From Candidatus Omnitrophota bacterium (GTDB taxonomy: Bacteria; Omnitrophota; Gorgyraeia; Gygaellales; Profunditerraquicolaceae): DNA of 64,000 bases. Numbering within the stretch: position 1 is the stretch's first letter; the number at the start of each line of letters is the position of its first letter. The DNA lies in assembly GCA_041661605.1 (NCBI GenBank), contig JBAZUE010000003.1, forward strand, positions 13,934 through 77,933, given 5' to 3'. Under the pieces are notes generated by a model. The model searched no databases. It was not told where the DNA came from and worked only from the letters and a program-made list of their open reading frames with translations. Position numbers and translations under genes: made by a program. This document shows, piece after piece, positions 1 to 64,000 of the stretch.

Positions 1-186
1 CCCGCAAAATACAATTACCTCGGCATCGGTTTTGGCGGCAATGCGGGAAAGCTCCAGGGAATCTCCCCGGAAATCCGCGATATCCTGCACTTCAGGAAGC
101 TGATAATTATGCGCCAGGATTATGGCATTGCGCTTCTTTTTTAATTCCTTGATCTTTCTAACCAACTCCTTATCTTCTTTAATCAT
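1..186 (-). CDS. nadA: Quinolinate synthase NadA, N-terminal 62 codons (gene continues past window start)
   Basis: Partial ORF absent from the track. Hand translation of the minus strand from ATG 186-184 gives [62 protein letters not shown]. This matches the conserved NadA N-terminus (ILAHxYQ, [17 protein letters not shown], IVFCG). Confidence 0.75.
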
Positions 187-187
187 T

Positions 188-1258
188 TTAACCTAACACT
201 TTCTCGATTATCCCGCCGCCTAAAACAGTATCTCCTTTATAGAAGACGGCTGATTGACCGGGGGTTATGGCAAACTGCGGCTGCTTAAAACAAACCTTCA
301 ACTTGCCTTTAACCGGATAAACTACGGCAGGCGATTCTTTATGATTATAGCGTATCTTCACATTAATCTCAATCTTCTTTTTAAAGGGCTCGGTTAAGAA
401 ACGGACATCTTTAACCAGGAATTCATTTTTGCATGCATCCTGGCGGTTTCCCACAGTAATTTGATTATTCTTGGCGTTAATCTTAGTTACATACAGGGGA
501 TAACCCGTGGCAATACCTAGCCCCTGTCGCTGGCCTATAGTATAAAAAGGAAAACCTCTATGCTTACCGATAATACCGCCATTTTCATCCACCAGATATC
601 CCGGCTTAACGCAATTTAGTCCTTTGGCCTTAATTAAATCTCCATATCCCCCGTCAGGCAAGAAACAGATCTCCTGGCTGTCCTTTTTTTCTGCTACATT
701 AAGCTTGAATTCAGAGGCCATAACCCTTACCTCGGGCTTGTTATAATCACCCAAAGGAAAAATAACCTGTTTAAGCTGCCCCCGGTTTAAACGATATAAA
801 AAATAAGATTGGTCTTTCTTAATGTCTTTTGCTTTCTTAAGTAAATACCCTTCTCTCGATTTTACAATCCTCGCGTAATGTCCGGTAGCCAAGAACTGCG
901 CCCCTAAATTAACTGCCTTTTTAAACAAAATGCCGAATTTTATAAACTGGTTGCACCTTACACATGGGTTAGGAGTCCTGCCGGAAAGATATTCCCGGTA
1001 AAAATTGTTAATTACCCTGCGGGAGAAATCTTTATTTAAATTTAAAACATAGTGCCGGATTCCCAACTTCTGGGCTACCCTGCTGGCATCTTCAATTGCG
1101 GTTAATCCGCAGCAGTTTGGCTTATTGCCGTCTTTTTCTGCCAGGTTAAAACACATGGTCAGCCCGATTACCTCGTAACCCTGATCTTTCAGCAGGCCAG
1201 CCGCTACCGAAGAATCCACCCCGCCGCTCATAGCCACAACTACTCGCTTATTCATCAT
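188..1258 (-). CDS. mnmA: tRNA-specific 2-thiouridylase MnmA
   Basis: 356-aa track ORF. It has the PP-loop [14 protein letters not shown] and conserved MnmA blocks ([22 protein letters not shown]). Confidence 0.92.
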
Positions 1259-1291
1259 ACTGTTTTATCCCGTCTAATCTTAAATTTTAAC

Positions 1292-1320
1292 AAAAAAGGC
1301 CCAGCATTTTGTGCCGGGCC
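1292..1320 (-). terminator. Rho-independent terminator after the cold-shock gene
   Basis: Minus strand reads GGCCCGGCA-CAAAA-TGCTGGGCC followed by TTTTTT. It starts about 20 nt downstream of the csp stop codon. Confidence 0.6.
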
Positions 1321-1340
1321 TTTTCTTTATTCCTGTTAGG

Positions 1341-1541
1341 TTATAACTTCACTACTTTAGTAGCTTGTTCACCTTTAGGACCTTTTTCAATCTCAAACTC
1401 AACCTCCTGGCCCTCCTCTAAAGTCTTATAGCCATCACCCTGGATCGCAGTATGATGCACAAACACATCAACACCGTTCTCAGGAGTAATAAATCCATAG
1501 CCTTTTTGATTGGAAAACCACTTTACTTTTCCCTTTGCCAT
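1341..1541 (-). CDS. Cold-shock protein (CspA family)
   Basis: 66-aa ORF with the RNP1/RNP2 motifs KGYGFI and VFVHHTAI. A roughly 155-nt untranslated leader (1542-1696) precedes it, as is typical of csp mRNAs. Confidence 0.92.
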
Positions 1542-1696
1542 TTTCTTTGCTTCCTCCTTTCCACAAAATTATAGCAGGTTTATAAGGAAAAACAAAAAAC
1601 CGCAAGGCTTACTTTCTCTCTCCTCACGGCTAAAGATTCCTAACCTTCTCTGCTATGAGTAAATAATATACATTAAAGTGCCGGTTTGTCAATTGT

Positions 1697-1987
1697 TTAT
1701 TTTAGGCTATCTATCCCTTTAAGGTTATAGTAACCCAGGACTTTAACCTTGGCCCTGGATTTACCTACTAACCAATCATGATACTTGCCCATAAACTGTT
1801 CATGATCTGATTTCTTTGCCCACTGGTATACTGAGGCATACTGATTTATGAATCCGTAACGCTTCATAGTCTGATACGCCAAAAACCCCCTGGATTTCTT
1901 AGTGTAAGAAGCCCACATCAGGCTATCTTTACGGTATTTAGCTACCTCTTTCGGCTTTACTTCAAACAAAACAACATGAATAAACAT
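1697..1987 (-). CDS. Small ABM/dimeric alpha-beta-barrel-like protein (function unknown)
   Basis: 96-aa ORF. Its size and pattern (MFIHVVLFEVKP...) resemble the antibiotic-biosynthesis-monooxygenase-like fold. This is a weak, pattern-level call only. Confidence 0.3.
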   Translation of the reverse strand: MFIHVVLFEVKPKEVAKYRKDSLMWASYTKKSRGFLAYQTMKRYGFINQYASVYQWAKKSDHEQFMGKYHDWLVGKSRAKVKVLGYYNLKGIDSLK

Positions 1988-2036
1988 ATAGTCCTCTTTT
2001 TTAATTTAGAAGTTAGATTATTATACGCTTAAATGG

Positions 2037-3833
2037 CTACCATTGCAACCTTAAGCCTGCCTCAATATACCTGCCCGGCTGCGGGATACCCTCAATATCC
2101 TGATATTCCACATTCAGGATATTCTCTATATGCAGAAAAACTTTAGCGTTATGGTTTAAATTATAATTAAGCCCGGAGTTCACCAAGAGCCAACCCCGGC
2201 GGCCAGGTCTCTTTTTATAATTAATTCCTATCTCTTGCTGGCCAAAAGGCAAATCCAGGTTAAAAACCGTATTAACTAAATGACTGGCATAATTCGGTCC
2301 GTATTTATAGAGATACCCCTGGTTGTCTATATTTTTATCCGTATAAGTATAATTGGCATCCAGACTGAACAACCTGTTAAGCTTCTTGTGTAATGCATAT
2401 TCAACACCAAAAACATTATCACGGGTAAAATTCTTTGCCTGCCATTTTTGGGCTGGATCAGACCTGACCCAATCAATCATTTCCTTCTCTTGGCGAAGAA
2501 ATAAAGATAAGCTACTGGATAATCCTTCTTTCTTATATTCAAAGCCCGCTTCATAATTCCATGCTTTCTCGGAAGCTAAATTATCATTACCGACCGTAGT
2601 GGGATCGCTATAATAAAGTTCGGTAAATGACGGAACGCGCATGCTTCTTGAGATGCCGAAATTAAACGCTGTATCAGGCGTAAGCCTAAACTTGACGCTT
2701 AAAGAACCGGTATATACTTTACCAAAACCGGAAAAATCTTCCCAGCGTATAGAAGAACCTATGTCCCATTTTTCTCCAAGACACAGGGAGTTATCTAAAA
2801 ACACGCTTTTGCGATCACGGATGTGCCTGCCCAGGTTAGTAGAAGTAATCCTCTCCTGAGACCACTCTGTCCCCAAACCAAGCTTACCCAGCAACCCTAT
2901 TTCTTTTTGTAAATAAATACCCGGGGTAAACATGTCCGTACGATGCTGATTAACGGAGTTAGAGCGCAGATGGGTTCTGTCCAATGTGAATTTGTCATAA
3001 TGCCTGCGCCAGAGGAAATTCGGTTTAATCAACAGTCCGTCACCGTTTAAGCTGATACCGCTGCTTAAGAGATAAGTTTTAGTCTCTTCCCTAGAAAGAA
3101 ACCCTTGGCCCGGGGTATAAAAATCATAAGCGCCAAAATTCTTTTCCTGATAGCCAAAGTTGTTTTCCCATGACCCCGGACCAAATTCGTAATTTGTGCT
3201 TACTGAAGAGGTAAATTTCTTATAATCCGTGTCTTCCCGAAAACCCTTTGACTGCGCATCTTCAAGGGAAACCCTAAAACCTAAATCCTTAAACCTGTCG
3301 CTTAAGCTGAATAACCCATAACCGTTACGCATACTGCCTGCGCCAAACTCCCAGACAGTTATTTTCTCTTTTGGTTTATTCAAAGAAAAGTTTACCGCCC
3401 CCCCTATGGCATCCGGGCCAAACAGCGAAGAACTGGCTCCGGGGATTAACTCTATTTTTCCGATATCTTCCTTAGTAAAAGGCAAATCAGAATTGTGATG
3501 TGCAGTCTGCGGATCATTAACCCGCTGGCCGTTAAGCAGGATTAAGACCTGCTGGAAGGTTGAGCCGCGCAGCGAAAAATCCGTCTGTATCCCGCTTTCT
3601 AAAGCACGGCTTTGTAAATCCACAGGCAAATTATTCAAACTTTCCAGGCTGGTTTGATAATTAAAAGCCTGGTCTTTCCCGGGATCCGTAGAATAGGTAT
3701 TCAGGAGAAACTGCTTTTGCTTACTGATAACTATTGGTTCTAATTCCTGACAGTTGTCTTCGGAGGAAAATGATATCTTTGGCAGAATAAGAATTATAAT
3801 GATAAAAAAACCGCTCCATCTTATTTTAAACAT
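2037..3833 (-). CDS. TonB-dependent outer-membrane receptor (BtuB/CirA-like)
   Basis: 598-aa ORF with a signal peptide and a TonB-box-like EPIVIS. Plug-domain blocks are present (SLRGSTFQQVLILLNGQRVNDPQ, IELIPGASSSLFGPDAIGGAVNF). The C-terminal barrel ends in the aromatic ...GLRLQW. Confidence 0.88.
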   Translation of the reverse strand: MFKIRWSGFFIIIILILPKISFSSEDNCQELEPIVISKQKQFLLNTYSTDPGKDQAFNYQTSLESLNNLPVDLQSRALESGIQTDFSLRGSTFQQVLILLNGQRVNDPQTAHHNSDLPFTKEDIGKIELIPGASSSLFGPDAIGGAVNFSLNKPKEKITVWEFGAGSMRNGYGLFSLSDRFKDLGFRVSLEDAQSKGFREDTDYKKFTSSVSTNYEFGPGSWENNFGYQEKNFGAYDFYTPGQGFLSREETKTYLLSSGISLNGDGLLIKPNFLWRRHYDKFTLDRTHLRSNSVNQHRTDMFTPGIYLQKEIGLLGKLGLGTEWSQERITSTNLGRHIRDRKSVFLDNSLCLGEKWDIGSSIRWEDFSGFGKVYTGSLSVKFRLTPDTAFNFGISRSMRVPSFTELYYSDPTTVGNDNLASEKAWNYEAGFEYKKEGLSSSLSLFLRQEKEMIDWVRSDPAQKWQAKNFTRDNVFGVEYALHKKLNRLFSLDANYTYTDKNIDNQGYLYKYGPNYASHLVNTVFNLDLPFGQQEIGINYKKRPGRRGWLLVNSGLNYNLNHNAKVFLHIENILNVEYQDIEGIPQPGRYIEAGLRLQW

Positions 3834-3839
3834 GAAAGT

Positions 3840-3867
3840 ATTATAAGATGTGCGGTTTAATTGTCAA
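3840..3867 (-). promoter_or_regulatory. Consensus sigma70-type promoter of the TonB-dependent receptor; candidate leaderless mRNA
   Basis: Minus strand reads TTGACA (3867-3862), 16 nt, TATAAT (3845-3840). The ATG (3833-3831) begins 6 nt after the -10 hexamer and no Shine-Dalgarno sequence is present. Confidence 0.5.
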
Positions 3868-3891
3868 CCAATAATATAATTATGGTTTACG
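3862..3891. promoter_or_regulatory. BirA-operator-like inverted repeat
   Basis: TGTCAACC-N14-GGTTTACG overlaps the -35 hexamer and abuts the birA stop codon. It resembles the BirA bio-operator half-sites (E. coli bioO TTGTAAACC / GGTTTACAA). Confidence 0.4.
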
Positions 3892-3892
3892 G

Positions 3893-4849
3893 TTAACGCA
3901 AGTGCATAACATCCCCGGAGAAAACTTTCTGCATGAGCCCGGAGTCTTTTCGAACAAGCAAGGCGCCATCCTGGTCAATATCCACAGCCTGGCCCTCAAT
4001 GTGTTTATCCTGGCAATATATCTTAACGCGCCTGCCCAGGGTAAGGCTAAAATTACGCCATTTATCAATTATCTCCCGGGCGCCCTTATCCTCGAGAAGA
4101 AAATAGTTGCTTTCAATCCTGCGTAAAAGTTCCTGCAGCAGAATAATGCGGTTTACCGGTTCAGCTGTCTGTTCTTTTAAAGAAGTGGCCTGGGCAATTA
4201 AAGATTTCTTATCATTATTGACATTTAAACCAATACCGATAACCAAAAAGTTAACCTTATCTACCTCGGCGTTCATTTCAGTCAAAATACCGGCAACCTT
4301 CTTATTGCAGATAAAGACATCATTGGGCCATTTGATCTGCGCATCCAAACCGACAGTCTTTTTTATCGTTTCGCAAATACTCACCGCGCTTAAAAGCGTA
4401 AGTATCGGTGAAGCCGATGGCGAGATCTCCGGCCTTAAGATTAATGACAAGTAAATACCTTTGTATTTAGGAGAAAACCAGCCCCTGCCCAATCTTCCGC
4501 GGCCCTTAGTCTGTGATTCAGCCAAAACGACTGTTCCATGCGGGGCTGCCTGTATCCCTAATTGCATCGCCAGGTCCATGGTTGAAACTAAATAATCGAA
4601 ATAGTGTATTTTCTTGGCGATAAATTTCGTATTAAGCCCATGGGCTATCTCTAAAGCAAAAAGCCGGTCCGGGCTGGATTCAAGCCGATAACCTAAATGC
4701 GGTACTGCAGCAATATCATATCCTAAGTCTTTCAAATCCTGGATATGTTTCCACAGCCCCTGCCGGCTGATCCCCAGACGGCTGGATATTTCATCGCCCG
4801 AAAGATATTCCCTTTGTTTTTTAAGATAATCGAGTATTTTTTCTTTCAT
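3893..4849 (-). CDS. birA: Bifunctional biotin-[acetyl-CoA-carboxylase] ligase / biotin operon repressor BirA
   Basis: 318-aa ORF. It has an N-terminal wHTH (LSGDEISSRLGISRQGLWKHIQDL) and a ligase core with GRGRLGRGW. This is the repressor-type (class II) architecture. Confidence 0.92.
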   Translation of the reverse strand: MKEKILDYLKKQREYLSGDEISSRLGISRQGLWKHIQDLKDLGYDIAAVPHLGYRLESSPDRLFALEIAHGLNTKFIAKKIHYFDYLVSTMDLAMQLGIQAAPHGTVVLAESQTKGRGRLGRGWFSPKYKGIYLSLILRPEISPSASPILTLLSAVSICETIKKTVGLDAQIKWPNDVFICNKKVAGILTEMNAEVDKVNFLVIGIGLNVNNDKKSLIAQATSLKEQTAEPVNRIILLQELLRRIESNYFLLEDKGAREIIDKWRNFSLTLGRRVKIYCQDKHIEGQAVDIDQDGALLVRKDSGLMQKVFSGDVMHLR

Positions 4850-5892
4850 CTACTTTTACCAAGATACTCTTCAAATTTAGCCCAGAAAGGATCAACCCTG
4901 GGATGCTCAAGTGCGTGGATTTTATTCCCGCTGAAAACACGCATTCCTTTATTGCGTTCAGTGACCTCGCCAACAATACTGGCAGGAATTCCGGCTCCTT
5001 CCAGAACAGATACAATCGGCTTAGCCTTCTTCTTGTTTGCCGTAACCAGGAGAGTGCCTTCGCTTATAGATTTATAAGGATCGATGCCAAAACAAGAACA
5101 AACCAGGCGCACTTCTTCCTGCAGAATTATCTTGTCCAAATCAATACACATGCCCACCCTGCTGTGCTGGGCAATCTCAAAAAGCCCGCCCCATACCCCG
5201 CATTCCGTAGCATCATGCATAGCTGTTAATCCTCCAATGGAGGCAGCCAAAGAAGCATCTTTTACCGTAGACATCTGATAAAAAATATTTTGCGCCCGTT
5301 TCAGGAAAACCGGTCCATATTTATTTTCAATAGGCCCCGGAAAATAAGCAGACAACAAGCCGGTAGTCTCAATAGCTGGCCCCTTAGAAACGATAACCGC
5401 GTCCCCCGGTTCTGCATGCGGGTTGATAAGCTCTCTCTTCCTGCCTAACCCAAACATAGTCGCTCCGCCTACCATAGGATAATTGCATCCGGCATAGCGG
5501 GCAGTATGACCGGTTACTACGCTGATGCCTAGCTTTTTACATTCCTTATGCACAGCATTCCACAATCTTACCAATTCATCTTCGGTAATCTGCGGCGGGA
5601 GGTTAAGGTCAATTGCCAGGTACTTAGGCCTGATACCGCTTACGGCAACATCACTGGCAATGATATGCACGGCAAACCAGGCAGCCTTTTCCATCCCTAA
5701 ATCTTTAGCGATAAAAAATGGATCCGTGGATAAAACCATCACTTGAACACCCAGATCCACCACGCCAAAATCCACGCCGTTCTGCGGCTTGACCAAAACG
5801 GATTTATCCGGTTTGCCTAATTTATGGTATATGTGCTGGTTAAAAAAATCCGGGTGGATCTTACCAAGCCTGGGAAGCTTAACTCTTTTCAT
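4846..5892 (-). CDS. AIR-synthase-related (PurM/HypE/ThiL/SelD-fold) ATP-dependent enzyme, function unassigned
   Basis: 348-aa ORF with PurM-like N and C domains (NGVDFGVVDLG, SVVTGHTARY, HDATECGVWGG). It overlaps nifS by 14 nt and birA by 4 nt, so it lies in the same operon. Confidence 0.65.
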   Translation of the reverse strand: MKRVKLPRLGKIHPDFFNQHIYHKLGKPDKSVLVKPQNGVDFGVVDLGVQVMVLSTDPFFIAKDLGMEKAAWFAVHIIASDVAVSGIRPKYLAIDLNLPPQITEDELVRLWNAVHKECKKLGISVVTGHTARYAGCNYPMVGGATMFGLGRKRELINPHAEPGDAVIVSKGPAIETTGLLSAYFPGPIENKYGPVFLKRAQNIFYQMSTVKDASLAASIGGLTAMHDATECGVWGGLFEIAQHSRVGMCIDLDKIILQEEVRLVCSCFGIDPYKSISEGTLLVTANKKKAKPIVSVLEGAGIPASIVGEVTERNKGMRVFSGNKIHALEHPRVDPFWAKFEEYLGKSR

Positions 5893-7042
5893 AAAGGGGG
5901 CTCATCGCGCGCAGCTTTTGTACAATCTGAGGGAATTTCTCTAAAAAATAGTCTATGTCGCTTTCCTTAGTCCAGCGTCCAAGAGTAATCCTGATTGAAC
6001 CATGTGCAGTTGCATGATCCAGACCAGTAGCTAATAAAACATGCGAAGGCTCTAAAGAGCTTGAGGTGCAGGCTGAACCAGTAGAACAAGCAATACCAAG
6101 TAAATCCAAATTCAGAAGGATAGACTCTCCTTCAATATATTTTATGGAAAAGTTGACATTATTCGGCAGCCGTTTCACGGGATGGCCGTTAAGTTTTACT
6201 TCCGGGATGCGGCTGGGGATCTCCTGAATCAGCTTATCCCGCAAAACACTCTGGAATTTAATTTCGTTCGCCATATTCTTTTGGCAAAGCTGAATAGCTT
6301 TGCCTAATCCGACTATCCCCGTAGTATTATAAGTAGAACCGCGCCTTCCCCTTTCTTGGTCTCCGCCGCGCATAAATGTTTCCAGGCGCCTGCCCTTGCG
6401 GACATATAAGGCACCCACGCCTTTTGGCCCATAAAATTTATGGGCAGAAAGCGATAAAAGGTCAACATTCAGATCATCAACATTTACCGGAATATGTCCT
6501 ATGGTTTGCACGGCATCGGTATGAAAATAAATCCCTTTTTCTTTGATGATCCTGCCAAGTTCCGCGATAGGCTGAAGCGTTCCAATCTCGTTATTGGCCT
6601 GCATTATACTGACCAGGATGGTCTTCTCAGTAATCGCCTCTTGAAGTTCTTGCGGGGAAACCAAACCGTCTTTATCCACTTTAAGATAAGTAACTTTAAA
6701 ACCTTTCTTTTCTAAGAATTTAGCCGGTTCGGTAATGGCATGATGTTCAATGGCAGAAGTAATAATATGGTTGCCTTTCTTCTCCAATGCATAAGCAGAG
6801 CCTAAAAGCGCAAAATTATCTGATTCGGTTCCTCCGGAAGTAAAGACAATCTCCTCGGGGCTGGCTCCGATAAACTCAGAGAGCGCCTGGCGGGCATCCT
6901 CAATCGCTTTTTTAGCCTCCTGTCCGTAGGCGTGCAGGCTTGAAGCATTGCCGAATTTATCAAAGAAATACGGCTCCATCGCAGCTAAGACTTCCGGGTC
7001 AGTTGGTGTAGTCGCAGCATAATCAAAATATACTTTTTTCAT
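5879..7042 (-). CDS. nifS: Cysteine desulfurase (NifS/IscS type)
   Basis: 387-aa ORF with the PLP-lysine motif SAHKFYGPKG and the active-site loop CSTGSACTS. Confidence 0.92.
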   Translation of the reverse strand: MKKVYFDYAATTPTDPEVLAAMEPYFFDKFGNASSLHAYGQEAKKAIEDARQALSEFIGASPEEIVFTSGGTESDNFALLGSAYALEKKGNHIITSAIEHHAITEPAKFLEKKGFKVTYLKVDKDGLVSPQELQEAITEKTILVSIMQANNEIGTLQPIAELGRIIKEKGIYFHTDAVQTIGHIPVNVDDLNVDLLSLSAHKFYGPKGVGALYVRKGRRLETFMRGGDQERGRRGSTYNTTGIVGLGKAIQLCQKNMANEIKFQSVLRDKLIQEIPSRIPEVKLNGHPVKRLPNNVNFSIKYIEGESILLNLDLLGIACSTGSACTSSSLEPSHVLLATGLDHATAHGSIRITLGRWTKESDIDYFLEKFPQIVQKLRAMSPLYEKS

Positions 7043-7845
7043 CTCTTAATTACCTCATTTAAGCTACCTGTCCGATACCCTTCTAGATCTAATGTAATAT
7101 AGGTATAACCCAAGCTTTTTAACTTATCAACTATCGCCCGGCGGTTACGCAAGAGACGATTAATATGTTTTTTCTCCACCTCAATCCGGCAAAGCCCGTT
7201 ATAATGGCGCAGCCTGACAAGCCGGAATCCCAGGCTGACCAGATACGCCTCTGCCTGATCAATGCGTCTAAGCAATCCGGCAGTAATCTTAGTGCCATAA
7301 GGTATGCGCGAAGCAAGACAGGCCAAAGGCGGTTTGTTCCAGCTGGACAAACCTAACATTTTGCTTAATTTGCGGATATCTTTTTTAGCAAAACCTGCCT
7401 CAAGCAAAGGAGACCTTATCCCAAGCTCTTTCTTTGCGACATTTCCCGGACGGTAATCTGATTTATCCGAAACATTGCTGGCATCCAAAACAAAATCAAA
7501 GTTTTTCTTCCTGGCAATAACGATTAATTTCAGAAATAATTCTTTTTTACAAAAATAACAGCGGGAAGCAGAATTAGCGGTGAATTCTTTATTATCTAAC
7601 TCCGCGGTTTTAATTACCCTGAGCTTTGTGCCTATCTCTTTAGCCAGTATCTTTGCCTTACGCAACTCATCCTTAGGATATGTGGCCGAAACCGCGGTTG
7701 CTGCCAGGATATTTGCTTTTGGCAAAACGAGCGAACAGAGTTTAAGCAAAAGCGCGCTATCCTGGCCTCCGGAAAAAGCAACTACGCATGACTTATATCC
7801 GTAGATTTTACGCTTAAGGCAGGCAAGCTTATGCTGAAAGGTCAT
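7039..7845 (-). CDS. larE: PP-loop ATPase of the LarE family (ATP-dependent sulfur transferase-like)
   Basis: 268-aa ORF with the PP-loop AFSGGQDSALL. It also carries RCYFCK, DYRPG and the LarE-type PLACLASRIPYG block containing the sulfur-donating or cluster-binding Cys. Confidence 0.65.
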   Translation of the reverse strand: MTFQHKLACLKRKIYGYKSCVVAFSGGQDSALLLKLCSLVLPKANILAATAVSATYPKDELRKAKILAKEIGTKLRVIKTAELDNKEFTANSASRCYFCKKELFLKLIVIARKKNFDFVLDASNVSDKSDYRPGNVAKKELGIRSPLLEAGFAKKDIRKLSKMLGLSSWNKPPLACLASRIPYGTKITAGLLRRIDQAEAYLVSLGFRLVRLRHYNGLCRIEVEKKHINRLLRNRRAIVDKLKSLGYTYITLDLEGYRTGSLNEVIKR

Positions 7846-7857
7846 TGCCGGATTCTA

Positions 7858-8079
7858 CTACAAAGCTACGACTTCTTTTATTTCCGGAACTTCCTGCTTT
7901 AAAATTCTTTCAATCCCCATCTTCAAAGTCATCGAACTCATCGGACAACAGCCGCAGCTACCCTTCAACTTTAATTTTACTACACCATCGCTGGTTACAT
8001 CAACTAACTCAACATTCCCGCCATCGGCGGCAAGCATGGGCCTGACCTTATCCAAAGCTTTTTCAATTCGCTCTCTCAT
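7858..8079 (-). CDS. NifU C-terminal-domain (Nfu-like) Fe-S cluster carrier
   Basis: 73-aa ORF with the Nfu pattern [11 protein letters not shown]...[16 protein letters not shown]. Confidence 0.8.
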
Positions 8080-8147
8080 TTCTATTCTCCCTTGTTATAC
8101 ATATTATTCTTATCCATACATTCTAATTGTACCACTATAGAAAATAC

Positions 8148-8537
8148 CTACAACTTATTTGTCTTCTCTTGCGCCTTTATTTTATTCCAATTAGCGATAA
8201 TCTGGCGCGTAGAGCTAACTTTGGTTTTACCGAAAACGTGCGGGTGCCTGCGCCTCAGCTTGCCGATCAAGCCTGCGATCACTTCTTCAATATCAAATTT
8301 TCCCCGCTTTTTGGCGATCTGGGCATTAAACATTACATGCAGAAGAATATCCCCCAGCTCTTCCTGCATATGCCGGTAATTATCATTTTTTACCGCAGCG
8401 ATAAATTCATCCACCTCTTCTTTTAAATCATTGATCAGGCTCTTGTGCGTTTGTTTCTTATCCCACATGCAACCGCGGTCGCTATGTAAAATAGTAAAAA
8501 CATTCTTTAGCTCTATAAATTTTGTATTTTTACCCAT
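8148..8537 (-). CDS. mazG: MazG-family nucleotide pyrophosphohydrolase
   Basis: 129-aa ORF with EELGDILLHVMFNAQIA and RRHPHVF, the hallmark MazG motifs. Confidence 0.8.
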   Translation of the reverse strand: MGKNTKFIELKNVFTILHSDRGCMWDKKQTHKSLINDLKEEVDEFIAAVKNDNYRHMQEELGDILLHVMFNAQIAKKRGKFDIEEVIAGLIGKLRRRHPHVFGKTKVSSTRQIIANWNKIKAQEKTNKL

Positions 8538-8543
8538 TCCTGC

Positions 8544-9455
8544 CTAGAATTTGTTTATCGCAAGATACCTGAAGGCGCTTAATGCGGCCTTTGAGCCTTC
8601 CCCGGCAGCGATAATAATCTGTTTCTCCGGTACATCTGTAACATCGCCTGCGGAAAAAACACCGGGGATACTGGTTTCATTGCGCAAATTTATTTTTATC
8701 TCACCTTTTCCATTTTTTTCTACATCCCCGGCGAATGCAGAATTAGGAACAAGCCCTATCTCCACAAACACCCCCTGCACGGACAAGTCTCTTACTCCGG
8801 TATTATCTTTAATTTTAATAGCGCTGACAAATTTATCTCCTGTTACGGATATAACCTGGGAATCATTAAAAACAGCAACATTGGCGGCATCTTCAACCTT
8901 CTGACGCATAATCGCGTCCCCGCCCAAAGCCGGTGTGTTATTTACAATATTTACCTGTTTTGCAATCTTAACCAGTTGTAAAGCAGCATCCAGCGCAGAA
9001 TTTCCCCCGCCGATAACAGCTACGTCCTTAGCGCTAAATAACGGTCCGTCGCAGGTAGCGCAGTAAGTCAAGCCCCGATTCTTAAACTCCTTTTCTCCGG
9101 GCACACCCAGCTCTTTTGATCTTTTACCTGATGCGATAATTACGCTCCTGGAGCTATAATTTGATTTATTAGTCCTCACCAAGAATACGCCATCTGACCT
9201 TTTAAGCTCTAACACCTCTTCGTTTTCTTTAAGCGGGGTATCGTACTTACGCATATGCTCATGAAATTTCTGCGCCAGCTCCGGCCCGGTAATAAATTGA
9301 TAACCGGTATAATTTTCAATGTCTCCGCTCCAGGCAGCCTGTCCGCCAATGTCCAGACTAATAACCAAAAAATTCAATTTTTTTCTGGCTGAATACACGC
9401 TAGCAGTTATCCCGGCGGGACCGGCTCCGATAATAATTAAATCATAAATTTGCAT
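8544..9455 (-). CDS. trxB: Thioredoxin-disulfide reductase-like flavoprotein
   Basis: 303-aa ORF with the FAD motif IIIGAGPAG, the redox-active CATCDG and the NAD(P)H motif VIGGGNSALD. Confidence 0.75.
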   Translation of the reverse strand: MQIYDLIIIGAGPAGITASVYSARKKLNFLVISLDIGGQAAWSGDIENYTGYQFITGPELAQKFHEHMRKYDTPLKENEEVLELKRSDGVFLVRTNKSNYSSRSVIIASGKRSKELGVPGEKEFKNRGLTYCATCDGPLFSAKDVAVIGGGNSALDAALQLVKIAKQVNIVNNTPALGGDAIMRQKVEDAANVAVFNDSQVISVTGDKFVSAIKIKDNTGVRDLSVQGVFVEIGLVPNSAFAGDVEKNGKGEIKINLRNETSIPGVFSAGDVTDVPEKQIIIAAGEGSKAALSAFRYLAINKF

Positions 9456-9465
9456 ATTATCTTCT

Positions 9466-9705
9466 TTATAATATCCCTAATGACTGTTTTATTCTTTCTT
9501 TATCAAACCCTACAATAATCTCGCCTTCGATATCCAGGACCGGTACACCCATCTGCCCGGATTTCTGCATCAGTTCATCCACAGCCTGTTGATTGCCGGA
9601 AACATCGATATTCTGGAAATCAATATTATTCTCCTGCAAGAATTGTTTAGCCCGGATGCACCATGGACAAGTCGGAGTACTATATACTTTTACGCTCTTA
9701 GCCAT
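9466..9705 (-). CDS. Glutaredoxin-like protein (NrdH/YruB type, CPWC active site)
   Basis: 79-aa ORF with the thioredoxin-fold motif YSTPTCPWCIRAK and GVPVL. Confidence 0.75.
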   Translation of the reverse strand: MAKSVKVYSTPTCPWCIRAKQFLQENNIDFQNIDVSGNQQAVDELMQKSGQMGVPVLDIEGEIIVGFDKERIKQSLGIL

Positions 9706-9709
9706 AGAA

Positions 9710-10177
9710 TCACTCCTTTCTCAAATAATATGGAGCAAGATCAACTATCTCTTCTACTGTAATAGTGATAAGATGCGTAGGCTTCGGGAGGCTGGCTTCG
9801 GGATGATGAGCGCGGGCTTTATCCTGGGCTAAATTATGCAGCAGTCTTTTAGCCAGCCGCGAAGTAATTTTATCTTCCCAAAACCTGGCAAGCTCCTGGT
9901 TGATTGCATCAGCAGCCATGACCTTGGCTGTTCCCTTAAGGCAATAACCCATAAATTTATGCTCATCAACCGCACTAATGCTTACCTGAGGATTATGCTT
10001 AATATTCTCGGCAGTTAAACCTTGATAAACATCAATCACATAGATTCTCCCGGCGGGCTCAATCTTAACTATGTCCTTACATGAGCTATGCGGAAACCCT
10101 TTTTTGTCTATTGAGGAGAGTATCACGAAACCCTGTGCGCGTAAGAATTCAATAACCATTTCCGGGATTTGCTTCAT
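9710..10177 (-). CDS. Pyridoxamine-5'-phosphate-oxidase-family FMN-binding split-barrel protein
   Basis: 155-aa ORF. Its size, pattern and position inside a redox operon fit this family. This is a pattern-level call. Confidence 0.5.
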   Translation of the reverse strand: MKQIPEMVIEFLRAQGFVILSSIDKKGFPHSSCKDIVKIEPAGRIYVIDVYQGLTAENIKHNPQVSISAVDEHKFMGYCLKGTAKVMAADAINQELARFWEDKITSRLAKRLLHNLAQDKARAHHPEASLPKPTHLITITVEEIVDLAPYYLRKE

Positions 10178-10179
10178 TT

Positions 10180-11367
10180 TTACCTCAAAAGTTTAGCGAA
10201 TTGATTCCCGAATTCAAAACAGGCTTTTAGTTCTTCTTTATCCGGGACATATTTAATAGATACTCCAGGGATGCTGACATCAATCCCGCAATCTTTTAAC
10301 GCCTCCTGCATCTCTTTAACCGCGCCCCCGGCCCAGCCATAAGAACCAAAAAAACCAACCTGCCTGCCCTTAGGTTTTAAACCCTTAACTATCTCCAGGA
10401 ATGCGGCGATATTCGGCAGCATATCATTGTCATGAGTAGATGAGCCAAACAAAAAACCCTGGGCAGTAAGCATACGCGTGATTATCTCGGTACGGTCACT
10501 TTCAGCCACATTATACAAGTTGACCTCTACTCCTTGCGCACTTATCCCCTCGACAATTTTCCTGGCCATTTTTTCAGTTGCGCCCCACATAGTTTCATAA
10601 GCGACCACTATCTTTTTATTCGTCTGGCCTTTTGCCCAGGCTATATAAGAATTTATTATTCTGGCCGGATCCTTACGCCAGATAACTCCGTGGCTGGGCG
10701 CAATCATTTTAATGGGAATATTTAATCTCTGCAGCTCTTCAATCTTCTTTAAAATCACTGAGCTAAGCGGCCAGAGAATATTTGCGTAATATTTTTCTGC
10801 TTCATCCATCAGGCTGCATTGATCAACCAAATCGTCAAAACGTTCAGCTGTCGCATAATGCTGGCCGAAAGCGTCATTAGGCATAAGCAGGCAGTCTTGC
10901 GGGCAATACGTAAACATACTATCCGGCCAATGGATCATCGGTGCCTCAAAAAAGGTAAGTGTACGCTTTCCCAGTTCCAGTTTATCCCCGGTCTTAACCG
11001 TCTGGAAATCCCAATTTCCATAGTAATGTTTATAGAGGCCGTCTTTGCATTTAGCGGTGCCTAAGATTTTCGCTTTAGGACAAAGCTGCATAAGGCTGGG
11101 CAATGCCCCGGAGTGGTCAGTTTCAACATGGTTAGCGATAATATAATCTATTCTTTCAGGGGGGATGATTTCTTTGATATTTTCAATCAGTTCCTGCGCA
11201 AACGGCCCATAAACAGTATCTACAAGGGTTATTTTTTCATCTATGATAAGATATGAGTTATAAGTTGAGCCTCTTTGTGTGGTATATGTATGCCCATGAA
11301 AATTGCGCACGCCCCAATCCAACACCCCCACTGAATATATATCAGGCAGAATTTTTATCGCAGACAC
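10180..11367 (-). CDS. Flavodiiron protein (FprA-type O2/NO reductase)
   Basis: 395-aa ORF. It has an N-terminal metallo-beta-lactamase-like diiron domain (ANHVETDHSGA) and a C-terminal flavodoxin domain (KIVVAYETMWGATEKMA). Confidence 0.9.
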   Translation of the reverse strand: MSAIKILPDIYSVGVLDWGVRNFHGHTYTTQRGSTYNSYLIIDEKITLVDTVYGPFAQELIENIKEIIPPERIDYIIANHVETDHSGALPSLMQLCPKAKILGTAKCKDGLYKHYYGNWDFQTVKTGDKLELGKRTLTFFEAPMIHWPDSMFTYCPQDCLLMPNDAFGQHYATAERFDDLVDQCSLMDEAEKYYANILWPLSSVILKKIEELQRLNIPIKMIAPSHGVIWRKDPARIINSYIAWAKGQTNKKIVVAYETMWGATEKMARKIVEGISAQGVEVNLYNVAESDRTEIITRMLTAQGFLFGSSTHDNDMLPNIAAFLEIVKGLKPKGRQVGFFGSYGWAGGAVKEMQEALKDCGIDVSIPGVSIKYVPDKEELKACFEFGNQFAKLLR

Positions 11368-11397
11368 TGTTTCCTCCTTGGTAACGGCAGCCAGGAA

Positions 11398-12102
11398 TTA
11401 ATAACCCTGGAAGTTCTCCATGACTATTTTTTCGCCGCTTAAGCCTAACTCATCAGCCAATATCTTACGCATTGCCTCAACCATCTGAGGAGGGCCGCAG
11501 AGATAGAATTTTCTTTCCAGGTAATCCGGAATTTCATTTTTTATCAAGCCGGCGTCAATACGGCCAACGGTACATTTAAATCCCTGTTCAGCTTCACACA
11601 ACACGTGCGCCACCCTTAAAAGCGGGTAACTTTTAGACATGGCAGAAAAATCATCCTTAAAGACTATATCGCGTATGGAGCGGTTGGAATAAACCAGTAC
11701 TATATCTGTGCCTAATTTTTTATCAACCGCATATTTACAAATACTCCTTATGGGTGTTATTCCTATGCCGCCGGATAAAAAAGCCACCTTTGGCGCAGAT
11801 TCATCCAAAATAAATTTACCCAAAGGGTATTTAATATTTACTTTGTCACCGGCTTTTAAGTTATTCAGCGCTGCGGAAAAATCACTCTGAGTTAACTTCT
11901 TGGTAAATTCTAGATAACATTTTTCAGTAGGAGAGCTGGAGATGGAAAGATACTTCTCCAGCCCAGGGTTATCTTGAAGCCTAACCATCAGAAATTGGCC
12001 GGCTTTAAAATCCAGCCAATCCGTAATCTCCAGGCGGAAACTCTTAACATTGTAATTACGCTGGATAACCTCTTTTATTCTGGCATCAATTTCTACGGGC
12101 AT
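11398..12102 (-). CDS. Ferredoxin-NADP-reductase-like FAD/NAD(P)-binding oxidoreductase
   Basis: 234-aa ORF with the FAD-binding barrel (YLSISSSP) and the NAD-binding motif LSGGIGITP. No Fe-S domain is present. Confidence 0.7.
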   Translation of the reverse strand: MPVEIDARIKEVIQRNYNVKSFRLEITDWLDFKAGQFLMVRLQDNPGLEKYLSISSSPTEKCYLEFTKKLTQSDFSAALNNLKAGDKVNIKYPLGKFILDESAPKVAFLSGGIGITPIRSICKYAVDKKLGTDIVLVYSNRSIRDIVFKDDFSAMSKSYPLLRVAHVLCEAEQGFKCTVGRIDAGLIKNEIPDYLERKFYLCGPPQMVEAMRKILADELGLSGEKIVMENFQGY

Positions 12103-12108
12103 ATTATT

Positions 12109-12621
12109 TTATTCTTTAAGCAAAACCTGGAGCTCATTAAAAACTGCATCAAAATCTACTGAATGAGTTATCTCCTCAACCAGCTGGATGTACCTGATCC
12201 TCCGGTTTTTATCAATGATCAAGGAGCCTCTGGCTAAAAGATTAAGCTCCTTGATCAAAAAACCGTAATTTAAACCAAAGGAAGAAAACCGGTAATCGGA
12301 AAGCACTACTTCATTTTTTATTTCATTCAGCGAACAGAATCTTGCCTGGGCGAAAGGGAGGTCTTTACTTATTCCGATTACCACAATATCAGGACTAAGC
12401 CCGGCTGCTTTCTTATTAAACTCTTTAACCTGCAGATCGCAAACCGGAGTGTCTAAAGAGGGGAAGAAGTTGATTATTTTTATTTTACCGTCAAAGTCTG
12501 AAAGATTTACTTCTTTGAGATCTTGAGAAATTAACTTAAAATCAGGAGCGCGCAGGCCCTCTTTAACACGCTTACCAGTTAAGGCCAAACGGACCCCTTT
12601 GAAAGTTATAGTCCTAACCAT
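12109..12621 (-). CDS. tpx: Thiol peroxidase Tpx
   Basis: 170-aa ORF with the peroxidatic-Cys motif FPSLDTPVCDLQ and the resolving-Cys region ARFCS. Confidence 0.85.
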   Translation of the reverse strand: MVRTITFKGVRLALTGKRVKEGLRAPDFKLISQDLKEVNLSDFDGKIKIINFFPSLDTPVCDLQVKEFNKKAAGLSPDIVVIGISKDLPFAQARFCSLNEIKNEVVLSDYRFSSFGLNYGFLIKELNLLARGSLIIDKNRRIRYIQLVEEITHSVDFDAVFNELQVLLKE

Positions 12622-12632
12622 GCAGCCACCTG

Positions 12633-12794
12633 TTAAACTATTTTCTCAAATTGATCCTTGCCTACCCCGCACTCAGGACAGACCCAGGTATCCGGAAGGC
12701 TTTCAAAACTCGTTCCGGCAGCAATGCCGTTATCCGGGTCCCCCGCCTTAGGATCATAAATATAACCACAGACTAAACATCTATATTTATTCAT
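12633..12794 (-). CDS. Rubredoxin (53 aa; below the ORF-track size cutoff)
   Basis: Hand translation gives [53 protein letters not shown]. It has the two canonical CxxCG / CPxCG knuckles and conserved aromatic residues. Confidence 0.88.
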
Positions 12795-12841
12795 CTTCCC
12801 CTCTTTGATTGGATATTTTTAAACCGCTTTTTAGGAAACGC

Positions 12842-13144
12842 TTACTTTTCCTGCATGGGCATCTCCGGCATGTTGGTTTGACCCATCATTTGTCCCATAC
12901 CGCAATTCTTCATTTTCTGCGACATTTTGCATCGCATACCAAAAGAACCTTTTCCTAAATTAGAAGCTGCGCCTGAAAAAACAATCAACACCGATAACAA
13001 AATGAAACTGACTGTCACATAGCCAAAAACCTTAAGCCACTTTTCCGTTACTTTAGCCAAGGCGAAAAGAACGAAAAAACCAGCGGTTAAGAAAAGCGAA
13101 ATCGGCACAACGGCCATCAAGGGACAACATTTCGACATATACAT
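12842..13144 (-). CDS. Small two-TM membrane protein with a Met-rich C-terminus
   Basis: Track ORF trimmed to the ATG at 13144, which follows AAGGAGG at good spacing. It has two hydrophobic helices and the tail CKMSQKMKNCGMGQMMGQTNMPEMPMQEK. Confidence 0.4.
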   Translation of the reverse strand: MYMSKCCPLMAVVPISLFLTAGFFVLFALAKVTEKWLKVFGYVTVSFILLSVLIVFSGAASNLGKGSFGMRCKMSQKMKNCGMGQMMGQTNMPEMPMQEK

Positions 13145-13226
13145 ACCAACCTCCTTAATTTGCCCGCCAGACGGGCTGTTAAAATTAATTCTTTGCCCAC
13201 ACGGCAAAGGATCATTACATTCCTGA

Positions 13227-13622
13227 CTAATCTACATTAATTTCTTTCTCGCTCTTCCAAATACCATGAATATTGCAATAAGAAACTGCCATAACCGTAC
13301 CGCTCTTGTCAGTTTTAAAATATGCGGTTATCTTTGGCTCAGAAAATATAGTGCTGGTATTCGGCCCCTGCACAGACTCACCATGCGTATTAAACTCAAA
13401 ACGCCCCAGTTGGAAAGGGAACTTCTCCCCTTTTGCCAGAAAATACACCTCGATATATTTAATATGGTGCTCGGTAGTATTAGGATGCGCTATCTGTTTG
13501 CCAACACTGAGCTCTACCTGTAATATCTGCCCCTTGCTTATTTTATCCGGGCAATCAATAACCGGGACATGTTTCTCGGTCTTCCAATCTGCGCCCTGCA
13601 ATAAATCCTTAAGATCTGCCAT
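13227..13622 (-). CDS. sor: Superoxide reductase (1Fe-SOR / neelaredoxin type)
   Basis: 131-aa ORF with EKHVPVI, HPNTTEHHIKYIEVYF and CNIHGIW, the His4Cys iron-site motifs of SOR. Confidence 0.85.
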   Translation of the reverse strand: MADLKDLLQGADWKTEKHVPVIDCPDKISKGQILQVELSVGKQIAHPNTTEHHIKYIEVYFLAKGEKFPFQLGRFEFNTHGESVQGPNTSTIFSEPKITAYFKTDKSGTVMAVSYCNIHGIWKSEKEINVD

Positions 13623-13637
13623 CGTTAAGCCTCCTGT

Positions 13638-14927
13638 TTACTTCTTTAGTATCTTTTTTAAATCTTCCTCGGGCGTACTAATCAACCGTAAATCAAATTT
13701 TTCCTGCAGGATGCCAAAAACATTCTTACTTATAAAAGCCGGCGGAGTCGGCCCTATATAGATACCTTTGATATTAAGATACAACAAAGTAAGTAAGATG
13801 GCAACTGCTTTTTGCTCAAACCAGGACAAAACCAGAGTCAAAGGGAGCTGATTTACCGTACAATTAAACGCTTTGGATAAGGCCACAGCAACCTGAACCG
13901 CAGAGTAGGCATTATTACATTGGCCAACATCAATTAATCTGGGTACCCCCTCGATTTCGCCAAAATCCAGCTTGTTAAAACGGTATTTACCGCAGGCAAG
14001 AGTAAGAATCAGGCAATCCTTGGGGACCCGTTCAGCAAACTCCGTATAGTAGTTGCGTCCGGGTTTTGCTCCATCGCAGCCTCCGATTAAGAAAAAATGC
14101 CTGATCTTGCCGGTTTTCACCAAATTTACAATTTTATCAGCTAATCCCAGTATTGCTGTATGATGAAAACCGGTCCAAATCTTTTTACCGGGAGCTTCAG
14201 GCAAAGCCGGTAATGATTTAGCTTTCTCAATCAAAACTTTAAAATCCCGGTTTTTTAGGTGTGTTGCCCCTGCTATGCCAGTAATCCCTATTGTAAACAA
14301 CCTGTCCAAATAGCTATTTTCCGGGGGGATTAAGACACAGTTAGTAGTTGCCAACAACGCTCCGCTAAAAACATTAAATTCCTTCTTCTGTTCCTGCCAG
14401 GCGCCGCCATAGTTGCCTACTAAATGCTTAAATTTCTTTAGTTCCGGGTAACCGTGCGCAGGCAGCATTTCGCTATGCGTATAAATGTTGACTCCGCTTC
14501 CCTGGCTCTGCTTAAGCAACTCATAAAGGTCAAGCAGGTCATGTCCAGTAACTAAGATTCCCGGACCGGATTTAGTCCCTGTTTCAACCTCAGTAGGCAC
14601 GGGATTACCGAACCTCTGCGTGTGCGCCTTATCCAGCATCTCCATAGTTCTCAAATTAATAGCCCCGCATTTTAACACTAATTCCAGGTATTGATTCAGA
14701 TCAAAACTTACATTAGTTACGGTCTTAAAAAGAGCTTCATGCATAAAAGCGTCTACTTCTTCATCATGAGCCCCTAACTCTCTGGCATGATAAGCATAAG
14801 CAGCAATACCTTTTAACCCATATAAAAGTGTATCTTGCAGGCTCTGGACATCTTCGTTCTTACCGCAAACCCCAAGCTTTGTGCAACCTGTTCCGCCTAC
14901 TGTTTGTTCGCATTGATAACAAAACAT
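13638..14927 (-). CDS. hcp: Hybrid-cluster protein / hydroxylamine reductase, short (429-aa) form
   Basis: N-terminal MFCYQCEQT...GCTKLGVCGK cubane-binding motif and conserved Hcp core blocks. It is about 120 aa shorter than E. coli-type Hcp. Confidence 0.85.
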   Translation of the reverse strand: MFCYQCEQTVGGTGCTKLGVCGKNEDVQSLQDTLLYGLKGIAAYAYHARELGAHDEEVDAFMHEALFKTVTNVSFDLNQYLELVLKCGAINLRTMEMLDKAHTQRFGNPVPTEVETGTKSGPGILVTGHDLLDLYELLKQSQGSGVNIYTHSEMLPAHGYPELKKFKHLVGNYGGAWQEQKKEFNVFSGALLATTNCVLIPPENSYLDRLFTIGITGIAGATHLKNRDFKVLIEKAKSLPALPEAPGKKIWTGFHHTAILGLADKIVNLVKTGKIRHFFLIGGCDGAKPGRNYYTEFAERVPKDCLILTLACGKYRFNKLDFGEIEGVPRLIDVGQCNNAYSAVQVAVALSKAFNCTVNQLPLTLVLSWFEQKAVAILLTLLYLNIKGIYIGPTPPAFISKNVFGILQEKFDLRLISTPEEDLKKILKK

Positions 14928-15169
14928 TGAGCTCCTCCTTGGTCTGCCTGTTTTTTAAACTGCTTCCACTTTTCTTCTCCAATACAATCTTTTGCTGCCT
15001 TACACCAATCCAGGCAGGAAGGCAGCCTTTGTTTATAGATTAAATTCTTGCACTTAGGGCACTTGACTTTAACCTCATCAGAAAAAATCTCCGCCACATG
15101 GCCACAATTAAGGCAAGTGAGGTTTTCCGCCTGCGCCTTACGAGAATCCTGACCCGGGCATTTATTCAT
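14897..15169 (-). CDS. Cys-rich zinc-ribbon protein (unknown function), overlaps the hcp start by 31 nt
   Basis: 90-aa ORF with CLNCGH...CPKC, a ribbon-type Cys4, plus three further Cys residues. It overlaps the upstream ferredoxin gene by 4 nt. Confidence 0.4.
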   Translation of the reverse strand: MNKCPGQDSRKAQAENLTCLNCGHVAEIFSDEVKVKCPKCKNLIYKQRLPSCLDWCKAAKDCIGEEKWKQFKKQADQGGAQCFVINANKQ

Positions 15170-15804
15170 TTAACCTTCTTTCCTTTAATGCTAATAGTAA
15201 CATCTTTAAAAGGTATGAGTTTCCCCGAGGCAGTGATTGCCTCTTCAATTACCGGAAATAACCCAAAACAACAGGGTACCTCCATGTGTGCGTAAGTGAC
15301 GCTTTTAATATCGTTGCCGGCAAGAATCTGCTCTAATTTATCTCTATACAATGAAATGTCATCTAATTTAGGGCAACCCACTAAAAGTATTTTATCTTTT
15401 AACAGGTCTTGATGAAAATTAGCATAAGTAAAAGGCACGCAATCGGCGGCAATCAAAATGTGGGCGCCCTGGAAATAAGGCGCATGTGCCGGGACAAGAC
15501 GCAGCTGCACCGGCCACTGCGAAAGCTCTGAATCTAAATGCGCTTTAATCACATTGGGGCCCTGTTTTACGATATTAGCCATAACCTTATTTTCATCATA
15601 GGCCACAGCCTCCCTTTGCTCTATACTAATTGCGCCTTGCGGGCAATGTCCAAGACAAGCGCCTAGCCCGTCGCAAAATAAATCACTGATTAAATGCGCC
15701 TTATGGCCGATAATCTGGATTGCGCCCTCCGGGCAGTTAGGAATACACAAAGCGCACCCATTGCATTTCTCTTGATCAATAGTTATAATTTTCCTTTTAG
15801 TCAT
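15166..15804 (-). CDS. 2x[4Fe-4S] ferredoxin-domain protein with a Cys-containing C-terminal domain
   Basis: 212-aa ORF carrying CNGCALCIPNCP and CDGLGACLGHCP cluster motifs. Confidence 0.75.
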   Translation of the reverse strand: MTKRKIITIDQEKCNGCALCIPNCPEGAIQIIGHKAHLISDLFCDGLGACLGHCPQGAISIEQREAVAYDENKVMANIVKQGPNVIKAHLDSELSQWPVQLRLVPAHAPYFQGAHILIAADCVPFTYANFHQDLLKDKILLVGCPKLDDISLYRDKLEQILAGNDIKSVTYAHMEVPCCFGLFPVIEEAITASGKLIPFKDVTISIKGKKVK

Positions 15805-15814
15805 AGGTTTGTCT

Positions 15815-16207
15815 CTAGGCCAAAGAAGCTAAGGTTATTTCTTTAAGCTGCTTAAATAAATTATCTTCAATAATACCTATTTTCTTTCTTAAAACGCACT
15901 TACCTTTATTAGGGCAAACATCCTTTTTTAAGAAACACCTGTTTAAAACCACCTTCCCCTGGAAGATACGCATTATTTCAATTACATAAATCTTCTCCGG
16001 AAGGGCTTTTAATCTAAAACCGCCGCCCTGGCCTTTAAATGAATCCAAAATCTTCCTTTTATTTAGCCGCTGCAGGATCTTGCGCATGAACGGCCGCGGG
16101 ACACCAAGCTTTTCAACCAGCTCATCCACAGTTACGATATTCTTGTTCTTGGAAATATAACAAAGCGCACGCAACGCATAATCTGTATTTCTGGTTATAA
16201 GTTTCAT
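15815..16207 (-). CDS. Rrf2-family transcriptional regulator
   Basis: 130-aa ORF with MKLITRNTDYALRALCYI and the wHTH typical of Rrf2/IscR/NsrR. C-terminal Cys residues are present (CPNKGKC). Confidence 0.85.
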   Translation of the reverse strand: MKLITRNTDYALRALCYISKNKNIVTVDELVEKLGVPRPFMRKILQRLNKRKILDSFKGQGGGFRLKALPEKIYVIEIMRIFQGKVVLNRCFLKKDVCPNKGKCVLRKKIGIIEDNLFKQLKEITLASLA

Positions 16208-16242
16208 AAAATCCCTCGGATTATTAAATATAGACGGGCAGT

Positions 16243-16326
16243 TTAACGTCTTACCCAGGACAACCTACTGCAACCCTCTTTACAGTGTGCTACGGGCCTA
16301 AGCATATATCTGATTGTTACGCTCAT
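16243..16326 (-). CDS. 27-codon small ORF with a strong SD, upstream of the Rrf2 gene (speculative)
   Basis: Hand translation gives MSVTIRYMLRPVAHCKEGCSRLSWVRR. AAAGGAGGTGA precedes it 7 nt upstream of the ATG, and it lies directly downstream of the predicted promoter. Confidence 0.25.
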   Translation of the reverse strand: MSVTIRYMLRPVAHCKEGCSRLSWVRR

Positions 16327-16358
16327 TCTAAAATCACCTCCTTTTAACTTAATGATTA

Positions 16359-16386
16359 ATGATACCATATTAGTCTCATTTGTCAA
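16359..16386 (-). promoter_or_regulatory. Sigma70-type promoter with extended -10 for the Rrf2/stress operon
   Basis: Minus strand reads TTGACA (16386-16381), 16 nt, TGG-TATCAT (-10 hexamer at 16364-16359). Confidence 0.45.
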
Positions 16387-16404
16387 GCAAAAAAAACAAG
16401 CACC

Positions 16405-17175
16405 TTAAAACTTTTGCGGGATCTTGTTTAATAATGGCACAAATAGATTCAGGATTAAAAGAGCGGCTAATTCGGAATCAAACCTGAATTGTACCTGGAT
16501 AAAAATAAAGATCAGGATAGCGGCAGCAATCCCAAAAACCAGCTTAGCTAAAGGTTTTATGGGAGTTGTTTTTGGTTCGATCATCATTATAAAAATATAA
16601 AAATAACTAAAATAACCGAAAATATTTATTAAAGAAACTTTATTTATCGCGGCCTGGATTCCAAATAAACCCAGGGCGGTTATCAAATAACCTGCGATCA
16701 ACTCCAGCTTGCGGATCTTATAAGTAAAATACAATCCTGCAGGCACCAGGATATACCAAAGAAACGTCCCTTTCCATTGGGTATTGGCTCCAAGGAAAAT
16801 AATGCTCAAGAATACTCCGAATGCCGCGGGGTTAAAAATATGTTTTTTATTAAAACAGACTAGGTGTTTCGAGACCATGGCAAATATAGCGGACAGAGAA
16901 ATAACCCACCAGGGATTATCGCTGGCAAGGACAAAACCTATGATTAAAGCTGATACGACCGAGCTTTCGGATACAACAAAGCGCTTATCCTTAAAATAGG
17001 AAAAGGTTAAATCTGCTATAATTGCGCTAAGAAGGGTAATGGCTATCGTAAAGAGGAAAAATAAATCCCTGTCTTTTATTGACAAAAATACCGCAAACCC
17101 TGCCAGGAATATAATCAGCCTTGTTTTAATTGAAAAGGATTCTATTTTCAGCATAATTACCCCCAGATAAACCAA
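16405..17175 (-). CDS. Polytopic membrane protein, RnfD/NqrB-like
   Basis: 256-aa ORF; the alternative start at 17154 avoids overlap with the upstream gene. Multiple TM helices are present. The motifs HIFNPAAFG and MMIEPKTTP resemble the RnfD/NqrB NPA and TDPxT blocks. No other rnf or nqr genes lie nearby. Confidence 0.4.
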   Translation of the reverse strand: MVYLGVIMLKIESFSIKTRLIIFLAGFAVFLSIKDRDLFFLFTIAITLLSAIIADLTFSYFKDKRFVVSESSVVSALIIGFVLASDNPWWVISLSAIFAMVSKHLVCFNKKHIFNPAAFGVFLSIIFLGANTQWKGTFLWYILVPAGLYFTYKIRKLELIAGYLITALGLFGIQAAINKVSLINIFGYFSYFYIFIMMIEPKTTPIKPLAKLVFGIAAAILIFIFIQVQFRFDSELAALLILNLFVPLLNKIPQKF

Positions 17176-18425
17176 AGAAATAAATACGCGGCAATTACCG
17201 CAGCAAAAGTAAAAGGAATCCCGATTTTCATGAAGTCGCTGAATTTCACCGGATAACCTTCTTTCTTAAGCAGCCCGCAGGCGACAATATTAGCCGAAGC
17301 GCCGATAGGAGTAATGTTACCTCCGATACTGGCACCGATAAGCAGGCCGAAAAGGAATAAAGCAGGGTTCACTTGCAGCTTGCTGGACATGATCATGGCA
17401 ACCGGCAGCATGGCGGCTAAGAAAGGAACATTGTCGACAAATGCAGAAAGTACAACCGAAAGGAATACTATCGCGGTATAACCCAGGAATATGTTGCCTC
17501 CGACAAGTCCGGCCAGATAATCAGCCAATACCCCGATCCATCCGGTAAGCGAAATAGCCCCTACAATAATAAAGATGCCTATAAGGAAGAAAGTTGTATC
17601 CCAATCAAGGCCTTTCATCCCGGCGGCTATTGAGCGCTTATTTACAAACTTTTCCCAAAGTAGGGCAATAATACCAAAAACCATACAAATTTGCCCAGCC
17701 ATATAACTAAAACCTGTATCAAAGAATGACGATAAAGCCAGCAGAATAACCAGGCTCACCAACAAAATCGAAGGTACCCATGACTTTACTTTTTCAACCG
17801 GTACAAGCTGCGTCTTTTCTTTATGCTTACTGAATATAAAATAAAGCACAAAGAAAGAAACCAGCGCCCCCAATTCTACGGCAAAGAATATCCCGGGCTT
17901 ACCCTTATAAAAAAAGAAATCCCCAAAATTCATCTTAGCAAACCCACCCAAGAGCATGCTTGGAGGATCCCCGATTAAGGTTGCCGTGCCCTGCAAATTG
18001 CTGGAAACAGCGATAGCGATCATCATATTAGTGGGGTTGATTTTAAGTTTTTTTGCCAGGGACAGGGCGATTGGGGCGACGATTAAGACCGTAGCTACAT
18101 TCTCCACAAAAGCAGAGATAAAACCGGACAGAATACAAATAAATAAAATTGCCCAAACCGTACTTTTAGCCTTATCGACAATTATTTCGGCAATATAGGC
18201 AGGAACCCGGCTCTGCATGAACACATCGGCAATAATTAAAGTGCCCACAAATATGCCCATGACGTTCCAGTTAACCGCCAGGAACGCATCCTTAAAAGAA
18301 ATAACCTGGACAAAAACAAGCAGCAGGCTAGCGGCCAAAGCAACTATTGTTCGCCTTTGCGGGATAATTACAAAAAGCATATAAGAAATAACAAAAACTA
18401 ACAAGGCTATAATTTTTGGCTCCAT
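17157..18425 (-). CDS. ArsB/NhaD-superfamily (citrate-transporter-like) permease
   Basis: 422-aa polytopic ORF with the duplicated-half architecture and G/A-rich re-entrant loops (GTATLIGDPPS, GGNITPIGASANIV). Confidence 0.7.
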   Translation of the reverse strand: MEPKIIALLVFVISYMLFVIIPQRRTIVALAASLLLVFVQVISFKDAFLAVNWNVMGIFVGTLIIADVFMQSRVPAYIAEIIVDKAKSTVWAILFICILSGFISAFVENVATVLIVAPIALSLAKKLKINPTNMMIAIAVSSNLQGTATLIGDPPSMLLGGFAKMNFGDFFFYKGKPGIFFAVELGALVSFFVLYFIFSKHKEKTQLVPVEKVKSWVPSILLVSLVILLALSSFFDTGFSYMAGQICMVFGIIALLWEKFVNKRSIAAGMKGLDWDTTFFLIGIFIIVGAISLTGWIGVLADYLAGLVGGNIFLGYTAIVFLSVVLSAFVDNVPFLAAMLPVAMIMSSKLQVNPALFLFGLLIGASIGGNITPIGASANIVACGLLKKEGYPVKFSDFMKIGIPFTFAAVIAAYLFLWFIWG

Positions 18426-18459
18426 ATTTCTCCTAGACCCTAAAGCTCTTTTTTCGGCT

Positions 18460-18843
18460 TTAGCTTAAACTTACAAAAACTATTCCTATAACGATTAACC
18501 CGGTGCCCAGCCAGCGTAAATAACCGAATTTTTCTTTTAAAATGTACCTAGAGGCCAGGGCAATAAAAATATAATGCATACTGTCGGCAGAAAAAGCGAA
18601 ATTAAGATCCGCCTTAGAAAGTACAAGCAGCCAGATACATAATGATATTACGCTAAATAAGAAACTCAGCCAAAGCCTGGGCTTAATCAACAGCTGAAAG
18701 ATAAATTTAAATATTTTAATGAAGTTAAATTTAGGCGAGAAATTCAAAGAGTCTATCGCAGACTTTAAAAACAACTGGTTCACCGTATCACACAGACTGG
18801 TTAAGGCAATCATAAAAAGAATAAGCAGCAGGCCTTCTCTCAT
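18460..18843 (-). CDS. Small EamA/SMR-like 4-TM protein, half of a pair (ArnE/ArnF-like)
   Basis: 127-aa ORF with four predicted TM helices. Its start lies directly next to the stop of the preceding 137-aa paralogue. Confidence 0.5.
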   Translation of the reverse strand: MREGLLLILFMIALTSLCDTVNQLFLKSAIDSLNFSPKFNFIKIFKFIFQLLIKPRLWLSFLFSVISLCIWLLVLSKADLNFAFSADSMHYIFIALASRYILKEKFGYLRWLGTGLIVIGIVFVSLS

Positions 18844-19257
18844 TTACTCTTTCGCGATCCTTTCTTTGCTGCTTAAAGAAACAAGGATAACTCCTGCAAG
18901 AATAAACAATATCCCAGCCCATCTTAAAGCAGAGATATGCTCATGTAAAAAAATAACCGAAACCACCGGAACAAGGATATAGCTGAAACTGGCGATAGGT
19001 ACAGCTACGCTTAAGTCTATTTTAGAAAGAATCGTAGACCAAATGATAAAGACTACGGCTACAGTCAATAATCCTGCCCATAAAAATGGGGAAGAAAAAA
19101 CCCCTTTAAGGAAAATAACCGCGTTAGGCAGATCAATTGCCGAAAACTCGGTTTGAGCCAGGGCTCCTTTTTTAAAAAAGAAATGTATTGCTGTCTCCAG
19201 CATATCGCTGGCAACAAGCAACAGCAATATCTTTAACGTCACTTTCTTTTTAAACAT
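18844..19257 (-). CDS. Small EamA/SMR-like 4-TM protein, half of a pair (ArnE/ArnF-like)
   Basis: 137-aa ORF with four predicted TM helices and an EamA-like pattern (RWAGILFILAGVILV). Confidence 0.5.
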   Translation of the reverse strand: MFKKKVTLKILLLLVASDMLETAIHFFFKKGALAQTEFSAIDLPNAVIFLKGVFSSPFLWAGLLTVAVVFIIWSTILSKIDLSVAVPIASFSYILVPVVSVIFLHEHISALRWAGILFILAGVILVSLSSKERIAKE

Positions 19258-19262
19258 AGATT

Positions 19263-20384
19263 TTATCTCCTGATGTCCTTATCAAAATTATCAGGTTTTA
19301 AGAATACCGCCAGTAACTTCAGCAAGAAATTTAAAAGAGCATTTTTATGCTTCAGATATGCGTAAAGCGGAATAATTTTACCGCCCAGCCTGATCTTAGG
19401 CTCATAATCCGTCTGCCCCGGATGGTAATAACGCAAAGAATTATTTATGCACCATTTAATATTATAAGCCCAACTGACAAAATACAGATTAAAACGGTTA
19501 GATATATCATAATTGAATCCAATAAATTTATCAATGAGTAAATCTTTGTAGACGAAACAAAGATTAAAAGCGGCCAGCGAACCATCTACATAGTAAAGAA
19601 AAAAACGTGTGTGCGGGGACAGATCCTCAGACACCCGCAGAAAAAACTTCTTATTCAGGCGTTCAAATTTAGTTGAACCCCCATGGTAAGTATTTTCATA
19701 AAGTTGAATTATCTGGTCAATCTGGCTGTTAACATCCCGCACTTCTTTAACCTCAATATTTCCCCGGGCATAGGCCTGCCTTAATTTCTTGTTTAAATTT
19801 TTGCGGGTGGAACCCCCCAGGCTTTTAAGATACTCTTCAAAAGAAGAAAAATTTAAATCCAGGAGCACAGAGGGAAAACTTTCTACTTTAGTAAAGCCCC
19901 TGCATATCAAGGCATCCAATAATAACGTGTTTTCTTTTAAGAAGTCTTTGAAGATAATCAAAGGGGTTCCGAGCTCAAGCGCTGAATCTTTTATACCCGA
20001 TAAAAGGCTTGGGATCAGATCTGGGTTATTCCGGAACCCCTCCCTAATCCCTAAGACCCCATATTCCCCAAAAGGCGAGCCGCAGAATAATGTTTTGAAG
20101 ACCAGAAAACGCGGCAGGAGCTTACGGATTTGCTTAATAATCCCGGAAAGTGGCCCTTCAACAGCGATGTCTAAGTTAAAATCCGAGCTGAATAATGGAG
20201 CGATAAGCACAATTTCATTATCACGATAAATAACCAGATAATAAAAAACAAACTCAGCAAGCCCGGAATTTCCCAGGGTTTTATAAAAAGGATAGCTTTC
20301 CGGGATATCACCGAAAACAGCATCCCAGTCTTTTTTATCAATATTGTCAATATTGTCGTATAGCTTATAATTAATTTCAGACAT
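19263..20384 (-). CDS. FemAB/BioF2-like GNAT-fold acyl/aminoacyl-transferase
   Basis: 373-aa ORF. Its length and C-terminal pattern (AAFNLCFVYKD...FIGFNYD) resemble the Acetyltransf_6/FemAB-like family. This is a pattern-level call. Confidence 0.4.
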   Translation of the reverse strand: MSEINYKLYDNIDNIDKKDWDAVFGDIPESYPFYKTLGNSGLAEFVFYYLVIYRDNEIVLIAPLFSSDFNLDIAVEGPLSGIIKQIRKLLPRFLVFKTLFCGSPFGEYGVLGIREGFRNNPDLIPSLLSGIKDSALELGTPLIIFKDFLKENTLLLDALICRGFTKVESFPSVLLDLNFSSFEEYLKSLGGSTRKNLNKKLRQAYARGNIEVKEVRDVNSQIDQIIQLYENTYHGGSTKFERLNKKFFLRVSEDLSPHTRFFLYYVDGSLAAFNLCFVYKDLLIDKFIGFNYDISNRFNLYFVSWAYNIKWCINNSLRYYHPGQTDYEPKIRLGGKIIPLYAYLKHKNALLNFLLKLLAVFLKPDNFDKDIRR

Positions 20385-20480
20385 AAGTCAGAGGACCATG
20401 GTTTGCGTTCCTTTACGCAAAGCCATAAGTTAGAGAACTATGGTTTGCCTTCCAATTAGCAAAGCCATAAGTTAGAGAAC
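20381..20480 (-). repeat. Two tandem 42-nt leader repeats plus a third partial copy that contains the real start codon
   Basis: Units 20397-20438 and 20439-20480 are 36/42 identical, with a perfect 22-nt core GCAAAGCCATAAGTTAGAGAAC at 20417-20438 and 20459-20480. A 13/15 partial copy at 20382-20396 carries the start codon of the 373-aa gene. Confidence 0.85.
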
Positions 20481-20492
20481 CACAGAGTTATC

Positions 20493-20521
20493 TTGAATTT
20501 CTGCCTATTTTAGCATAGAAT
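20493..20521 (+). promoter_or_regulatory. Sigma70-type promoter for the DegT-family aminotransferase operon
   Basis: TTGAAT (20493-20498), 17 nt, TAGAAT (20516-20521). On the opposite strand an extended -10, TGCTAAAAT (20515-20507), overlaps it, giving a back-to-back divergent promoter pair. Confidence 0.45.
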
Positions 20522-20553
20522 AGATAAGTATGTGAGAAAAAAGGAAATTAAAT

Positions 20554-21780
20554 TTGAGCTTGATCAAAGAAATTCCGCCAACTGCAGGCTGGCCGATTAC
20601 AACGAGAAGTTTAGTCCCTCCTCTTTTTAAAAAACTGCCTAAAGGACTATTGGAAGAAGATTTTAAAGAATATTTAAACTCTTCTTCTGCTTTGCTTACT
20701 TACTCCGGGACTGCTGCATTTTATCTTATCCTTGAGGGCATAAAGAAACTTTCCGATAAAAAAACAGTAATCATCCCTGCTTTTGTCTGCCCTCTGATCC
20801 CTTTAGCAATAAAAAGAGCCGGCCTAAAGGTAAAGATTTGCGACATAAACCAGGATAATTTTGATTTTAATATAAACAGGCTGGGCAGAATCTGCACAGA
20901 AGATAAAGACATCCTGGCAATCCTTGCCGTGCACCTGGCAGGAATACCAATAGAGATGGAGGCCATCAAGAAAATAATCGATGGAAATAATATTTTCATT
21001 ATTGAAGATTGCGCGCAAAGCTTAGGGGCTGAATATCAAAACAAGAAAACAGGTTCAATCGGGGAATTTTCTTTTTTTAGCCTCTGCCGAGGCAAAGGCC
21101 TGACTATTTATGAAGGCGGCCTGGCAATAACCAACCGGCCTGAATATGTCCGGACGCTAGAGAATACCGCAAAAGAAATCATGCATCCGGATATCTTCTC
21201 CGAATATTTAAAAATAGCGGAGTTATTTGCTTACAGTGTTTTCTACCGGCCGTCTTTATTTTGGTTTGCCTTCAGGTTACCGCAGATATTCTGGCAGAGC
21301 CGCAATAATCCCATAAAGGCGATGGGTGAATACTTTGAACCTGATTTTCCAACACATGAGGTTTCCTCGTTCAGGGAATATATAGGTCATCTTAATTTTC
21401 CTTATTTAAACAGGGAAATAGATAAGCAAAAGGAAAAGATTGATTTTTATTTAAATGCGCTCAAGGGTCTGGGCTGGATCAAACCTATTACGCAACGGCA
21501 GCAAACAAAAGCAAGCTATCCTTATCTTGCCGTTATTTTTGATACGCCTGGAAAAAGAAACTCTGCTCTAAATATTTTCAAGGATTCCGGGCTGGGGGTA
21601 TCTCAAGTATATCTACGGGCAATTACGGATTATGATTATTTAAAGGGCATTGTTCCTGAGGCAGATTGCGCAGGAGCCCGCAGAATTGCGCAACAAAGCA
21701 TTACTTTAAGCACGAACAGTTTCCTGGAGGAATCTGATTTAAAAAAAATAGTCAATAACCTTAAGGAAAGTAAAACATAA
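20554..21780 (+). CDS. DegT/DnrJ/EryC1/StrS-family PLP-dependent aminotransferase (TTG start)
   Basis: 408-aa ORF with the family pattern (IPAFVCPLIPLAI, IIEDCAQSLGA) and the PLP-lysine region FSFFSLCRGKGLTIYEGG. Confidence 0.8.
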   Translation: MSLIKEIPPTAGWPITTRSLVPPLFKKLPKGLLEEDFKEYLNSSSALLTYSGTAAFYLILEGIKKLSDKKTVIIPAFVCPLIPLAIKRAGLKVKICDINQDNFDFNINRLGRICTEDKDILAILAVHLAGIPIEMEAIKKIIDGNNIFIIEDCAQSLGAEYQNKKTGSIGEFSFFSLCRGKGLTIYEGGLAITNRPEYVRTLENTAKEIMHPDIFSEYLKIAELFAYSVFYRPSLFWFAFRLPQIFWQSRNNPIKAMGEYFEPDFPTHEVSSFREYIGHLNFPYLNREIDKQKEKIDFYLNALKGLGWIKPITQRQQTKASYPYLAVIFDTPGKRNSALNIFKDSGLGVSQVYLRAITDYDYLKGIVPEADCAGARRIAQQSITLSTNSFLEESDLKKIVNNLKESKT

Positions 21781-21781
21781 T

Positions 21782-22645
21782 ATGGTAATTTTCTCATTTA
21801 AAGAAGACAGACGCCGGATTAACGATATTCCTGATACCGGTTTTTTCCTGCCCGGAGATAAGAATCTTTGTTTCTTAATCCATGGGCTTACAGGCACAGC
21901 CAAGGAGATGGGCGCCATTGCCCAACGCTTAAATAAACAAGGCTTTTCCGTAACTGTACCCCTGCTGCTCAATCATGATAAATCTATCTCTTGCCTTAAA
22001 AGAACCAGCTGGCAGGATATCTATAAATCTATCCGCAACGAATTTATCAAATACACCAATGACTACGAGAATATCTTCGTAGCCGGGCTGTCTTTCGGCG
22101 CTTTAATCGGAATAATGTTAACTCATGAATTCCCCGACAAAGTAAAAGCGCTAAACTGTTTCTCCCCCACCCTGTTCTATGATGGGTGGGGCAATCCCAA
22201 ATCCAGGATTTTTCTACCCCTGGTCTACAAGACCCCGTTTAAATACTGGCTGTATTTTAAAGAAGGATACCCTTACGGGCTAAAAAATGAACGCCTGCGC
22301 TCCAAAGTTGAAAGTTTCTATAAAGACGCCGGGCTCTTTGATTACAGCAAAGTACATCTTTACGGCTACCCGGTAATCCCTGTAGCCTGTATGCACCAAA
22401 ATTCACTTTTAGCCAAAAAGGTAATTTCCATCCTCGAAGATATACAAACCCCCATACAATTGCTGCAGGCAAGAGAAGATGATGTAACCAGCCCAAAGAA
22501 TTCTTATTGTATTTATAACCGCGTTAGCTCCCGGGAAAAAGAAATAATCTTCCTGGAAAATTCTTACCACATTATTACTGCTGACCAGGAAAGAGATAAA
22601 GTAGCCGAAAAAACGGTAGCCTTTTTTGAGAAACACAAGGCTTAA
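21782..22645 (+). CDS. Alpha/beta-hydrolase (esterase/lipase type)
   Basis: 287-aa ORF with the oxyanion region LIHGLTG and the nucleophile elbow GLSFGA. The C-terminal His region is ENSYHIIT. Confidence 0.7.
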   Translation: MVIFSFKEDRRRINDIPDTGFFLPGDKNLCFLIHGLTGTAKEMGAIAQRLNKQGFSVTVPLLLNHDKSISCLKRTSWQDIYKSIRNEFIKYTNDYENIFVAGLSFGALIGIMLTHEFPDKVKALNCFSPTLFYDGWGNPKSRIFLPLVYKTPFKYWLYFKEGYPYGLKNERLRSKVESFYKDAGLFDYSKVHLYGYPVIPVACMHQNSLLAKKVISILEDIQTPIQLLQAREDDVTSPKNSYCIYNRVSSREKEIIFLENSYHIITADQERDKVAEKTVAFFEKHKA

Positions 22646-23571
22646 AGAAATATTTCTTGGAGGATTTCCAGATTAGTCTGCTGGTTTACGCTAAGGATTA
22701 AATCAGCGGAGCAATGATTTACCGCAAGTTCCTTGGGATGATCCAGTCTGGAAAGCGCAGCTTTTAGCCTGCTGGAAATTACCGGAGGCGAATAATCTCC
22801 CGTTACATCTAAACCGATTATATCTAAATTCTCGCGTATAACCCTCACCATGGTTAAAAGCTGAACCAAGCTTAAATAACCCTGCTCCCAGTTAGTAAGC
22901 GAAAATTCACTTTTAAGGCAATCCTTATCTATTGAGATATAAACTTTTTGAGTAGGCAGCCGCTTGATTAATTTCAAAATAAAATCAGCTAAATCTTCTT
23001 TTTCCAGCTCATGCCATATAATCCTGCTTGAGAAAAAATACCTTTTAACATTAATTGAATTATTTTCTGCGACATGCCTGAAGTAAACCCGGCTGGATTT
23101 GCGCCTGTAAGGATAAATCTCAAGGCGATTTTCCGCCAATCTACCAAGATCCCCTGTTAGCAATGCGGCCCCGGATAAATCGTTGGATCCCATGCCAATA
23201 AGCAGGCATTTAGAAATATGTTTATTTTTCAGTGCCTGAGCAACCCATGATCCGCAGCCAAAGCGCGGAGGCAGAATATCCCAGTCCGGATGAAAATCAA
23301 ATACGATCAAACAAACAGGTTCATTGATCTGGCTGGTTAATATTTCGCTGAGATGGTGGAAATCTCCGGAGCCTAAAAAAGTAGGGAAGTTTTTTTCTTG
23401 GGGGATAAGAGAATCTGCTATTCTTTGGCGCACGGCCTCCGGCATAAAAAGCCTGGCAGAGGAAGCCAGGCCGGTAAAATCAAAGACCTTTGCAGTATAC
23501 TGGGAAAGTAGTTTGGGCTGCCGGATAATACTGTTGTCAAAATTTAAGATACGAATAGCTTTATTCAACAT
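22642..23571 (-). CDS. Arginase/ureohydrolase-fold protein with divergent metal-site motifs
   Basis: 309-aa ORF. GSGDFHHLS, VFDFHPDWD, ISIDKDCL and GLDVTGDYSP line up with the arginase-family GGDHS / DAHxD / SxDxD / DxxE blocks but are altered. Confidence 0.45.
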   Translation of the reverse strand: MLNKAIRILNFDNSIIRQPKLLSQYTAKVFDFTGLASSARLFMPEAVRQRIADSLIPQEKNFPTFLGSGDFHHLSEILTSQINEPVCLIVFDFHPDWDILPPRFGCGSWVAQALKNKHISKCLLIGMGSNDLSGAALLTGDLGRLAENRLEIYPYRRKSSRVYFRHVAENNSINVKRYFFSSRIIWHELEKEDLADFILKLIKRLPTQKVYISIDKDCLKSEFSLTNWEQGYLSLVQLLTMVRVIRENLDIIGLDVTGDYSPPVISSRLKAALSRLDHPKELAVNHCSADLILSVNQQTNLEILQEIFL

Positions 23572-23616
23572 GCAGGAAATTTAACTCCTGCCTTTTATTA
23601 CGGCAAGTAAAGAATA

Positions 23617-25032
23617 TTATGATTTCTTAAGGGCCTTATTTAACGCTTCTTCAAAAAGCTCTACCCCCAAGTCAATCTCTTCTTCTGTAATATAAAATGA
23701 CGGGGCAATGGTAAAGACATTCTTATAATAACCGCCGACATCAAGAATCAAGCCTCGTTTCTTGCCTCCGGCGCTTAAAGAACCGCTTAAACCTAAATTT
23801 ACAATCCTATCGGTTAATTCTTTATCCGGAGTATAGCCGTCTTTACCGCACATCTCTATCCTTAAAGCCAGGCCAAGACCATCCACGTCTCCTATCTGCG
23901 GATACTTTTTCTGCAGCTTCTTAATCCTTGAGATAAAATACTGTCCTTTTCTGGGTACAGACACAGAGAAATCAGATTCCTCAATCAATTTCATTACTTC
24001 CAGTCCCACGGCTGTCCCCAGAGGATTGCTTGAAAATGTCGAGTGAGTTGACCCCGGAGGGAAAATGTCCGGAGAGATAAACTTCTCCTTGGCCCAAATC
24101 CCTGAGATAGGGTTTAATCCGTTAGTTAAAGCTTTGCCGAAAACAATAATATCGGGAGTGATATTAAAATGCTCAATCGCCCAGAATTTACCGGTACGGA
24201 AAAATCCCATTTGTATTTCATCATCAATAAAAAGAATGCCATAACGATCAAGTATCTCTTTTAACCCAGAAAAATAATCCTGCGGAGGAATTATATAACC
24301 ACCCGTACCTTGGACGGCTTCTGCGTAAAAAGCAACGAATTCGCACTTATTGTTCTTTTTATTTACTACTGAATGGTACTCGGTTTCAAAGAGTTTCTCA
24401 AATTGTTTAAGGCAGTATAGATCGCAAAAATCCTTCTTTTTATCATAAGGGCACCTGAAACAATAGGGATAAGGTACAAACATCGCCCTGTCCCCAAAGT
24501 GGCCAAATCTTTCCCTGTACCTAAAGCTTGAGGTGATTGCTGATGCCCCCAATGTCCTGCCATGATAACCGCCCATAAACGCAAACACCAGGCTTCTACC
24601 GGAATAGTTACGTACCAATTTCAGCGAGTCTTCCAGGGCACTTGAACCGCCGACATTAAAATGGATCCTGCCTTTTTCCTCAAATGTGCGCTCATTTTTT
24701 TGTGCTAATTTTGCGGCAAGCTGGATCTTTTCCTCATGCAAATACTGACAGGCAAGCTGCGGCAAGGTATCAATCTGTTTTTTTAAGGCGGCGTTTAAGC
24801 GTTTATTTTTATACCCAAAGTTAACCGCAGAATACCACATCTGTAGATCTAAGAATTCCACGCCCTGCTGATCATAAAGATAGCAACCTTCGGCGCTCTT
24901 AAATACATTTAACTTCTCGGCGTAATGCACCGTATCCCCCCATGAGCAGTATTTCGCCTCCAGGTTCAACAGCTGCTCGGATGGAACAATCTTTTCGTTC
25001 TTGCCTGCCCTGGTCAATTGTTTTTGGCTCAC
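23617..25032 (-). CDS. Class-III (omega-type) PLP-dependent aminotransferase
   Basis: 471-aa ORF with FIDDEIQMGFFRTGKFWA and DIIVFGKALTNG (PLP lysine), typical of the class-III family. Confidence 0.85.
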   Translation of the reverse strand: MSQKQLTRAGKNEKIVPSEQLLNLEAKYCSWGDTVHYAEKLNVFKSAEGCYLYDQQGVEFLDLQMWYSAVNFGYKNKRLNAALKKQIDTLPQLACQYLHEEKIQLAAKLAQKNERTFEEKGRIHFNVGGSSALEDSLKLVRNYSGRSLVFAFMGGYHGRTLGASAITSSFRYRERFGHFGDRAMFVPYPYCFRCPYDKKKDFCDLYCLKQFEKLFETEYHSVVNKKNNKCEFVAFYAEAVQGTGGYIIPPQDYFSGLKEILDRYGILFIDDEIQMGFFRTGKFWAIEHFNITPDIIVFGKALTNGLNPISGIWAKEKFISPDIFPPGSTHSTFSSNPLGTAVGLEVMKLIEESDFSVSVPRKGQYFISRIKKLQKKYPQIGDVDGLGLALRIEMCGKDGYTPDKELTDRIVNLGLSGSLSAGGKKRGLILDVGGYYKNVFTIAPSFYITEEEIDLGVELFEEALNKALKKS

Positions 25033-25703
25033 GCTAGTTTCCTTTTTAAGTGGTTAAAGACCTCTTTCAGATTATGAAAGGGTATGTGACTTAGTTTATT
25101 ATCTTTAAAATACCTGAGTAAATTGTCCTTAGCAAAAATCAACTGGGCATATTTAGCCGGACAGATATCTGAAGAGCCATCTCCGACATAAATTATTATA
25201 GAGCCTTTTGGCGTTCTTGCCAAAAGGTTTTTTGTCTTGCAATGCGCACAAACCTGACAATCCTTATTTTTAAAAGGGTAATCCGTAACAATCTTATCCC
25301 GGCAGAAGCTCAATTTATTAGCCAGGACTTTAAGTTTCTTTATCCCGTTAATCTTTAATATCTTATTAAGGATATAATCAAAATTATCGCTTAAGACTAC
25401 GGTCTTTACTTTCTTTGCCTGCAGGAATTTATAGAGGGCCTTAAAATAAGGATCAAACTTTATTTTAGGAAGATACTCATCCAGGGATTTCTTATTCAAA
25501 TCCATGCCCCGGAGTTGATACTCCATACAGGTTTTTGAACCGATCCTGCCGCTTTTCCACTTTTTTTCCAATTCCACCCAACGGTCATCCCGGGAGAAAA
25601 GTAAAAGCATATTATCAAAGACATCGCAAGTGGCGATAGTATTGTCAAAATCAAAGAATACAATGCACTTTTTAGGATTAAATTTGCTGTCTTTATCTAA
25701 CAT
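25029..25703 (-). CDS. HAD-IB phosphatase (MtnX/PSPase-like)
   Basis: 224-aa ORF with HAD motif I FFDFDNTI and motif IV VGDGSSD. It overlaps the aminotransferase gene by 4 nt. Confidence 0.65.
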   Translation of the reverse strand: MLDKDSKFNPKKCIVFFDFDNTIATCDVFDNMLLLFSRDDRWVELEKKWKSGRIGSKTCMEYQLRGMDLNKKSLDEYLPKIKFDPYFKALYKFLQAKKVKTVVLSDNFDYILNKILKINGIKKLKVLANKLSFCRDKIVTDYPFKNKDCQVCAHCKTKNLLARTPKGSIIIYVGDGSSDICPAKYAQLIFAKDNLLRYFKDNKLSHIPFHNLKEVFNHLKRKLA

Positions 25704-25713
25704 ATATTTAGGT

Positions 25714-25751
25714 AAAATATTACCCCTATTGTTTTATAGGGGTAATATTTT
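25714..25751 (-). terminator. Perfect 16-bp hairpin, bidirectional terminator-like
   Basis: AAAATATTACCCCTAT-TGTTTT-ATAGGGGTAATATTTT, with A/T runs on both flanks. It lies between the radical SAM gene and the HAD gene. Confidence 0.6.
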
Positions 25752-25821
25752 TAAGGTGAGCCGCTTTTATTTTTTTATTTTACCTCTAAGCCCAATGGCT
25801 GTCAATACCCATTTTTAAGGT

Positions 25822-26862
25822 TTAAAGCCGGTTAAAAACTCCAGCCAAATCTGTCCGGCAGAAAATACACTTATTTTCCACTATGTTCATTTCGCTTATG
25901 CTAAATCCTTCTCTTTTAATAAGCAATTTCTTACACGCAGGACACAAGGTATCCTGGCCCCAGGAGGTTACATTACCGGCGTATACATAACGTAACCCCG
26001 CCTTCTTGCCTAAATCGCAGGCCAATTTCAGGGTATATTCAGGAGTATCCTGGTAAGAATCAAATTTATAATCCGCATGAAACCGGGAAAGATGCCATGG
26101 GATATCCCTATTTGCTCCGGCAATAAAGCCGGCAATTCCGGAAAGCTCTTCCGGAGAGTCATTTTCGCCGGGGATAACCAAAGTAGTAATCTCAACCCAG
26201 ATTCCGGCATCCCTTAACCGCAAGATTGAATCAAGCACTGGCTTAAGATGGGCAGAGCAAATTCTTTGATAAGAGCTGTCTTTAAAGAATTTTAAATCAA
26301 TATTAGCCGCATCCAGATAAGGTTTAAGCAGATCAACGGCTTCAGAAGACATATAACCATTGCTTACGAATATATTATATAAACCCTCTTCTTTGGCTAG
26401 TTTTGCTGTCTCCAGGGCGAGCTCAAAATAAATCGTCGGCTCAGTATAAGTGTAAGCTATGCTTTTACAGTTATTCTGTTTGGCTAAGCTGACAATTTGT
26501 TTTGCGCTAAAATCCTCCCCCATTGATCTTTTATCCGGCGCAGCTCCTGTAAGACTAAGCGTGCGGGGGTTAAACTGTGATATCTGCCAATTTTGACAAA
26601 ATCCGCAGCGGAAATTGCACCCCAGGCTGGCAACAGAAAAAGCAAGGGTGCCGGGAAGAAAATGATATAGTGGTTTTTTTTCAACCGGGTCCACATTAGC
26701 GGCAACCAGTTTTCCATAGTTAAGAGTGTATAGAACACCTTTAATATTCTGCCTTACCCCGCAAAAACCGAATTTTCCTTCTTGAATTATACAACTGTGC
26801 GCGCAAAGCCTGCAGTGCACTTTTTCAGATTCTAAACGGGTATAGAGCAGGGCTTCTTTCAT
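25822..26862 (-). CDS. amrS: AmmeMemoRadiSam-system radical SAM enzyme (AmrS; PFL-activase-like)
   Basis: 346-aa ORF. It has an N-terminal CRLCAHSC...CGVR motif, VDPVEKKPLYHFLPG and the radical-SAM cluster motif GCNFRCGFCQNWQIS. Confidence 0.8.
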   Translation of the reverse strand: MKEALLYTRLESEKVHCRLCAHSCIIQEGKFGFCGVRQNIKGVLYTLNYGKLVAANVDPVEKKPLYHFLPGTLAFSVASLGCNFRCGFCQNWQISQFNPRTLSLTGAAPDKRSMGEDFSAKQIVSLAKQNNCKSIAYTYTEPTIYFELALETAKLAKEEGLYNIFVSNGYMSSEAVDLLKPYLDAANIDLKFFKDSSYQRICSAHLKPVLDSILRLRDAGIWVEITTLVIPGENDSPEELSGIAGFIAGANRDIPWHLSRFHADYKFDSYQDTPEYTLKLACDLGKKAGLRYVYAGNVTSWGQDTLCPACKKLLIKREGFSISEMNIVENKCIFCRTDLAGVFNRL

Positions 26863-27839
26863 ATTAATAAATGCACAAACCTGCTTTTTGGCAAACAGGC
26901 AACCTTATACAGGTTTTCTTTGGTTTCAGGTATATGCCGGTAAGAAACCTCTATATCCTTTAAGCCAATAGAATCGGAATATGAACAGGTTATTTGCGAA
27001 GACAGATGGATAAGATCCGGGGTAATTAGGCCTCTGGCCAATGAAGTGGGCCCGGCCAAATCTTTTGGCGGGAAAAACAGGTAATCTCCCGGCATAGCTA
27101 ATTGCGCAATCAGCTTGTTCTCCCCTTCATCCCTGCCCACAACCAGCCTGGAGCCGCTTTCTAAGCGAAAATGCCTGCCCACTTTCAGAAGCGCAAGGTT
27201 ATCCAGGTTTAATTCTTTATGCTGAAGCAATTCTTTTAATCTTTTAGAAAAACAAGGATCAGTCAACAAGCACCCACCCGCAGGATTAGCATACTTGTTT
27301 ATGCCTAATTTCTCCGCCAATTGCATCTGCGGAGTGCGTATGCGGCCGTTAAAATCAAGCAATTTTTCCCGCTTAACCCATCCCTCGGTTTCCGCTAAAC
27401 TTGGGGGGAAAAATTGCGCAGATAAAGGCCGCAGCAATAAATCATCAAGCCCGCTCCTCTGTTTAATCAACCTTAAGGCCTGCTTATTTTGAGACATCGG
27501 CCGCTGGCCTAAAACCTCACCGGTAACAATAAAATCTGCCTTCAATTCCTGTAATAATTCCCTGGCTTTAGTAAACATGAGTATCTTACAATCAATACAT
27601 GGATTCATATTAGAGCCAAAGCCATAACGAGGATTACTTATAAGAGATAGAAAATCAGCGTCTAAATCAAATTCGAGTAATTTTACCCCTATATCAGGAA
27701 GGTTTTTTTTGATATCTAGGTTGCAAAAAGGTATTTTAAAGTGCACACCGATGACCTCGACGCCCTGATCTTTTATGAGCTTGGCTGCCAATAAACTATC
27801 CAGGCCTCCGGAAACTAATGCCAATGCTTTTATCTTCAT
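26859..27839 (-). CDS. PP-loop ATP-pyrophosphatase, ThiI/MnmA-like thiolase family
   Basis: 326-aa ORF with the PP-loop ALVSGGLDSLLAA and the conserved NPCIDCK and GEVLGQRPMSQ blocks. It overlaps amrS by 4 nt. Confidence 0.6.
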   Translation of the reverse strand: MKIKALALVSGGLDSLLAAKLIKDQGVEVIGVHFKIPFCNLDIKKNLPDIGVKLLEFDLDADFLSLISNPRYGFGSNMNPCIDCKILMFTKARELLQELKADFIVTGEVLGQRPMSQNKQALRLIKQRSGLDDLLLRPLSAQFFPPSLAETEGWVKREKLLDFNGRIRTPQMQLAEKLGINKYANPAGGCLLTDPCFSKRLKELLQHKELNLDNLALLKVGRHFRLESGSRLVVGRDEGENKLIAQLAMPGDYLFFPPKDLAGPTSLARGLITPDLIHLSSQITCSYSDSIGLKDIEVSYRHIPETKENLYKVACLPKSRFVHLLI

Positions 27840-27862
27840 GTTAAGATGATTTCAATGGTTTG

Positions 27863-28606
27863 TTACTCTGGTAAGAAGTTCTTTGCTAATGCCATAAATA
27901 CTATTCCCAGCAAGAAGGCAAAAAAAGCAGCGGTTGAACGTTTGAGGTCATTTTCTTTATGCAGCTCCGGAATAAGATCGCTGGTGGCAATATAAATAAA
28001 GCCTCCGGCAGTAAACGGCAGGATAAAATTGGCAAAATTACCGGCAAGATCGGTTATAAAATACCCAATCACCGCCCCAACCACCGCCATAAGCGCTGAT
28101 GCAAAATTAAATAAAAGCGCCTTTTTCCTGCTAAAGCCTCCGTATACCAAGACGGCAAAATCGCCTAACTCCTGGGGAATCTCATGCAATATAATTGCCA
28201 AAGTAGTAACCAGGCCAAGCTTTAATGAAACAATAAAGCTTGCGGCAATAACCATACCATCAATAAAATTATGGAACCCATCCCCCACCAGGTTCAGATA
28301 AGTAAAAGCATGGATTTTACAGGAACTTTCCTCATGGCAATGCCGCCAATGCAGGTATCTTTCCATCAAGAAAAAGATTATGATGCCAAGTATGAGGTAG
28401 GAAAATACTACATTGCTTTTGTTGTTTTCCAGACATTCCGGGAGTATATGCAGAAAGGCGCCCCCAATGAGAGCGCCTGCGGAAAAACCAATCAGGCAAA
28501 AAAGAATCTTATGCAAAAGATCACCCTTGATGGAAAGAGTAAAAATACCCACCAGGGATATAAGGCTGACTAAGGTTGTGCTGCCCAGGATCCAAATTAA
28601 AACCAT
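27863..28606 (-). CDS. ZIP-family divalent-metal transporter (ZupT-like)
   Basis: 247-aa polytopic ORF with the signature HNFIDG and HEIPQELGDFAVL. Confidence 0.85.
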   Translation of the reverse strand: MVLIWILGSTTLVSLISLVGIFTLSIKGDLLHKILFCLIGFSAGALIGGAFLHILPECLENNKSNVVFSYLILGIIIFFLMERYLHWRHCHEESSCKIHAFTYLNLVGDGFHNFIDGMVIAASFIVSLKLGLVTTLAIILHEIPQELGDFAVLVYGGFSRKKALLFNFASALMAVVGAVIGYFITDLAGNFANFILPFTAGGFIYIATSDLIPELHKENDLKRSTAAFFAFLLGIVFMALAKNFLPE

Positions 28607-28616
28607 ATATAGGGAA

Positions 28617-28697
28617 TTATCCTAAACAGGGTTTTCTGCCTTTATTGGCTTTCTTAGAACGCCAGTTGAGCTTGCCTCTACGTTTTCTTTTTCCCAT
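28617..28697 (-). CDS. 26-codon highly basic small ORF (possible bTHX-like ribosomal peptide; speculative)
   Basis: Hand translation gives MGKRKRRGKLNWRSKKANKGRKPCLG. AAGGA lies 6 nt upstream of the ATG, and the ORF starts 2 nt after the stop of the preceding gene. It is not in the track. Confidence 0.3.
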   Translation of the reverse strand: MGKRKRRGKLNWRSKKANKGRKPCLG

Positions 28698-28699
28698 AT

Positions 28700-29383
28700 T
28701 TAATCCTTGTAATAAGTTGGCGGTACATTCAGGACAGTATAACGCGCTGCTTCAAGCAGGCATTCATAAATAACTTTACCCATGGGAGTCCCGGAGAAAT
28801 CATTTAACCCTGCTTTAAAAACCTTATCATGGGGGGTATTTATTTTATTACCGGGATTCTCCACCGCCTGACTTTGAATATCCCGGCTGCTTATTACATT
28901 TGAAGTGGCGCGTTCTACAATACGCAGGTTTAACTGCATAGTTGCCTTGTTCAAAGGGGCGCCCAATAAGCCGCCCATAAAACTACTGGCAGCGCTTCCG
29001 CCGCCGGCTATCCCGGACTTACCTCCTGAATTCTCCGGAACAAATTCAATAATCCCCGCGCTAATAATCAGATCCGCTTCCGGCGGAGCGACTATTATAA
29101 AACGCTTGGTATTATTTAAAATGCTGACAAAATATTCTTTTAAAGCCTGTCCGGTTTCCGTATTAAGTCCGGAGGTTTTTAACTCAAAATCGCTAACCGC
29201 TATTCTAGCTTTCGGCCCAGAATACCCTTCTAAAGGCTCTCCTGCCAGATATTTACTTCCCGGAGGCTGCATTTTTGTTGAGAAACATCCCGCAATAAAC
29301 AGAGATATAACCAGGCAGCCAAATAATTTAAAGCCTTTCTTCATACTCATTTTTAATATATTACCAATTAAGCTGACTGTCAA
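28700..29383 (-). CDS. CsgG/HfaB-family-like lipoprotein
   Basis: 227-aa ORF with the lipobox LFIAGC. The pattern ARIAVSDFELKTSG...TGQALKEYFVSILNNTKRF is typical of CsgG-like proteins. It is shorter than canonical CsgG. Confidence 0.45.
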   Translation of the reverse strand: MTVSLIGNILKMSMKKGFKLFGCLVISLFIAGCFSTKMQPPGSKYLAGEPLEGYSGPKARIAVSDFELKTSGLNTETGQALKEYFVSILNNTKRFIIVAPPEADLIISAGIIEFVPENSGGKSGIAGGGSAASSFMGGLLGAPLNKATMQLNLRIVERATSNVISSRDIQSQAVENPGNKINTPHDKVFKAGLNDFSGTPMGKVIYECLLEAARYTVLNVPPTYYKD

Positions 29384-29402
29384 GGGAAACCTGGTTATTC
29401 TA

Positions 29403-30044
29403 TCAGCTAAGCATATCCGCCAGTTGCCTGATTCCGGAAATTATCTTAAACGGATGCTCTCTCTTAATTTCAAGCCTGCTGCTTGAGCCGCTGGTTACAA
29501 TTATCGTCCTAACCTTTGAGCGCCTTCCGGCTTGCGCATCAATAACCATGTCCCCTACATATAAAACCTGCGATTTTTTAAAAGCGAACCTACTGATTAT
29601 CTTATTTAATATTTCGGGATCAGGTTTACCATGTTCTAATTTATCGGCGCAAAGAACATAATCGAAGAAATTCATTATTTTCAAGTGTTTTAATAAAATA
29701 AGGGAAAACCTGCTTGGCCGGTTACTGGCTACTGCTAACTTGCAGCCACAGGCCTTAAGCTTACGCAAAAGCCCCCTGGTATATGGATAAAGCCTTGATT
29801 GCCGAACCAAGCTAAGCTTATGGTGGTTACGATAGAGACGCAAGGATCGCCCTAAATCTTTCTCAGGCACATACGGCCTGAGCAAATTCACATCTCCCCA
29901 GCCAACTAAGCGGCGGATAAACCCCGGACTCCTGGGTTTTAACCCAAGCTTACGCATTACATAGTTAAAACTGCTGCATATGGCCGCATAAGCGTCTATC
30001 AGGGTGCCGTCCAAATCAAAAATGATTAATTTAATATTCTGCAT
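29403..30044 (-). CDS. HAD-IA hydrolase (phosphoglycolate-phosphatase-like)
   Basis: 213-aa ORF with motif I IIFDLDGTLIDA and motif IV YVGDMVIDAQAG. Confidence 0.7.
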   Translation of the reverse strand: MQNIKLIIFDLDGTLIDAYAAICSSFNYVMRKLGLKPRSPGFIRRLVGWGDVNLLRPYVPEKDLGRSLRLYRNHHKLSLVRQSRLYPYTRGLLRKLKACGCKLAVASNRPSRFSLILLKHLKIMNFFDYVLCADKLEHGKPDPEILNKIISRFAFKKSQVLYVGDMVIDAQAGRRSKVRTIIVTSGSSSRLEIKREHPFKIISGIRQLADMLS

Positions 30045-30048
30045 AATG

Positions 30049-30081
30049 AAAATTTAGGCAGGGCTTCTAACCCTGCCTAAA
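30049..30081 (-). terminator. Rho-independent terminator
   Basis: Minus strand reads TTTAGGCAGGG-TTAGAAG-CCCTGCCTAAA followed by TTTT, downstream of the 189-aa gene. Confidence 0.6.
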
Positions 30082-30118
30082 TAAAACCTAATCCTTAACA
30101 ATACTTATTTACTGCCGC

Positions 30119-30688
30119 CTATTTTTGGGTAGCTGTCTCCGGTGTTTCAGTGGCCGCAGCGCCTGTTTCAACAGCTGCTGCCGGTTTATCTGCCGGCTGT
30201 TTCGGGACATCTTGCGTATCAGCCTGCTTAGTGTCTCCAACAGCCTGCGCAGGAACAGGAGCAGAAGAATCCTGGCTCTCAAGGCTGATATTCTTAGCCA
30301 TATTCTTGCCGTCCGGGCCAACAGTATAATCTATGCTCAAGGTGTCTTTAATTTTTATCTCATCAAAGCTTTTGATATTTTCAAAAGCAGTCTTTTCATC
30401 GACGCCTAAAACAATATCCTTTTCCTGGTCTGTTTCATAATCAAGGTATTTTAAGGTAATTGTTTTTCCTGCGCTGTCTAAATTAACCACCTCTCCCCAG
30501 GTCCATTGCGTATCATTTTCATTCTGTACAGGAGCCTGCGCAGCAGGAGCGGATGCTTCCGGATCCGTTGAAGCGGCAACAGGAGTTTCAGTGCTGACCT
30601 TAACTTCTTCGGCAGCAAAGGCAATAAGCGTAGTTCCCGCAATTAATGCGGTAAATACAAAAACAGCTGTGATTTTCTTTAAATCCAT
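30119..30688 (-). CDS. Secreted protein with Ala/Pro/Thr-rich low-complexity flanks (unknown function)
   Basis: 189-aa ORF with a signal peptide (VFVFTALIAGTTLIAFA), a central roughly 90-aa globular segment and low-complexity termini. Confidence 0.4.
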   Translation of the reverse strand: MDLKKITAVFVFTALIAGTTLIAFAAEEVKVSTETPVAASTDPEASAPAAQAPVQNENDTQWTWGEVVNLDSAGKTITLKYLDYETDQEKDIVLGVDEKTAFENIKSFDEIKIKDTLSIDYTVGPDGKNMAKNISLESQDSSAPVPAQAVGDTKQADTQDVPKQPADKPAAAVETGAAATETPETATQK

Positions 30689-30743
30689 CTTATTCCCTCC
30701 TTTATTAGGAATTAAATTAACATAGATTATCTAATTTGTCAAG

Positions 30744-32135
30744 TTATCTATAAAAGGGCAGGAAGATTAAGGCTATCATCACAATAAACGTAGTAACCAG
30801 CCCCACGCTTAAGCCCACCCAGAACCAGTTAAGGAAAGTTATTTTAATCCGCTTCTCCTTCTCAAGAATACCTATAGCTACAATATTAGCTGTAGAGCCG
30901 ATAAGAGTTATATTGCCCCCCAAACAGCCTCCGAAAAGCAAAGCCCACCATAATGGCTGCAGGTTTATATTCAAATCCCGGAAACCCTGCACCACGGGGA
31001 TAAAAGCCGCTACTAATACCACATTGTCTAAAACACTTGAACCTATCGCGCTTATCCAAAGCATAGCAGAAATCAAAAGGTCCAGGCTGTTACTGCAGGC
31101 CGCCAGCATATGCTTGGCGATAAAAACAGTCGCTCCGGTATATTTTAATGTTCCTGCCTGGACAAATAGAAGCAAAAAAAACAGCAATGTCCACCATTCC
31201 ACGTCTTTTTCTATATACTTTCTGGCTTTATGATGTTTCCAAATCATTACCAGCCCGCTGGCTACGAGGGGCACAACCAGTAAAACAGTGTTCACGGGCA
31301 GGTCCCAGGCTATTTCCATACGGCGATGCAAAGATATAGAAATCAGCATCACTATAAATATCCCTAAGTTTATTCTTAGGCTTCTTTCCGGAGGCACAGA
31401 AATTAACCTGATAAGTATTTCATTAGCTCCCAGCCTTTGCATCTGTTCATCAAGCAGCCTGATCGGCTTCCTATACCAGAATAAAAGCATAGCAATAGTA
31501 ACCAATAAACATAATACCGCCAGAGGAAAGGCCTTAACAATAAAATCTTCAAAACTTAATCCTGATTTTGAAGCAATAAGTATCCCGATAGGGTTGCCTA
31601 ATACAGTCGCCGAAGAACCTATATTTGTAGCTAAAACTGAAATTATTACAAACGGTACAGGGTTAACTTCAAAATAATCGCAAATCTCCAGGACCGCAAC
31701 AACCATAAAAATAATTGAAGTTACCTCATCAATAGTACAGGCGAGCAAAGCCGAAAAGATCCCGATGATCAAGGCGAACTTCTTACCGGTTAATTTGGGG
31801 ATACGCAGGATAAGGCTGACAATCCAGGCAAAAACTCCTGAATCTTTAAGCAGGCCGATAATTACCATCATCCCCACCAGAAAAAGGATTACCTCGAGCG
31901 AAGAAAATTCAATAACATGCTCCAAGTCAATGGTCTTAGTCATCAGCAATACAGAGGTGCCGATAAAAGCAAAACTAAGGCGAAAATCCCAAAAGAAAAG
32001 AGTCCCGAGGATTGAAGCAGAGAATATGCTTATAGATAGGGCCTGATGCACATTCATTCCGGTGCCCCTGGCGTAAAATCCAAGGCATAGGGAAAGAAGA
32101 AACAAAGAGCATAGTTTAATAACTAAGCTTTTCAT
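30744..32135 (-). CDS. ArsB/NhaD-superfamily permease (second copy in the window)
   Basis: 463-aa polytopic ORF with the same family hallmarks as 17157-18425 (GSSATVLGNPIG, GGNITLIGSTANIV). Confidence 0.7.
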   Translation of the reverse strand: MKSLVIKLCSLFLLSLCLGFYARGTGMNVHQALSISIFSASILGTLFFWDFRLSFAFIGTSVLLMTKTIDLEHVIEFSSLEVILFLVGMMVIIGLLKDSGVFAWIVSLILRIPKLTGKKFALIIGIFSALLACTIDEVTSIIFMVVAVLEICDYFEVNPVPFVIISVLATNIGSSATVLGNPIGILIASKSGLSFEDFIVKAFPLAVLCLLVTIAMLLFWYRKPIRLLDEQMQRLGANEILIRLISVPPERSLRINLGIFIVMLISISLHRRMEIAWDLPVNTVLLVVPLVASGLVMIWKHHKARKYIEKDVEWWTLLFFLLLFVQAGTLKYTGATVFIAKHMLAACSNSLDLLISAMLWISAIGSSVLDNVVLVAAFIPVVQGFRDLNINLQPLWWALLFGGCLGGNITLIGSTANIVAIGILEKEKRIKITFLNWFWVGLSVGLVTTFIVMIALIFLPFYR

Positions 32136-32167
32136 TGATCAAAGATAAGTTTCTTGCAGCCTGCTGG

Positions 32168-32740
32168 TCAATAAATAGACGCCTTGATCCGTGAATGCAT
32201 TTTATTAAAAATAGCTGTTGCGAACACAACCTTTAACAGGTCGCCTGGCACAAAAGGCAAGAAGCCAAGCAAGAATGCCTGACTAAACGGACAAGACAGG
32301 GAAATCTTAAGCCAGAACATCCCGCTAAGCAGGATTATAAAATCCGCGAATAAAAACCTTAAAAACGTATTCCAGTAGTTGCTGTGCTTTCCTTCCAGGA
32401 ATAAACTTCCGGCAAGAAAAGATGCCAGGATAAAACCAACAATATAACCGCCGGTAGGTCCCAAAAGATAAAGAGAGCCGCTGCCAAAACCAGTAAATAC
32501 CTGAGAACCGGTCAACCCCAGAAACAAATACCCTGTCTGGGTCAACAACCCCAATTTCCTGCCCAATAACGCGCCCGAAAGCAAAACAAATAACGTTTGC
32601 AATGTAAGCGGCACAGGCGTAAAAGGCAACGGTATGCGCACAAACGCGGATAAAGTAATTAAAGCTATAAAAACTGTAACCGCCAAAACCCGGGAAACCT
32701 TCTTATTGATAATAATTTCTCTGTTTAGAATCGATTCCAT
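32168..32740 (-). CDS. bioY: Biotin transporter BioY (ECF S-component)
   Basis: 190-aa ORF with the BioY pattern VPLTLQTLFVLLSGALLG, GPTGGYIVGF and LPFVPGDLLK. Confidence 0.85.
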   Translation of the reverse strand: MESILNREIIINKKVSRVLAVTVFIALITLSAFVRIPLPFTPVPLTLQTLFVLLSGALLGRKLGLLTQTGYLFLGLTGSQVFTGFGSGSLYLLGPTGGYIVGFILASFLAGSLFLEGKHSNYWNTFLRFLFADFIILLSGMFWLKISLSCPFSQAFLLGFLPFVPGDLLKVVFATAIFNKMHSRIKASIY

Positions 32741-32807
32741 ATGCTCTCCTATATTGCTGTTATTAGTTAGATTTTCTATACATTATATATTAAAACTGAA
32801 TAATAGC

Positions 32808-32853
32808 AAAAAGAAAATGGGAGCCAGATTATTATCTTGAATCTAGCCCCCAT
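32808..32853 (-). terminator. Rho-independent terminator
   Basis: Minus strand reads ATGGGGGCTAGATT-loop-AATCTGGCTCCCAT, a 14-bp stem with two G-U pairs, followed by TTTTCTTTTT. It lies downstream of the 67-aa gene. Confidence 0.55.
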
Positions 32854-32876
32854 TCTTTATAAATTGAAACCCTGTT

Positions 32877-33080
32877 TTATTCCTTAGCTATAGCCAAGGT
32901 AATCACCCCGGCCAAAATCAAGAACAGGCCGATACAACCCTTGACGATTAAAAGAAGCGCCTTCCACCATTTCAAGATTGCCAAACCTCCTAATACTAAA
33001 AACGCCAGGCCTAAAACAACCTTAAAAAGCGTAGACAGCGTCTTTTTAGCATCGCAGCACTTTTTCTCTTCTCCTGCCAT
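32877..33080 (-). CDS. Small two-TM membrane protein
   Basis: 67-aa ORF with two hydrophobic helices. It lies directly downstream of the acyltransferase gene. Confidence 0.3.
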   Translation of the reverse strand: MAGEEKKCCDAKKTLSTLFKVVLGLAFLVLGGLAILKWWKALLLIVKGCIGLFLILAGVITLAIAKE

Positions 33081-33093
33081 TTAAGCACCTCCT

Positions 33094-34008
33094 TTAACTG
33101 GGTTTACTTTTCCACCTGCGGTGGATCCAACCCCACTCCGCAGGATATTTACGTATATACGCTTCAATTATATCCGTAAGCCTTTGAATATTTATCAATA
33201 TAGTATCTTGAGTATCTTTGCCGGTTTTTAATTCTAACTCAGGCTCAAAAATTATCTTATGTCTGTCTCCGCCCGGCTGCCTGATAATAAAACAAGGAAT
33301 TAACGCTGCGCTCGTCCGCTGCGCCAGGATTACCGGACCGGTTGCAGTTGCCGCCTGTTTTCCGAAAAAGTTTACAAATACCCCGCCGGTACCGAAGTTC
33401 TGGTCTATAGGGATAAAGACTATCTCGTTATTGCGTAAGGCTGAAATTGTACTATTTACACACTCATTGCGCGGCTGGCTATAGATAGTCCTTACTCCGT
33501 ATCTCTTTCTTTTTTCAAGGAAAATCTTTTCCACCCGGGCATCGTGCATCGGCCGCATGATCCCGCATGTTTTGTAGCCACCTAACGCCAGACGGCCTAA
33601 AAGAAGCGGGAAATTGCCAAAATGCGCGCTTACTAAAATCACTCCCCGTCCGCGCCCTAATGCCTTATCCAGATTTTCAATCCCCTGGATATCCACTTTT
33701 AATTTCAGCATCTGCGGTTTGTCAAAAAAGAACATCAGTTCAACCGCACTTTTAGCCATATATATAAAACAATCCCTGGCTATTCGTTCAATCTCCTGGC
33801 GGGATTTTTGCCGGCCAAAAGCGATATCAAGGCTCTCCAAAGCGATCTTTTTCTGTTTTGCCGCAAATACATAAGCCAAAGAAGCAATATTCCTGGCAAA
33901 AATATAAAGATATCCCGGAGGAATCACTCTTACTATCAAAGAGCATATATTTAAACCGAGCCAAGCCATAAAACGGCTTAGGCCCTTGCGTAATTTTTTA
34001 GAATCCAT
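33094..34008 (-). CDS. LpxL/HtrB-family lysophospholipid / lipid A acyltransferase
   Basis: 304-aa ORF with an N-terminal TM anchor, the catalytic-His region LVSAHFGNFPL and the conserved DQNFG block. Confidence 0.7.
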   Translation of the reverse strand: MDSKKLRKGLSRFMAWLGLNICSLIVRVIPPGYLYIFARNIASLAYVFAAKQKKIALESLDIAFGRQKSRQEIERIARDCFIYMAKSAVELMFFFDKPQMLKLKVDIQGIENLDKALGRGRGVILVSAHFGNFPLLLGRLALGGYKTCGIMRPMHDARVEKIFLEKRKRYGVRTIYSQPRNECVNSTISALRNNEIVFIPIDQNFGTGGVFVNFFGKQAATATGPVILAQRTSAALIPCFIIRQPGGDRHKIIFEPELELKTGKDTQDTILINIQRLTDIIEAYIRKYPAEWGWIHRRWKSKPS

Positions 34009-34062
34009 CTTAATTTAAGTTAAATAATTATAACAAACTGTCCCTAATTTGCAAATATAAAT

Positions 34063-34545
34063 TTAAAGTTTATAACCAAGTTTACGCAATAAATCCTTAC
34101 GCCAAACGATATCCTCAGGAGTCTCTATACCTTTGGGACTTTGACCGTCAATTACTCCCAATATACCTCTTCCGCTTTGGGTTTGGGCAATAATTATCTC
34201 CGCCGGATTTGCCGTAGCGCAATATATATTGCAGACTTCAGGGATATTCTTTATGGCGTTTAAAACGCTGACAGGAAAAACATCCTTAAGGAAAACAATA
34301 AAGCTATGCCCGCAGGCAAGCTCAAGCGCATTCTTACAAGCCAACTCTCTGAGCCCTGCATCATTGCCTTCGCAGCGTACTTTACAGGCACCTGATGCCT
34401 CGGCAAAGGCCAGGCCGAATTTTGCTCCCGGAATATTAGCCAGGGCTTCATAAAGGTCCTCTACCGTCTTGATAAAATGGCTTTGTCCTAAAATAAAATT
34501 TAAATTTTCGGGTTTATCTATTTTTACTATCTTTAGCTCTAACAT
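34063..34545 (-). CDS. Adenosine-specific-kinase-family (DUF355) protein
   Basis: 160-aa ORF. The pattern FILGQSHFIKTVEDLYEAL...FGLAFAEASG matches my memory of this family. Confidence 0.5.
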   Translation of the reverse strand: MLELKIVKIDKPENLNFILGQSHFIKTVEDLYEALANIPGAKFGLAFAEASGACKVRCEGNDAGLRELACKNALELACGHSFIVFLKDVFPVSVLNAIKNIPEVCNIYCATANPAEIIIAQTQSGRGILGVIDGQSPKGIETPEDIVWRKDLLRKLGYKL

Positions 34546-34559
34546 ATAAACCTCTCTGT

Positions 34560-35966
34560 TTATTTGACTTTAACCTTACGGAAACCTACGGCATCGATAG
34601 GCAGATTCCCGTGAAAAGCTTTTAGGGCCGTCAACACATATTCCGGACTCCCCAAAAATTTAAGCGGGATCCTCAAAATTAAATAATTCCTGCCGGATTC
34701 CAACAAAACCCCGGAGTTAGCTACTCTTTTCTTGGCATTAAACACCCGGGGCTTCTTTCCCGCGGCTATAATGCGTATTTTTGGCATTGCTGGAAAAGCG
34801 GTATTCTTGCTGTATCCGAATGCATAAAGCAGCACGCCAAATCTATTGCTGAGTTTTTTAGTTTTATCCACACGTACAACAAAATAACCATTATCTTCAG
34901 CATAGCTGACTTCCCCGCCGCCTTCTGTCAACTCCTCCTGTATTGAGAATTCCGAAGCAGGCGTATCTTTGAGCATCTTTGAAACACCGGAATAAGAAAC
35001 AGCTTTATCTTTTAATGTTTCCTGGGGAGCCAGCTCCAAAACCGGGTAATCTCCGAATAATTCATTTTCCCTGGCGAAAGAGAGCAGATAAAATGCGCTG
35101 GATTCCGTCTGGCTCTTATAAAAAAGAATGGACTGGTATTTTTTGTCCAGTTCCCCGAACCCTAAGTCTAAACGCACCCAGTTAATCTCCGAATCAATGA
35201 ATTTATCCGGCGGGTATAAATCCAACTCCGGATGGTAATGCCGGGGTTTAGGCCAGCCGATACAATGTACAAGATAAGGATAAACTTTAGGGGCGGGTAT
35301 CCGGCCTTCCAGGTCGCTTAAAGCCACCTGAAGAAATAAATACAAGGATTTATGGTCGACATTAACATCCGCAGGATGCGAAACAAATATTTTATCCGGC
35401 TTATAATCTAATATCTGCCTGCTCAGATCATTCAGGATATTTTCGCCGCAATAAGCAGCTCCATAAGAAGGGTTATCTTCATAAGGCACGCTGGATATAC
35501 GGGTCAGCCGGTCGCGGAATGGTTTGTTGTCCTGCCAATGCCGGCTGAATATAGTAAAAGTGCCGAAATCGGGGTAGCCTAAAAATACCAGGTCTTTTCC
35601 GGATAACCCCAGGGATTCCATAGCCTTAATCGACTCTTGCTGGCGCAGTTTGCCCATATGCACAAACTCTCCCTGGCGCACAGTTATCCTTTTTTCATAA
35701 ACAATAAAAGCCAGTTCATTATGATCGCCATTTGTCAGGTAAACTATTTTTATTCTTGCGCCAGCCTCATGCGCCCGCTGGATAACCCCTGCACAGGCAA
35801 TTGCCTCATCATCAGGATGCGGGGCCAGAATCAACACACGCTCTCCTTTTTTAAAAGGCTCTAATGCGGGTATCCTCGGCCAATATACTTGACCAGGTTT
35901 TTCTATGCTGGCACAACCGGCAAGCAGCAGAAACAACAAGATTGTTAATAGTTTGTACTTACGCAT
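34560..35966 (-). CDS. PIG-L/LmbE-family deacetylase lipoprotein with a long C-terminal extension
   Basis: 468-aa ORF with the lipobox LLLAGC and the PIG-L motif LILAPHPDDEAIACAG plus HPADVNVDH. The C-terminal roughly 170 aa are unassigned. Confidence 0.7.
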   Translation of the reverse strand: MRKYKLLTILLFLLLAGCASIEKPGQVYWPRIPALEPFKKGERVLILAPHPDDEAIACAGVIQRAHEAGARIKIVYLTNGDHNELAFIVYEKRITVRQGEFVHMGKLRQQESIKAMESLGLSGKDLVFLGYPDFGTFTIFSRHWQDNKPFRDRLTRISSVPYEDNPSYGAAYCGENILNDLSRQILDYKPDKIFVSHPADVNVDHKSLYLFLQVALSDLEGRIPAPKVYPYLVHCIGWPKPRHYHPELDLYPPDKFIDSEINWVRLDLGFGELDKKYQSILFYKSQTESSAFYLLSFARENELFGDYPVLELAPQETLKDKAVSYSGVSKMLKDTPASEFSIQEELTEGGGEVSYAEDNGYFVVRVDKTKKLSNRFGVLLYAFGYSKNTAFPAMPKIRIIAAGKKPRVFNAKKRVANSGVLLESGRNYLILRIPLKFLGSPEYVLTALKAFHGNLPIDAVGFRKVKVK

Positions 35967-36046
35967 TGATGCATTCTATCATTTCGCTAATTCTTAGTCA
36001 AGACAATCGCCGGCAAACCTATCCAGGCCGGCAATGAAAGTATAAT

Positions 36047-36074
36047 TTGCAAAAACTTACACTTGTTATACAAT
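36047..36074 (+). promoter_or_regulatory. Sigma70-type promoter of the CDF transporter; candidate leaderless mRNA
   Basis: TTGCAA (36047-36052), 16 nt, TACAAT (36069-36074). The in-frame ATG at 36081 begins 6 nt after the -10 hexamer and has no SD. Confidence 0.4.
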
Positions 36075-36959
36075 ACTTCTATGGTAACAGACATCCGGCG
36101 GCACTATCAAAAAATAAGAAAAATCCTTTTTATCATACTCGTCTTAAACTGGCTGGTCGCTTTGGCTAAAATCATTTACGGTTTAAGCAGCCGTTGTTCC
36201 AGTATGACCGCAGACGGCTTCCATTCGCTTTCAGACGGCACATCCAATATTATCGGGTTATTGGGTATCCACTTCGCCTGCCAACCGGTAGACAAAGACC
36301 ACCCCTATGGACACAAGAAATATGAAACACTGTTCTCCCTGGTAATCTCCGCCATGCTTTTTATTCTCTCATTCAATTTAATCAAACAAGGATGGAGCCG
36401 TCTGATGCGGCCCATCTTACCTCAAGTAGATATAACAAGCTTTGTAATCATGATTGTTACGTTAGCGGTTAATATCTGGGTAATGCGCTATGAGCATAAA
36501 AAGGGCAAAGAGTTAAAAAGCGACATCCTGATTTCTGATTCTATGCATACACGCGCAGACGTCTTCACTTCTTTTTCAGTAATCGTCTCCCTTATCGCGA
36601 TAAAGTTGGGGTTTCCTTTAATCGACCCAATTATCACTATCCTTATATCATTGCTTATCGGCTTTGCTGCTTTTGAAATAGCCAAAGAGAGCTCCGATGT
36701 ACTCTGCGACACAGCTGTTTTCCTGGATGACGCAAAAATTATGGATATTGTGTTAAAAACAAAAGGAGTGCGTGCCTGCCATAAGATACGCAGCCGCGGC
36801 AGAATTGACGATATTTATGTTGATTTACATGTCCAGGTTAACCATAATATGCACATCGATGACGCCCACCAGATAAGCTACCGCATTGAAGAAGCAATCA
36901 AATCTGCCATACCCGGTATAACCGATGTAGTAGTACACATGGAACCCCAGGAAGATTAG
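36063..36959 (+). CDS. Cation-diffusion-facilitator (CDF) metal efflux transporter
   Basis: 298-aa track ORF from TTG 36063; the ATG at 36081 (MVTDIRR...) is the more likely start. It has the CDF motifs HSLSDG and HTRADV and a C-terminal cytoplasmic domain. Confidence 0.85.
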   Translation: MLYNTSMVTDIRRHYQKIRKILFIILVLNWLVALAKIIYGLSSRCSSMTADGFHSLSDGTSNIIGLLGIHFACQPVDKDHPYGHKKYETLFSLVISAMLFILSFNLIKQGWSRLMRPILPQVDITSFVIMIVTLAVNIWVMRYEHKKGKELKSDILISDSMHTRADVFTSFSVIVSLIAIKLGFPLIDPIITILISLLIGFAAFEIAKESSDVLCDTAVFLDDAKIMDIVLKTKGVRACHKIRSRGRIDDIYVDLHVQVNHNMHIDDAHQISYRIEEAIKSAIPGITDVVVHMEPQED

Positions 36960-37441
36960 ATATACTCAAGGGGATCCTGGGGAACCCCCTTTTTCCTGAT
37001 TTCAAAATGTAAATGCGGGAGCATGTCGCGGGCCCTGGCATTTCCGGTTTTACCCACTCTTCCGATAACCTGGCACTGGCGCACATAATCATTTTTGCGC
37101 ACAAGGATCTCTGAAAGATGACCATAAATAGTAATGTAATTACCTGCATGCCGGATAATTACATATTTGCCCATTCCATGGTTCTGGGTAGCGCTAAGCA
37201 CCCTGCCGCTTTTAGCGGCAGAAACAGCAACCCCCACATCCGCCAAAAGGTCAATACCTTTATGCACCCTGCTTCCGGAACGGTTTGAAGCGAATAGTCC
37301 GCTGCCGTGGTTATCGTTGCGGATAAGGATATCACCCTTGTATTCAATAGGACAGGTAAAATATCTTTTATCCACAGAGGCCAGGCCTACGAACGTATAA
37401 ACCAATACTATGATTGAAATAATCGCCAGGATTCTTTTCAT
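36956..37441 (-). CDS. M23-family metallopeptidase
   Basis: 161-aa ORF with HKGIDL and HLHFEI, the M23 zinc ligands. Confidence 0.8.
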   Translation of the reverse strand: MKRILAIISIIVLVYTFVGLASVDKRYFTCPIEYKGDILIRNDNHGSGLFASNRSGSRVHKGIDLLADVGVAVSAAKSGRVLSATQNHGMGKYVIIRHAGNYITIYGHLSEILVRKNDYVRQCQVIGRVGKTGNARARDMLPHLHFEIRKKGVPQDPLEYI

Positions 37442-38910
37442 CTTTTCTTTAAAAGAAATATTATAACACAGATGTCAAGCAGCAAGCATAAAAGGACAAA
37501 AAAATCGCCATAGCGGTTATAGATTGTCCGCCTGGCTTGCGCTAAATAAATATACTGGCTGCTATAACCTCTGACAAAGATATCTTTTCCAGCGGCATCC
37601 CGCACTATTGAGGAGAGCCTGCCAAACGGGTCGATAAATCCGGATATCCCCGTATTGGCTGCCCTGACCAGATACACGCGATTCTCAACCGCCCTGAAAA
37701 CCGAAGCGGCAAAATGCTGATAAGGCGCACTGCCTTGCTTGTACCAGGCATCATTAGTAATATTTACCAGGAACCTTGCCCCCTTCTTTATAAATTCCCG
37801 GGATAATTCCGGGAATAGATCCTCAAAGCAGATGAGCACGGAGAAATCAACAGGCTGCCTGAATATGGTATACTCCTTACCCGGCTCAATGTCTCCGATA
37901 GGCGCAATTGTCTGTAAAAAAGGAAAGGTGTTTTTAAACGGCACATACTCTCCGAACGGCACCAGATGAAGTTTATTATAAGATTTCTGCGGCTTACCAA
38001 TATTGTTAATGAACAGAGCGCTGTTAAAATAGGCTTGGCCAGAGCGCGAAACCGCCCCTATCAACAAATTGATCTTTAATTGGGCAGCTAAGGAAAAAAC
38101 CTGGTTAAATTGCGCATCAGGCATATCCTCTGCCCAAAGAGCCGGAACAGATGCCTCCGGCCAAATAATTAAACTGGGATTATCCCTGGCAGCGGCTTTA
38201 GTTAATTCTATATAGTTATTCAATATACCGGAGGCCGCCTGCCTATCCCATTTTAAATCTTGAGGAATATTTCCCTGGACTACAGAAACTTTAAATAATT
38301 CTTTATCAGAATGCGGGCCAGCTTTATAACTCAAGCTGTAAAAACCGTACGTCAAGCATAAAAACAATATGCAAACGCAAATTAAAGAAATATTTGCTTT
38401 CAGGCGCTTACGCAAAGCTGAATAAAATACAACATTGAACAATACCACAAAAAATGATACCCCCCAGGAACCGGTAATATCTGCAATTTGGATAACCGGC
38501 AAATTTCTGTATTGCGAAAACCCTATTTGCGCCCAGGGAAAACCCGTAAACAAATAACTGCGTAAATATTCCAGCAATACCCAGGCACTTGGCACAAAAA
38601 ACAGAAAGACGCCCGGGCAAAGAGAACCGGACAAATAAACTGCGCCGCCAAAAACCCCAAAGTAAACAGCCAGATATAAAATTAAAACTACCTGGCCAAG
38701 AAGGGTAACATGGATAAGCCAATATATAGTCAGGCTCCAGAAAATAATCCCGCAAAGATAGCCGATAATAAATGATTGGAAAAGAGATTTTTTTTCTAGT
38801 GAAATAAACAAAGGGACAAAACCAAACCAGGCAAAAAACCAAAAGTTAAAACTGGAGAAAGAAAACGACAATAAACCGGCGGCTAAGATAGGTAGGATTA
38901 CCTGGATCAT
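37438..38910 (-). CDS. lnt: Apolipoprotein N-acyltransferase Lnt
   Basis: Multi-TM N-terminal domain plus a CN-hydrolase domain (ICFE, WPE). I prefer the ATG at 38910, which forms an ATGA overlap with the secA stop. The track start at 38955 would overlap secA by 49 nt. Confidence 0.85.
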
Positions 38911-41828
38911 TTTGCACAACACTTCTTGTATTTTTTCCCTGAACCGCAAGGACATAGGTCATTGCGCCCCACCTTAGGCTGATGGGATTGCACAGGCTTA
39001 GATACAGTTGCTTGCTTAATTGGGGCTATTTCTGAAGAATCCTCCTGCGCAGCAGGAACCTGGAATTTAACTGATTCCGGGTGAGAAAGCTCTTTGGACA
39101 AAGAGCTGAAAACTCCGCGGAATCTATCCGGCTTAGCAGGCTGTAGTTTAAAAATAGTTTCTACGGCCTCTTCTTCGATACCACCGATCATCTGGCTGAA
39201 CATTTCAAAAGCCTCGCGCTTATATTCGATCAGCGGATCCCGCTGCCCATAGGCGCGCAGGCCTATGCCTTCGCGCAGGCTATCCATAGCATAGAGATGA
39301 TCTTTCCATTTACTATCTATAATCTGCAGAAAGACCATACCTTCTAAATTACGCATTAACTCAGAGGTAATCGATTTCTCTTTAGCTTCATAAGTCCCAA
39401 GCAGCTGCGCAGATAACTTATCTTTAACCTCCTGATCAACCTGCCCGGCAAATTCTTGCGGGTTAAGCTCCAGGCCAAACTTTAAAACCATGGAGCTGAT
39501 TAAACCTGCGGTATCAATTCCGGAAGAATCCGACTGATTATAAATTTGCAGGTATTCCCCGACAAGTTTATGGATAATGCCGATAATATTCTCTTTAAGG
39601 GAAAAACCCTCCAGAATTTGCTTACGCTGGCCATAGATAATCTCCCTTTGCTTGTTCATTACATTATCATACTCTAAGAGCTGCTTACGGATCTCAAAAT
39701 TATGCTGCTCAACCCGGCGCTGGGCAATCTCGATGGAACCGGTAACCCAGGGATGCTCAATAACCTGGCCTTCTTCCAAACCTAATTTATCCATCAGCCC
39801 AATAATCCTGTCTGAACCAAATAAACGCATAAGATCATCCTTCAACGATACGTAAAAACGTGAAGACCCGGGATCCCCCTGCCGGCCGCTTCTTCCGCGA
39901 AGCTGATTGTCAATACGCCTGGCTTCGTGGCGCTCTGTGCCTAAGACATGCAACCCTCCTAAGCCGGCTACTTTATCATGCTCTAATACAGTCTCTGATT
40001 TATATCGTTCAAAAATTACTTTATATTCATTAAGATAATTTGGATCTGCGGGATCCAGTTTCTGCTTGGCTACATTCTTGGCGATAAACTCAGGGTTACC
40101 CCCCAAAAGGATGTCTGTGCCACGGCCCGCCATGTTGGTAGCTATAGTTACCCCTTTGTACCTGCCGGCCTGGGCAATAATCTGCGCCTCCAGTTCATGA
40201 TATTTGGCGTTCAACACCTGGTGCGGTATGCCCCGGCGTTTAAGCATTTCGGAAAGATTCTCGGATTTATCAATGGTAATTGTACCAACCAATACCGGCT
40301 TGCCTGAATTATACAGCTCAGCGATCTCATCAACTACGGCAGCAAATTTTTCTTTTTCGGTTTTATAAATACGGTCGGGATAATTCTTGCGCAGCAGGGG
40401 TTTATTAGTAGGCAGGACAACCACGTCCAACTGATAAATATTTTTGAATTCATTGGCTTCGGTAAAAGCGGTTCCGGTCATCCCGGCTAACTTTTCATAC
40501 ATGCGAAAATAATTCTGGAAGGTAATCGTAGCCAGGGTCTGATTTTCCCGCTCGATTTTTAACCCCTCCTTAGACTCAACGGCCTGATGCAAGCCGTCTG
40601 ACCAGCGCCTGCCCGGCATAAGCCTGCCGGTAAATTCATCCACGATAATCACCGCCCCGTCCTTAACTACATAATCCACATCGCGCTGAAAAAACTCTTT
40701 TGCCCGTAAAGCCTGGATCGTATGATGCCGGTATTCGATTGTTTCTAAAGTATGCAAGGTATCAATACCCCAGAGCTTGGCGGCTTTAAACTCCCCTTCC
40801 TCGGTAAGGGCGACGGTTTGGGCCTTTTCATCCGCCACATAATCAAAACCTTTGCCTAAATCCACGCCTTTATATTTAGCGTCAATCTCGTCTTTCTCCG
40901 TAACCCGGCGCCCGTTTAGCCCTTCGACTATTTTATTAGCGGTATAATATTTACCCGTAGATTCCTCCGCGGGGCCTGAGATGATCAAGGGGGTGCGCGC
41001 CTCATCGATCAATATTGAATCAACCTCATCCACAATGGCATAATAAAAAGGCCTCTGCACCAGTTCTGCGATAGAATATTTCATATTATCGCGCAGATAA
41101 TCAAAACCAAACTCATTGTTTGTGCCATACGTTATATCGCAGGAATAAGCGAGCTTCCTTTCCTCGTCGGACATATCATGCTGGATAGTGCCTACGGATA
41201 AGCCTAAGAACTCATAAATCGGCCCCATCCAGTCGCGGTCGCGCCGGGCAAGATAATCGTTGACCGTGACGATATGAACCCCTTTGTCTAACAAAGCATT
41301 CAGATACGCTGCTAATGTGGCAACCAAAGTCTTTCCTTCGCCCGTGGACATCTCCGCGATCCTGCCCTCATGCAGTATAATACCTCCGGCAATCTGCACA
41401 TCAAAATGCCTTAAACCTATTGTGCGCTTAGATGCCTCTCTGACCACAGCAAAGGCCTCGGGTAATATGTCAGCGAAGATCCTGTTCCGGCTTTCCTTAA
41501 GCTTTTCTTTTAACTTCTCTTTTTCCTCCGGCATAGCCACGGAAAGCATGGCTTGCTGCAGTTGAACCAGATCCTGGGCAATTTGTTCAGACTTACCGTT
41601 TAGATGCCTCCTGAATTCATCTGTCTTGGCACGAAGCTCTGCATCGCTAAGCTGGCTTATCCTGGCTTCAAATGAATTTACCAAATTAACCGCCTTAGCC
41701 AATTCGACCATTTTATTCATCGAAGGGTTGGGCAACTCGGAATGCAAAGTAATGTTTACCCCCGGGAACCTCTTCCTGATGACATCCTGTTTATTATTAA
41801 GAATTATTTTTTTAATTAACCCAAGCAT
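38907..41828 (-). CDS. secA: Preprotein translocase ATPase SecA
   Basis: 973-aa ORF with the DEAD-like motor ([32 protein letters not shown]). It ends in the C-terminal zinc finger [13 protein letters not shown]. Confidence 0.96.
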
Positions 41829-41830
41829 CT

Positions 41831-42935
41831 TTATCCTTGTTTATTGGCGATAAATTTAAGAAAAGCCTCAATAAATTCATCCAGGGAGCCGTCTAAAACC
41901 TTTCCGCTGTCCCCTGTTTCAAAATCCGTGCGATGATCCTTAACCAGATTATAAGGATGCAAAACATAAGAGCGGATTTGGCTACCCCACTCAATCTTCT
42001 TTTTGTCTGAATCCTGTTGTTTTAACTCTGCTTCCTTCTTTTCTTGCTGCGCTTCAAAAATACGCGCCTTTAGTATCTTTAAAGCAGTTTGTTTATTCTG
42101 ATGCTGCGAACGTTCATTCTGGCATTGCGCAACAATTCCGGTAGGGATATGGGTAATCCTTACTGCTGAATCCGTGGTGTTTACACTTTGGCCGCCGGCA
42201 CCCTTAGCGCGATAAACATCCACACGCAAATCCTTTTCCTCAATTTTTATATCAAGATCTTCGTCTATTTCCGGAATTACGTCTACCGAGGCAAAAGATG
42301 TATGTCGGCGCTTATTGGCATCAAAAGGAGAAATACGCACCAGCCTGTGCACTCCGCGTTCTGCCTTTAAATATCCGTAGGCATAATCACCCTCGATTAG
42401 AATAGTGACATTCTTAATCCCCGCTTCTTCACCAATAAGCAGGTCAATTGTTTTTACGCTATAGCCGTGGCTGTCTGCGAAACGGCTATACATCCTAAAA
42501 AGCATCCCTGCCCAATCGCATGACTCTGTGCCGCCTGCTCCGGAATTAATGCTTAGAATCGCGCTATTCTTATCCAGCGGCCCGCCTAAGAGCACCTGAA
42601 ATTCCAGCTTATCTATTATTTTCAGCAGGCTATCGGTATTGCGGTTTAAATCCAAAAGCAGATCATTGTCATTTTCCTTAAGCAGAGGAACAAGCTCTTT
42701 AAGTTCCTGGTATTTTTTATCAGCCAGCTCCCAAGGCTCGACTATCGCTTTAAGGATTTTTAACTCTTTAACTATTTTTCTGGGGCGGTCCGTATTATCC
42801 CAGAAATCTGCGGCTGACATTTGGGCAGACAAAATATCTATCCGCTGCTTCTTGTTTACAACGTCAAAGATAACCTCTTAAATTTTCAATCTTTAAACCA
42901 ATCTCAACTAAGTTATCTTTGATTTTTTCAAGCAT
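41831..42935 (-). CDS. prfB: Peptide chain release factor 2 (programmed +1 frameshift: 42935-42867 then 42865-41831)
   Basis: The track ORF carries the SPF and GGQ motifs. Hand translation upstream gives [26 protein letters not shown] in frame 0, and the +1 frame continues [22 protein letters not shown] into the track ORF. The combined length is about 367 aa. Confidence 0.9.
42863..42878 (-). promoter_or_regulatory. RF2 autoregulatory +1 frameshift site
   Basis: Minus strand reads AGAGGT TAT CTT TGA C. An SD-like element is followed by the canonical CUU UGA C slippery/stop context. Confidence 0.85.
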
Positions 42936-42986
42936 GGATATCTCCTATTCTGTTCTAACCGGCCTCTAAAGAGGCGCTAAATCTAT

Positions 42987-44057
42987 TTACTTCTTTATCC
43001 CCCTGAAAGCAAGCATGAATTCATCCCGGCTATCCGCAGAGCAAACAGCATCCTCTTCGCTAATCTTGCCCTCGTGAACCAGCTTAACCAGGCACTGGTT
43101 AAATGACTGCATACCGAATATCGCCCCCTCTTCAATAAATTGGGGGATCTCCCAAACCTTCCCTTCGCGGATTAAACGGCTGATAGTGGGGGTTAAAAGC
43201 ATAATTTCATAAGCAGGAACGCGGCCTAAGCCATCCTTGGAAGGCACAAGGCGCAAGGAGATTACCCCTTTTAACAACGCGGCTAACTGGTTTCTTGCTT
43301 CTTGATGCTGGTGCGGCGGGAACAGGTTAATTAACCTTTCCACGCTCTGTGAAGCATTTATGGTGTGCAAGGTGCTTAAAACCAAGACTCCTGTTTCGGC
43401 TGCAGTAATGGCGCTGGAAACAGTCTCATAATCCCGAATATTGCCGATAAACATAACATCCGGACTCTGTAAAGTAAAAGCACGCAGGGCAACCGCGTAA
43501 GAAGCAACGTCAATACCTAATTCACGCTGGTTGATAATTGACTGTTTGTCTTCAAATGTAAATTCAATCGGTTCCTCGGCAGTTAAGATATGCTTCTTGG
43601 CATTGCTGTTTATATACTCCATCATACTGGCAATGGTCGTGGATTTTCCACTGCCCATGCCTCCGGTCAAAAGTACAAGGCCGCGTGTTTCAAGTGAGAG
43701 TTTCTTCAATATCTCGGCAGGAAGGTTAAGCTCCTCAAAGGTAGATATGTGGTTACGCACGTTTCTGATAACGATAGACGGCCAATTCCTTTGCATGAAT
43801 ATGCTGACCCGGAAACGGCGGCCGAATTCATCCAGGTATACGGCAAAATCCACATCCATATTATTCCTGAAAATATCAAGCTGCTTGAAATTAGCTAACT
43901 GCTGGGTAGCAAGCATAACATCCTCTACGCTTAAAACATGATCGCCCATAGAGATAATTTTGCCGTCAATACGCAGCCGCGGAGTTCCTCCGGCCCGGTA
44001 AAATAAATCCGAACCTCCCTTAGCCACCATCTCCTGCATTAATTTCTTGATATCCAT
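42987..44057 (-). CDS. pilT: Type IV pilus retraction ATPase PilT
   Basis: 356-aa ORF with Walker A GGMGSGKST, Walker B and Asp box, and the PilT signature ETGVLVLSTLHT. Confidence 0.85.
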   Translation of the reverse strand: MDIKKLMQEMVAKGGSDLFYRAGGTPRLRIDGKIISMGDHVLSVEDVMLATQQLANFKQLDIFRNNMDVDFAVYLDEFGRRFRVSIFMQRNWPSIVIRNVRNHISTFEELNLPAEILKKLSLETRGLVLLTGGMGSGKSTTIASMMEYINSNAKKHILTAEEPIEFTFEDKQSIINQRELGIDVASYAVALRAFTLQSPDVMFIGNIRDYETVSSAITAAETGVLVLSTLHTINASQSVERLINLFPPHQHQEARNQLAALLKGVISLRLVPSKDGLGRVPAYEIMLLTPTISRLIREGKVWEIPQFIEEGAIFGMQSFNQCLVKLVHEGKISEEDAVCSADSRDEFMLAFRGIKK

Positions 44058-44084
44058 CTTTTTCCTCCAGAATATTTTTAAGCA

Positions 44085-45578
44085 TTATAACACTTTATTG
44101 CCTTTTAATGTAGGATTAAATTCCATGTATCTGGCGAACATAAGCCGGCTTTGAGCATCCAATGCCGGGGATGAACCAAGGATTAATATTATAAACGGTA
44201 CAAAAAACCATTCTAAAACCAAAAGCACATTCTTAAACCAACTGACCCCCTTAGGCCGCGCCGGCAGGATTGTCCAGCTTAAGAATATCCAGGTCAAGCT
44301 AGTCAGCAAAGTAAACTGGAACAATAACCCGGTAACCTTCGGCAGATTATACGCAATGGCTGTCTGACTAAAGAATCTTCCGCCAAAAAATATAGGCAGC
44401 GGACCGATAACTACCAGGATAACCGCCCAGATTGCCCAACTGACATGGCTCTCCAAGAGGTGAAATGATCTTCTCAACTTCTTAAACAAAGATATATTCT
44501 TGTTCCCTATAAATCCGCATACAACGAAAGGAAAATTCTCTACCCCCCAGGCCCACCTTCTTTTCTGCTTATACTGAACAACAACAGTCCGCCAAATATT
44601 GCTGGAATAGGCCACATCCATTGAAATAGTAATATATAAAGGGATTACACGGTACTCTCCGTTATAATGCAAGAAGCCCTTCCAATAAATTACCGAATCA
44701 TCTGAAATCATGTTTCTCGGCCAATAATCCACCTCAACCAGGGTCTTGAAGCTCATACTATGGCTGGAAAAAGTGACAAATTTTTCAAGCCGCATACTCT
44801 CGATCATCTGGCAGAATGAACTGCTGATCTCAACCAGCCGGGCAAAAGACGGCGCCTGCCAAATATTATTATTATAAACCGGCATCGGCTGATAACTTGC
44901 CTGATGCGGTTTATCTGAAGTCAGAAAATGATAAGCCAGACAGCCAAAATATTCCGGCTCAACGCAGGTATCCGCATCAAAACAAGAAACTATTACATGC
45001 TCAGAACTTATGCCCCGGCTATCGATAAACTTTTTAGCAGCCAAGGCTCCCCAGGTAGCATTGGCGCCTTTAGTGCGGCTCTCTCCGGGCAGGTTATCAG
45101 GATGGAAGGTTGATAAATACGCGCCAAATTTACCGCTAAATTCCCTCTCTAAGGTTAAAGCGTTATCGTGGGCAAGAGGATTTCTTTCTTCAAAAGCCAT
45201 AACCACGATAAATTTCTCTTTAGGATAATGGCTCATACTTAAAGCCGCCAGAGACGGCCGCAAAACCTCCAGGCCTTCATTGTAGACCGGGAATATAACT
45301 AATTGATATAAATTATTCCAGCCCTTTTCCGGTTCCAGTGCTGAACAACGCGCCAGCCAATCTTCACCTTTTTGATAAGAAATCCGGTGATGGGCTATGA
45401 TCAAAAGTGTAGTTAAATAAATGGTGCGGATAATCCAATAAAAATCAAAAGTAATAATGATAACAGCGGTGGCTGCCGGATATTTAACCGACAACAATAT
45501 AAGTGAAATAATTATACCCCAGGAGAGCCCTCCGGGGATAATTTCAAAAACTCGCTTTAGAATCTTTGCCTTATTCAT
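44085..45578 (-). CDS. Membrane-integrated processive family-2 glycosyltransferase (cellulose/chitin/PNAG-synthase-like)
   Basis: 497-aa ORF with N- and C-terminal TM helices. It carries the GT2 motifs PVYNEG and FDADT and the processivity motif QKRRW (QxxRW). Confidence 0.75.
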   Translation of the reverse strand: MNKAKILKRVFEIIPGGLSWGIIISLILLSVKYPAATAVIIITFDFYWIIRTIYLTTLLIIAHHRISYQKGEDWLARCSALEPEKGWNNLYQLVIFPVYNEGLEVLRPSLAALSMSHYPKEKFIVVMAFEERNPLAHDNALTLEREFSGKFGAYLSTFHPDNLPGESRTKGANATWGALAAKKFIDSRGISSEHVIVSCFDADTCVEPEYFGCLAYHFLTSDKPHQASYQPMPVYNNNIWQAPSFARLVEISSSFCQMIESMRLEKFVTFSSHSMSFKTLVEVDYWPRNMISDDSVIYWKGFLHYNGEYRVIPLYITISMDVAYSSNIWRTVVVQYKQKRRWAWGVENFPFVVCGFIGNKNISLFKKLRRSFHLLESHVSWAIWAVILVVIGPLPIFFGGRFFSQTAIAYNLPKVTGLLFQFTLLTSLTWIFLSWTILPARPKGVSWFKNVLLVLEWFFVPFIILILGSSPALDAQSRLMFARYMEFNPTLKGNKVL

Positions 45579-46581
45579 TTGTTTTCTTCTTCATCAACCT
45601 TTCCAATAGATAAAGCTCAGGGCTTAAATCCAGCTTATACAGATTATTATTGAATCTGCCTTCGGGGCTTCTCTGGCTATCGCTAAAATAAAGCACCTGG
45701 CGTTTATTATCGTAAAATGCCTCCATGGCCTCTTTGTTTAGCTCCACCAGGTTGACGGCCTTTGCCTGCGGCCTGGATTCAATCACCGCGACATGCTTAT
45801 TAGTCAAAACTATCAAATGATAGCTGTCTGAATGCCAGAATACCTTGATTATTTTTTCCTGAGGATAATCCAAATACACGAAAGAATCCAAATAGACGGA
45901 TGAATCCGAATATTCATAATCAGGCCGGTTATCAAAGAAAATCACGCTGATTTGATGCGGGCCAAAAATAAACATTTTGCTCTTGTCCATAGAAACCTCC
46001 CAGCCATTAATCTGGGATAATTTCTCCGGTAAACTTGCGATATCGTCAAAATTACTTCCATCCAGGTTTGACCTGTAAACAGTTTTATTATCTTGGTCCA
46101 AATAATAAATCGCTCCTTTTTCAATATCTACGCGGAAAGAAGAAAACCCCCCTTGGTTTAACTGCTGTAAGTCAGGCTTTAAAGGAAAGAGGATAACCTT
46201 GTCAATGCGGCTGACCTTGCCTGCCTCTACGTCTACCTCGGATTTCCAGGGATAATATTTCGCTAATCTTAAAGTAATTTTATAAACACCGGGCAGAAGC
46301 TCTTGTATACTTGCCGGGCTTTTCTCGGGGATAAGCTTTCCGTTAAGGTATATACTTGCTCCTTCGGGCTGGGTCTTTATATAAATCAAACCTGCCTTAA
46401 CAAATCTTAAAGTATGCGCATTGAATTTGTAACCTAGAGCAAATGACAGGATAAAAGGAAGCCCGCCGAAAAATAAAAGCAGGCTCAGATAAAACAAAAG
46501 ACTCCTTGCTCTTTGAAAAGCGGAATCCGTAAAAGAACAGACCCCTTTAGTTGTACAATTCTTCCTTAGCCAGCCAGACAT
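45571..46581 (-). CDS. Membrane-anchored PEGA-domain protein
   Basis: 336-aa ORF with an N-terminal TM helix, the literal PEGA motif (TQPEGASIYLNGK) and a beta-rich C-terminal region. It overlaps the GT2 gene by 8 nt. Confidence 0.55.
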   Translation of the reverse strand: MSGWLRKNCTTKGVCSFTDSAFQRARSLLFYLSLLLFFGGLPFILSFALGYKFNAHTLRFVKAGLIYIKTQPEGASIYLNGKLIPEKSPASIQELLPGVYKITLRLAKYYPWKSEVDVEAGKVSRIDKVILFPLKPDLQQLNQGGFSSFRVDIEKGAIYYLDQDNKTVYRSNLDGSNFDDIASLPEKLSQINGWEVSMDKSKMFIFGPHQISVIFFDNRPDYEYSDSSVYLDSFVYLDYPQEKIIKVFWHSDSYHLIVLTNKHVAVIESRPQAKAVNLVELNKEAMEAFYDNKRQVLYFSDSQRSPEGRFNNNLYKLDLSPELYLLERLMKKKTNE

Positions 46582-46838
46582 TTCAACAGTTCCTTCTCTA
46601 ACCCCAATAAAAATTTCTTTTGTTTTAAGCCAAACACATACCCGCCGATCTCCCTGTCACTTCTTATTACGCGGTGACAGGGAATAATTAACGGATAGGG
46701 GTTGCGCTTTAAGGCCTGGCCTACTGCCCTGCAGGCTCCCGGCGAACCTGCTTTTTGCGCTACCCATTTATAGCTGCGCACCTGGCCAAAAGGAATACTT
46801 AAAACCGCTCTATAAACCCTGATTGCGAACTTTGTCAT
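46566..46838 (-). CDS. MGMT-family protein (methylated-DNA-protein-cysteine methyltransferase active-site/DNA-binding domain only)
   Basis: 90-aa ORF with the active-site motif IPCHRV and the helix-turn-wing pattern. Confidence 0.8.
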   Translation of the reverse strand: MTKFAIRVYRAVLSIPFGQVRSYKWVAQKAGSPGACRAVGQALKRNPYPLIIPCHRVIRSDREIGGYVFGLKQKKFLLGLEKELLKCLAG

Positions 46839-48076
46839 TTTCCGATCAACTCTTTCCGGCGCAACAATAAATGGTAGCTCACGGCAAACCTATGCGCCTC
46901 ATCACGCACCCGGCGGATTAGATTTAAAGCCGGGGTATCTTTGAGAAAAGTTAGCGGCCGCCTTTTCTGACTACTATAGATACGTTCCTCTTTTTTAGCA
47001 ATACTGGCCAAAGGAAGATTAAGGCCTAATTCTTTGAGCTGGCCGGCAGCAGCTAAAAGATGCCCTTTCCCTCCGTCAATAAGCAGCAGGTCGGGGAAAG
47101 CCCCTTTTTCTTTAATCAGGCGGCTGTAACGCCGGCGCACCACTTCAGCCAGCATTCTGTAATCATCGATCCCCTTAAAATCCCTGATGCGAAAACGGCG
47201 GTAATTATTTTTATCCGGATTGCCTAAATAAAAACTTACCATTGAACCTACCGCCTGTTTACCGGAAATATTAGAGATATCGAACCCTTCAATCCTCTCC
47301 GGAAGCCTATTTAAACCTAATTTGTTCTTTAAATCTTCCAATTCATTCTTACGGTTAACCCCGCTTAAACCTGCGGACAGCTCAGCTAAAGTAGAAATCT
47401 GATCCCGAGCTATGGCTGCAGACTCAAAATCCCTGGACCGGGATTTATTGCGCATTACTTCGCTTAACCTATTAATCAATAGGTCGGCCTTGCCCTCCAA
47501 AATCATGATAATATTACCAATCTCCCTGCCATATTCTTTGCGGCTGATCTTACCGGTACAGGGTTCAGGGCAAAGCTTAATCCTGCCGTATACGCAACTC
47601 TGGCTGAGCAGCCTGCGGCATGAACGATACGCAAAACTGCGCCGGATAATTTTCAAGGCATTCTTTAAAAGCTTGGCATTAGTGTAAGGCCCAAGGTAGC
47701 GGCCAGCCGGATCATTTTTTTTGCGCGTGATACTTATTGACGGAAATTCTTCTCCGGAAATTTTAACAAAAGGAAAGCTCTTATCATCCCGCAGAGAGAT
47801 ATTGTATTTGGGTTTAAGTTTATGGATAAGACTGGCCTCAAGCAATAAAGCCATAGATTCATTAGGAGACAACCTGAACTCAACATCAACTACCCTGCTC
47901 ATCAAAGCAAAAGTTTTATTATCCAGGTTCCCGGCTAAATAATTAGGCAGCCTTTTTTTTAATGACTTGGCTTTACCCACATAAAGCACTTTTCCCCGGT
48001 TATCCCGCATCAGATACACACCCGGAGAATCCGGTACAGATAAAATTTTCTCTTTTAATTTCCGCGCTTGCTCCAT
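46835..48076 (-). CDS. uvrC: Excinuclease ABC subunit C, short form lacking the C-terminal (HhH)2 domain
   Basis: 413-aa ORF with GIY-YIG (GVYLMRDNRGKVLYVGKAKSLKKR), a UVR motif (FESAAIARDQI) and an RNase-H-like endonuclease domain (IEGFDISNISG, RDEAHRFA). It ends immediately after that domain. Confidence 0.8.
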   Translation of the reverse strand: MEQARKLKEKILSVPDSPGVYLMRDNRGKVLYVGKAKSLKKRLPNYLAGNLDNKTFALMSRVVDVEFRLSPNESMALLLEASLIHKLKPKYNISLRDDKSFPFVKISGEEFPSISITRKKNDPAGRYLGPYTNAKLLKNALKIIRRSFAYRSCRRLLSQSCVYGRIKLCPEPCTGKISRKEYGREIGNIIMILEGKADLLINRLSEVMRNKSRSRDFESAAIARDQISTLAELSAGLSGVNRKNELEDLKNKLGLNRLPERIEGFDISNISGKQAVGSMVSFYLGNPDKNNYRRFRIRDFKGIDDYRMLAEVVRRRYSRLIKEKGAFPDLLLIDGGKGHLLAAAGQLKELGLNLPLASIAKKEERIYSSQKRRPLTFLKDTPALNLIRRVRDEAHRFAVSYHLLLRRKELIGK

Positions 48077-48081
48077 AGGTA

Positions 48082-49629
48082 TTAGTTGATGTTCTTAAGA
48101 ACCAGCCAATGTATAAGTTCCTTAAGTTCAGCTACGCCAAAAATAAAACAAAAAACAATATAAGATAAAATCCCGCAGAACAAAGCCCAGCCGAGATTTA
48201 ACGAGCGGTTAACCAGGAAACAAACAGCTGCCATGCAGGAAGAAGCAGCCAGAATACGCAGGAAAGAATAAAAAATTTTACGCCCTCCAAAACCGCTTAA
48301 ACGCTTGCTTAAGCTAAGAAACAAAAACAGAAAACTGATTATCCCTGAAATGGATGTAGCCAGGGCAAGGCCGCCTATTTTTAACGGAAACATCAAAATC
48401 GCATTAAATACAATATTCATAATCAAGGCTAAAAACGCTATTTTTGCGGGCGTAAACGTATCCTTAAGGGCAAAAAAACAAGATTGCAATATCTTTGTCC
48501 CCCCGTAAGCGCATAATCCGATACTATAAAAAAACAGGGCGTTGCTGGTCAAAAAACTTGAGTTAAAATCAAACCTGCCGCCGCCAAAAAGCGTAGACAC
48601 TAAAGGGTGAGCCAGGACCATAAAAATCGCGCTTGTCGGAAGCAGCGCAAAGAATATTACGCGTAAACCCCAGGAAAGCGTAACCTTAAGGTTATCCTGA
48701 TCCTGCTCTAATGCCTGCGTGGAAAAAGTAGGCAAAATAGCCTGCGACAGGGCGTTGCTGAAAATACCTATGGGGAATTGGATAAGCCGATAAGAAAAAT
48801 AAAGCACCGCTACCCCCCCATCGCCGACAATCGCTATTAATGAACCAAAGATAGAATCGACGAAATTATTCAACTGGTATATACTGGAACTGGCCAGCCG
48901 GGGCAGCATTAACCTTCTAACCTGTATCAGTCCGGGGTGTTTAAAGTTAAAAATACGCTTAAAATGGAACCCCTTCTTATATAAAACAGGTAGTTGCACT
49001 GCCAACTGCAACATCCCGCCCAATAAAACTCCTGTTGCCAGGCCTTTGGCGCCTTCTCCAAGAAGCAGGGCGCAAATAATTATAGCGATATTCAATAAGC
49101 AGGGCGCAAATGCCGAAACAGTGAAGTTCTTAAGAGAATTCAGTACAGCCATGGCATAGGCAGCCAGGCCGATAAGCAATATATAAGGGAAAATAATCCT
49201 GTTCAGCCTGATAGTTTCTTCCAGTTTATCCGGGAAGGCAATAAAGCCAGGGGCAATTAGGCGAACGATCAGGGGGGAAAAAATAATCCCCAGTATAGTT
49301 ATAACACTTAATGTAACCAGCAGAAGGTTAAGCAGGATATTGGCCAGCTCCCAGAAATCCTCTTTTGAGTGCTTAAGGTTATATTCGCTTAAGACCGGGA
49401 CAATCGCCGCGTTAGAAGCCCCCTCCCCGACAAAATCCCGGAAAAGGTTGGGTATGCGAAAGGCGATAACAAAGGCCTGCGCGTGCAGATAAACACCAAA
49501 GAGCCTGGCGATAACCACATCTCTTATAAAACCCAGGATGCGCGAGGCAAGGGTACCCAGGCTGATAACGGTTGCCGAACGCGCGACTTGCCGATTGTGA
49601 CTGCCTAAGGAATATTTGTTTGTTGACAT
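48082..49629 (-). CDS. murJ: Lipid II flippase MurJ
   Basis: 515-aa, 14-TM ORF with the MurJ/MviN N-terminal pattern GTLASRILGFIRDVVIARLFG. Confidence 0.9.
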   Translation of the reverse strand: MSTNKYSLGSHNRQVARSATVISLGTLASRILGFIRDVVIARLFGVYLHAQAFVIAFRIPNLFRDFVGEGASNAAIVPVLSEYNLKHSKEDFWELANILLNLLLVTLSVITILGIIFSPLIVRLIAPGFIAFPDKLEETIRLNRIIFPYILLIGLAAYAMAVLNSLKNFTVSAFAPCLLNIAIIICALLLGEGAKGLATGVLLGGMLQLAVQLPVLYKKGFHFKRIFNFKHPGLIQVRRLMLPRLASSSIYQLNNFVDSIFGSLIAIVGDGGVAVLYFSYRLIQFPIGIFSNALSQAILPTFSTQALEQDQDNLKVTLSWGLRVIFFALLPTSAIFMVLAHPLVSTLFGGGRFDFNSSFLTSNALFFYSIGLCAYGGTKILQSCFFALKDTFTPAKIAFLALIMNIVFNAILMFPLKIGGLALATSISGIISFLFLFLSLSKRLSGFGGRKIFYSFLRILAASSCMAAVCFLVNRSLNLGWALFCGILSYIVFCFIFGVAELKELIHWLVLKNIN

Positions 49630-49683
49630 GAATAATTAATTATGCTATTAATAGAAAAATAAAGTTAACTATAAGGAGAATAT

Positions 49684-49947
49684 ATGCCAAGACGTAGAAC
49701 ATCATTAAAAAGCAACCGTGTAAATAAAAGAAAACACACCCGCAACCTCAAAGTAAAGGTTCAGCTTAAGAAGGCAATAAAGAAATTTCAGGAGTTGCTT
49801 GCCAAAAAGGACACCGTTGAAGCAAAAACTTTCATTAGCAAGGTTTTTTCTCAGCTTGATAAAGCGGCGAAAAAAAATATCATCCATCCGGCAACGGCTA
49901 ACCGCAGGAAATCACGCCTAATGCGCCGTTTGAACAAACCCGCTTAA
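49684..49947 (+). CDS. rpsT: 30S ribosomal protein S20
   Basis: 87-aa basic ORF with the bS20 pattern (KSNRVNKRKHTRN..., IHPATANRRKSRL). AAGGAG precedes it. Confidence 0.9.
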   Translation: MPRRRTSLKSNRVNKRKHTRNLKVKVQLKKAIKKFQELLAKKDTVEAKTFISKVFSQLDKAAKKNIIHPATANRRKSRLMRRLNKPA

Positions 49948-50568
49948 ACCAACAACTAATTTTTCCAAGGCACAGGCAGGCTTTAGCCTGCCTGTTTTTA
50001 TCTCCACATCACAGCCAATAAGAAGTTTAAGCTTACGCCGAGCCTCTTGGCCCTGAATACCCTGTTTTTCCCAGGCGTACCGTAAACCTCCCAGGATACG
50101 TTCAGGGGCCTCCCCATTCTTCAAAAGTTGGTTTAAAATGCGAAGCGCCGAATCCGGCTTCCTTAACTCAATCTGCCGGCTTAAAGCAAAAGTATCCGGG
50201 TTAACTGTTTCCTTAAAACGCATGACCTTGGCAGTCCGGGATATACCCTTAATAAAACTATCCTGATAATCATAATGCTCCAGGATTAATACCAAAACCA
50301 ATTGTTTATCCGGATTTTTAACATAGCTCAAAAGAAAATCCCGGCATGCCTCATCCAGTGAGCCGGCGTCTTTAATTACGATAATCCTTTTGGCGCTTTT
50401 TAAGGGGATGGCCAGGAACCTTTCCTGGATAACTTTTAAAGCTGCTTCTTTAGCGTATAATGTATCGAAGTTAAAATCTTGAAGTTCTTTTGGTAGGAAT
50501 TCCTCTTTTATTTTCCTAAGCTGGTCTTCTCTTGCCTGCACATCCTGGCCGATAAGTAAATAAACCAT
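49918..50568 (-). CDS. holA: DNA polymerase III delta subunit HolA, short form
   Basis: HolA-like N-terminal pattern VYLLIGQD...IKEEF...FNFDTL...RIIVIKDA. I prefer the ATG at 50568, one nt after the lptE stop. The gene order lptE-holA is conserved in diderms. Confidence 0.6.
   Translation of the reverse strand: MVYLLIGQDVQAREDQLRKIKEEFLPKELQDFNFDTLYAKEAALKVIQERFLAIPLKSAKRIIVIKDAGSLDEACRDFLLSYVKNPDKQLVLVLILEHYDYQDSFIKGISRTAKVMRFKETVNPDTFALSRQIELRKPDSALRILNQLLKNGEAPERILGGLRYAWEKQGIQGQEARRKLKLLIGCDVEIKTGRLKPACALEKLVVGLSGFVQTAH
49972..50000 (+). terminator. Terminator hairpin after rpsT (embedded in the 3' end of the convergent holA)
   Basis: ACAGGCAGGC-TTTA-GCCTGCCTGT followed by TTTTTA. Confidence 0.5.
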
Positions 50569-50569
50569 A

Positions 50570-51184
50570 TCACCATTGTTCAACTGTGCGCTCGACAATC
50601 CGGCGAGCTAAATCGTCTACGGCGTTAGTCACGGCGGTATCTTCTGATACCGCAATAACATTCCCGGAAGCAAAATTCGTAAAATAAGAATAGTTTCCGT
50701 TAAAATTATTCTCTTCCCAAACCAGTTTATTTTCTTTTTGATCCCAGAGGCTTAAATTCACATATATATTAATGCGGTATTCAGTAACATTCTCACCATT
50801 CGAATCATAGGTTACAGGGTCTTTGCGATACTCCATCAATTCTCCTTTAAGCACCAAATCCGCCTGAGCCTCTTTTGCCGGTTTAAGATTTCCGTCAAAA
50901 AGGTAACGGTTAATTACCTTTTTAGTGATATCAGTCTCCAGCATCGGCCGGTAAATCCGGTACTTATTGGCAGAATATCCTTCCTGGGTTACATCCACTT
51001 TATTTAAAAATGGCGTTACATAAATTGTGCTGAATTTCCCGGAAAGCATAGAACGGGTAGTATAGCCGCAACCGGAAAGGGCAGTAGCTAGCAGGCAGCA
51101 TATAGTAGACAGGAAAAGAAAAAAGCTGATTTTATGGCTTTGCCTATCGGAAGGCAAACCATTGTTCTCTAACTTATTTTTCAT
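50570..51184 (-). CDS. lptE: LPS-assembly lipoprotein LptE-like
   Basis: Track ORF trimmed to the ATG at 51184 (MKNKLENN...). It has the lipobox LSGCGY and sits upstream of holA, as lptE does in other diderms. Confidence 0.5.
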   Translation of the reverse strand: MKNKLENNGLPSDRQSHKISFFLFLSTICCLLATALSGCGYTTRSMLSGKFSTIYVTPFLNKVDVTQEGYSANKYRIYRPMLETDITKKVINRYLFDGNLKPAKEAQADLVLKGELMEYRKDPVTYDSNGENVTEYRINIYVNLSLWDQKENKLVWEENNFNGNYSYFTNFASGNVIAVSEDTAVTNAVDDLARRIVERTVEQW

Positions 51185-52121
51185 TTTTGCGCTCCAATAT
51201 CTGCAGCCTGGCCACAGCCTGAGCGGCCCATGGGGTATCTGCATAATTATTGACTATATCGTTATAATAAATCCTGGCTGAATCAAATACCTTTTGCTTT
51301 TCATAGAAGCTGGCAATGTTATAGTTTGCCTCCGCCTCCTTCTCCCTGATACCGCTGATATTCTTTTCGGCATCAAGCGAAAGCACGGCATCAGGATGTT
51401 CTTTTACAAACTCTTCAAATCTTTCTTTTGCCTCCTGGGCTGCGCCCTGGTCATAAGCCGACCCCTTAGATAAACTGGCGCGGCAAGAGGCAATCTGGAA
51501 CTTCGCCGCAGATGCCCATTCGCTATCCGGGTAGCGGGAGACCACCTTGTTAAAAGCCTCTTCAGCTTCGTAATAACGCAACAGCCCCTTTAAAACCAAC
51601 CCCAATTTATACTGCGCCTGGGCAGCTAATGGGCCATAGGTAGAATTTTCTACTATTTTGCCGAATATCTCAATCGCCGGATTCTCTACGGGCAAGGTTA
51701 CTCCCAGGGCCTTTCGTTTTTCTCCGGACATAAACTTCTCGGCAATTTTATACTCCCGCTCAATAACCTCCTGGATACGCTCGCTAAAAGGATACTTATC
51801 AATCACCATCTGGTAGGCCTGGTAAGCTTCATATAATTTCCCCTCGGCCTCCTCCGTTAACCCAAGATAATACTGGCTTTCCGCAGCCTCCGCAGATTTA
51901 GGGTAAGCCTTAAGCAGCTTACGGAATTCTCGCCTGGCTTCTTCATATTTACTGATATCAAAGAAGGATTTAGCATAAGCGAACTGCTCCGCAGGATTAT
52001 CCTTTGGCATATTCTTGGGATTAACCCACTTGCCGCTTTTAGGAGTCCAGATCCAATAGGAATATGCCGGCTGGATAGACAGAAAAGAAATGAATAATAA
52101 ACTTAAGATTATACGCCGCAT
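51174..52121 (-). CDS. bamD: TPR-repeat outer-membrane assembly factor BamD-like
   Basis: 315-aa ORF with a signal peptide and repeated TPR-like helices that have the BamD/YfiO-type pattern (AQYKLG, YPDSEWA, YADTPWA). Confidence 0.55.
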   Translation of the reverse strand: MRRIILSLLFISFLSIQPAYSYWIWTPKSGKWVNPKNMPKDNPAEQFAYAKSFFDISKYEEARREFRKLLKAYPKSAEAAESQYYLGLTEEAEGKLYEAYQAYQMVIDKYPFSERIQEVIEREYKIAEKFMSGEKRKALGVTLPVENPAIEIFGKIVENSTYGPLAAQAQYKLGLVLKGLLRYYEAEEAFNKVVSRYPDSEWASAAKFQIASCRASLSKGSAYDQGAAQEAKERFEEFVKEHPDAVLSLDAEKNISGIREKEAEANYNIASFYEKQKVFDSARIYYNDIVNNYADTPWAAQAVARLQILERKNEK

Positions 52122-52154
52122 AATGTCTTAAATTATCATAGCCCGGGGCTTTTG

Positions 52155-52841
52155 TCAAAGATAAAAATACGCTCCCGGGATTTTGATTACCGCGGCGTTT
52201 ATATTTAAAAGCAGGGTAATCAGCATGGCAGTGGTTGTGCTAAAAACCCCTCCCAGGAAAGGGCAAAAAGAACCGCATAAAACCAGACTAAATCCGCATA
52301 AAGTAATCAGGGTAGCCAGCGGGACAATAAGGATATTGGCCAAAACAGTTATTGGCGAAATAATGCGAAAGTTATAAGCGATGATCCCCATTGTTCCGAT
52401 CCAGGCGCAAAGAGAAACCAGGCAGCCTTCGCAAATAAATCTCAACACCTTCACCTTAAAATTTCCCAGGCGTAAAAACGATTTTATCTTTGGATAAAGA
52501 CAGGCTATCGCTAAAACACTGACAAAGGATAACTGGAAGCCAATATCAAAAAGCTGCCGGGGGTTCAGCCCCAGTATGAATAAAGCCGCGCAAGCCAAAC
52601 AGTTATATATATCCGCCTCCCTTTTTAAAATACGAGCCAGCAGAAAAACTATCCCCATAACCGTAGCGCGGATAACCGGATTGCTTGCGCCTGTGATTAA
52701 ACAATAGATAAGCAAACAGATTACTGTCAGGATAATCCGCACTTTAAGCCGGATACGCATAATCTTCAACAGGAGATTAACGATAAAAGCAACTATCCCT
52801 ACGTTAAATCCGCTGACTACCAGGATATGGGTCTTGGCGGG
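52155..52841 (-). pseudogene. comEC: ComEC/Rec2 competence-channel gene, C-terminal fragment truncated at its 5' side by the inserted element
   Basis: The frame stays open upstream of the track start as PAKTHILVVSGFNVGIVAFIVNLLL, with no start codon, until a TGA at 52842-52844. The conserved ComEC blocks HxLxxSGxxVG, GASNPVIRATVMG and GFQLSFVSV are present. The whole N-terminal part of ComEC is missing. Confidence 0.65.
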
Positions 52842-54460
52842 TCAAAATGGGATAAAATATCCGGGCCTGATCCGGAAAGGGCGGGCTGGAAGGCGGCAGA
52901 AATATCTTTTGGGAGATGGATAAGAATATCAATGATTCCGTTTACGTTTACGGTAATCATCGTGTTAAACAAATGCAGAATCCTCTTTTTGGTTTCATAA
53001 GTGAACTTGCCTATTCCCTCTTTGAGTTTTTTGACGTAATCAATCGCGCTGCTTATTTCTGACTGCTTGTTGTCCTGCTGTAATAATTCTCCGATTTCCT
53101 GTTTTGTTTTCTCAAGGACTTCCTTGCTTTTGGTAATGCCTTCAACCTGCTGCTTCAACTGCTCAAGGCTGATGATGTTGTGCCGGTAGGCCTCAAGGAT
53201 TCTCTGCTCTTCTTTTATCAAACCCTGCTGCTGCAGGTCTATTCTTTCGATATCCTGTTTTAAAGTTCCCTCGCTTTTTGTTTTTATTTCTTTTTCCTGC
53301 CGGACCGCTTTTTCTATCAGCCCAGGGTTCTCCAAAATTTCCTCTATCTTCTGCCAGACGGCCGATTCCAGTTTCTGGGTCTGGACGTATTTGAGCCGGC
53401 AGTTAACGAGTTTGTTATATTTATTCTTCGCAAAATGCGTGCACCGGTAATAAAGTTTGAAATAGGGCCCATAGCTTTTGCCGTCCCTGATCTGGAACTG
53501 CTTGTCGGCCGTGCCGGCGATGGTATTGCCGCAGTCGCCGCATTTCACCATGCCCTGGAGCAGATAGGGATATTTGGCGTTTCTTTCCGAATAATTCTTT
53601 CTGGCCTCCAGCAGCTCCTGGCTTCTTTCAAAGATTTCCTCGCTGACAATCTGAGGCACCTTTACTTCTATCCATTCTTCGCGGGGCTTTAACGTTCCGT
53701 TCTTACCGTGCCGGTTGGCGTACCACCGGCCGGTGTAAATCGGATCACGCAAAACGTCATGAACCACGTCTTCCCTCATCAGACTGCCTTCTTTGGCGCG
53801 ATAATCCAGTTTTCTCAGCGCCCTGGTCGTTTTGATGAGAGAGGAATCCGGCTGCCGGTAAACCTCGTAAATCTTCCTGACGGCCTCGGCCTCCTTCTCG
53901 TTGATTTCCAGCTTTTTTGTTTCCTTAATATAGTTATAACCGAATTTTGCCGGCGAAGAGCCCGAGTAATATCCTTCTCTCGCTCTTCTCATCTTGCCGA
54001 TTTTCGAGCGTTCAAGAAAGGTGTTTCTTTCAAGCTCGGCTATGCTGCCGAACAGGGAAAGAATGAACTTGCCCAGATAATTGGTCGTGTCAAAAGGCTC
54101 GGTAATCGACCTGATGTTGACGCCCATGCCTTCAAGCTCGTAGACCACGTTGAGCAAATCCTTGTTGCTCCGGAAAAACCGGTCTACTTTATAAACCAGA
54201 ATCAGGTTGATCCTGCCCTGCTTAGCGTCATCCATCAGCCTCTGAAACCGGGGCCTCTCGTAGCTGGTCCCGGAATAGCCGCCGTCCACGTACTCGTCAA
54301 AAATCTCGTAGCCGTTGTCCGCGGCGTGCTTTCTCAAAAGCTCAATCTGGGCCGCCAAGGAAAAGTTCTCCTTCTGCTCCTCGGTTGAGACGCGGGCGTA
54401 CAAAGCCGCTTTGACTATTTTTGCCGTTTCTTTTCCGTTTATTTCTATCTTGCCGTTCAC
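52817..54460 (-). CDS. Large serine recombinase (integrase)
   Basis: Resolvase catalytic domain (AALYARVSTEEQ, VYKVDRFFRS), recombinase domain, zinc ribbon (CGDCGN...YYRCTH) and coiled coil. I prefer the GTG at 54460, preceded by GGAAGG, which overlaps the stop of the HTH gene by 1 nt. The track's 613-aa version adds 66 low-complexity codons. Confidence 0.9.
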   Translation of the reverse strand: MNGKIEINGKETAKIVKAALYARVSTEEQKENFSLAAQIELLRKHAADNGYEIFDEYVDGGYSGTSYERPRFQRLMDDAKQGRINLILVYKVDRFFRSNKDLLNVVYELEGMGVNIRSITEPFDTTNYLGKFILSLFGSIAELERNTFLERSKIGKMRRAREGYYSGSSPAKFGYNYIKETKKLEINEKEAEAVRKIYEVYRQPDSSLIKTTRALRKLDYRAKEGSLMREDVVHDVLRDPIYTGRWYANRHGKNGTLKPREEWIEVKVPQIVSEEIFERSQELLEARKNYSERNAKYPYLLQGMVKCGDCGNTIAGTADKQFQIRDGKSYGPYFKLYYRCTHFAKNKYNKLVNCRLKYVQTQKLESAVWQKIEEILENPGLIEKAVRQEKEIKTKSEGTLKQDIERIDLQQQGLIKEEQRILEAYRHNIISLEQLKQQVEGITKSKEVLEKTKQEIGELLQQDNKQSEISSAIDYVKKLKEGIGKFTYETKKRILHLFNTMITVNVNGIIDILIHLPKDISAAFQPALSGSGPDILSHFDPPRPISW

Positions 54461-54648
54461 TAGGGCCTTCCTGTCAGTTTTTCCAGTTTCTTGATGTCCG
54501 CTTCGGTATAAATCCGGTAATTGCTCATCTTGTCTCTTTTGGTTTTGGGGATCTTGCCGGCTTTCTCCCAGTTGTAAAGAGTCCGCCTCGTTACGCCGAG
54601 AATCCCCGCGACTTCCTGGCTCAAGAATCTCTTTTTGGTTGTTTTCAT
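54460..54648 (-). CDS. Excisionase/MerR-type HTH DNA-binding protein
   Basis: 62-aa ORF. FLSQEVAGILGVTRRTLYNWEKAGKIP is a typical excisionase-family HTH. Confidence 0.75.
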   Translation of the reverse strand: MKTTKKRFLSQEVAGILGVTRRTLYNWEKAGKIPKTKRDKMSNYRIYTEADIKKLEKLTGRP

Positions 54649-54673
54649 AGGTTTTCATATGCTACCGCTCCTT

Positions 54674-54853
54674 TTAGCGGCTGTCAAGAAATTTCTTCTG
54701 GATCCTCTCCGCCTCCTCCGGGCTCTTGTCGGAAATCTCGATGGCCAGAAGAACAAACCTCAAAAGCTGGGTGGACAAAACAGTATCTTCCCTGAATGCT
54801 ATTTTGAGGTTCGGCTTTAACTCTAATTTTTCTCTTCTCAATATTTTTCCCAT
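54674..54853 (-). CDS. 59-codon ORF, unknown function (below the track cutoff)
   Basis: Hand translation gives MGKILRREKLELKPNLKIAFREDTVLSTQLLRFVLLAIEISDKSPEEAERIQKKFLDSR. It starts 5 nt after the J-domain gene stop. Confidence 0.3.
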   Translation of the reverse strand: MGKILRREKLELKPNLKIAFREDTVLSTQLLRFVLLAIEISDKSPEEAERIQKKFLDSR

Positions 54854-54858
54854 AGAAA

Positions 54859-56442
54859 TTAATATTGCCTAAAAATTATTTTCGGCGTGAATTCTAATGT
54901 TATCAGTTCCATATATCCAGAAAGAAAGCTTTTTCTGAGATATTTTCGCTGGATGACGAAATTGCTTCTTCCCGTCTTCTTCCGGAGTTCTTTTTCCAAG
55001 GGGACAAAGAAATAAACGTCGGTGGCGTAAGTCGAATCGGAAATAGGAGAAGAGCTGACCAAGCCGTATCTGAATTGCTTGACGATTACCTCGGTCGTTT
55101 TGCCTTGCTTTCTGAAAAGGACGACGTATTTGTGGACGTAATCTCCCAACAACGAAGAATGATCGGTGGCATAGGTGATGATTATTTTTTCTTCCCTGCT
55201 TTCAAACCGGATTTTTTCTTTCTGTCTTTCCAGGGCTTTAAGGGTCGCCTCCCAGACTTTTTCAAATTCCACGTCATAAAATACGTCGAGAGCCTTGAAT
55301 CTGCCGGCATTTTCAATTGATGAAATTAGGGACTTCAAAATCAGCCAGGGATCGGCTGAATTATCCACTCTTGAAAGTGTAAAATCCGGACCAGAGCTGG
55401 CTTCTATTTTGTCGCCCTTCAACCTTCCCGCAAAAGAACCGGATAGAAATTCCGAAAAACCAACCGTCCGGCCGATAAGGTCGGCAAAAACATCGTCAAA
55501 GCTCTCTATTTTAAAAACAATCTCTCCGTTTTTCCTGATTTCGCCTTTTATCTTTCCGATAATCCCGGCGATAAAGATTCTCCCTTCAAAATAATTTTCC
55601 CGGGGAAAGATACAAAGATAAGCATCATTGTAAGGAGAAATCTGTCCAAACCAATTGCCCTGGAGGTCTTCCAATTTGGGAATCTCAGAGATGAACGCCA
55701 CGCTTTTTTCCAGCCAGCCGGTTTTATTAACCGCCGCAGAGTTATTGCAGGAATAAATCAAGCAGGAAATTAAGAAAAGAGCGCTTAAGACGGTTACCAA
55801 AACCCAGACCCGGAAAGATTTAAAGAAAGGTTTCAAATAAACAGAAAATAATAAAGCAAGAAAATCTGATTCCATGGAAATATCAACGGCGACGGTTTCG
55901 TTCCCGCCGTTGGTATCAACCATAACCAGCGCCGAATCACTAAAGCCGGCCGGAAAAGAAACGGTGTCAATCGTGATTTCAATCTCCTGGTAATCTGGGG
56001 TGCTGATTACCGTTTCCGAAAATTGAACCCACGGTTTGTCCGCGGTGATGGTGCCGATTAACGCGCCCCTGCCGTCGTTGAAAACCGTGAGAATGTCAGA
56101 GGCGGAAACACCGGGTTTGAGATTTGTGAATTGCAGGTAATTCTTGTCCACCCTGACAACGGGAGAGACTCCGGCGCCGCCCTGGTTGGCCGCCTGACCG
56201 GCTTTCAGGTTTTTCAGCTGCTCGTCGTATTGCTTCCTTTTTTCAGGTACGGACAAGACATCATAAGCTTCCTGGATTCTTTTGAATTCCTCCTCAGCCA
56301 GATCCTTTAAGTCGGGCGCCTCAGGGGAAACCCTGTCCGGATGAAACTGAAGGACCAGCTTCCGGTAAGTCTTCTTTATCTCCTCCCCGGTGGCGTTCTC
56401 GCTTATTCGCAAAACGTCGTAATAACTCGCGAAATCCTTCAT
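54859..56442 (-). CDS. Membrane-anchored J-domain protein (J domain, beta-rich region, one TM helix, unknown C-terminal domain)
   Basis: 527-aa ORF with a canonical J domain carrying HPD (YYDVLRI...YRKLVLQFHPDR...AYDVLS...RKQYD). A hydrophobic helix (VWVLVTVLSALFLISCLIY) lies near residue 225. The roughly 290 aa after it have no motif I recognise. Confidence 0.8.
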   Translation of the reverse strand: MKDFASYYDVLRISENATGEEIKKTYRKLVLQFHPDRVSPEAPDLKDLAEEEFKRIQEAYDVLSVPEKRKQYDEQLKNLKAGQAANQGGAGVSPVVRVDKNYLQFTNLKPGVSASDILTVFNDGRGALIGTITADKPWVQFSETVISTPDYQEIEITIDTVSFPAGFSDSALVMVDTNGGNETVAVDISMESDFLALLFSVYLKPFFKSFRVWVLVTVLSALFLISCLIYSCNNSAAVNKTGWLEKSVAFISEIPKLEDLQGNWFGQISPYNDAYLCIFPRENYFEGRIFIAGIIGKIKGEIRKNGEIVFKIESFDDVFADLIGRTVGFSEFLSGSFAGRLKGDKIEASSGPDFTLSRVDNSADPWLILKSLISSIENAGRFKALDVFYDVEFEKVWEATLKALERQKEKIRFESREEKIIITYATDHSSLLGDYVHKYVVLFRKQGKTTEVIVKQFRYGLVSSSPISDSTYATDVYFFVPLEKELRKKTGRSNFVIQRKYLRKSFLSGYMELITLEFTPKIIFRQY

Positions 56443-57083
56443 CGTTTGTGCTCCAGGAATTGAACCGGCAATTTTTTGGCTATCATATCCATTCCCCTTC
56501 TCAATTCGTTGTTTTCCACTTTAAGGTTTAAACCTTTTCTCGAAACGAGCTCTGAGAGGAAGTTTTGATCGGCGTCCGAGGTTGAGATGGCCAGAATTTC
56601 TATCTTGTCTTTCTTCATTTCTGCGGCGACTTCCAAGGCGGAATTAGGGTCGCTGGGGCAGCCGTCGGTGGCGACCACCACCACGCGACAGCCTTTCTTT
56701 CTTAAGAGTCTTCCCGACGCCATATTAAGGGCATCGGTGAGATTCGTGGAGCCCGTGATGGAAATCTTTTCCACGCCGCTGGCGATCACCGAGACGTCTC
56801 TTGTCGGCTCGCAGATTAAATGCGCCTTGTCGCCGAAATCAATCAAACCAACGCGATAACCTTTCCTCACGGCGGTCTTGGCGAAATCCCCGACTCCCTG
56901 TTTTGCCTGAATAATCTTTTCCCCTTCCATGCTTCCCGAGCAGTCAACCAAAAGAAAAACCACGGCAGGGTCTTTCTGGAAATAAGTGGTCTTAGGTTTC
57001 GAATCAAAAGAGGTTTCTTTGCCGTCAGAGGATTTGACAACCAGCTTGCCGTCAGAACCAAGAGCTAAAAGTTTCTTTTCCAT
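56439..57083 (-). CDS. von Willebrand factor type A (vWA) domain protein, cytoplasmic
   Basis: 214-aa ORF with the MIDAS motif VDCSGSM, later GSTNLTDAL and VVVATDG, and no signal peptide. It overlaps the J-domain gene by 4 nt. Confidence 0.8.
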   Translation of the reverse strand: MEKKLLALGSDGKLVVKSSDGKETSFDSKPKTTYFQKDPAVVFLLVDCSGSMEGEKIIQAKQGVGDFAKTAVRKGYRVGLIDFGDKAHLICEPTRDVSVIASGVEKISITGSTNLTDALNMASGRLLRKKGCRVVVVATDGCPSDPNSALEVAAEMKKDKIEILAISTSDADQNFLSELVSRKGLNLKVENNELRRGMDMIAKKLPVQFLEHKR

Positions 57084-57104
57084 CGTTCACGCTCCTTTCT
57101 TTTG

Positions 57105-57139
57105 GGTGGTGTTTGGGGCGGTGTTTCCGAAACACCACC
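57105..57139 (-). promoter_or_regulatory. Structured intercistronic element with alternative hairpins / triple 7-mer
   Basis: Minus strand reads GGTGGTGTTT-CGG-AAACACC-GCCCC-AAACACCACC. The 5' arm can pair with either the proximal 7-mer or the distal 10-mer. The element lies 22 nt upstream of the vWA start codon. Confidence 0.4.
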
Positions 57140-57202
57140 TCTTCTTTTTTGAAACTCCTTAATTCCGTTAAAGTTAGAAACGATTTCTCCGAATCCCTGA
57201 CG

Positions 57203-57598
57203 CTAACTTTCCTTTTTTATACCCAATACTTTCTGTTTTATAAAACTTAAAATAAATTTAATTATATTTTTTACTTCTTCAGGTAAGAAAGAATAACCAA
57301 GTAAGAGCAGACAGACGACAACGAGCAACGGGACGAACGACACCAGATTCCTGACAAAGCCAATGGCAAGCAACACAAGAAACAGCCAGAACAAAACTTT
57401 CAAAAGGATTGCCCAGAACGGAATCTCTCCGGCTATGTCGGAAAGCTCGAAAGAACCGCACTTGCCGCAAGCCAGTGCCGCTTTGGAATTGACGCTCCGG
57501 CATTTGGAGCAGATTCTGGCCTCGAAGGTCTTGGCGCAGTACTGGCAGTAAAGCGGCTTTCCCGGATTGATTCTTTGGCAGTAAGGGCAGTACCTCAT
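57203..57598 (-). CDS. Double-zinc-ribbon protein with two C-terminal TM helices
   Basis: 131-aa ORF with CPYC...CQYC...CSKC...CGKC followed by two hydrophobic helices. Confidence 0.6.
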   Translation of the reverse strand: MRYCPYCQRINPGKPLYCQYCAKTFEARICSKCRSVNSKAALACGKCGSFELSDIAGEIPFWAILLKVLFWLFLVLLAIGFVRNLVSFVPLLVVVCLLLLGYSFLPEEVKNIIKFILSFIKQKVLGIKKES

Positions 57599-58416
57599 AT
57601 TAAAGAGAACACTCCTTCCTTGTTGGGCCTGTGCCAGATTTGAGAAAAGATTTTTTCCGGTGAAACGTCTTTCTCAACGGTCAGCCAGCAGAAACTCTTG
57701 TCGGTAATCTTCTCGATTGTCCTTAAAAGGGTTTTTAACCTGACCAAGGTCTTGCAAACAATTAAAAGCCGGAAATGCTGATTTTGAAAACCGAACTGTC
57801 TTTGAAAATCCCCGCTTAACCCGTAATCCAGGTAATCCTCCATTTTCTTTTTGATTCTTTTCAGGTTTTCGGTCGAGCGGTCTATTTCCAGAAGGAAACT
57901 ATAAGTTTTATCCGGACATCCAAGGCGGAAATAAGCGTCGGGGTAAATTCTCGCTTCCTCCTCCGAAAACAGGGCCGGCTTGTATCTCCAGATTTCGGTT
58001 TTCATCCGGCAGTTTTGGTGGGAACAGATCTCCAGGGAATACCGGAAATTATTTATTGATAAAAAATGAGAGAGAAAGGAATCCCGGGTCTTCACGGCTT
58101 TGAATCTCTTTTTCGCGATTTCCGAGGAGTCGAGTCCGGTTTTCAAGGAGATGATTTCTGCCGCCCTCGGCCCAGGCAGATAAAGAATCCGCTTTTTGAA
58201 AGCGTCTATGAAAAGCCGGCGGGAAAGGAAGCCGTTATCAAAGAGTTTCCTTAATCTGTCATTAGTTCGCTTCAGGCAGTTAAAGCCGCAGAGATTTTTG
58301 ATCTGCTCTCCGCACAAGAAACGGTAGTCAAAGACCTTTTTGAGAATTTCCGAGTCCCTGGGCTGTAAAACTAAAGGGTTTCCGCTTCTTTGAAGAATTT
58401 TTCTTCTACCAGCCAT
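57595..58416 (-). CDS. Replication-relaxation (Replic_Relax) family protein
   Basis: 273-aa ORF with an N-terminal wHTH-like region (LKKVFDYRFLCGEQI...RLRKLFDNGFLSRR). It also has the C-terminal block YPDAYFRL...FLLEIDRSTE typical of this family. Confidence 0.6.
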   Translation of the reverse strand: MAGRRKILQRSGNPLVLQPRDSEILKKVFDYRFLCGEQIKNLCGFNCLKRTNDRLRKLFDNGFLSRRLFIDAFKKRILYLPGPRAAEIISLKTGLDSSEIAKKRFKAVKTRDSFLSHFLSINNFRYSLEICSHQNCRMKTEIWRYKPALFSEEEARIYPDAYFRLGCPDKTYSFLLEIDRSTENLKRIKKKMEDYLDYGLSGDFQRQFGFQNQHFRLLIVCKTLVRLKTLLRTIEKITDKSFCWLTVEKDVSPEKIFSQIWHRPNKEGVFSLI

Positions 58417-59857
58417 CGGCTTCCTCCGTCTTTGATTCGGTCCGACCGCTTTCTTTTGTCATTCCCATTTTTTCGCGCCTCTCGCGAATCTCTTTTTCGA
58501 TTTCCTCAAACGTCCGGGTGTAATAGGAAAAAGAAAGGTTTCTTAATTCCTCGATTGTTCTGGAATCGACCTCAACTTTTTCCGGCAGAGGCAGCTTGAC
58601 CAGGCGGTGCGGTTCTCCCCGGATCTTGAAATACGCTTCCCCCACTCCCAGCTCGGTCAGCTTTTTGGTCAGAGATTCTTTGACGCTCGGATTCAACTCC
58701 TGGGAGAGGACAAAAGCGTCGCTGTGATTCACCCTGAAAACCAGGATCGCCTTGGTGTTCCCCAGAATCGCCTCAAGGAGTTTTCTTTCTATCTGAAACA
58801 AATTCTGGTGACTCATCCGCAGGAAAAGTTTATATTTACGCGACTCCGACAAAATCGTCTCCATCGAAGAAACCTCCTGGGTGGCCAGGGACTGGAACTC
58901 GTCGGCGAAAATGTAGAAAGGTTTTCTTTGCTGGTAGGGAATGTTGGACCGCGACAAAGCCGCAAGCTGGAGTTTGCACAAAAAGAGGCTGGCCAGAAGA
59001 AAGCTGTTGCTTTTCATTTTGCCTTTCGACAAATTCACGACTATCCATTTCCGCTTGTCTATAGCGTCCCGGAAGTTAAAGCTGCTCTTTGACTGGCCCA
59101 TCAAATAACGAATGGAGGTATCGCCCAAGAATTCTCCGATTTTATTGAGCGAGGGATCCCGGTAAATAGTTTTCTGCGGCTCGGTCAGCTTGTTATAGCG
59201 GTAAATCCAGTTTTTCGCCTCCTCGTTCTGGATATTGGCGGCCAGCGAATTCCTGAAACGATTATTGAGTAAAAGATGTGGTGCCTCGGCCAAAGTAAGA
59301 TTGTTTTCGGCAAGGATCACCAGAGCGTTTCTCATCAGCTCGTTGGTTCGCGGACCCCAGAATTCGGCCCAGCGGCTGCGGAAAACTTCGACTAACTCCA
59401 AGACCGTCGAATAGACGGATTCATTTTTCTGGACTTCCAAAGGGTTGAAGGAAACCGTCCTTTCCGGATTGAAGGGCTCGATGAGAATCAGTTTCCGGGC
59501 CATGATTTTTCTCTCGCTTTCGCTCTTGTCCTTGAAAATATAGGCCATGAATTTGATCACCTGCTCGGTCAGATCGCCGTGGACGTCAAAAAGGGCAAAA
59601 CCTTCATTTGATAATATATGCTGTCTAATCATTCTTTCGAGCATAGTTGTTTTTCCGGTACCGGTCGCCCCAATAATGTAAATATGGCTTTCCTTTTCCG
59701 AAGGAGAAATGTGAATTTCCTCGGTTTTGTCCCGATCAAAAAGGCTCTGGCTCTGGCCGATATAAATTGAATTTGAAGACGGCTTTTTCTGTCTGGGAAA
59801 AAGAAGGTCTGTTAGAAATTCAAATAACTTAATTAGCAGTTTTTCCAGAAATCTCAT
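58406..59857 (-). CDS. FtsK/HerA/TraD-superfamily P-loop ATPase (type IV coupling-protein-like)
   Basis: 483-aa ORF with Walker A IIGATGTGKTT, FDVHGDL and Walker B YIFADEFQSL. It also has the C-terminal block SRKYKLFLRMSHQNLFQI...ILGNTKAILVFRV. Confidence 0.6.
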   Translation of the reverse strand: MRFLEKLLIKLFEFLTDLLFPRQKKPSSNSIYIGQSQSLFDRDKTEEIHISPSEKESHIYIIGATGTGKTTMLERMIRQHILSNEGFALFDVHGDLTEQVIKFMAYIFKDKSESERKIMARKLILIEPFNPERTVSFNPLEVQKNESVYSTVLELVEVFRSRWAEFWGPRTNELMRNALVILAENNLTLAEAPHLLLNNRFRNSLAANIQNEEAKNWIYRYNKLTEPQKTIYRDPSLNKIGEFLGDTSIRYLMGQSKSSFNFRDAIDKRKWIVVNLSKGKMKSNSFLLASLFLCKLQLAALSRSNIPYQQRKPFYIFADEFQSLATQEVSSMETILSESRKYKLFLRMSHQNLFQIERKLLEAILGNTKAILVFRVNHSDAFVLSQELNPSVKESLTKKLTELGVGEAYFKIRGEPHRLVKLPLPEKVEVDSRTIEELRNLSFSYYTRTFEEIEKEIRERREKMGMTKESGRTESKTEEADGW

Positions 59858-60372
59858 TTTTTCTCCTCCGGGGAATTACCGCTTTCCTTTCTAAGAAAAC
59901 TACTGAAATCCTTGAATTCCGGCATGTTTTTTAGCAAGGAGGAGGCAGATTCGGAAAAACTGAATACTCTGAAATTTTTGTTCAAAGACCGCAGGGTCAT
60001 GCTAACTGGTAGAATCATTACGTCCCCGGTGAAAAAAACGTAAAAAACGTCCGAATCCTTTCTGAGCGAACTATGGATGCCCTCAACCAGCATCGGATCG
60101 TCTATTTTGGTTTCTCCGCTTGAGCTTGGAGGGCAATGAATGAGCCTTATGTTTTGCGAAATCAAAGCGCGCTGGACGGATAAATCAAGTTCCAGCGTTT
60201 TGAAATCTCCACAGGCGAAACCCTCAGCGATGCCGCCGTACTGCTTTGTCAAATCCAGAAGCTTGTAAAACGCCTTGTTAACCTCGTACCCAAACCGCCT
60301 GGCCGAATATACTAAATTCGGCAAATCGATGAAAATAGCCACTTTTCTTGCCCTCTTTTCTACTTTTTCCAT
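59854..60372 (-). CDS. NYN/LabA-like (PIN-fold) domain protein
   Basis: The pattern VAIFIDLPNL...KIDDPML...FFTGDVMILP matches the acidic-residue spacing of NYN domains. I prefer the ATG at 60372, preceded by GAGGAGG at 6 nt. The track start at 60429 lacks an SD. Confidence 0.5.
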   Translation of the reverse strand: MEKVEKRARKVAIFIDLPNLVYSARRFGYEVNKAFYKLLDLTKQYGGIAEGFACGDFKTLELDLSVQRALISQNIRLIHCPPSSSGETKIDDPMLVEGIHSSLRKDSDVFYVFFTGDVMILPVSMTLRSLNKNFRVFSFSESASSLLKNMPEFKDFSSFLRKESGNSPEEKK

Positions 60373-60429
60373 CTGCCGCCTCCTCGTTTTTTGCTTTAGG
60401 AATTTTTGTATTTCCCATATAAGGGGCAA

Positions 60430-60528
60430 GAAATGTTTCTGAAATATCCTTGAAATGTTGCAAAATGCCGTTTTTGACTAAGAATTATTTAAATAAGTGC
60501 TTGAAATGCAGTGGGTTAAGTAGAAATT
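60430..60528. repeat. Phased GAAAT repeats in the operon-upstream region
   Basis: GAAAT occurs at 60430, 60441 and 60452, an 11-nt period, with a degenerate AAAAT at 60462. Further copies lie at 60503 and 60523. TTGAAATG is exact at 60450-60457 and 60501-60508. Confidence 0.5.
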
Positions 60529-60543
60529 AGGGGTGAGGAAGGT

Positions 60544-62730
60544 TTAAAGAGAAGTATTTTTTGGAGTGTCTTTTTTGGGAATATCTTCGGTATCCTTTGA
60601 GAATATTTCTTGAGATTTCTTGGCGAACTTATGAGGATCGTCAGTTAAAATTTCTTTTATTGGATGCTCTTTTCCTGCTATTCTTCTTGTCTCTTTAAGA
60701 AGGGCGGCCGTTAAGTATTTTTTAAAACCTTCCGAATCGCCTGCCTTTAGACAATTAGTATCTATTGTCCTATTTATAATCAAATCAGTGAATACCTCAT
60801 ATACTTTAGAAATTACTTCGGTTTTTTCTGTATTTACTGTACCTTCTTTGTAAATCTCGGTCAGCGCATTTATTAAATCCGCTTCGCGATCATAATCACT
60901 TTCTTCCCAGCCTAAATGATAAAGCGTATTGCCAATGGCTTTTTTAACAATAGATTCACCTTTTAGCAGAAGCGCATAGTTTTTATTTTCTATTAAAGCT
61001 TTTATCCTTTCGCACGTTTCTTCTTCCTGAGAAAGAGCTTTTTGCTCTTTACACCATTTTTCCAGAATCATTGCAAAATGCTTAATCTTCTGAAATTTCT
61101 CACCCATTTCATCTATCACTTCGGCTATATCTCCGTCGTTCCAATATGATTTCTTACTTTTGTCTTTCAACTGTAGTTGAATAACGGTGGTAATGGCATC
61201 ACTATAAATCGCCTCTTTTTCTACAAAGAATCTCCTCGCTTGTTTAATTTCATCAAAGTTTAAATTCTTAAACCCTTCCTTCTCCCAGCATCCAGCCAAA
61301 AGAAGATGAGCATCTAAATATTCTGGATATGCTTCACAGGCCTTAATCAAATTCGTTTTCTTATTCAAACCTTCTTCGCATTTCACCGCTTCATCAAATA
61401 ATTTTTGAGCCTCGGAAATATTTGAGGAAAAACGGACGCCCTCCAATTTCCAGTGTCCTTTCTTGAGTATGTCTCCTTTTTCTGTCGAGGCGATTTCTAT
61501 TGTCCATAATCCTGTCTTTGTTCCCAAGTTACGCAAGTGAGACATGCATTGACTGAATGCATTCATATGATTCAAATCATTCTTCCTCCAGTTACTAAAC
61601 ATAATAAATCCATATAGCCAATGGATACGAGAACGGGATTCTAGCCAAAATTTCAATAATGGAATCATTTGTTTTCTTTTTTTAAAAGCATTATTAATTT
61701 TTTCATTTACCTTATCAGAAAACACCCCTATATTGAATCCTTGCTTTATAAAATCAATTTTTGGCTTTCCCATCTTACTTAGTTCTAATTGCTGAAGCTT
61801 TTGTGGTTTTATAGAAATTTCTTCATTTAAAAGCTCTACGCTATTTTCCTTTTGAGGTATTTGGGATTCTTTTGTTTTCAAAAGTAGTTTCTTTAATAGT
61901 TCTTCTTTTAGTTTGTTTCCTTCTTTTGTATCCGATTCCCATAATCCCAGCTTGGGTTCATCAATCGGCCCAAATTCAACAGGAACAAGAGTTCGCAATT
62001 CCACTCCATATGTAGTGTTAAAATAAGGGGCTATTATTTTGTTTCTGATTTCTTCTAAAATTTCAAATATGGTTGAATATTTTGGGCAAAAAATAATTCC
62101 TTGAGAGACACTGAGACTGGATGGAGGTTCACGGATCAAAGAGGATGAGCCTGTTTTCCCTATTTCAAAGATATAATTGCTAAAGGAAGATTGGATAAAT
62201 AAATCGATGCTACCTCGAATAAATAAAAGTTCATCTGAAAATTTTGCTTCTATCGCTTTCTTTTTATCTATAACGTGATATAGGGCATCCCATTTTAGCC
62301 AGAATCTGGGAGAGATAAAACCATGAAAAACACCTCTTCCCTCAATAGTACCTTTCTTTAAAAATTTTCTTCTTTCGTAAGAACATCTTCCCAAAAAACC
62401 AAATATCCTAATGGTCAAATCCCAACGGCCATAAAATTCTGTCCAGTAAAAAATTTCTTCTATTTCACTATTATCTAATTTTTGGCGTCTAATAAAAAGC
62501 AGATTATCGGTTCCAGTCTCGGTATAATAAATTCCTTTAAGTTTTTTTATCTTTTCTAAGATCTCTTTATCTACATATAATTCCTCCCAATATCCATCAA
62601 TCTTTGTATATCGTAATCCTTTATATCCCCGAGTAAATAAATTTTTTATGAGAAATTTAAATGTAGCGACAATCGTCTTTTTAATATCTGGATAAATTAT
62701 TTTTATATTTATACGAGAATTAGTTTCCAT
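60544..62730 (-). CDS. 728-aa protein of unknown function (AT-rich orphan)
   Basis: Long uninterrupted ORF with a terminator upstream and clean boundaries. I could recognise no catalytic or family motif. The C-terminal third looks helical-repeat-like. About 25-30% G+C in hand-counted lines. Confidence 0.7.
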   Translation of the reverse strand: METNSRINIKIIYPDIKKTIVATFKFLIKNLFTRGYKGLRYTKIDGYWEELYVDKEILEKIKKLKGIYYTETGTDNLLFIRRQKLDNSEIEEIFYWTEFYGRWDLTIRIFGFLGRCSYERRKFLKKGTIEGRGVFHGFISPRFWLKWDALYHVIDKKKAIEAKFSDELLFIRGSIDLFIQSSFSNYIFEIGKTGSSSLIREPPSSLSVSQGIIFCPKYSTIFEILEEIRNKIIAPYFNTTYGVELRTLVPVEFGPIDEPKLGLWESDTKEGNKLKEELLKKLLLKTKESQIPQKENSVELLNEEISIKPQKLQQLELSKMGKPKIDFIKQGFNIGVFSDKVNEKINNAFKKRKQMIPLLKFWLESRSRIHWLYGFIMFSNWRKNDLNHMNAFSQCMSHLRNLGTKTGLWTIEIASTEKGDILKKGHWKLEGVRFSSNISEAQKLFDEAVKCEEGLNKKTNLIKACEAYPEYLDAHLLLAGCWEKEGFKNLNFDEIKQARRFFVEKEAIYSDAITTVIQLQLKDKSKKSYWNDGDIAEVIDEMGEKFQKIKHFAMILEKWCKEQKALSQEEETCERIKALIENKNYALLLKGESIVKKAIGNTLYHLGWEESDYDREADLINALTEIYKEGTVNTEKTEVISKVYEVFTDLIINRTIDTNCLKAGDSEGFKKYLTAALLKETRRIAGKEHPIKEILTDDPHKFAKKSQEIFSKDTEDIPKKDTPKNTSL

Positions 62731-62756
62731 TTATGATAAAGTCCTAAAAAATTAAT

Positions 62757-62790
62757 TAAAATAAAAGAGGGAGAAAAATTCTCCCTCTTT
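62757..62790 (-). terminator. Rho-independent terminator (bidirectional-looking)
   Basis: Minus strand reads AAGAGGGAGAA-TTTT-TCTCCCTCTT followed by TTATTTTAATT. It lies between the 131-aa gene and the 728-aa gene. Confidence 0.6.
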
Positions 62791-62830
62791 TGACAAAATT
62801 ACCTCAACCTTTTTACTTTTCATCGGGTTC

Positions 62831-63226
62831 TTAACGTTCTTTTTTTAAAGTGCACCTTAACATTTCTACCCCGGCATGTAAGGAAATAAATTTCTTCCAT
62901 AAGCAGTCTACGTCGCTTGGCGTTATCTCAAACTTAAATCCTTCCATCCCTTCCTTAATGCCTTTAGTCACGAAATCACGAATCTGTAAAAGTTGCCGTG
63001 CGCGGCAGTCTTTCCTTTTCAGATACTCATCTACTTTTACGCAACCTTCCGCGAAAAGCAGGTGGCCTTCATAAGACATACCCTTAAGAAAATCTTGGTA
63101 ATACGGTAATTCTTGAAGATCCTTGTAGACCCTCATAAACACTTTTATTATCAAGCGTAACAACGGTCTGTCTAATGCCTTTAATTTCTTATCCAAATCT
63201 TTCACTAAGTATTTTTTTTGCCTCAT
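62831..63226 (-). CDS. 131-aa protein of unknown function
   Basis: Track ORF preceded by AAAGGAGGAGAAG. No motif recognised. Confidence 0.5.
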   Translation of the reverse strand: MRQKKYLVKDLDKKLKALDRPLLRLIIKVFMRVYKDLQELPYYQDFLKGMSYEGHLLFAEGCVKVDEYLKRKDCRARQLLQIRDFVTKGIKEGMEGFKFEITPSDVDCLWKKFISLHAGVEMLRCTLKKER

Positions 63227-63360
63227 CTTCTCCTCCTTTTATAAGGTTCAATCTACCCTCTAAGACCATCCTAAAGAGCAAATTTCACCTCACAAAAAGA
63301 GGAAAAATTCAGTTTTAAAAGAGCAGTGAATTACCTGGCTAAATACTAACACCTTCTAAA

Positions 63361-63882
63361 TCATTTGTCAAGACGAGGGAAAATCGGGAATTTTCCCTGT
63401 TTTTTCAGAAGACAAACTCCCAGGCCCGCGCTGTCAAAGGCGTGGCCCCAGTAGATTTCCTTGTATCTTCGGTCCTGATTGAGACGAATTCTAAGCTCCG
63501 GATAGATGGAGCAGATTACCTTGGCCATGTCTTTCTTAGTGGCGTTGCCATTGCCGCAAACTATCTTTCTTGCGGTCCGCGGCGAAAACTCATAAATCTT
63601 TATCTTTCTTTTTCTGGCGAGGCATCTTATTTCCTCAATCACTACATCCAGGAATCTCGACTGCTTGCTCCAGAAGAAAAATGGCTTTTCGATAACCAGA
63701 ACCTTCGGAGCGTAATCATTAATCAACGAAGAAAAAATTCTTTTGACCTCTTCCAATCTTTTCCTGGGAGAACCTTTGGTAGAGAGGATTTTTACCAGGG
63801 AAACGATGATCTCCGCTCCTTCAAAGACTGTCACTCCCCAGTATCTCGTTCCTGGGTCAACGGCGATAATTCTTTTTATCAT
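63361..63882 (-). CDS. RuvC-like Holliday-junction resolvase / RNase-H-fold nuclease
   Basis: 173-aa ORF with IIAVDPGT (Asp1), VLVIEKPFF (Glu) and HAFDSAGLG (His/Asp), in the RuvC order. Confidence 0.7.
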   Translation of the reverse strand: MIKRIIAVDPGTRYWGVTVFEGAEIIVSLVKILSTKGSPRKRLEEVKRIFSSLINDYAPKVLVIEKPFFFWSKQSRFLDVVIEEIRCLARKRKIKIYEFSPRTARKIVCGNGNATKKDMAKVICSIYPELRIRLNQDRRYKEIYWGHAFDSAGLGVCLLKKQGKFPIFPRLDK

Positions 63883-64000
63883 GATTTTGAATTAGATAAT
63901 TAAACAGCGCTCCTTTCGACTTTTTGATTTTCTTTTCCGGAAATTGCTTTACCCGGCCGTAGATTTCCCTTAAAAGCTTTTCCGGATATTTCCGGCAGAC
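63857..64000 (-). CDS. C-terminal 47 codons of an ORF that starts beyond the window end
   Basis: Hand translation gives ...VCRKYPEKLLREIYGRVKQFPEKKIKKSKGALFNYLIQNHDKKNYRR-stop. It overlaps the RuvC-like start. Function unknown. Confidence 0.35.
   Translation of the reverse strand, partial: VCRKYPEKLLREIYGRVKQFPEKKIKKSKGALFNYLIQNHDKKNYRR

Follow-up and report, generated by a model that had tools for sequence, protein, structure and literature searches.

Gene organization of the birA–receptor locus

The 64-kb stretch of DNA analysed in this study (the window) derives from an uncultured Candidatus Omnitrophota bacterium and carries birA immediately followed by a gene encoding a TonB-dependent receptor (Table 1). 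The 318-aa birA product contains HTH_11 (4.3e-16 at residues 3–55), BPL_LplA_LipB, and BPL_C domains (Pfam), and aligned over its full length with BirA of Staphylococcus aureus (6apw and 3rir) and Escherichia coli (1bia). Judged from this domain composition, it is a bifunctional BirA of class II, a biotin-protein ligase/repressor that carries its winged helix-turn-helix (wHTH) domain at the N-terminus. HTH-bearing class II BirA proteins repress through inverted half-sites, as at E. coli bioO.

birA is the last gene of an operon of nifS, an AIRS-like gene, and birA, whose ORFs overlap, and a gap of 59 nt separates it from the receptor gene. The neighbours of the receptor gene include genes for Fe-S or sulfur trafficking (nifS and mnmA). 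The order nifS–(AIRS)–birA–receptor is retained down to 41% receptor identity, and birA lies directly upstream of the receptor gene in 71 of 72 orthologous loci. Searching for contigs that encode the receptor of the window gave only a 4.4-kb contig, which extends the gene context no further. In many loci, orf96 is found immediately 3′ of the receptor gene. Its product had no match in Pfam or PDB; a promoter-like site matching the consensus at 10 of 12 positions (2048–2020) precedes it, and its membership in the receptor transcription unit is uncertain. An earlier reading made from the letters of this DNA (the sequence-only reading) had reported BioY and an absence of biotin biosynthesis genes. 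BioY was recovered by profile, and no homologs of bioB, bioF, bioH, bioC, or bioD were found in the 64-kb window, the sole bio-type match being a class-III aminotransferase (23803–24906) 26% identical to BioA.

Table 1 Features of the birA–receptor locus and bioY in the window.
Feature	Position	Strand	Remarks
birA	3893–4849	minus	Pfam HTH_11, BPL_LplA_LipB, BPL_C; NCBIfam birA_ligase 3e-66
birA stop codon TAA	3895–3893	minus	followed by a single base, C, at 3892
Predicted BirA operator	3862–3891		inverted repeat; conserved flanks A-n...n-T widen it to ~3860–3893
Operator left half CGTAAACC	3891–3884	minus	adjoins C at 3892
Operator spacer, 14 nt	3883–3870	minus
Operator right half GGTTGACA	3869–3862	minus	contains the −35
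−35 hexamer TTGACA	3867–3862	minus	inside right operator half
−10 hexamer TATAAT	3845–3840	minus	16-nt spacer from −35; promoter sigma-70-type, 3840–3867
ACTTTC, 6 nt	between −10 and receptor ATG	minus
Receptor start codon ATG	3831–3833	minus	6 nt after −10; predicted transcription start
Terminator-like hairpin	3804–3858	minus	5′ arm 3858–3843, 18-nt loop, 3′ arm 3824–3808, T7 3810–3804
TonB-dependent receptor gene, 598 aa	2037–3833	minus	Pfam Plug and beta-barrel; size of BtuB
orf96	1697–1987	minus	conserved small cytoplasmic-looking protein; downstream of receptor gene
BioY	32168–32740		profile match 1.9e-38

Conservation of a predicted BirA operator at the receptor promoter

The inverted repeat between birA and the receptor gene, which the sequence-only reading had described as overlapping the −35 hexamer and ending one base before the birA stop codon, was correct in all coordinates and letters on re-reading, with only the C between repeat and stop codon. 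On the plus strand, it reads TGTCAACC-N14-GGTTTACG. It deviates from the bioO-type sequence TGTAAACC-N14/15(16)-GGTTTACA by two mismatches and has the N14 spacing. By chance, 0.027 sites with at most two mismatches to TGTAAACC-N14-GGTTTACA are expected per 64 kb, and this repeat is the only such site in the window. When the window was scanned with a half-site matrix, it scored 27.7 bits and the next best site scored 3.5 bits. The repeat also agrees with a published consensus for BirA, TTGTAAACC-N14/15-GGTTTACAA, and with sites at Geobacter bioB, TTGTcAACC-N14-GGTTgACAA (PMC545781).

The sequence-only reading had proposed looking for the palindrome at orthologous receptor loci. It was present in all 72 orthologous Omnitrophota loci with readable upstream DNA (41–88% protein identity) as TGTAAACC-N14-(G/A)GTTGACA; the spacing is strictly N14, while the sequence of the spacer and around the operator is variable. 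Across 73 aligned regions, G2, T3, A5, A6, C7, T25, T26, A28, and C29 are invariant. The −35 hexamer lies inside the right half-site in all 73, and the operator therefore overlaps the core promoter. The left half-site is outside the promoter, yet its core (G2, T3, A5, A6, and C7) does not vary. The flanks are symmetric, with A at position −1 in 72 and the mirror T at position 32 in 68 of the 73 regions, as expected for a site bound by a dimer.

The distance of 14 nt between operator and −35 is retained in loci where the end of birA is 55–564 nt away, and both operator and promoter are kept in L061, which has no adjacent birA. A matrix scan of 704 kb (the window and 80 loci) detected the receptor-promoter sites (73/73) and none elsewhere; no second operator was found upstream of the nifS–birA operon, at bioY, or at any other place in the 704 kb. 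Four more distant receptors (35–39% identity, no adjacent birA) lack the operator.

Distribution of the operator in other Omnitrophota and in metagenomes

In other Omnitrophota, the same operator is located directly upstream of bioB, in L202, L204, and L206 as the head of bioBFHCD(A) operons and also in L085. The slot after birA, which holds the receptor gene in the window, is occupied by bioBFHCD in L202 and by bioB in L085. In a sample of 120 exact operator matches from metagenomes, 111 could be classified. In 85 of these, the operator precedes bioY (61), bioB (15), bioF (3), or birA (6); the present receptor gene is the target in 4 cases (plus 2 truncated ones). The bioY gene in the window has no operator (best half-site matrix score, −2.4 bits), so that inner-membrane uptake is not visibly co-regulated with the receptor. 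The idea of the sequence-only reading that the receptor could feed BioY is plausible as physiology, not as co-regulation. Its main proposal, that the receptor gene is a member of the biotin regulon, is supported by the retention of the operator at all 72 receptor loci and by its occurrence before bioB, bioY, bioF, or birA elsewhere, which place the gene in the predicted BirA regulon.

Comparative genomics has been used to reconstruct BirA regulons (Rodionov et al. 2002, cited in PMC545781; Proteobacteria in PMC5343134), and in Desulfovibrionales the regulon has expanded to the fatty-acid synthesis genes fabF, fabH, and acpP. The present system resembles E. coli bioO/BirA in three respects: its BirA is of class II and has a wHTH at the N-terminus, its inverted repeat, of the TGTAAACC-N14/15-GGTTTACA type, overlaps a promoter, and its targets within the same phylum include a bioB-led operon. 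Unlike the BirA regulons in the literature examined, its target is a TonB-dependent outer-membrane receptor. It also differs from autoregulation: the operator lies one base past the birA stop codon, yet its predicted target is the downstream receptor gene and not birA itself.

Promoter geometry and predicted leaderless start of the receptor gene

The promoter noted earlier on the minus strand, TTGACA-16 nt-TATAAT, was confirmed as a 12/12 match to the consensus, the only one within 1500–7500. In the 73 regions, TATAAT is found in 65, and the −35/−10 spacer is 16 nt in 55 and 17 nt in 14. The 6 nt between the −10 and the ATG likewise stood, as did the lack of a Shine-Dalgarno sequence: there is no space for one, and no purine-rich stretch fits. 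The distance from the −10 to the start codon is 6–7 nt in 64 of 71 loci. The start codon is ATG in 68 loci and GTG in 3, and each opens a signal-peptide-like N-terminus. Since other genes in the window have a Shine-Dalgarno sequence (for example, AGGAG at bioY), the layout is specific to the receptor gene.

As the −10 and the start codon are 6 nt apart, the mRNA is expected to begin at the AUG or within 1–2 bases of it, which fits a leaderless receptor mRNA. According to two reports, one in four mRNAs of mycobacteria lacks a leader and starts with 5′-AUG or GUG (PMC4633059; bioRxiv 10.1101/834739). The receptor gene shares with such mRNAs the start codon at the expected +1 (the 7th nt after the −10), the missing Shine-Dalgarno sequence, and the use of AUG, with GUG in 3 of 71 loci. 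Its transcription start is a prediction from sequence geometry.

A covarying hairpin encloses the start codon

A feature absent from the sequence-only reading is a covarying hairpin with a T-run, spanning about −24 to +24 around the ATG and enclosing the −10 and the start codon. Its 5′ arm consists of the promoter spacer and the first 3 nt of the −10, its 18-nt loop of the remaining −10 bases, the ATG, and codons 2–3, and its 3′ arm of codons 4–9. The U-tract is also coding (codons 4–10 region, signal peptide), and T-rich codons are expected in a signal peptide anyway. An A-tract is located ahead of the stem, and the GC-rich stem base directly precedes the T-run.

We examined the hairpin by per-sequence folding, by pairing cognate and non-cognate arms, and by pair counts in a 23-sequence ungapped subset. 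In the window, the hairpin folded at −17.9 kcal/mol (z = −5.8) and the RNA starting at the ATG at −3.2 kcal/mol (z = −0.75); the mean MFE was −18.0 for the read-through RNA and −6.0 for the AUG-starting RNA. Cognate arms paired at −17.3 kcal/mol versus −11.4 kcal/mol for non-cognate arms, and none of 10000 permutations was as good. In the ungapped subset, 87.5% of cells were paired versus 38–56% when the partners were slid, and double-change cells numbered 34 versus 14.4 ± 3.4 in shuffles (0/500). Covariation thus shows that the hairpin is a real structure. A hairpin of −10 kcal/mol or lower, followed by 8 nt of which 5 or more are T, is present in 64 of 71 loci; it is weak or missing in L049, L072, and L004 and weak (−7.0 to −8.6) in L061, the sole locus without a co-directional upstream gene. 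RNAalifold gave no consensus structure for the MAFFT alignment of 73 regions or for 41 ungapped sequences because the arm positions slide; two geometries occur: some loci have the 5′ arm ahead of the −10, others behind it. Rfam gave no match in 3000–5000 at E ≤ 1, neither a cobalamin nor any other riboswitch. Two other leaderless-type promoter candidates in the window have no significant hairpin, and enclosure is therefore not a general property of such promoters in the window.

The hairpin looks like a terminator of the upstream nifS–birA operon, termination itself being a prediction. It shares with intrinsic terminators the GC-rich stem base, the upstream A-tract, the downstream run of at least 5–7 U, and compensatory changes, and differs from them in that the loop, 3–8 nt in standard models, is 18 nt long and includes both the −10 and the start codon of the following gene, and in that the 3′ arm and U-tract are coding. 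Instead of terminating, the structure might stabilise the 3′ end of birA mRNA, mask the start codon on read-through RNA, or reflect selection on promoter and signal-peptide codons, and we regard these options together as rather unlikely. In their favour are the long loop and the failure of a standard terminator scan (loop limit 3–8 nt) to report the hairpin, the coincidence of the U-tract with signal-peptide Phe/Ile/Leu codons, and the persistence of the hairpin in places where the stretch from birA to the operator has other palindromes of very high stability. However, the arms covary and are not conserved, which rules out a pure sequence constraint. The GC-rich stem base directly before at least 5–7 T in 64 of 71 loci, the A-tract, which precedes the stem in many intrinsic terminators, and the lack of any other terminator in the 59-nt gap also argue for termination. 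A shallow literature search found no precedent for a nested layout of terminator, promoter, and start codon.

The receptor and its probable substrate

The receptor matched Plug (4.8e-10) and TonB_dep_Rec_b-barrel (2.8e-30) in Pfam and has homologs in more than 120 Omnitrophota clusters (63–88% identity). Its N-terminus, inspected by eye, contains MFKIRWSGFFIIIILILPKISFS followed by ELEPIVISK, a TonB-box-like stretch conserved in the receptor profile A1; the literature mentions proteins with a TonB C-terminal domain in the phylum. The best full-length PDB match of the family profile was BtuB, with an end-to-end but weak alignment (E ~1e-13). Identity with BtuB, the cobalamin receptor, was rejected, as the TIGR01779 score was 109.5 bits against a cutoff of 599.7 and an upstream cobalamin riboswitch was absent in Rfam. 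NCBIfam returned generic siderophore and heme families, the siderophore equivalogs scoring far below their cutoffs.

Vitamin-specific TonB-dependent transporters include BtuB, with a cobalamin riboswitch, and thiamin receptors, with a TPP riboswitch. Like these, the present protein is a receptor of ~600 aa and the 22-strand class, the expression of which is predicted here to be coupled to a single vitamin's sensor. The differences are that control would be exerted by a protein repressor at the promoter, with no riboswitch (no Rfam match), and that the score of the family stays below the BtuB equivalog cutoffs (109 vs 600 bits). The sequence-only reading had considered a biotin-regulated TonB-dependent transporter not well described, and our literature search agrees: we found neither a described TonB-dependent biotin transporter nor a paper linking BirA or biotin to a TonB-dependent receptor.

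Because of its regulon membership and its position in the slot after birA, where bioBFHCD or bioB stands in L202 and L085, the receptor most likely takes up biotin, or a vitamer such as dethiobiotin, at low external concentration. Biotin (244 Da) can normally pass porins, and the need for a TonB-dependent route is therefore not self-evident. Alternatively, BirA may regulate the receptor while the substrate is some other compound linked to biotin-dependent metabolism, a metal, or another cofactor, as a result of regulon expansion. Such a substrate would be in line with the reach of BirA regulons beyond biotin genes in Desulfovibrionales, the distance of the receptor from any characterized relative (BtuB at E ~1e-13), the siderophore and heme families in NCBIfam, the missing operator at bioY in the window, and the adjacent Fe-S and sulfur-trafficking genes. 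Nevertheless, we judge it unlikely: most classifiable metagenome targets of the exact operator are genes for biotin transport or synthesis, biotin synthesis genes occupy the slot after birA in two Omnitrophota loci, no riboswitch for cobalamin or another ligand lies in 3000–5000, and the BtuB and siderophore equivalog scores are far under their cutoffs.

Predicted regulation of the receptor gene by BirA

We consider it probable that the features of the locus work together as follows. The 30-bp inverted repeat would be the operator of the adjacent HTH-bearing BirA. E. coli bioO serves as the model for the inferred mode of action: with sufficient biotin, a BirA dimer loaded with biotinyl-5′-AMP would occupy the operator, keep RNA polymerase away, and repress the receptor gene; under biotin scarcity, apo-carboxylase would use up the adenylate, BirA would leave the DNA, and the receptor would be made. 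From the conserved geometry, the receptor mRNA would begin at or near the AUG, its translation would do without a Shine-Dalgarno sequence, and the receptor would carry biotin or a vitamer across the outer membrane when the external level is low. Only RNA arriving from the nifS...birA operon would hold both hairpin arms, and the hairpin would end this read-through no more than ~30 nt into the receptor gene. Transcripts initiated at the AUG would be immune because the 5′ arm is missing, and their elongation would continue. The promoter under BirA control would then be the sole source of receptor expression.

It is very improbable that the receptor gene is mainly the distal gene of the nifS–birA operon, expressed with a leader, with TTGACA/TATAAT being incidental and the palindrome only a roadblock at the end of birA. 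The gap of only 59 nt and the shared strand in 71 of 72 loci would suit such an arrangement, but the 12/12 promoter is conserved across the phylum (TATAAT in 65/73 loci), no Shine-Dalgarno sequence can be accommodated before the ATG, the ATG region would be buried in the hairpin and read-through stopped by the U-tract, and L061 keeps operator and promoter without an upstream birA. That the palindrome is a chance or promoter-associated repeat without a protein partner is effectively refuted: the −35 hexamer largely explains the right half, but a window is expected to contain 0.027 such sites, 73 sequences with varying spacers all keep the left half-site core unchanged and the spacing at 14 nt, and identical sites precede bioB, bioY, and birA elsewhere, including bioB in Omnitrophota and the metagenome matches.

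Returning to BirA-controlled uptake, we advance a further-reaching proposal tentatively, as a serious possibility: the receptor family may be the first TonB-dependent transporter of biotin or dethiobiotin and the main BirA-controlled biotin supply in many Omnitrophota, taking the slot after birA as the bio operon does in L202 and bioB in L085. The locus may additionally represent a new layout, in which a leaderless, repressor-controlled promoter is nested in the loop and stem of an upstream terminator, so that read-through is killed and promoter transcripts are immune. If termination occurs as predicted, this would be a natural example of a terminator that discriminates transcripts by their start position.

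Apart from B12 and thiamin, the ways in which B vitamins cross the outer membrane are poorly defined. The BirA–receptor pairing conserved across the sampled Omnitrophota provides a concrete candidate gene for the uptake of biotin or dethiobiotin and points to a so-far undescribed outer-membrane route for biotin. It also bears on how Omnitrophota that are ultra-small and may depend on a host acquire biotin, the synthesis pathway of which is patchy across the phylum. At the receptor locus itself, the predicted operator, the promoter, the terminator-like hairpin, the start codon, and the first ten codons are packed into ~90 bp.

Operator and promoter of the receptor gene

The sequence-only reading placed a BirA-type palindrome on a consensus promoter directly before a TonB-dependent receptor gene, and its statements on the palindrome, the promoter, and the spacing to the ATG were all correct when both strands were read. 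This palindrome is the only match in the window with two or fewer mismatches to TGTAAACC-N14-GGTTTACA (0.027 expected), and a half-site matrix gave it 27.7 bits versus 3.5 bits for the second-best site. The receptor promoter is the single 12/12 match within 6 kb.

Features of the birA-receptor junction in the window
Feature	Position	Strand	Remark
birA	3893-4849	minus	stop TAA at 3895-3893
Left half-site CGTAAACC	3891-3884	minus	one base after the birA TAA
Operator spacer		minus	14 nt, AT-rich, between CGTAAACC and GGTTGACA
Right half-site GGTTGACA	3869-3862	minus	last six bases form the -35
-35 TTGACA	3867-3862	minus	perfect; within the right half-site
Hairpin 5' arm AAACCGC-A-CATCTTAT	3858-3843	minus	by folding
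-10 TATAAT	3845-3840	minus	perfect; 16 bases 3' of the -35
Receptor ORF	2037-3833	minus	598 aa; ATG at 3833, six bases (ACTTTC) after the -10
Hairpin 3' arm ATAAGATG-GA-GCGGTTT	3824-3808	minus	by folding
T7 run	3810-3804	minus	T-run following the hairpin

The birA product carries HTH_11, BPL_LplA_LipB, and BPL_C domains (Pfam; also NCBIfam), as in class II BirA, and aligned in its entirety, wHTH included, with the structures of the bifunctional BirA proteins of S. aureus and E. coli. The receptor contains Plug and TonB_dep_Rec_b-barrel domains (Pfam). It is similar in size to BtuB, with which its family profile aligned end to end but weakly (E about 1e-13); assignment as a BtuB or siderophore equivalog was rejected, with scores far below the NCBIfam cutoffs. 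No riboswitch was found ahead of the receptor gene with Rfam.

Conservation of the operator at orthologous loci

Receptor homologs formed more than 120 clusters with 63-88% identity, and every named one bore the label Candidatus Omnitrophica/Omnitrophota. A scan with a 24-sequence profile, using one genome per species, yielded 80 loci (35-88% identity). The gene order nifS-(AIRS-like)-birA-receptor-(orf96)-mnmA, where orf96 is a small ORF 3' of the receptor gene, was kept down to 41% receptor identity in tblastn with the window proteins. Conservation was counted in the 72 loci with at least 41% receptor identity and readable upstream DNA. birA lies immediately 5' of the receptor gene in 71 of them, the exception being L061, which has a divergent gene there instead. 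The palindrome was present at all 72 loci: 71 had TGTAAACC-N14-(G/A)GTTGACA with at most three mismatches to TGTAAACC-N14-GGTTGACA, and the remaining one (L045) had a degenerate form, GGTCAACT-N14-AGTTGACG, in which the core GTCAAC-N16-GTTGAC is preserved. None of the four remotest receptors (35-39% identity), which have no birA nearby, had the operator, and no second operator site was found in the 80 loci and the window (704 kb in total).

When the window and the 72 loci were aligned (73 sequences), left positions G2, T3, A5, A6, and C7 and right positions T25, T26, A28, and C29 were invariant, and the half-site spacing was 14 in every sequence with variable spacer letters. The symmetry was extended by a flanking A (72/73) and its mirror T (68/73). 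In loci whose birA ends 55-564 nt away, the site keeps with the promoter, not with the birA stop. The palindrome thus shows the classic phylogenetic footprint of a DNA-binding protein that acts as a dimer, and the promoter cannot account for its left half.

The long birA-operator gaps of four loci are filled by extremely stable, GC-rich palindromic inserts of -30 to -67 kcal/mol (L011, 3830-3942; L039, 3772-3923; L048, 3552-3696; L073, 3878-3932), which look like REP or MITE elements. Several records named 'uncultured Planctomycetales bacterium' (L008, L013, L015, and others) also carry the locus, with 69-83% receptor identity and the synteny of Omnitrophota MAGs; the source records were probably assigned to the wrong taxon.

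The palindrome as a BirA operator and the probable function of the receptor

The published BirA consensus is TTGTAAACC-N14/15-GGTTTACAA, and the bioB, bioF, and bioW sites of Geobacter and Desulfuromonas read TTGTcAACC-N14-GGTTgACAA (PMC545781). Metagenome contigs were searched for the exact 16 specified bases of TGTAAACC-N14-GGTTGACA, giving a sample of 120 loci, and representative downstream proteins were confirmed with Pfam. The gene directly 3' of the operator was bioY in 61, bioB in 15, birA in 6, and bioF in 3; the receptor gene followed in 4, with 2 truncated Omnitrophota birA ends in addition, a nifS homolog in 1, and something else in 21, while 9 were unreadable. The nifS case (L134, 860-889; 52% GC contig; homolog 58% identical to that of the window) may point to autoregulation of a nifS-birA operon in a related lineage.

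BioB contexts named Omnitrophica/Omnitrophota were bioB-bioF-bioH-bioC-bioD operons, with bioA next in L204 and L206. Immediately 5' of bioB stood TGTAAACC-N14-AGTTTACA in L204, AGTAAACC-N14-AGTTGACA in L206, and AGTTAACC-N14-AGTTGACA in L202. L202 (3749-10158) has the order nifS-birA, two small genes, operator, and bioBFHCD, and L085 (1-1588) has the birA stop, the operator, and bioB. Biotin-synthesis genes hold the slot of the window's receptor gene in these two loci, which suggests that a synthesis module and a scavenging module can replace each other at a single regulated locus.

Three independent lines, namely the published consensus, the metagenome contexts, and the Omnitrophota bioB sites, support the identification of the palindrome as a BirA operator. 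They likewise support the proposed membership of the receptor in the biotin regulon, with similar sites near other biotin genes in L202, L204, L206, and L085. Because the operator precedes Omnitrophota bioB, the objection that no similar site lies near another biotin gene is answered phylum-wide. In the window itself, bioY (32168-32740) has no BirA site (best upstream score, -2.4 bits), and a search for bioB, bioF, bioH, bioC, and bioD homologs found none, in agreement with the earlier statement that biosynthesis genes are lacking. That the receptor feeds BioY, as the sequence-only reading suggested, is a plausible conjecture. This bioY has its own AT-rich promoter region; upstream of it (32741-33093, minus), a small ORF encodes a membrane-like hydrophobic peptide, and a GC-rich hairpin, GGGGCTAGA...TCTGGCTCCC, ends in a T-rich tail.

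Within the BirA-box family, the window operator is an ordinary member, whereas a TonB-dependent receptor is an unusual target. BirA regulons in the papers covered comprise bio genes and bioY and, in Desulfovibrionales, also fatty-acid genes (PMC545781 among the sources). A full-text search, with most subscription journals outside its scope, returned no literature tying biotin, BirA, or BioY to a TonB-dependent receptor. The sole clues to receptor function are the phylum-wide operator, the neighboring birA, and the slot filled by bioB-led genes in L202 and L085. Together with biotin synthesis reported as patchy across Omnitrophota, these favor import of biotin or one of its vitamers (dethiobiotin where bioB has been kept) as the most likely role, and a different substrate appears unlikely.

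A probably leaderless mRNA

The -35/-10 spacer was 16 nt in 55 loci and 17 nt in 14, and the -10 was TATAAT in 65/73. The first in-frame start of the long ORF lay 6 nt past the -10 in 52 of 71 loci and 7 nt past it in 12 (64/71 in all), was ATG in 68 and GTG in 3, and in every case opened an N-terminus that is first basic and then hydrophobic, as is typical of signal peptides. Since the start is 6-7 nt past the -10, its purine falls where +1 is expected, and there is no room for a Shine-Dalgarno sequence. From this conserved geometry, the receptor mRNA is probably leaderless, as had been proposed for the window. Mycobacteria offer well-documented cases of leaderless mRNAs with AUG or GUG at the 5' end (PMC4633059; bioRxiv 10.1101/834739). 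Unlike the receptor gene, other genes of the window have a Shine-Dalgarno sequence, for example bioY (AGGAG).

Two further leaderless-type minus-strand promoters occur in the window, TTGACT-17-TAGAAT-6-ATG at 35966 (468-aa PIG-L-domain gene, 34560-35966) and TTGACA-17-TATATT-4-ATG at 29350 (216-aa ORF). No significant hairpin encloses either of them (z -0.5 and -0.2), and both products have lipoprotein- or signal-peptide-like N-termini.

A terminator-like hairpin enclosing the start codon

When each locus was folded from the -35 to about +70, an additional conserved terminator-like element was found that the sequence-only reading had missed. Its 5' arm lies within the spacer of the promoter and the first part of the -10; the loop takes in what is left of the -10, the start codon, and two or three further codons; and codons 4-9 form the 3' arm, followed by a T-run. 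The window hairpin had -17.9 kcal/mol (z = -5.8; as good in 0/200 shuffles), and RNA from the ATG onward had -3.2 kcal/mol (z = -0.75). Over all loci, mean folds were -18.0 kcal/mol for read-through RNA versus -6.0 for AUG-started RNA. In 64/71 loci, the hairpin had a folding energy of -10 kcal/mol or lower, a 5' arm beginning upstream of the start codon, and at least five T in the next 8 nt (at least six T in 56); counted from the ATG, its median span was -24 to +24. In a minority geometry, the 5' arm begins past the -10 and includes the ATG; AUG-started RNA would also lose most of this arm.

Arm sequences vary among species with complementarity kept. Cognate 5' and 3' regions paired at a mean of -17.3 kcal/mol versus -11.4 for non-cognate ones (reached in 0/10000 permutations). 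In an ungapped 23-sequence subset, 87.5% of cells were paired versus 38-56% with partners slid, 6/15 hairpin pairs showed changes on both sides, and double-change cells numbered 34 versus 14.4 +/- 3.4 in shuffles (0/500).

nifS, the AIRS-like gene, and birA mutually overlap, no other terminator was found in the 59-nt birA-receptor gap, and the hairpin is no more than weak in L061, the sole locus that lacks a co-directional gene upstream. Most simply, the hairpin can be read as the intrinsic terminator of the nifS-birA operon, overlapping the promoter and the initial codons of the receptor gene; only transcripts containing both arms would be subject to it. Several points qualify this reading: the loop is 18 nt, a standard terminator scan misses the hairpin, the sequences do not all fit one consensus structure, a signal peptide would be expected to have T-rich codons anyway, and the hairpin is retained even where long palindromic inserts of very high stability separate birA from the operator. 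The region had no Rfam match, and a shallow literature search gave no precedent for such a nested terminator-promoter layout.

Flanking genes

In many of the 80 loci, orf96 (1697-1987, minus; 96 aa, without signal peptide) lies directly 3' of the receptor gene. It had no match in Pfam or PDB, and positions 2048-2020 may hold a separate promoter for it. The AIRS-family gene (ThiL/HypE/SelD-like; 4846-5892, minus), which overlaps nifS and birA, stands between them only in a subset of the orthologous loci.

Follow-up and report, generated by a model that had tools for sequence, protein, structure and literature searches.

The comEC gene of an Omnitrophota bacterium proved, in silico, to be split by an element that encodes a large serine recombinase (LSR), and the same insertion appears to have cut the recombinase gene itself. 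The window (the whole 64,000-nucleotide stretch analysed) holds the 3′ half of comEC, the attL junction and part of the element; comEA, the 5′ half of comEC and attR were found on contigs outside it. Because the attachment site lies within the recombinase gene, insertion cuts both comEC and the LSR gene, and precise excision would rebuild both.

comEC is split between codons 247 and 248

The 3′ half of comEC occupies 52155..52829 on the (-) strand, comprises codons 248-471 (224 codons) and the stop, encodes the Competence domain and forms the B′ side of attL. Its 228-aa frame matched the Pfam Competence family PF03772 over positions 23-244 of 270 (E 3e-49). The frame runs open past 52829 into element DNA as far as 52841, where it reads F*PAKTHILVVSGFNVG..., the stop being a TGA at 52842-52844, and 24 codons (52770-52841) lie open above the first possible start, a TTG at 52769. 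In both tblastn and blastn searches, the match to intact orthologues started exactly at 52829, which is the H of HILVVSG. The original prediction had described a frame open for 24 codons without a start codon up to the TGA, a fragment beginning at the HxLxxSG block and a recombinase whose last codons are read from the same comEC stretch, and each of these sequence statements holds. It had also placed the junction at roughly 52,826-52,845, a range that contains the junction and that we could narrow to the CAT at 52827-52829, on its lower edge. The N-terminal part, which had been called missing in its entirety, is indeed absent from the window and amounts to 247 of the 471 codons of the full gene.

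Searches of the rest of the window revealed no N-terminal comEC piece (all other matches had E > 0.1), no second comEC copy and neither an attR nor a B-arm pattern, and composition gave no sharp mark at the junction. The junction is copied at 100% identity in an independent Logan assembly, L001, which reproduces window positions 43434-61517 and stops within the element, and it is also found in JGI and NCBI records. Downstream of comEC lies a host flank (46835..52121; (-) strand except for rpsT) in which Pfam identified genes for a bamD-like TPR lipoprotein (51174-52121), lptE (50570-51244), holA (49918-50598), rpsT (49684-49947, (+) strand), murJ (48082-49629) and uvrC (46835-48076). The same synteny is found 3′ of intact comEC in relatives, at 80-90% nucleotide identity.

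comEA, comEC codons 1-247 and attR came to light on four contigs (L068, L069, L070 and L071) through a protein-level search for the N-terminal half of 247 aa. The comEC 5′ fragment (P0121) is 253 aa long and carries PF13567 (DUF4131); PF03772 is in the window fragment. Four assemblies, of which three come from other samples, have the same attR junction, and the attR contig L069 shares one Logan run (SRR18595301) with L001, the copy of attL. When the 5′ half from L068 was joined to the 3′ half from the window, the result was a 471-aa ComEC with no gap relative to orthologues and 88.7% identity to the closest intact one, L038. Intact orthologues are likewise 471 aa long, end in ...PGAYFYL and lack a beta-lactamase-like domain, which is optional in ComEC/Rec2 proteins. 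The 5′ and 3′ halves lie equally far from L038 (88.3% and 89.3% identity), with dN/dS of 0.20 for the 5′ half and 0.17 for the window half. Thus the splitting of comEC by an LSR element, as claimed in the original prediction, is supported by the 5′ half with its attR, and the possible restoration of the gene by the intact rebuilt reading frame.

Indirect evidence, namely the shared run, the equal divergence and an integrase that is rebuilt in frame, suggests that the window attL and the attR of L068/L069 belong to one element. A metagenome scan with the closest ComEC N-terminal half, run with narrow search patterns, returned only intact comEC loci, which served as examples of attB, and no attR. 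In a genome scan (alignment A2) that yielded 38 loci, the approximately 35 from Omnitrophota were all intact across the site except for one contig that ends there. Two LSR relatives on long contigs were checked for both ends, and only attL lay within the contig; these elements exceed 10 kb. A collection of 15 billion proteins contained neither ComEC nor the integrase in exactly the rebuilt form. Restoration of comEC on excision is possible.

The attachment site lies within the recombinase gene

The LSR gene in its integrated, truncated form spans 52817..54658 on the (-) strand and encodes 613 aa (the NCBI call is 547 aa; MFA6130479.1). It reaches 12 nt into comEC-derived sequence and ends ...DPPRPISW with a TAG at 52817-52819, the last three codons and the stop being supplied by comEC DNA in a different frame. 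Pfam identified Resolvase (PF00239, 2.9e-37, residues 84-230), Recombinase (PF07508, 1.2e-14) and Zn_ribbon_recom (PF13408, 2e-10) domains. The resolvase domain has its nucleophilic serine, Ser91 in YARVSTEEQ, which is invariant in a 23-sequence alignment. Matches in the PDB included the TP901-1 integrase catalytic domain, gamma-delta resolvase, phiC31 and the C-terminal domain of A118 integrase (4kis).

When the element ends were joined in silico, the LSR frame of the rebuilt attP form ran on to 742 aa and ended in a double ribbon-helix-helix (RHH) tail at its C terminus. This rebuilt ORF has a real, uninterrupted counterpart in a sister element, the 742-aa protein P0133, to which it is 87% identical over 100% of its length; on its contig, P0133 is flanked on either side by element genes, and comEC is absent. 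At the nucleotide level, the window LSR is 89.5% identical to the corresponding LSR stretch in the 742-aa ORF of L076, and the LSR ORF spans the crossover in every attL that we examined. On this sequence evidence, attP is inside the LSR gene, in the part that codes for a linker. In an AF2 model of P0133, long helices (residues 427-562) follow the zinc ribbon, and the crossover corresponds to LSR residue 610/611, in a low-confidence linker beyond all of the LSR core domains. The 613-aa LSR retains the catalytic, recombinase, zinc-ribbon and coiled-coil parts.

At attR, the detached tail is a 132-codon double-RHH ORF whose ATG is made at the crossover. This ORF shares 20 nt with the end of the comEC 5′ fragment and is oriented like comEA-comEC. 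The 132-aa ORF passed the Pfam cutoff for RHH_1, uninterrupted double RHH tails are present in distant LSRs, and the dN/dS of the tail (0.32) indicates purifying selection. A PDB sequence search with the RHH ORF gave no meaningful match, and the AF2 model of the tail was of low confidence.

To define the core, we aligned attL (window, L004 and L005), attR (L068), attB (45 loci) and attP (L076). All four sites have in common only CAT, the comEC His248 codon at 52827..52829 on the (-) strand, plus TCCT one base later. The crossover most likely occurs at the CA dinucleotide (52828-52829), on which the dyad symmetry of attP is maximal, at 13/20 for L076 and 10/20 for the rebuilt attP. The lower value arises because the P′ arm of L068 is strongly unlike that of L076 over about 25 nt. 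On the element side of attL, the P arm (..TTTTATCCCATTTTGACCCGCCAAGACC; 52830..52875, (-) strand) also codes for the recombinase linker ..DILSHFDPPRP; it is kept in attL of L004, L005 and L008 and is identical in attP of L076. The rebuilt attB contains ...ATTAAATCCGGTACCGTGCATATCCTGGTAGTCAGCGG..., and the rebuilt attP contains ...GACCCGCCAAGACCCATGTCCTACCAGCTCAG.... Within ±150 nt of the site, attB is the most conserved stretch of 30-60 nt. A 9-bp inverted repeat in attB (TTAAATCCG...CGGATTTAA) was ruled out as the symmetry axis, as its centre is 3 nt off the shared core.

Insertion at this site recurs across Omnitrophota

Intact comEC at the site was present in 45 related Omnitrophota loci, and the homology of these loci to the window always stopped at 52829-52830; to the right of 52829, relatives' loci gave no alignment except for LSR-gene matches from other elements. 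Among 120 ComEC homologues, 58 span the site intact and 19 to 47 appear truncated at or beyond it. Short ComEC proteins are therefore not the norm here, a possibility that had been raised with the original prediction: the short entries whose context we inspected adjoin an LSR or, in one lineage, an element remnant. Degenerate derivatives of the element exist elsewhere. In L072, a comEC 5′ fragment and the RHH ORF are present without an LSR and are followed by a second, divergent full-length comEC; in L002/L003, a truncated comEC is accompanied by an RHH-like ORF, again without an LSR.

The recombinases point to the same site. About 60 of 67 other LSR homologues terminate no more than about 20 residues from the crossover, with tails that are a +1-frame reading of the HIL(V/A)VSG codons, and all five of the contexts that we inspected have the gene order LSR, Competence fragment, BamD, LptE, HolA. 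The insertion is thus site-specific, lies inside a coding sequence of the competence machinery and recurs across lineages, and the sampled sequences indicate that this LSR clade is at this comEC site almost every time. For annotators, the 200-250-aa 'ComEC' and 'DUF4131' proteins of Omnitrophota are best regarded as halves of one gene.

The element is integrative and plasmid-like or ICE-like

Beside the recombinase lies a group of cargo genes (54859..57598, (-) strand) for which Pfam matches identified a DnaJ-domain protein (54859-56442), a VWA protein (56439-57083) and a double-zinc-ribbon protein (57203-57598). These three matched no PADLOC defence family, and the only PHROG families that they matched are of unknown function. 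They are followed on the same strand by a Replic_Relax nicking/replication protein (57595-58416; PF13814, 2.8e-19; phrog_9381, 'replication initiation by nicking') and a TrwB/VirD4-like coupling ATPase (58406-59857; PF10412, 2.7e-16). The order T4CP, Replic_Relax and a 131-132-aa protein upstream of the LSR is also found in L076 and L077; in the window variant, VWA and DnaJ genes lie between the 131-132-aa-type protein and the LSR. Further element genes, with assignments from Pfam and PHROGs, run off the window (59854..64000, (-) strand) and encode NYN (59854-60429), a 728-aa and a 131-aa protein with no assigned function (60544-62730 and 62831-63226, respectively) and a RuvC-like resolvase (63361-63882).

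The element's right end is not in the window, and the element is at least about 28 kb long, provided that its two known pieces do not overlap. Altogether, it carries Replic_Relax, a T4CP-like ATPase, a HerA/TrwB-like ATPase and a type II restriction-modification system. No phage structural genes were found in the parts of it that were recovered, and on that ground we rejected its identity as a prophage. Scans of IMG/VR returned nothing with the RuvC-like protein and only 33-35% identical integrases with the LSR; the element is therefore not catalogued as viral. In silico, these data show an integrative, plasmid-like or ICE-like element, the attL of which is in the window.

Possible roles of the comEC insertion

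The explanation that we favour, and hold to be probable, is that a selfish LSR element splits comEC together with its own integrase gene and blocks transformation mainly for its own benefit. The LSR would integrate the element at the CA inside the shared CAT, in the most conserved DNA stretch of comEC. This would leave the comEC 5′ half behind comEA and a promoterless 3′ half, and would turn the 742-codon LSR gene into a 613-codon gene and a 132-codon RHH ORF at the other end of the element. In the integrated state, the DNA-import channel would be broken and the cell should be non-transformable. The element would gain protection from deletion by transformation as well as a conserved landing site, and the repair of comEC would be no more than a side effect when the element excises to transfer or to replicate like a plasmid, an event in which precise recombination between attL and attR would rebuild both genes. 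Mobile elements are known to target competence genes, which stops transformation from deleting them (PMC4774983, PMC12378983). Arguing from this literature, we judge that the insertion benefits the element rather than the host, and that blocking of transformation for the benefit of the element is at least as likely as regulated switching of competence.

It seems unlikely to us that, as the original prediction proposed, the element serves the host as a switch, remaining silent until a physiological cue and then excising to restore comEC for DNA uptake. Both comEC halves are intact (dN/dS of about 0.2), which speaks for it, but a recent insertion would equally leave them so. Several lineages show the split together with intact LSR genes, and the attP form of a sister element indicates that this family can occur in the excised state; however, the exact excised products are those missing from the 15-billion-protein collection. 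The transfer and replication genes and the defence cargo are also typical of a selfish element, with no reduced, skin-like domesticated structure. In one version of this proposal, the RHH ORF, expressed from the comEA-comEC promoter, would be the directionality factor that couples excision to the induction of competence. The orientation of this ORF with the comEC 5′ half, their 20-nt overlap, the creation of its ATG at the crossover and its retention in L072 even without an LSR would all suit such a role, but we know of no LSR directionality factor that is an RHH protein. We also think it improbable that the position of attP within the gene is a built-in directionality or state switch of the serine integrase, coupled to host competence. 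On that proposal, the LSR with its fused double-RHH tail would integrate from the free circular state, and the tail would afterwards be a separate 132-aa protein that starts at the ATG made by the crossover and is transcribed as part of the host comEA-comEC operon. When the competence operon is induced, the resulting factor would allow excision (or repress the element) and thereby bring comEC back.

Permanent loss of comEC, with the element trapped or decaying and DNA uptake dispensable or supplied otherwise, is a reading that we likewise doubt. In its favour are the degenerate derivative L072 with its second comEC, and L002/L003, all of which lack the LSR; moreover, a single attR junction shared by four assemblies (three from other samples) suggests a stable genotype, and no excised form has been assembled. 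By contrast, the LSR ORF, both comEC halves and the RHH ORF are intact and under purifying selection, and the att arms are well preserved, with a P arm that is the same as that of the unintegrated sister element. There is very little probability that comEC is not truly split, whether because the assembly is chimeric or because a short ComEC starting at HILVVSG is native to the lineage. Databases do hold many ComEC entries, about 201-232 aa long, that begin at or just after this position, but the short entries checked are adjacent to an LSR or a remnant, and 58/120 homologues and 45 loci cross the site intact. Nor does the frame contain a start codon for 24 codons past the junction; a complementary 253-aa 5′ fragment exists, and the junction recurs at 100% identity in L001 and is also present in JGI and NCBI records. 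Both a chimera and a naturally short ComEC are refuted, within the limits of sequence data.

If the selfish reading is right, the conflict between mobile elements and competence, known from a few cultivated pathogens, extends to Omnitrophota, which are uncultivated and have very small cells. There, a whole integrase clade is dedicated to a single comEC site of 40-50 bp, and it provides a natural set of attB, attP, attL and attR with their integrases, of a kind that is of use in serine-integrase engineering.

Comparison with known systems

Serine-recombinase elements in streptococcal comEC are known (PMC4260502). Those listed in PMC12378983 and PMC4774983 are Phi1207.3 / Tn1207.3 / Phi10394.4 and Tn1207.1/mega, which lie in comEC (celB) of S. 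pyogenes and S. pneumoniae. Like the window element, Phi1207.3-type elements insert site-specifically in comEC at a dinucleotide by means of serine recombinases and so disrupt the gene for the DNA-import channel. They differ in being Firmicutes prophages or chimeric elements with a GA target, whereas the window holds a non-phage, plasmid/ICE-like Omnitrophota element that targets CA in the His248 codon. Annotated Streptococcus phage integrases were at best about 30% identical to the LSR core, in a comparison that covered integrases other than Phi1207.3's own recombinases. Neither a split recombinase gene nor an RHH tail is reported for the streptococcal comEC elements.

LSR switches that split genes include the Listeria comK prophage (phi10403S/A118) and, in B. 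subtilis, skin (SpoIVCA, sigK) and SPbeta (SprA/SprB, spsM). The window element resembles them in that it interrupts a host ORF that is intact when joined in silico, and precise excision would restore the gene; comK, which is among the targets listed in PMC12378983, is also competence-related. The comK, sigK and spsM elements, however, have demonstrated regulated excision and a directionality factor, whereas the window element carries genes for transfer and replication and is undomesticated.

Archaeal SSV1-type 'suicidal' integrases have attP within a tyrosine integrase gene, an arrangement described as exclusive to archaea (PMC8371274). As in the window, the recombinase gene is partitioned on integration and rebuilt by excision. 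The window enzyme is a serine and not a tyrosine recombinase, which places it outside the SSV1 subfamily; in addition, partition of SSV1-type genes separates off the catalytic part and is thought to inactivate the enzyme, whereas the window LSR loses only its accessory double-RHH tail. A further parallel is in mycobacteriophages, in which attP reportedly lies inside the repressor gene and makes immunity depend on integration (Broussard et al. 2013). There too the product differs between the integrated and free states, but it is a repressor that loses a degradation tag, in a system with a tyrosine integrase, whereas here a DNA-binding module is either fused to a serine integrase or free.

Actinomycete-type integrative plasmids (pSAM2-like AICEs) combine an integrase with Rep and an FtsK-like transfer ATPase. 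Judged on Pfam domains only, the window element shares with them a small backbone of an integrase, a Replic_Relax-type nicking protein and one or two FtsK/TrwB/HerA-like ATPases, and its sister element is known in an unintegrated form; unlike it, AICEs have a tyrosine integrase and belong to another phylum. An attP in a serine integrase gene that detaches a double RHH module appears to be undescribed, split integrase genes having been reported, in the literature consulted, only for archaeal tyrosine recombinases. It offers the testable hypothesis that the directionality of a serine integrase, or the state of the element, is encoded in the DNA rearrangement itself. If the position of attP within the gene does act as such a switch, it would give the archaeal split integrases their first counterpart among bacterial serine recombinases and couple a mobile element to host competence in a new way.

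Both halves of comEC are recovered

On the minus strand of the window, 52155–52847 translates as F-stop-PAKTHILVVSGFNVG...PGAYFYL-stop. The stop in the comEC frame (TGA) lies at 52842–52844. No ATG, GTG or TTG codon follows until a TTG at 52769, which leaves 24 open codons without a start between the two. The Pfam family Competence (PF03772) matches the 228-amino-acid comEC frame (positions 23–244 of 270, E = 3e-49), and the fragment's homologues are ComEC proteins from Omnitrophota. The original prediction had described this open frame, its TGA, the start of the fragment at the conserved HxLxxSG block of the competence domain and a large serine recombinase (LSR) ending in DPPRPISW-TAG, all correctly.

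L038 (90% nucleotide identity) and L035 (88%), which are the two closest relatives that have long flanks, each carry a comEC of 471 codons. The gene order around it is leuS, a response regulator gene on the opposite strand, comEA, comEC, a bamD-like gene, lptE and holA. The ComEC proteins of both relatives are without a beta-lactamase-like domain and end in ...PGAYFYL. The fragment ends in the same way; its 3′ end is thus native, and it lacks 247 codons at the 5′ side. Alignments (tblastn and blastn) to 45 intact-comEC loci, of which 11 are from JGI metagenomes and 34 from GTDB genomes, all begin or end at 52829–52830; to the right of this point the window aligned to no relative, LSR-gene matches from other elements excepted. 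The empty site, attB, falls in the most conserved 30–60 nt within ±150 nt among 42 distinct intact loci, which were retrieved by patterns situated just 5′ of the site.

The window contained no comEC 5′ piece, attR or B arm. Using the 247-amino-acid N-terminal half of L038 ComEC as the query of a protein search, we found P0121 (253 amino acids, DUF4131 only, 88% identity, C terminus ...KSGTVHVLPAQ), which is encoded on L068 (JGI 3300037810, 18,263 bp), L069 (Logan SRR18595301), L070 and L071. Run SRR18595301 is also the source of L001, a contig 100% identical to window 43434–61517. L068 carries leuS′, the response regulator, comEA and comEC codons 1–247, followed by foreign genes: a 132-amino-acid ribbon-helix-helix (RHH) ORF, an HNH protein, a HerA/TrwB-like ATPase, a type II methyltransferase and restriction enzyme, and a KAP NTPase. 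The original prediction had proposed looking beyond the window for the N-terminal part and a short repeat of the junction core; comEA, comEC codons 1–247 and attR are present on L068–L071. When the 5′ half from L068 was joined to the 3′ half in the window, the result was a 471-amino-acid ORF that aligned to L038 without gaps (88.7% identity). Divergence from L038 was equal for the two halves (88.3% and 89.3% identity; dN/dS of 0.20 and 0.17), and both are intact and consistent with one lineage.

The independent short attR contigs L070 and L071 both end about 60 nt into the element, and a contig of a metagenome-assembled genome, L056 (JAZDLL010000063.1), ends exactly 5 nt past the crossover (...GTGCATAT). 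That assemblies break at the site suggests that the communities concerned contain a mixture of occupied, empty or variant states.

The attachment site lies inside the recombinase gene

The attB of L038 reads ATTAAATCCGGTACCGTG CAT ATCCTGGTAGTCAGCGG. The junction of the element with the comEC 3′ half, attL (window, reverse complement), reads TTTTGACCCGCCAAGACC CAT ATCCTGGTAGTCAGCGG, and that of the 5′ half with the element, attR (L068), reads ATTAAATCCGGTACCGTG CAT GTCCTACCAGCTCAGTAA. The attP of L076, an unintegrated sister element, reads GACCCGCCAAGACC CAT ATCCTGGCGGGGC. CAT (52827–52829) is the sole core fully common to these sites. Dyad symmetry of the L076 attP was maximal at the core CA (13 of 20 arm positions), and when attP was rebuilt by combining the P arm of the window with the P′ arm of L068, the peak fell at the same CA (10 of 20). 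From these peaks we infer that the crossover dinucleotide is CA, at 52828–52829.

The LSR ORF (52817–54658, minus strand) contains Resolvase, Recombinase and Zn_ribbon_recom domains and ends in ...DPPRPISW, with its TAG at 52817–52819. In every attL examined (the window, L004 and L005–L008), this ORF crosses the crossover and stops 12–34 nt inside comEC DNA, in a different frame. The ATG of the 132-amino-acid ORF of L068 consists of the core AT and the first P′ base, and once attP is rebuilt the two ORFs share a frame. With the rebuilt ORF (LSR 1–610 plus 132 amino acids) as the query, the best match was P0133, a single 742-amino-acid protein with Resolvase, Recombinase, Zn_ribbon_recom and RHH domains (87% identity, 100% query coverage). 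Its contig, L076 (18.5 kb), has element genes on either side and no comEC: NYN, ThiF, a T4CP-like ATPase, Replic_Relax and a 132-amino-acid protein lie upstream, and other genes downstream. At the nucleotide level, L076 is 89.5% identical to the window LSR and 84.6% to the L068 RHH ORF. In silico, attP thus lies inside the recombinase gene, and integration splits both comEC and the integrase gene.

The first ~80 residues of the 613-amino-acid LSR ORF (54410–54658, minus strand) are low-complexity and rich in Q, E and R, and the P0133 model predicts them to be disordered (pLDDT < 50). The LSR annotated by NCBI and JGI has 547 amino acids and a downstream start, which makes the true start uncertain.

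The detachable part, the 132-amino-acid ORF, matches RHH_1 above the Pfam cutoff (35.5 bits) and has two beta-alpha-alpha repeats. In an AlphaFold2 model of P0133, residues 610/611 fall in a low-confidence linker (586–648) that comes after the coiled coil and the last zinc-ribbon strands. The tail is under purifying selection (dN/dS of 0.32 versus 0.17 for the core). Four distant LSRs (P0212, P0216, P0219 and P0223; 28–37% identity) have uninterrupted double RHH tails, which indicates that the fused architecture is older than the comEC-targeting clade.

comEC is a recurrent target of the clade

About 60 of the other 67 LSR homologues end within ~20 residues of the crossover, and their tails (SW, FW, F, CWRSAG..., FLWSAV...) are the comEC HIL(V/A)VSG codons in the LSR frame. 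Because the tails are read from comEC, the clade has nearly always been sampled integrated in this gene. Two further contexts, blindly chosen, both had the gene order LSR, Competence fragment, BamD, LptE, HolA. This in silico analysis shows a site-specific insertion at a recurrent target, with an unintegrated sister element in existence.

The element is plasmid-like

No phage structural, packaging or lysis families were found in the element. Its backbone, common to the window, L076 and L077, comprises a T4CP/TrwB-like ATPase, a Replic_Relax nicking protein, a 131–132-amino-acid zinc-ribbon protein and the LSR; by gene content it is integrative plasmid-like or ICE/IME-like. Cargo differs among elements, and here includes a DnaJ/VWA/zinc-ribbon trio, NYN, a RuvC-like resolvase, a type II restriction-modification system and a KAP NTPase. 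The parts in L068 and the window do not overlap, giving a length of at least 11.2 + 16.6 kb if both are ends of the element. In annotated phage and plasmid collections, LSR cores were only about 30% identical and none had an RHH tail.

The trio (54859–57598, minus strand) encodes a DnaJ-domain protein of 527 amino acids that may contain an Ig-like domain, together with VWA and double-zinc-ribbon proteins, in a tight, partly overlapping cluster adjoining the recombinase. The sister elements L076 and L077 lack the VWA and DnaJ genes, which in the window lie between the zinc-ribbon protein gene and the LSR; the trio may therefore be a cargo system. It had no PADLOC match, and its PHROG matches were only to families of unknown function. 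The AT-rich stretch 60000–63000 (GC 0.32–0.39 versus 0.42–0.47 in the host flank) holds 728- and 131-amino-acid ORFs that matched nothing in Pfam, PHROGs or PADLOC.

Every element gene identified in the window or on L068 is co-oriented with comEA–comEC and the downstream bamD–lptE–holA, and the gap between the comEC stop and bamD is just 33 nt (52121–52155). The genes bamD, lptE and holA are probably essential, and as a result their transcription may now rely on read-through from the recombinase gene. The window holA (49918–50598, minus strand) has about 220–226 codons; its product is 216–234 amino acids in the close relatives L002, L004, L005, L072 and L077 and 339 in the more distant Omnitrophota contig ERZ1426829. 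The delta subunit of DNA polymerase III thus seems to be shortened in the window lineage.

Predicted consequences of integration and excision

With the element integrated, the ComEC channel would not be made and DNA uptake would be lost; precise excision would restore comEC and the 742-codon integrase gene. The original prediction held that the element splits comEC, that excision might restore it and that competence might be controlled in this way. The split stands, and the intact ORF obtained by joining the two halves in silico makes restoration possible. No excised state of the window element was detected: the exact rebuilt ComEC and integrase are both absent from a 15-billion-protein collection. 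The element might act as a regulatory switch through controlled excision, and the location of the RHH ORF just behind comEA–comEC′ gives this model a specific, testable version. The selfish gene content of the element also fits a model in which it disables competence so that transformation cannot delete it, as described for other elements (PMC4774983, PMC12378983).

Degenerate derivatives show that such insertions can become fixed. In another Omnitrophota lineage, seen on four contigs (L072:10001–12754, also L073–L075) that come from different samples, a comEC 5′ fragment of 263 amino acids follows comEA. The fragment is cut at the same site as in the window and is followed by a conserved RHH ORF, without an LSR. 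Directly after the RHH ORF, L072 has a second, full-length comEC (524 amino acids) only 39% identical to the 5′ fragment. The fragment and RHH ORF could be a fixed remnant, and the second comEC a replacement or a paralogue. In L002 (5024–5480) and L003, an RHH-like ORF (40% identity to the P0133 tail), not an LSR, precedes a truncated comEC 3′ half, as do ~140 nt with att-like motifs (GGCAAGACCC, GTCAAGA|CATATCC), an arrangement unlike that of the window.

Comparison with known systems

Serine-recombinase elements are known in streptococcal comEC (Phi1207.3, Tn1207.3 and Phi10394.4, with a GA target; PMC4260502), and the comEC split itself is therefore a further case of a known type of event, in a phylum new to it and with an unrelated integrase clade. 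The main interest of the window element lies in the split of the integrase gene and the clade-wide targeting of comEC. In the literature consulted, partition of an integrase gene on integration is described only for archaeal SSV-type integrases, which are called exclusive to archaea (PMC8371274); those are tyrosine enzymes, whereas the window enzyme is a serine recombinase. A literature search on large serine recombinases joined with ribbon-helix-helix found nothing relevant. On these grounds, a serine integrase with attP in its own gene and a detachable double RHH tail is, as far as can be told, new.
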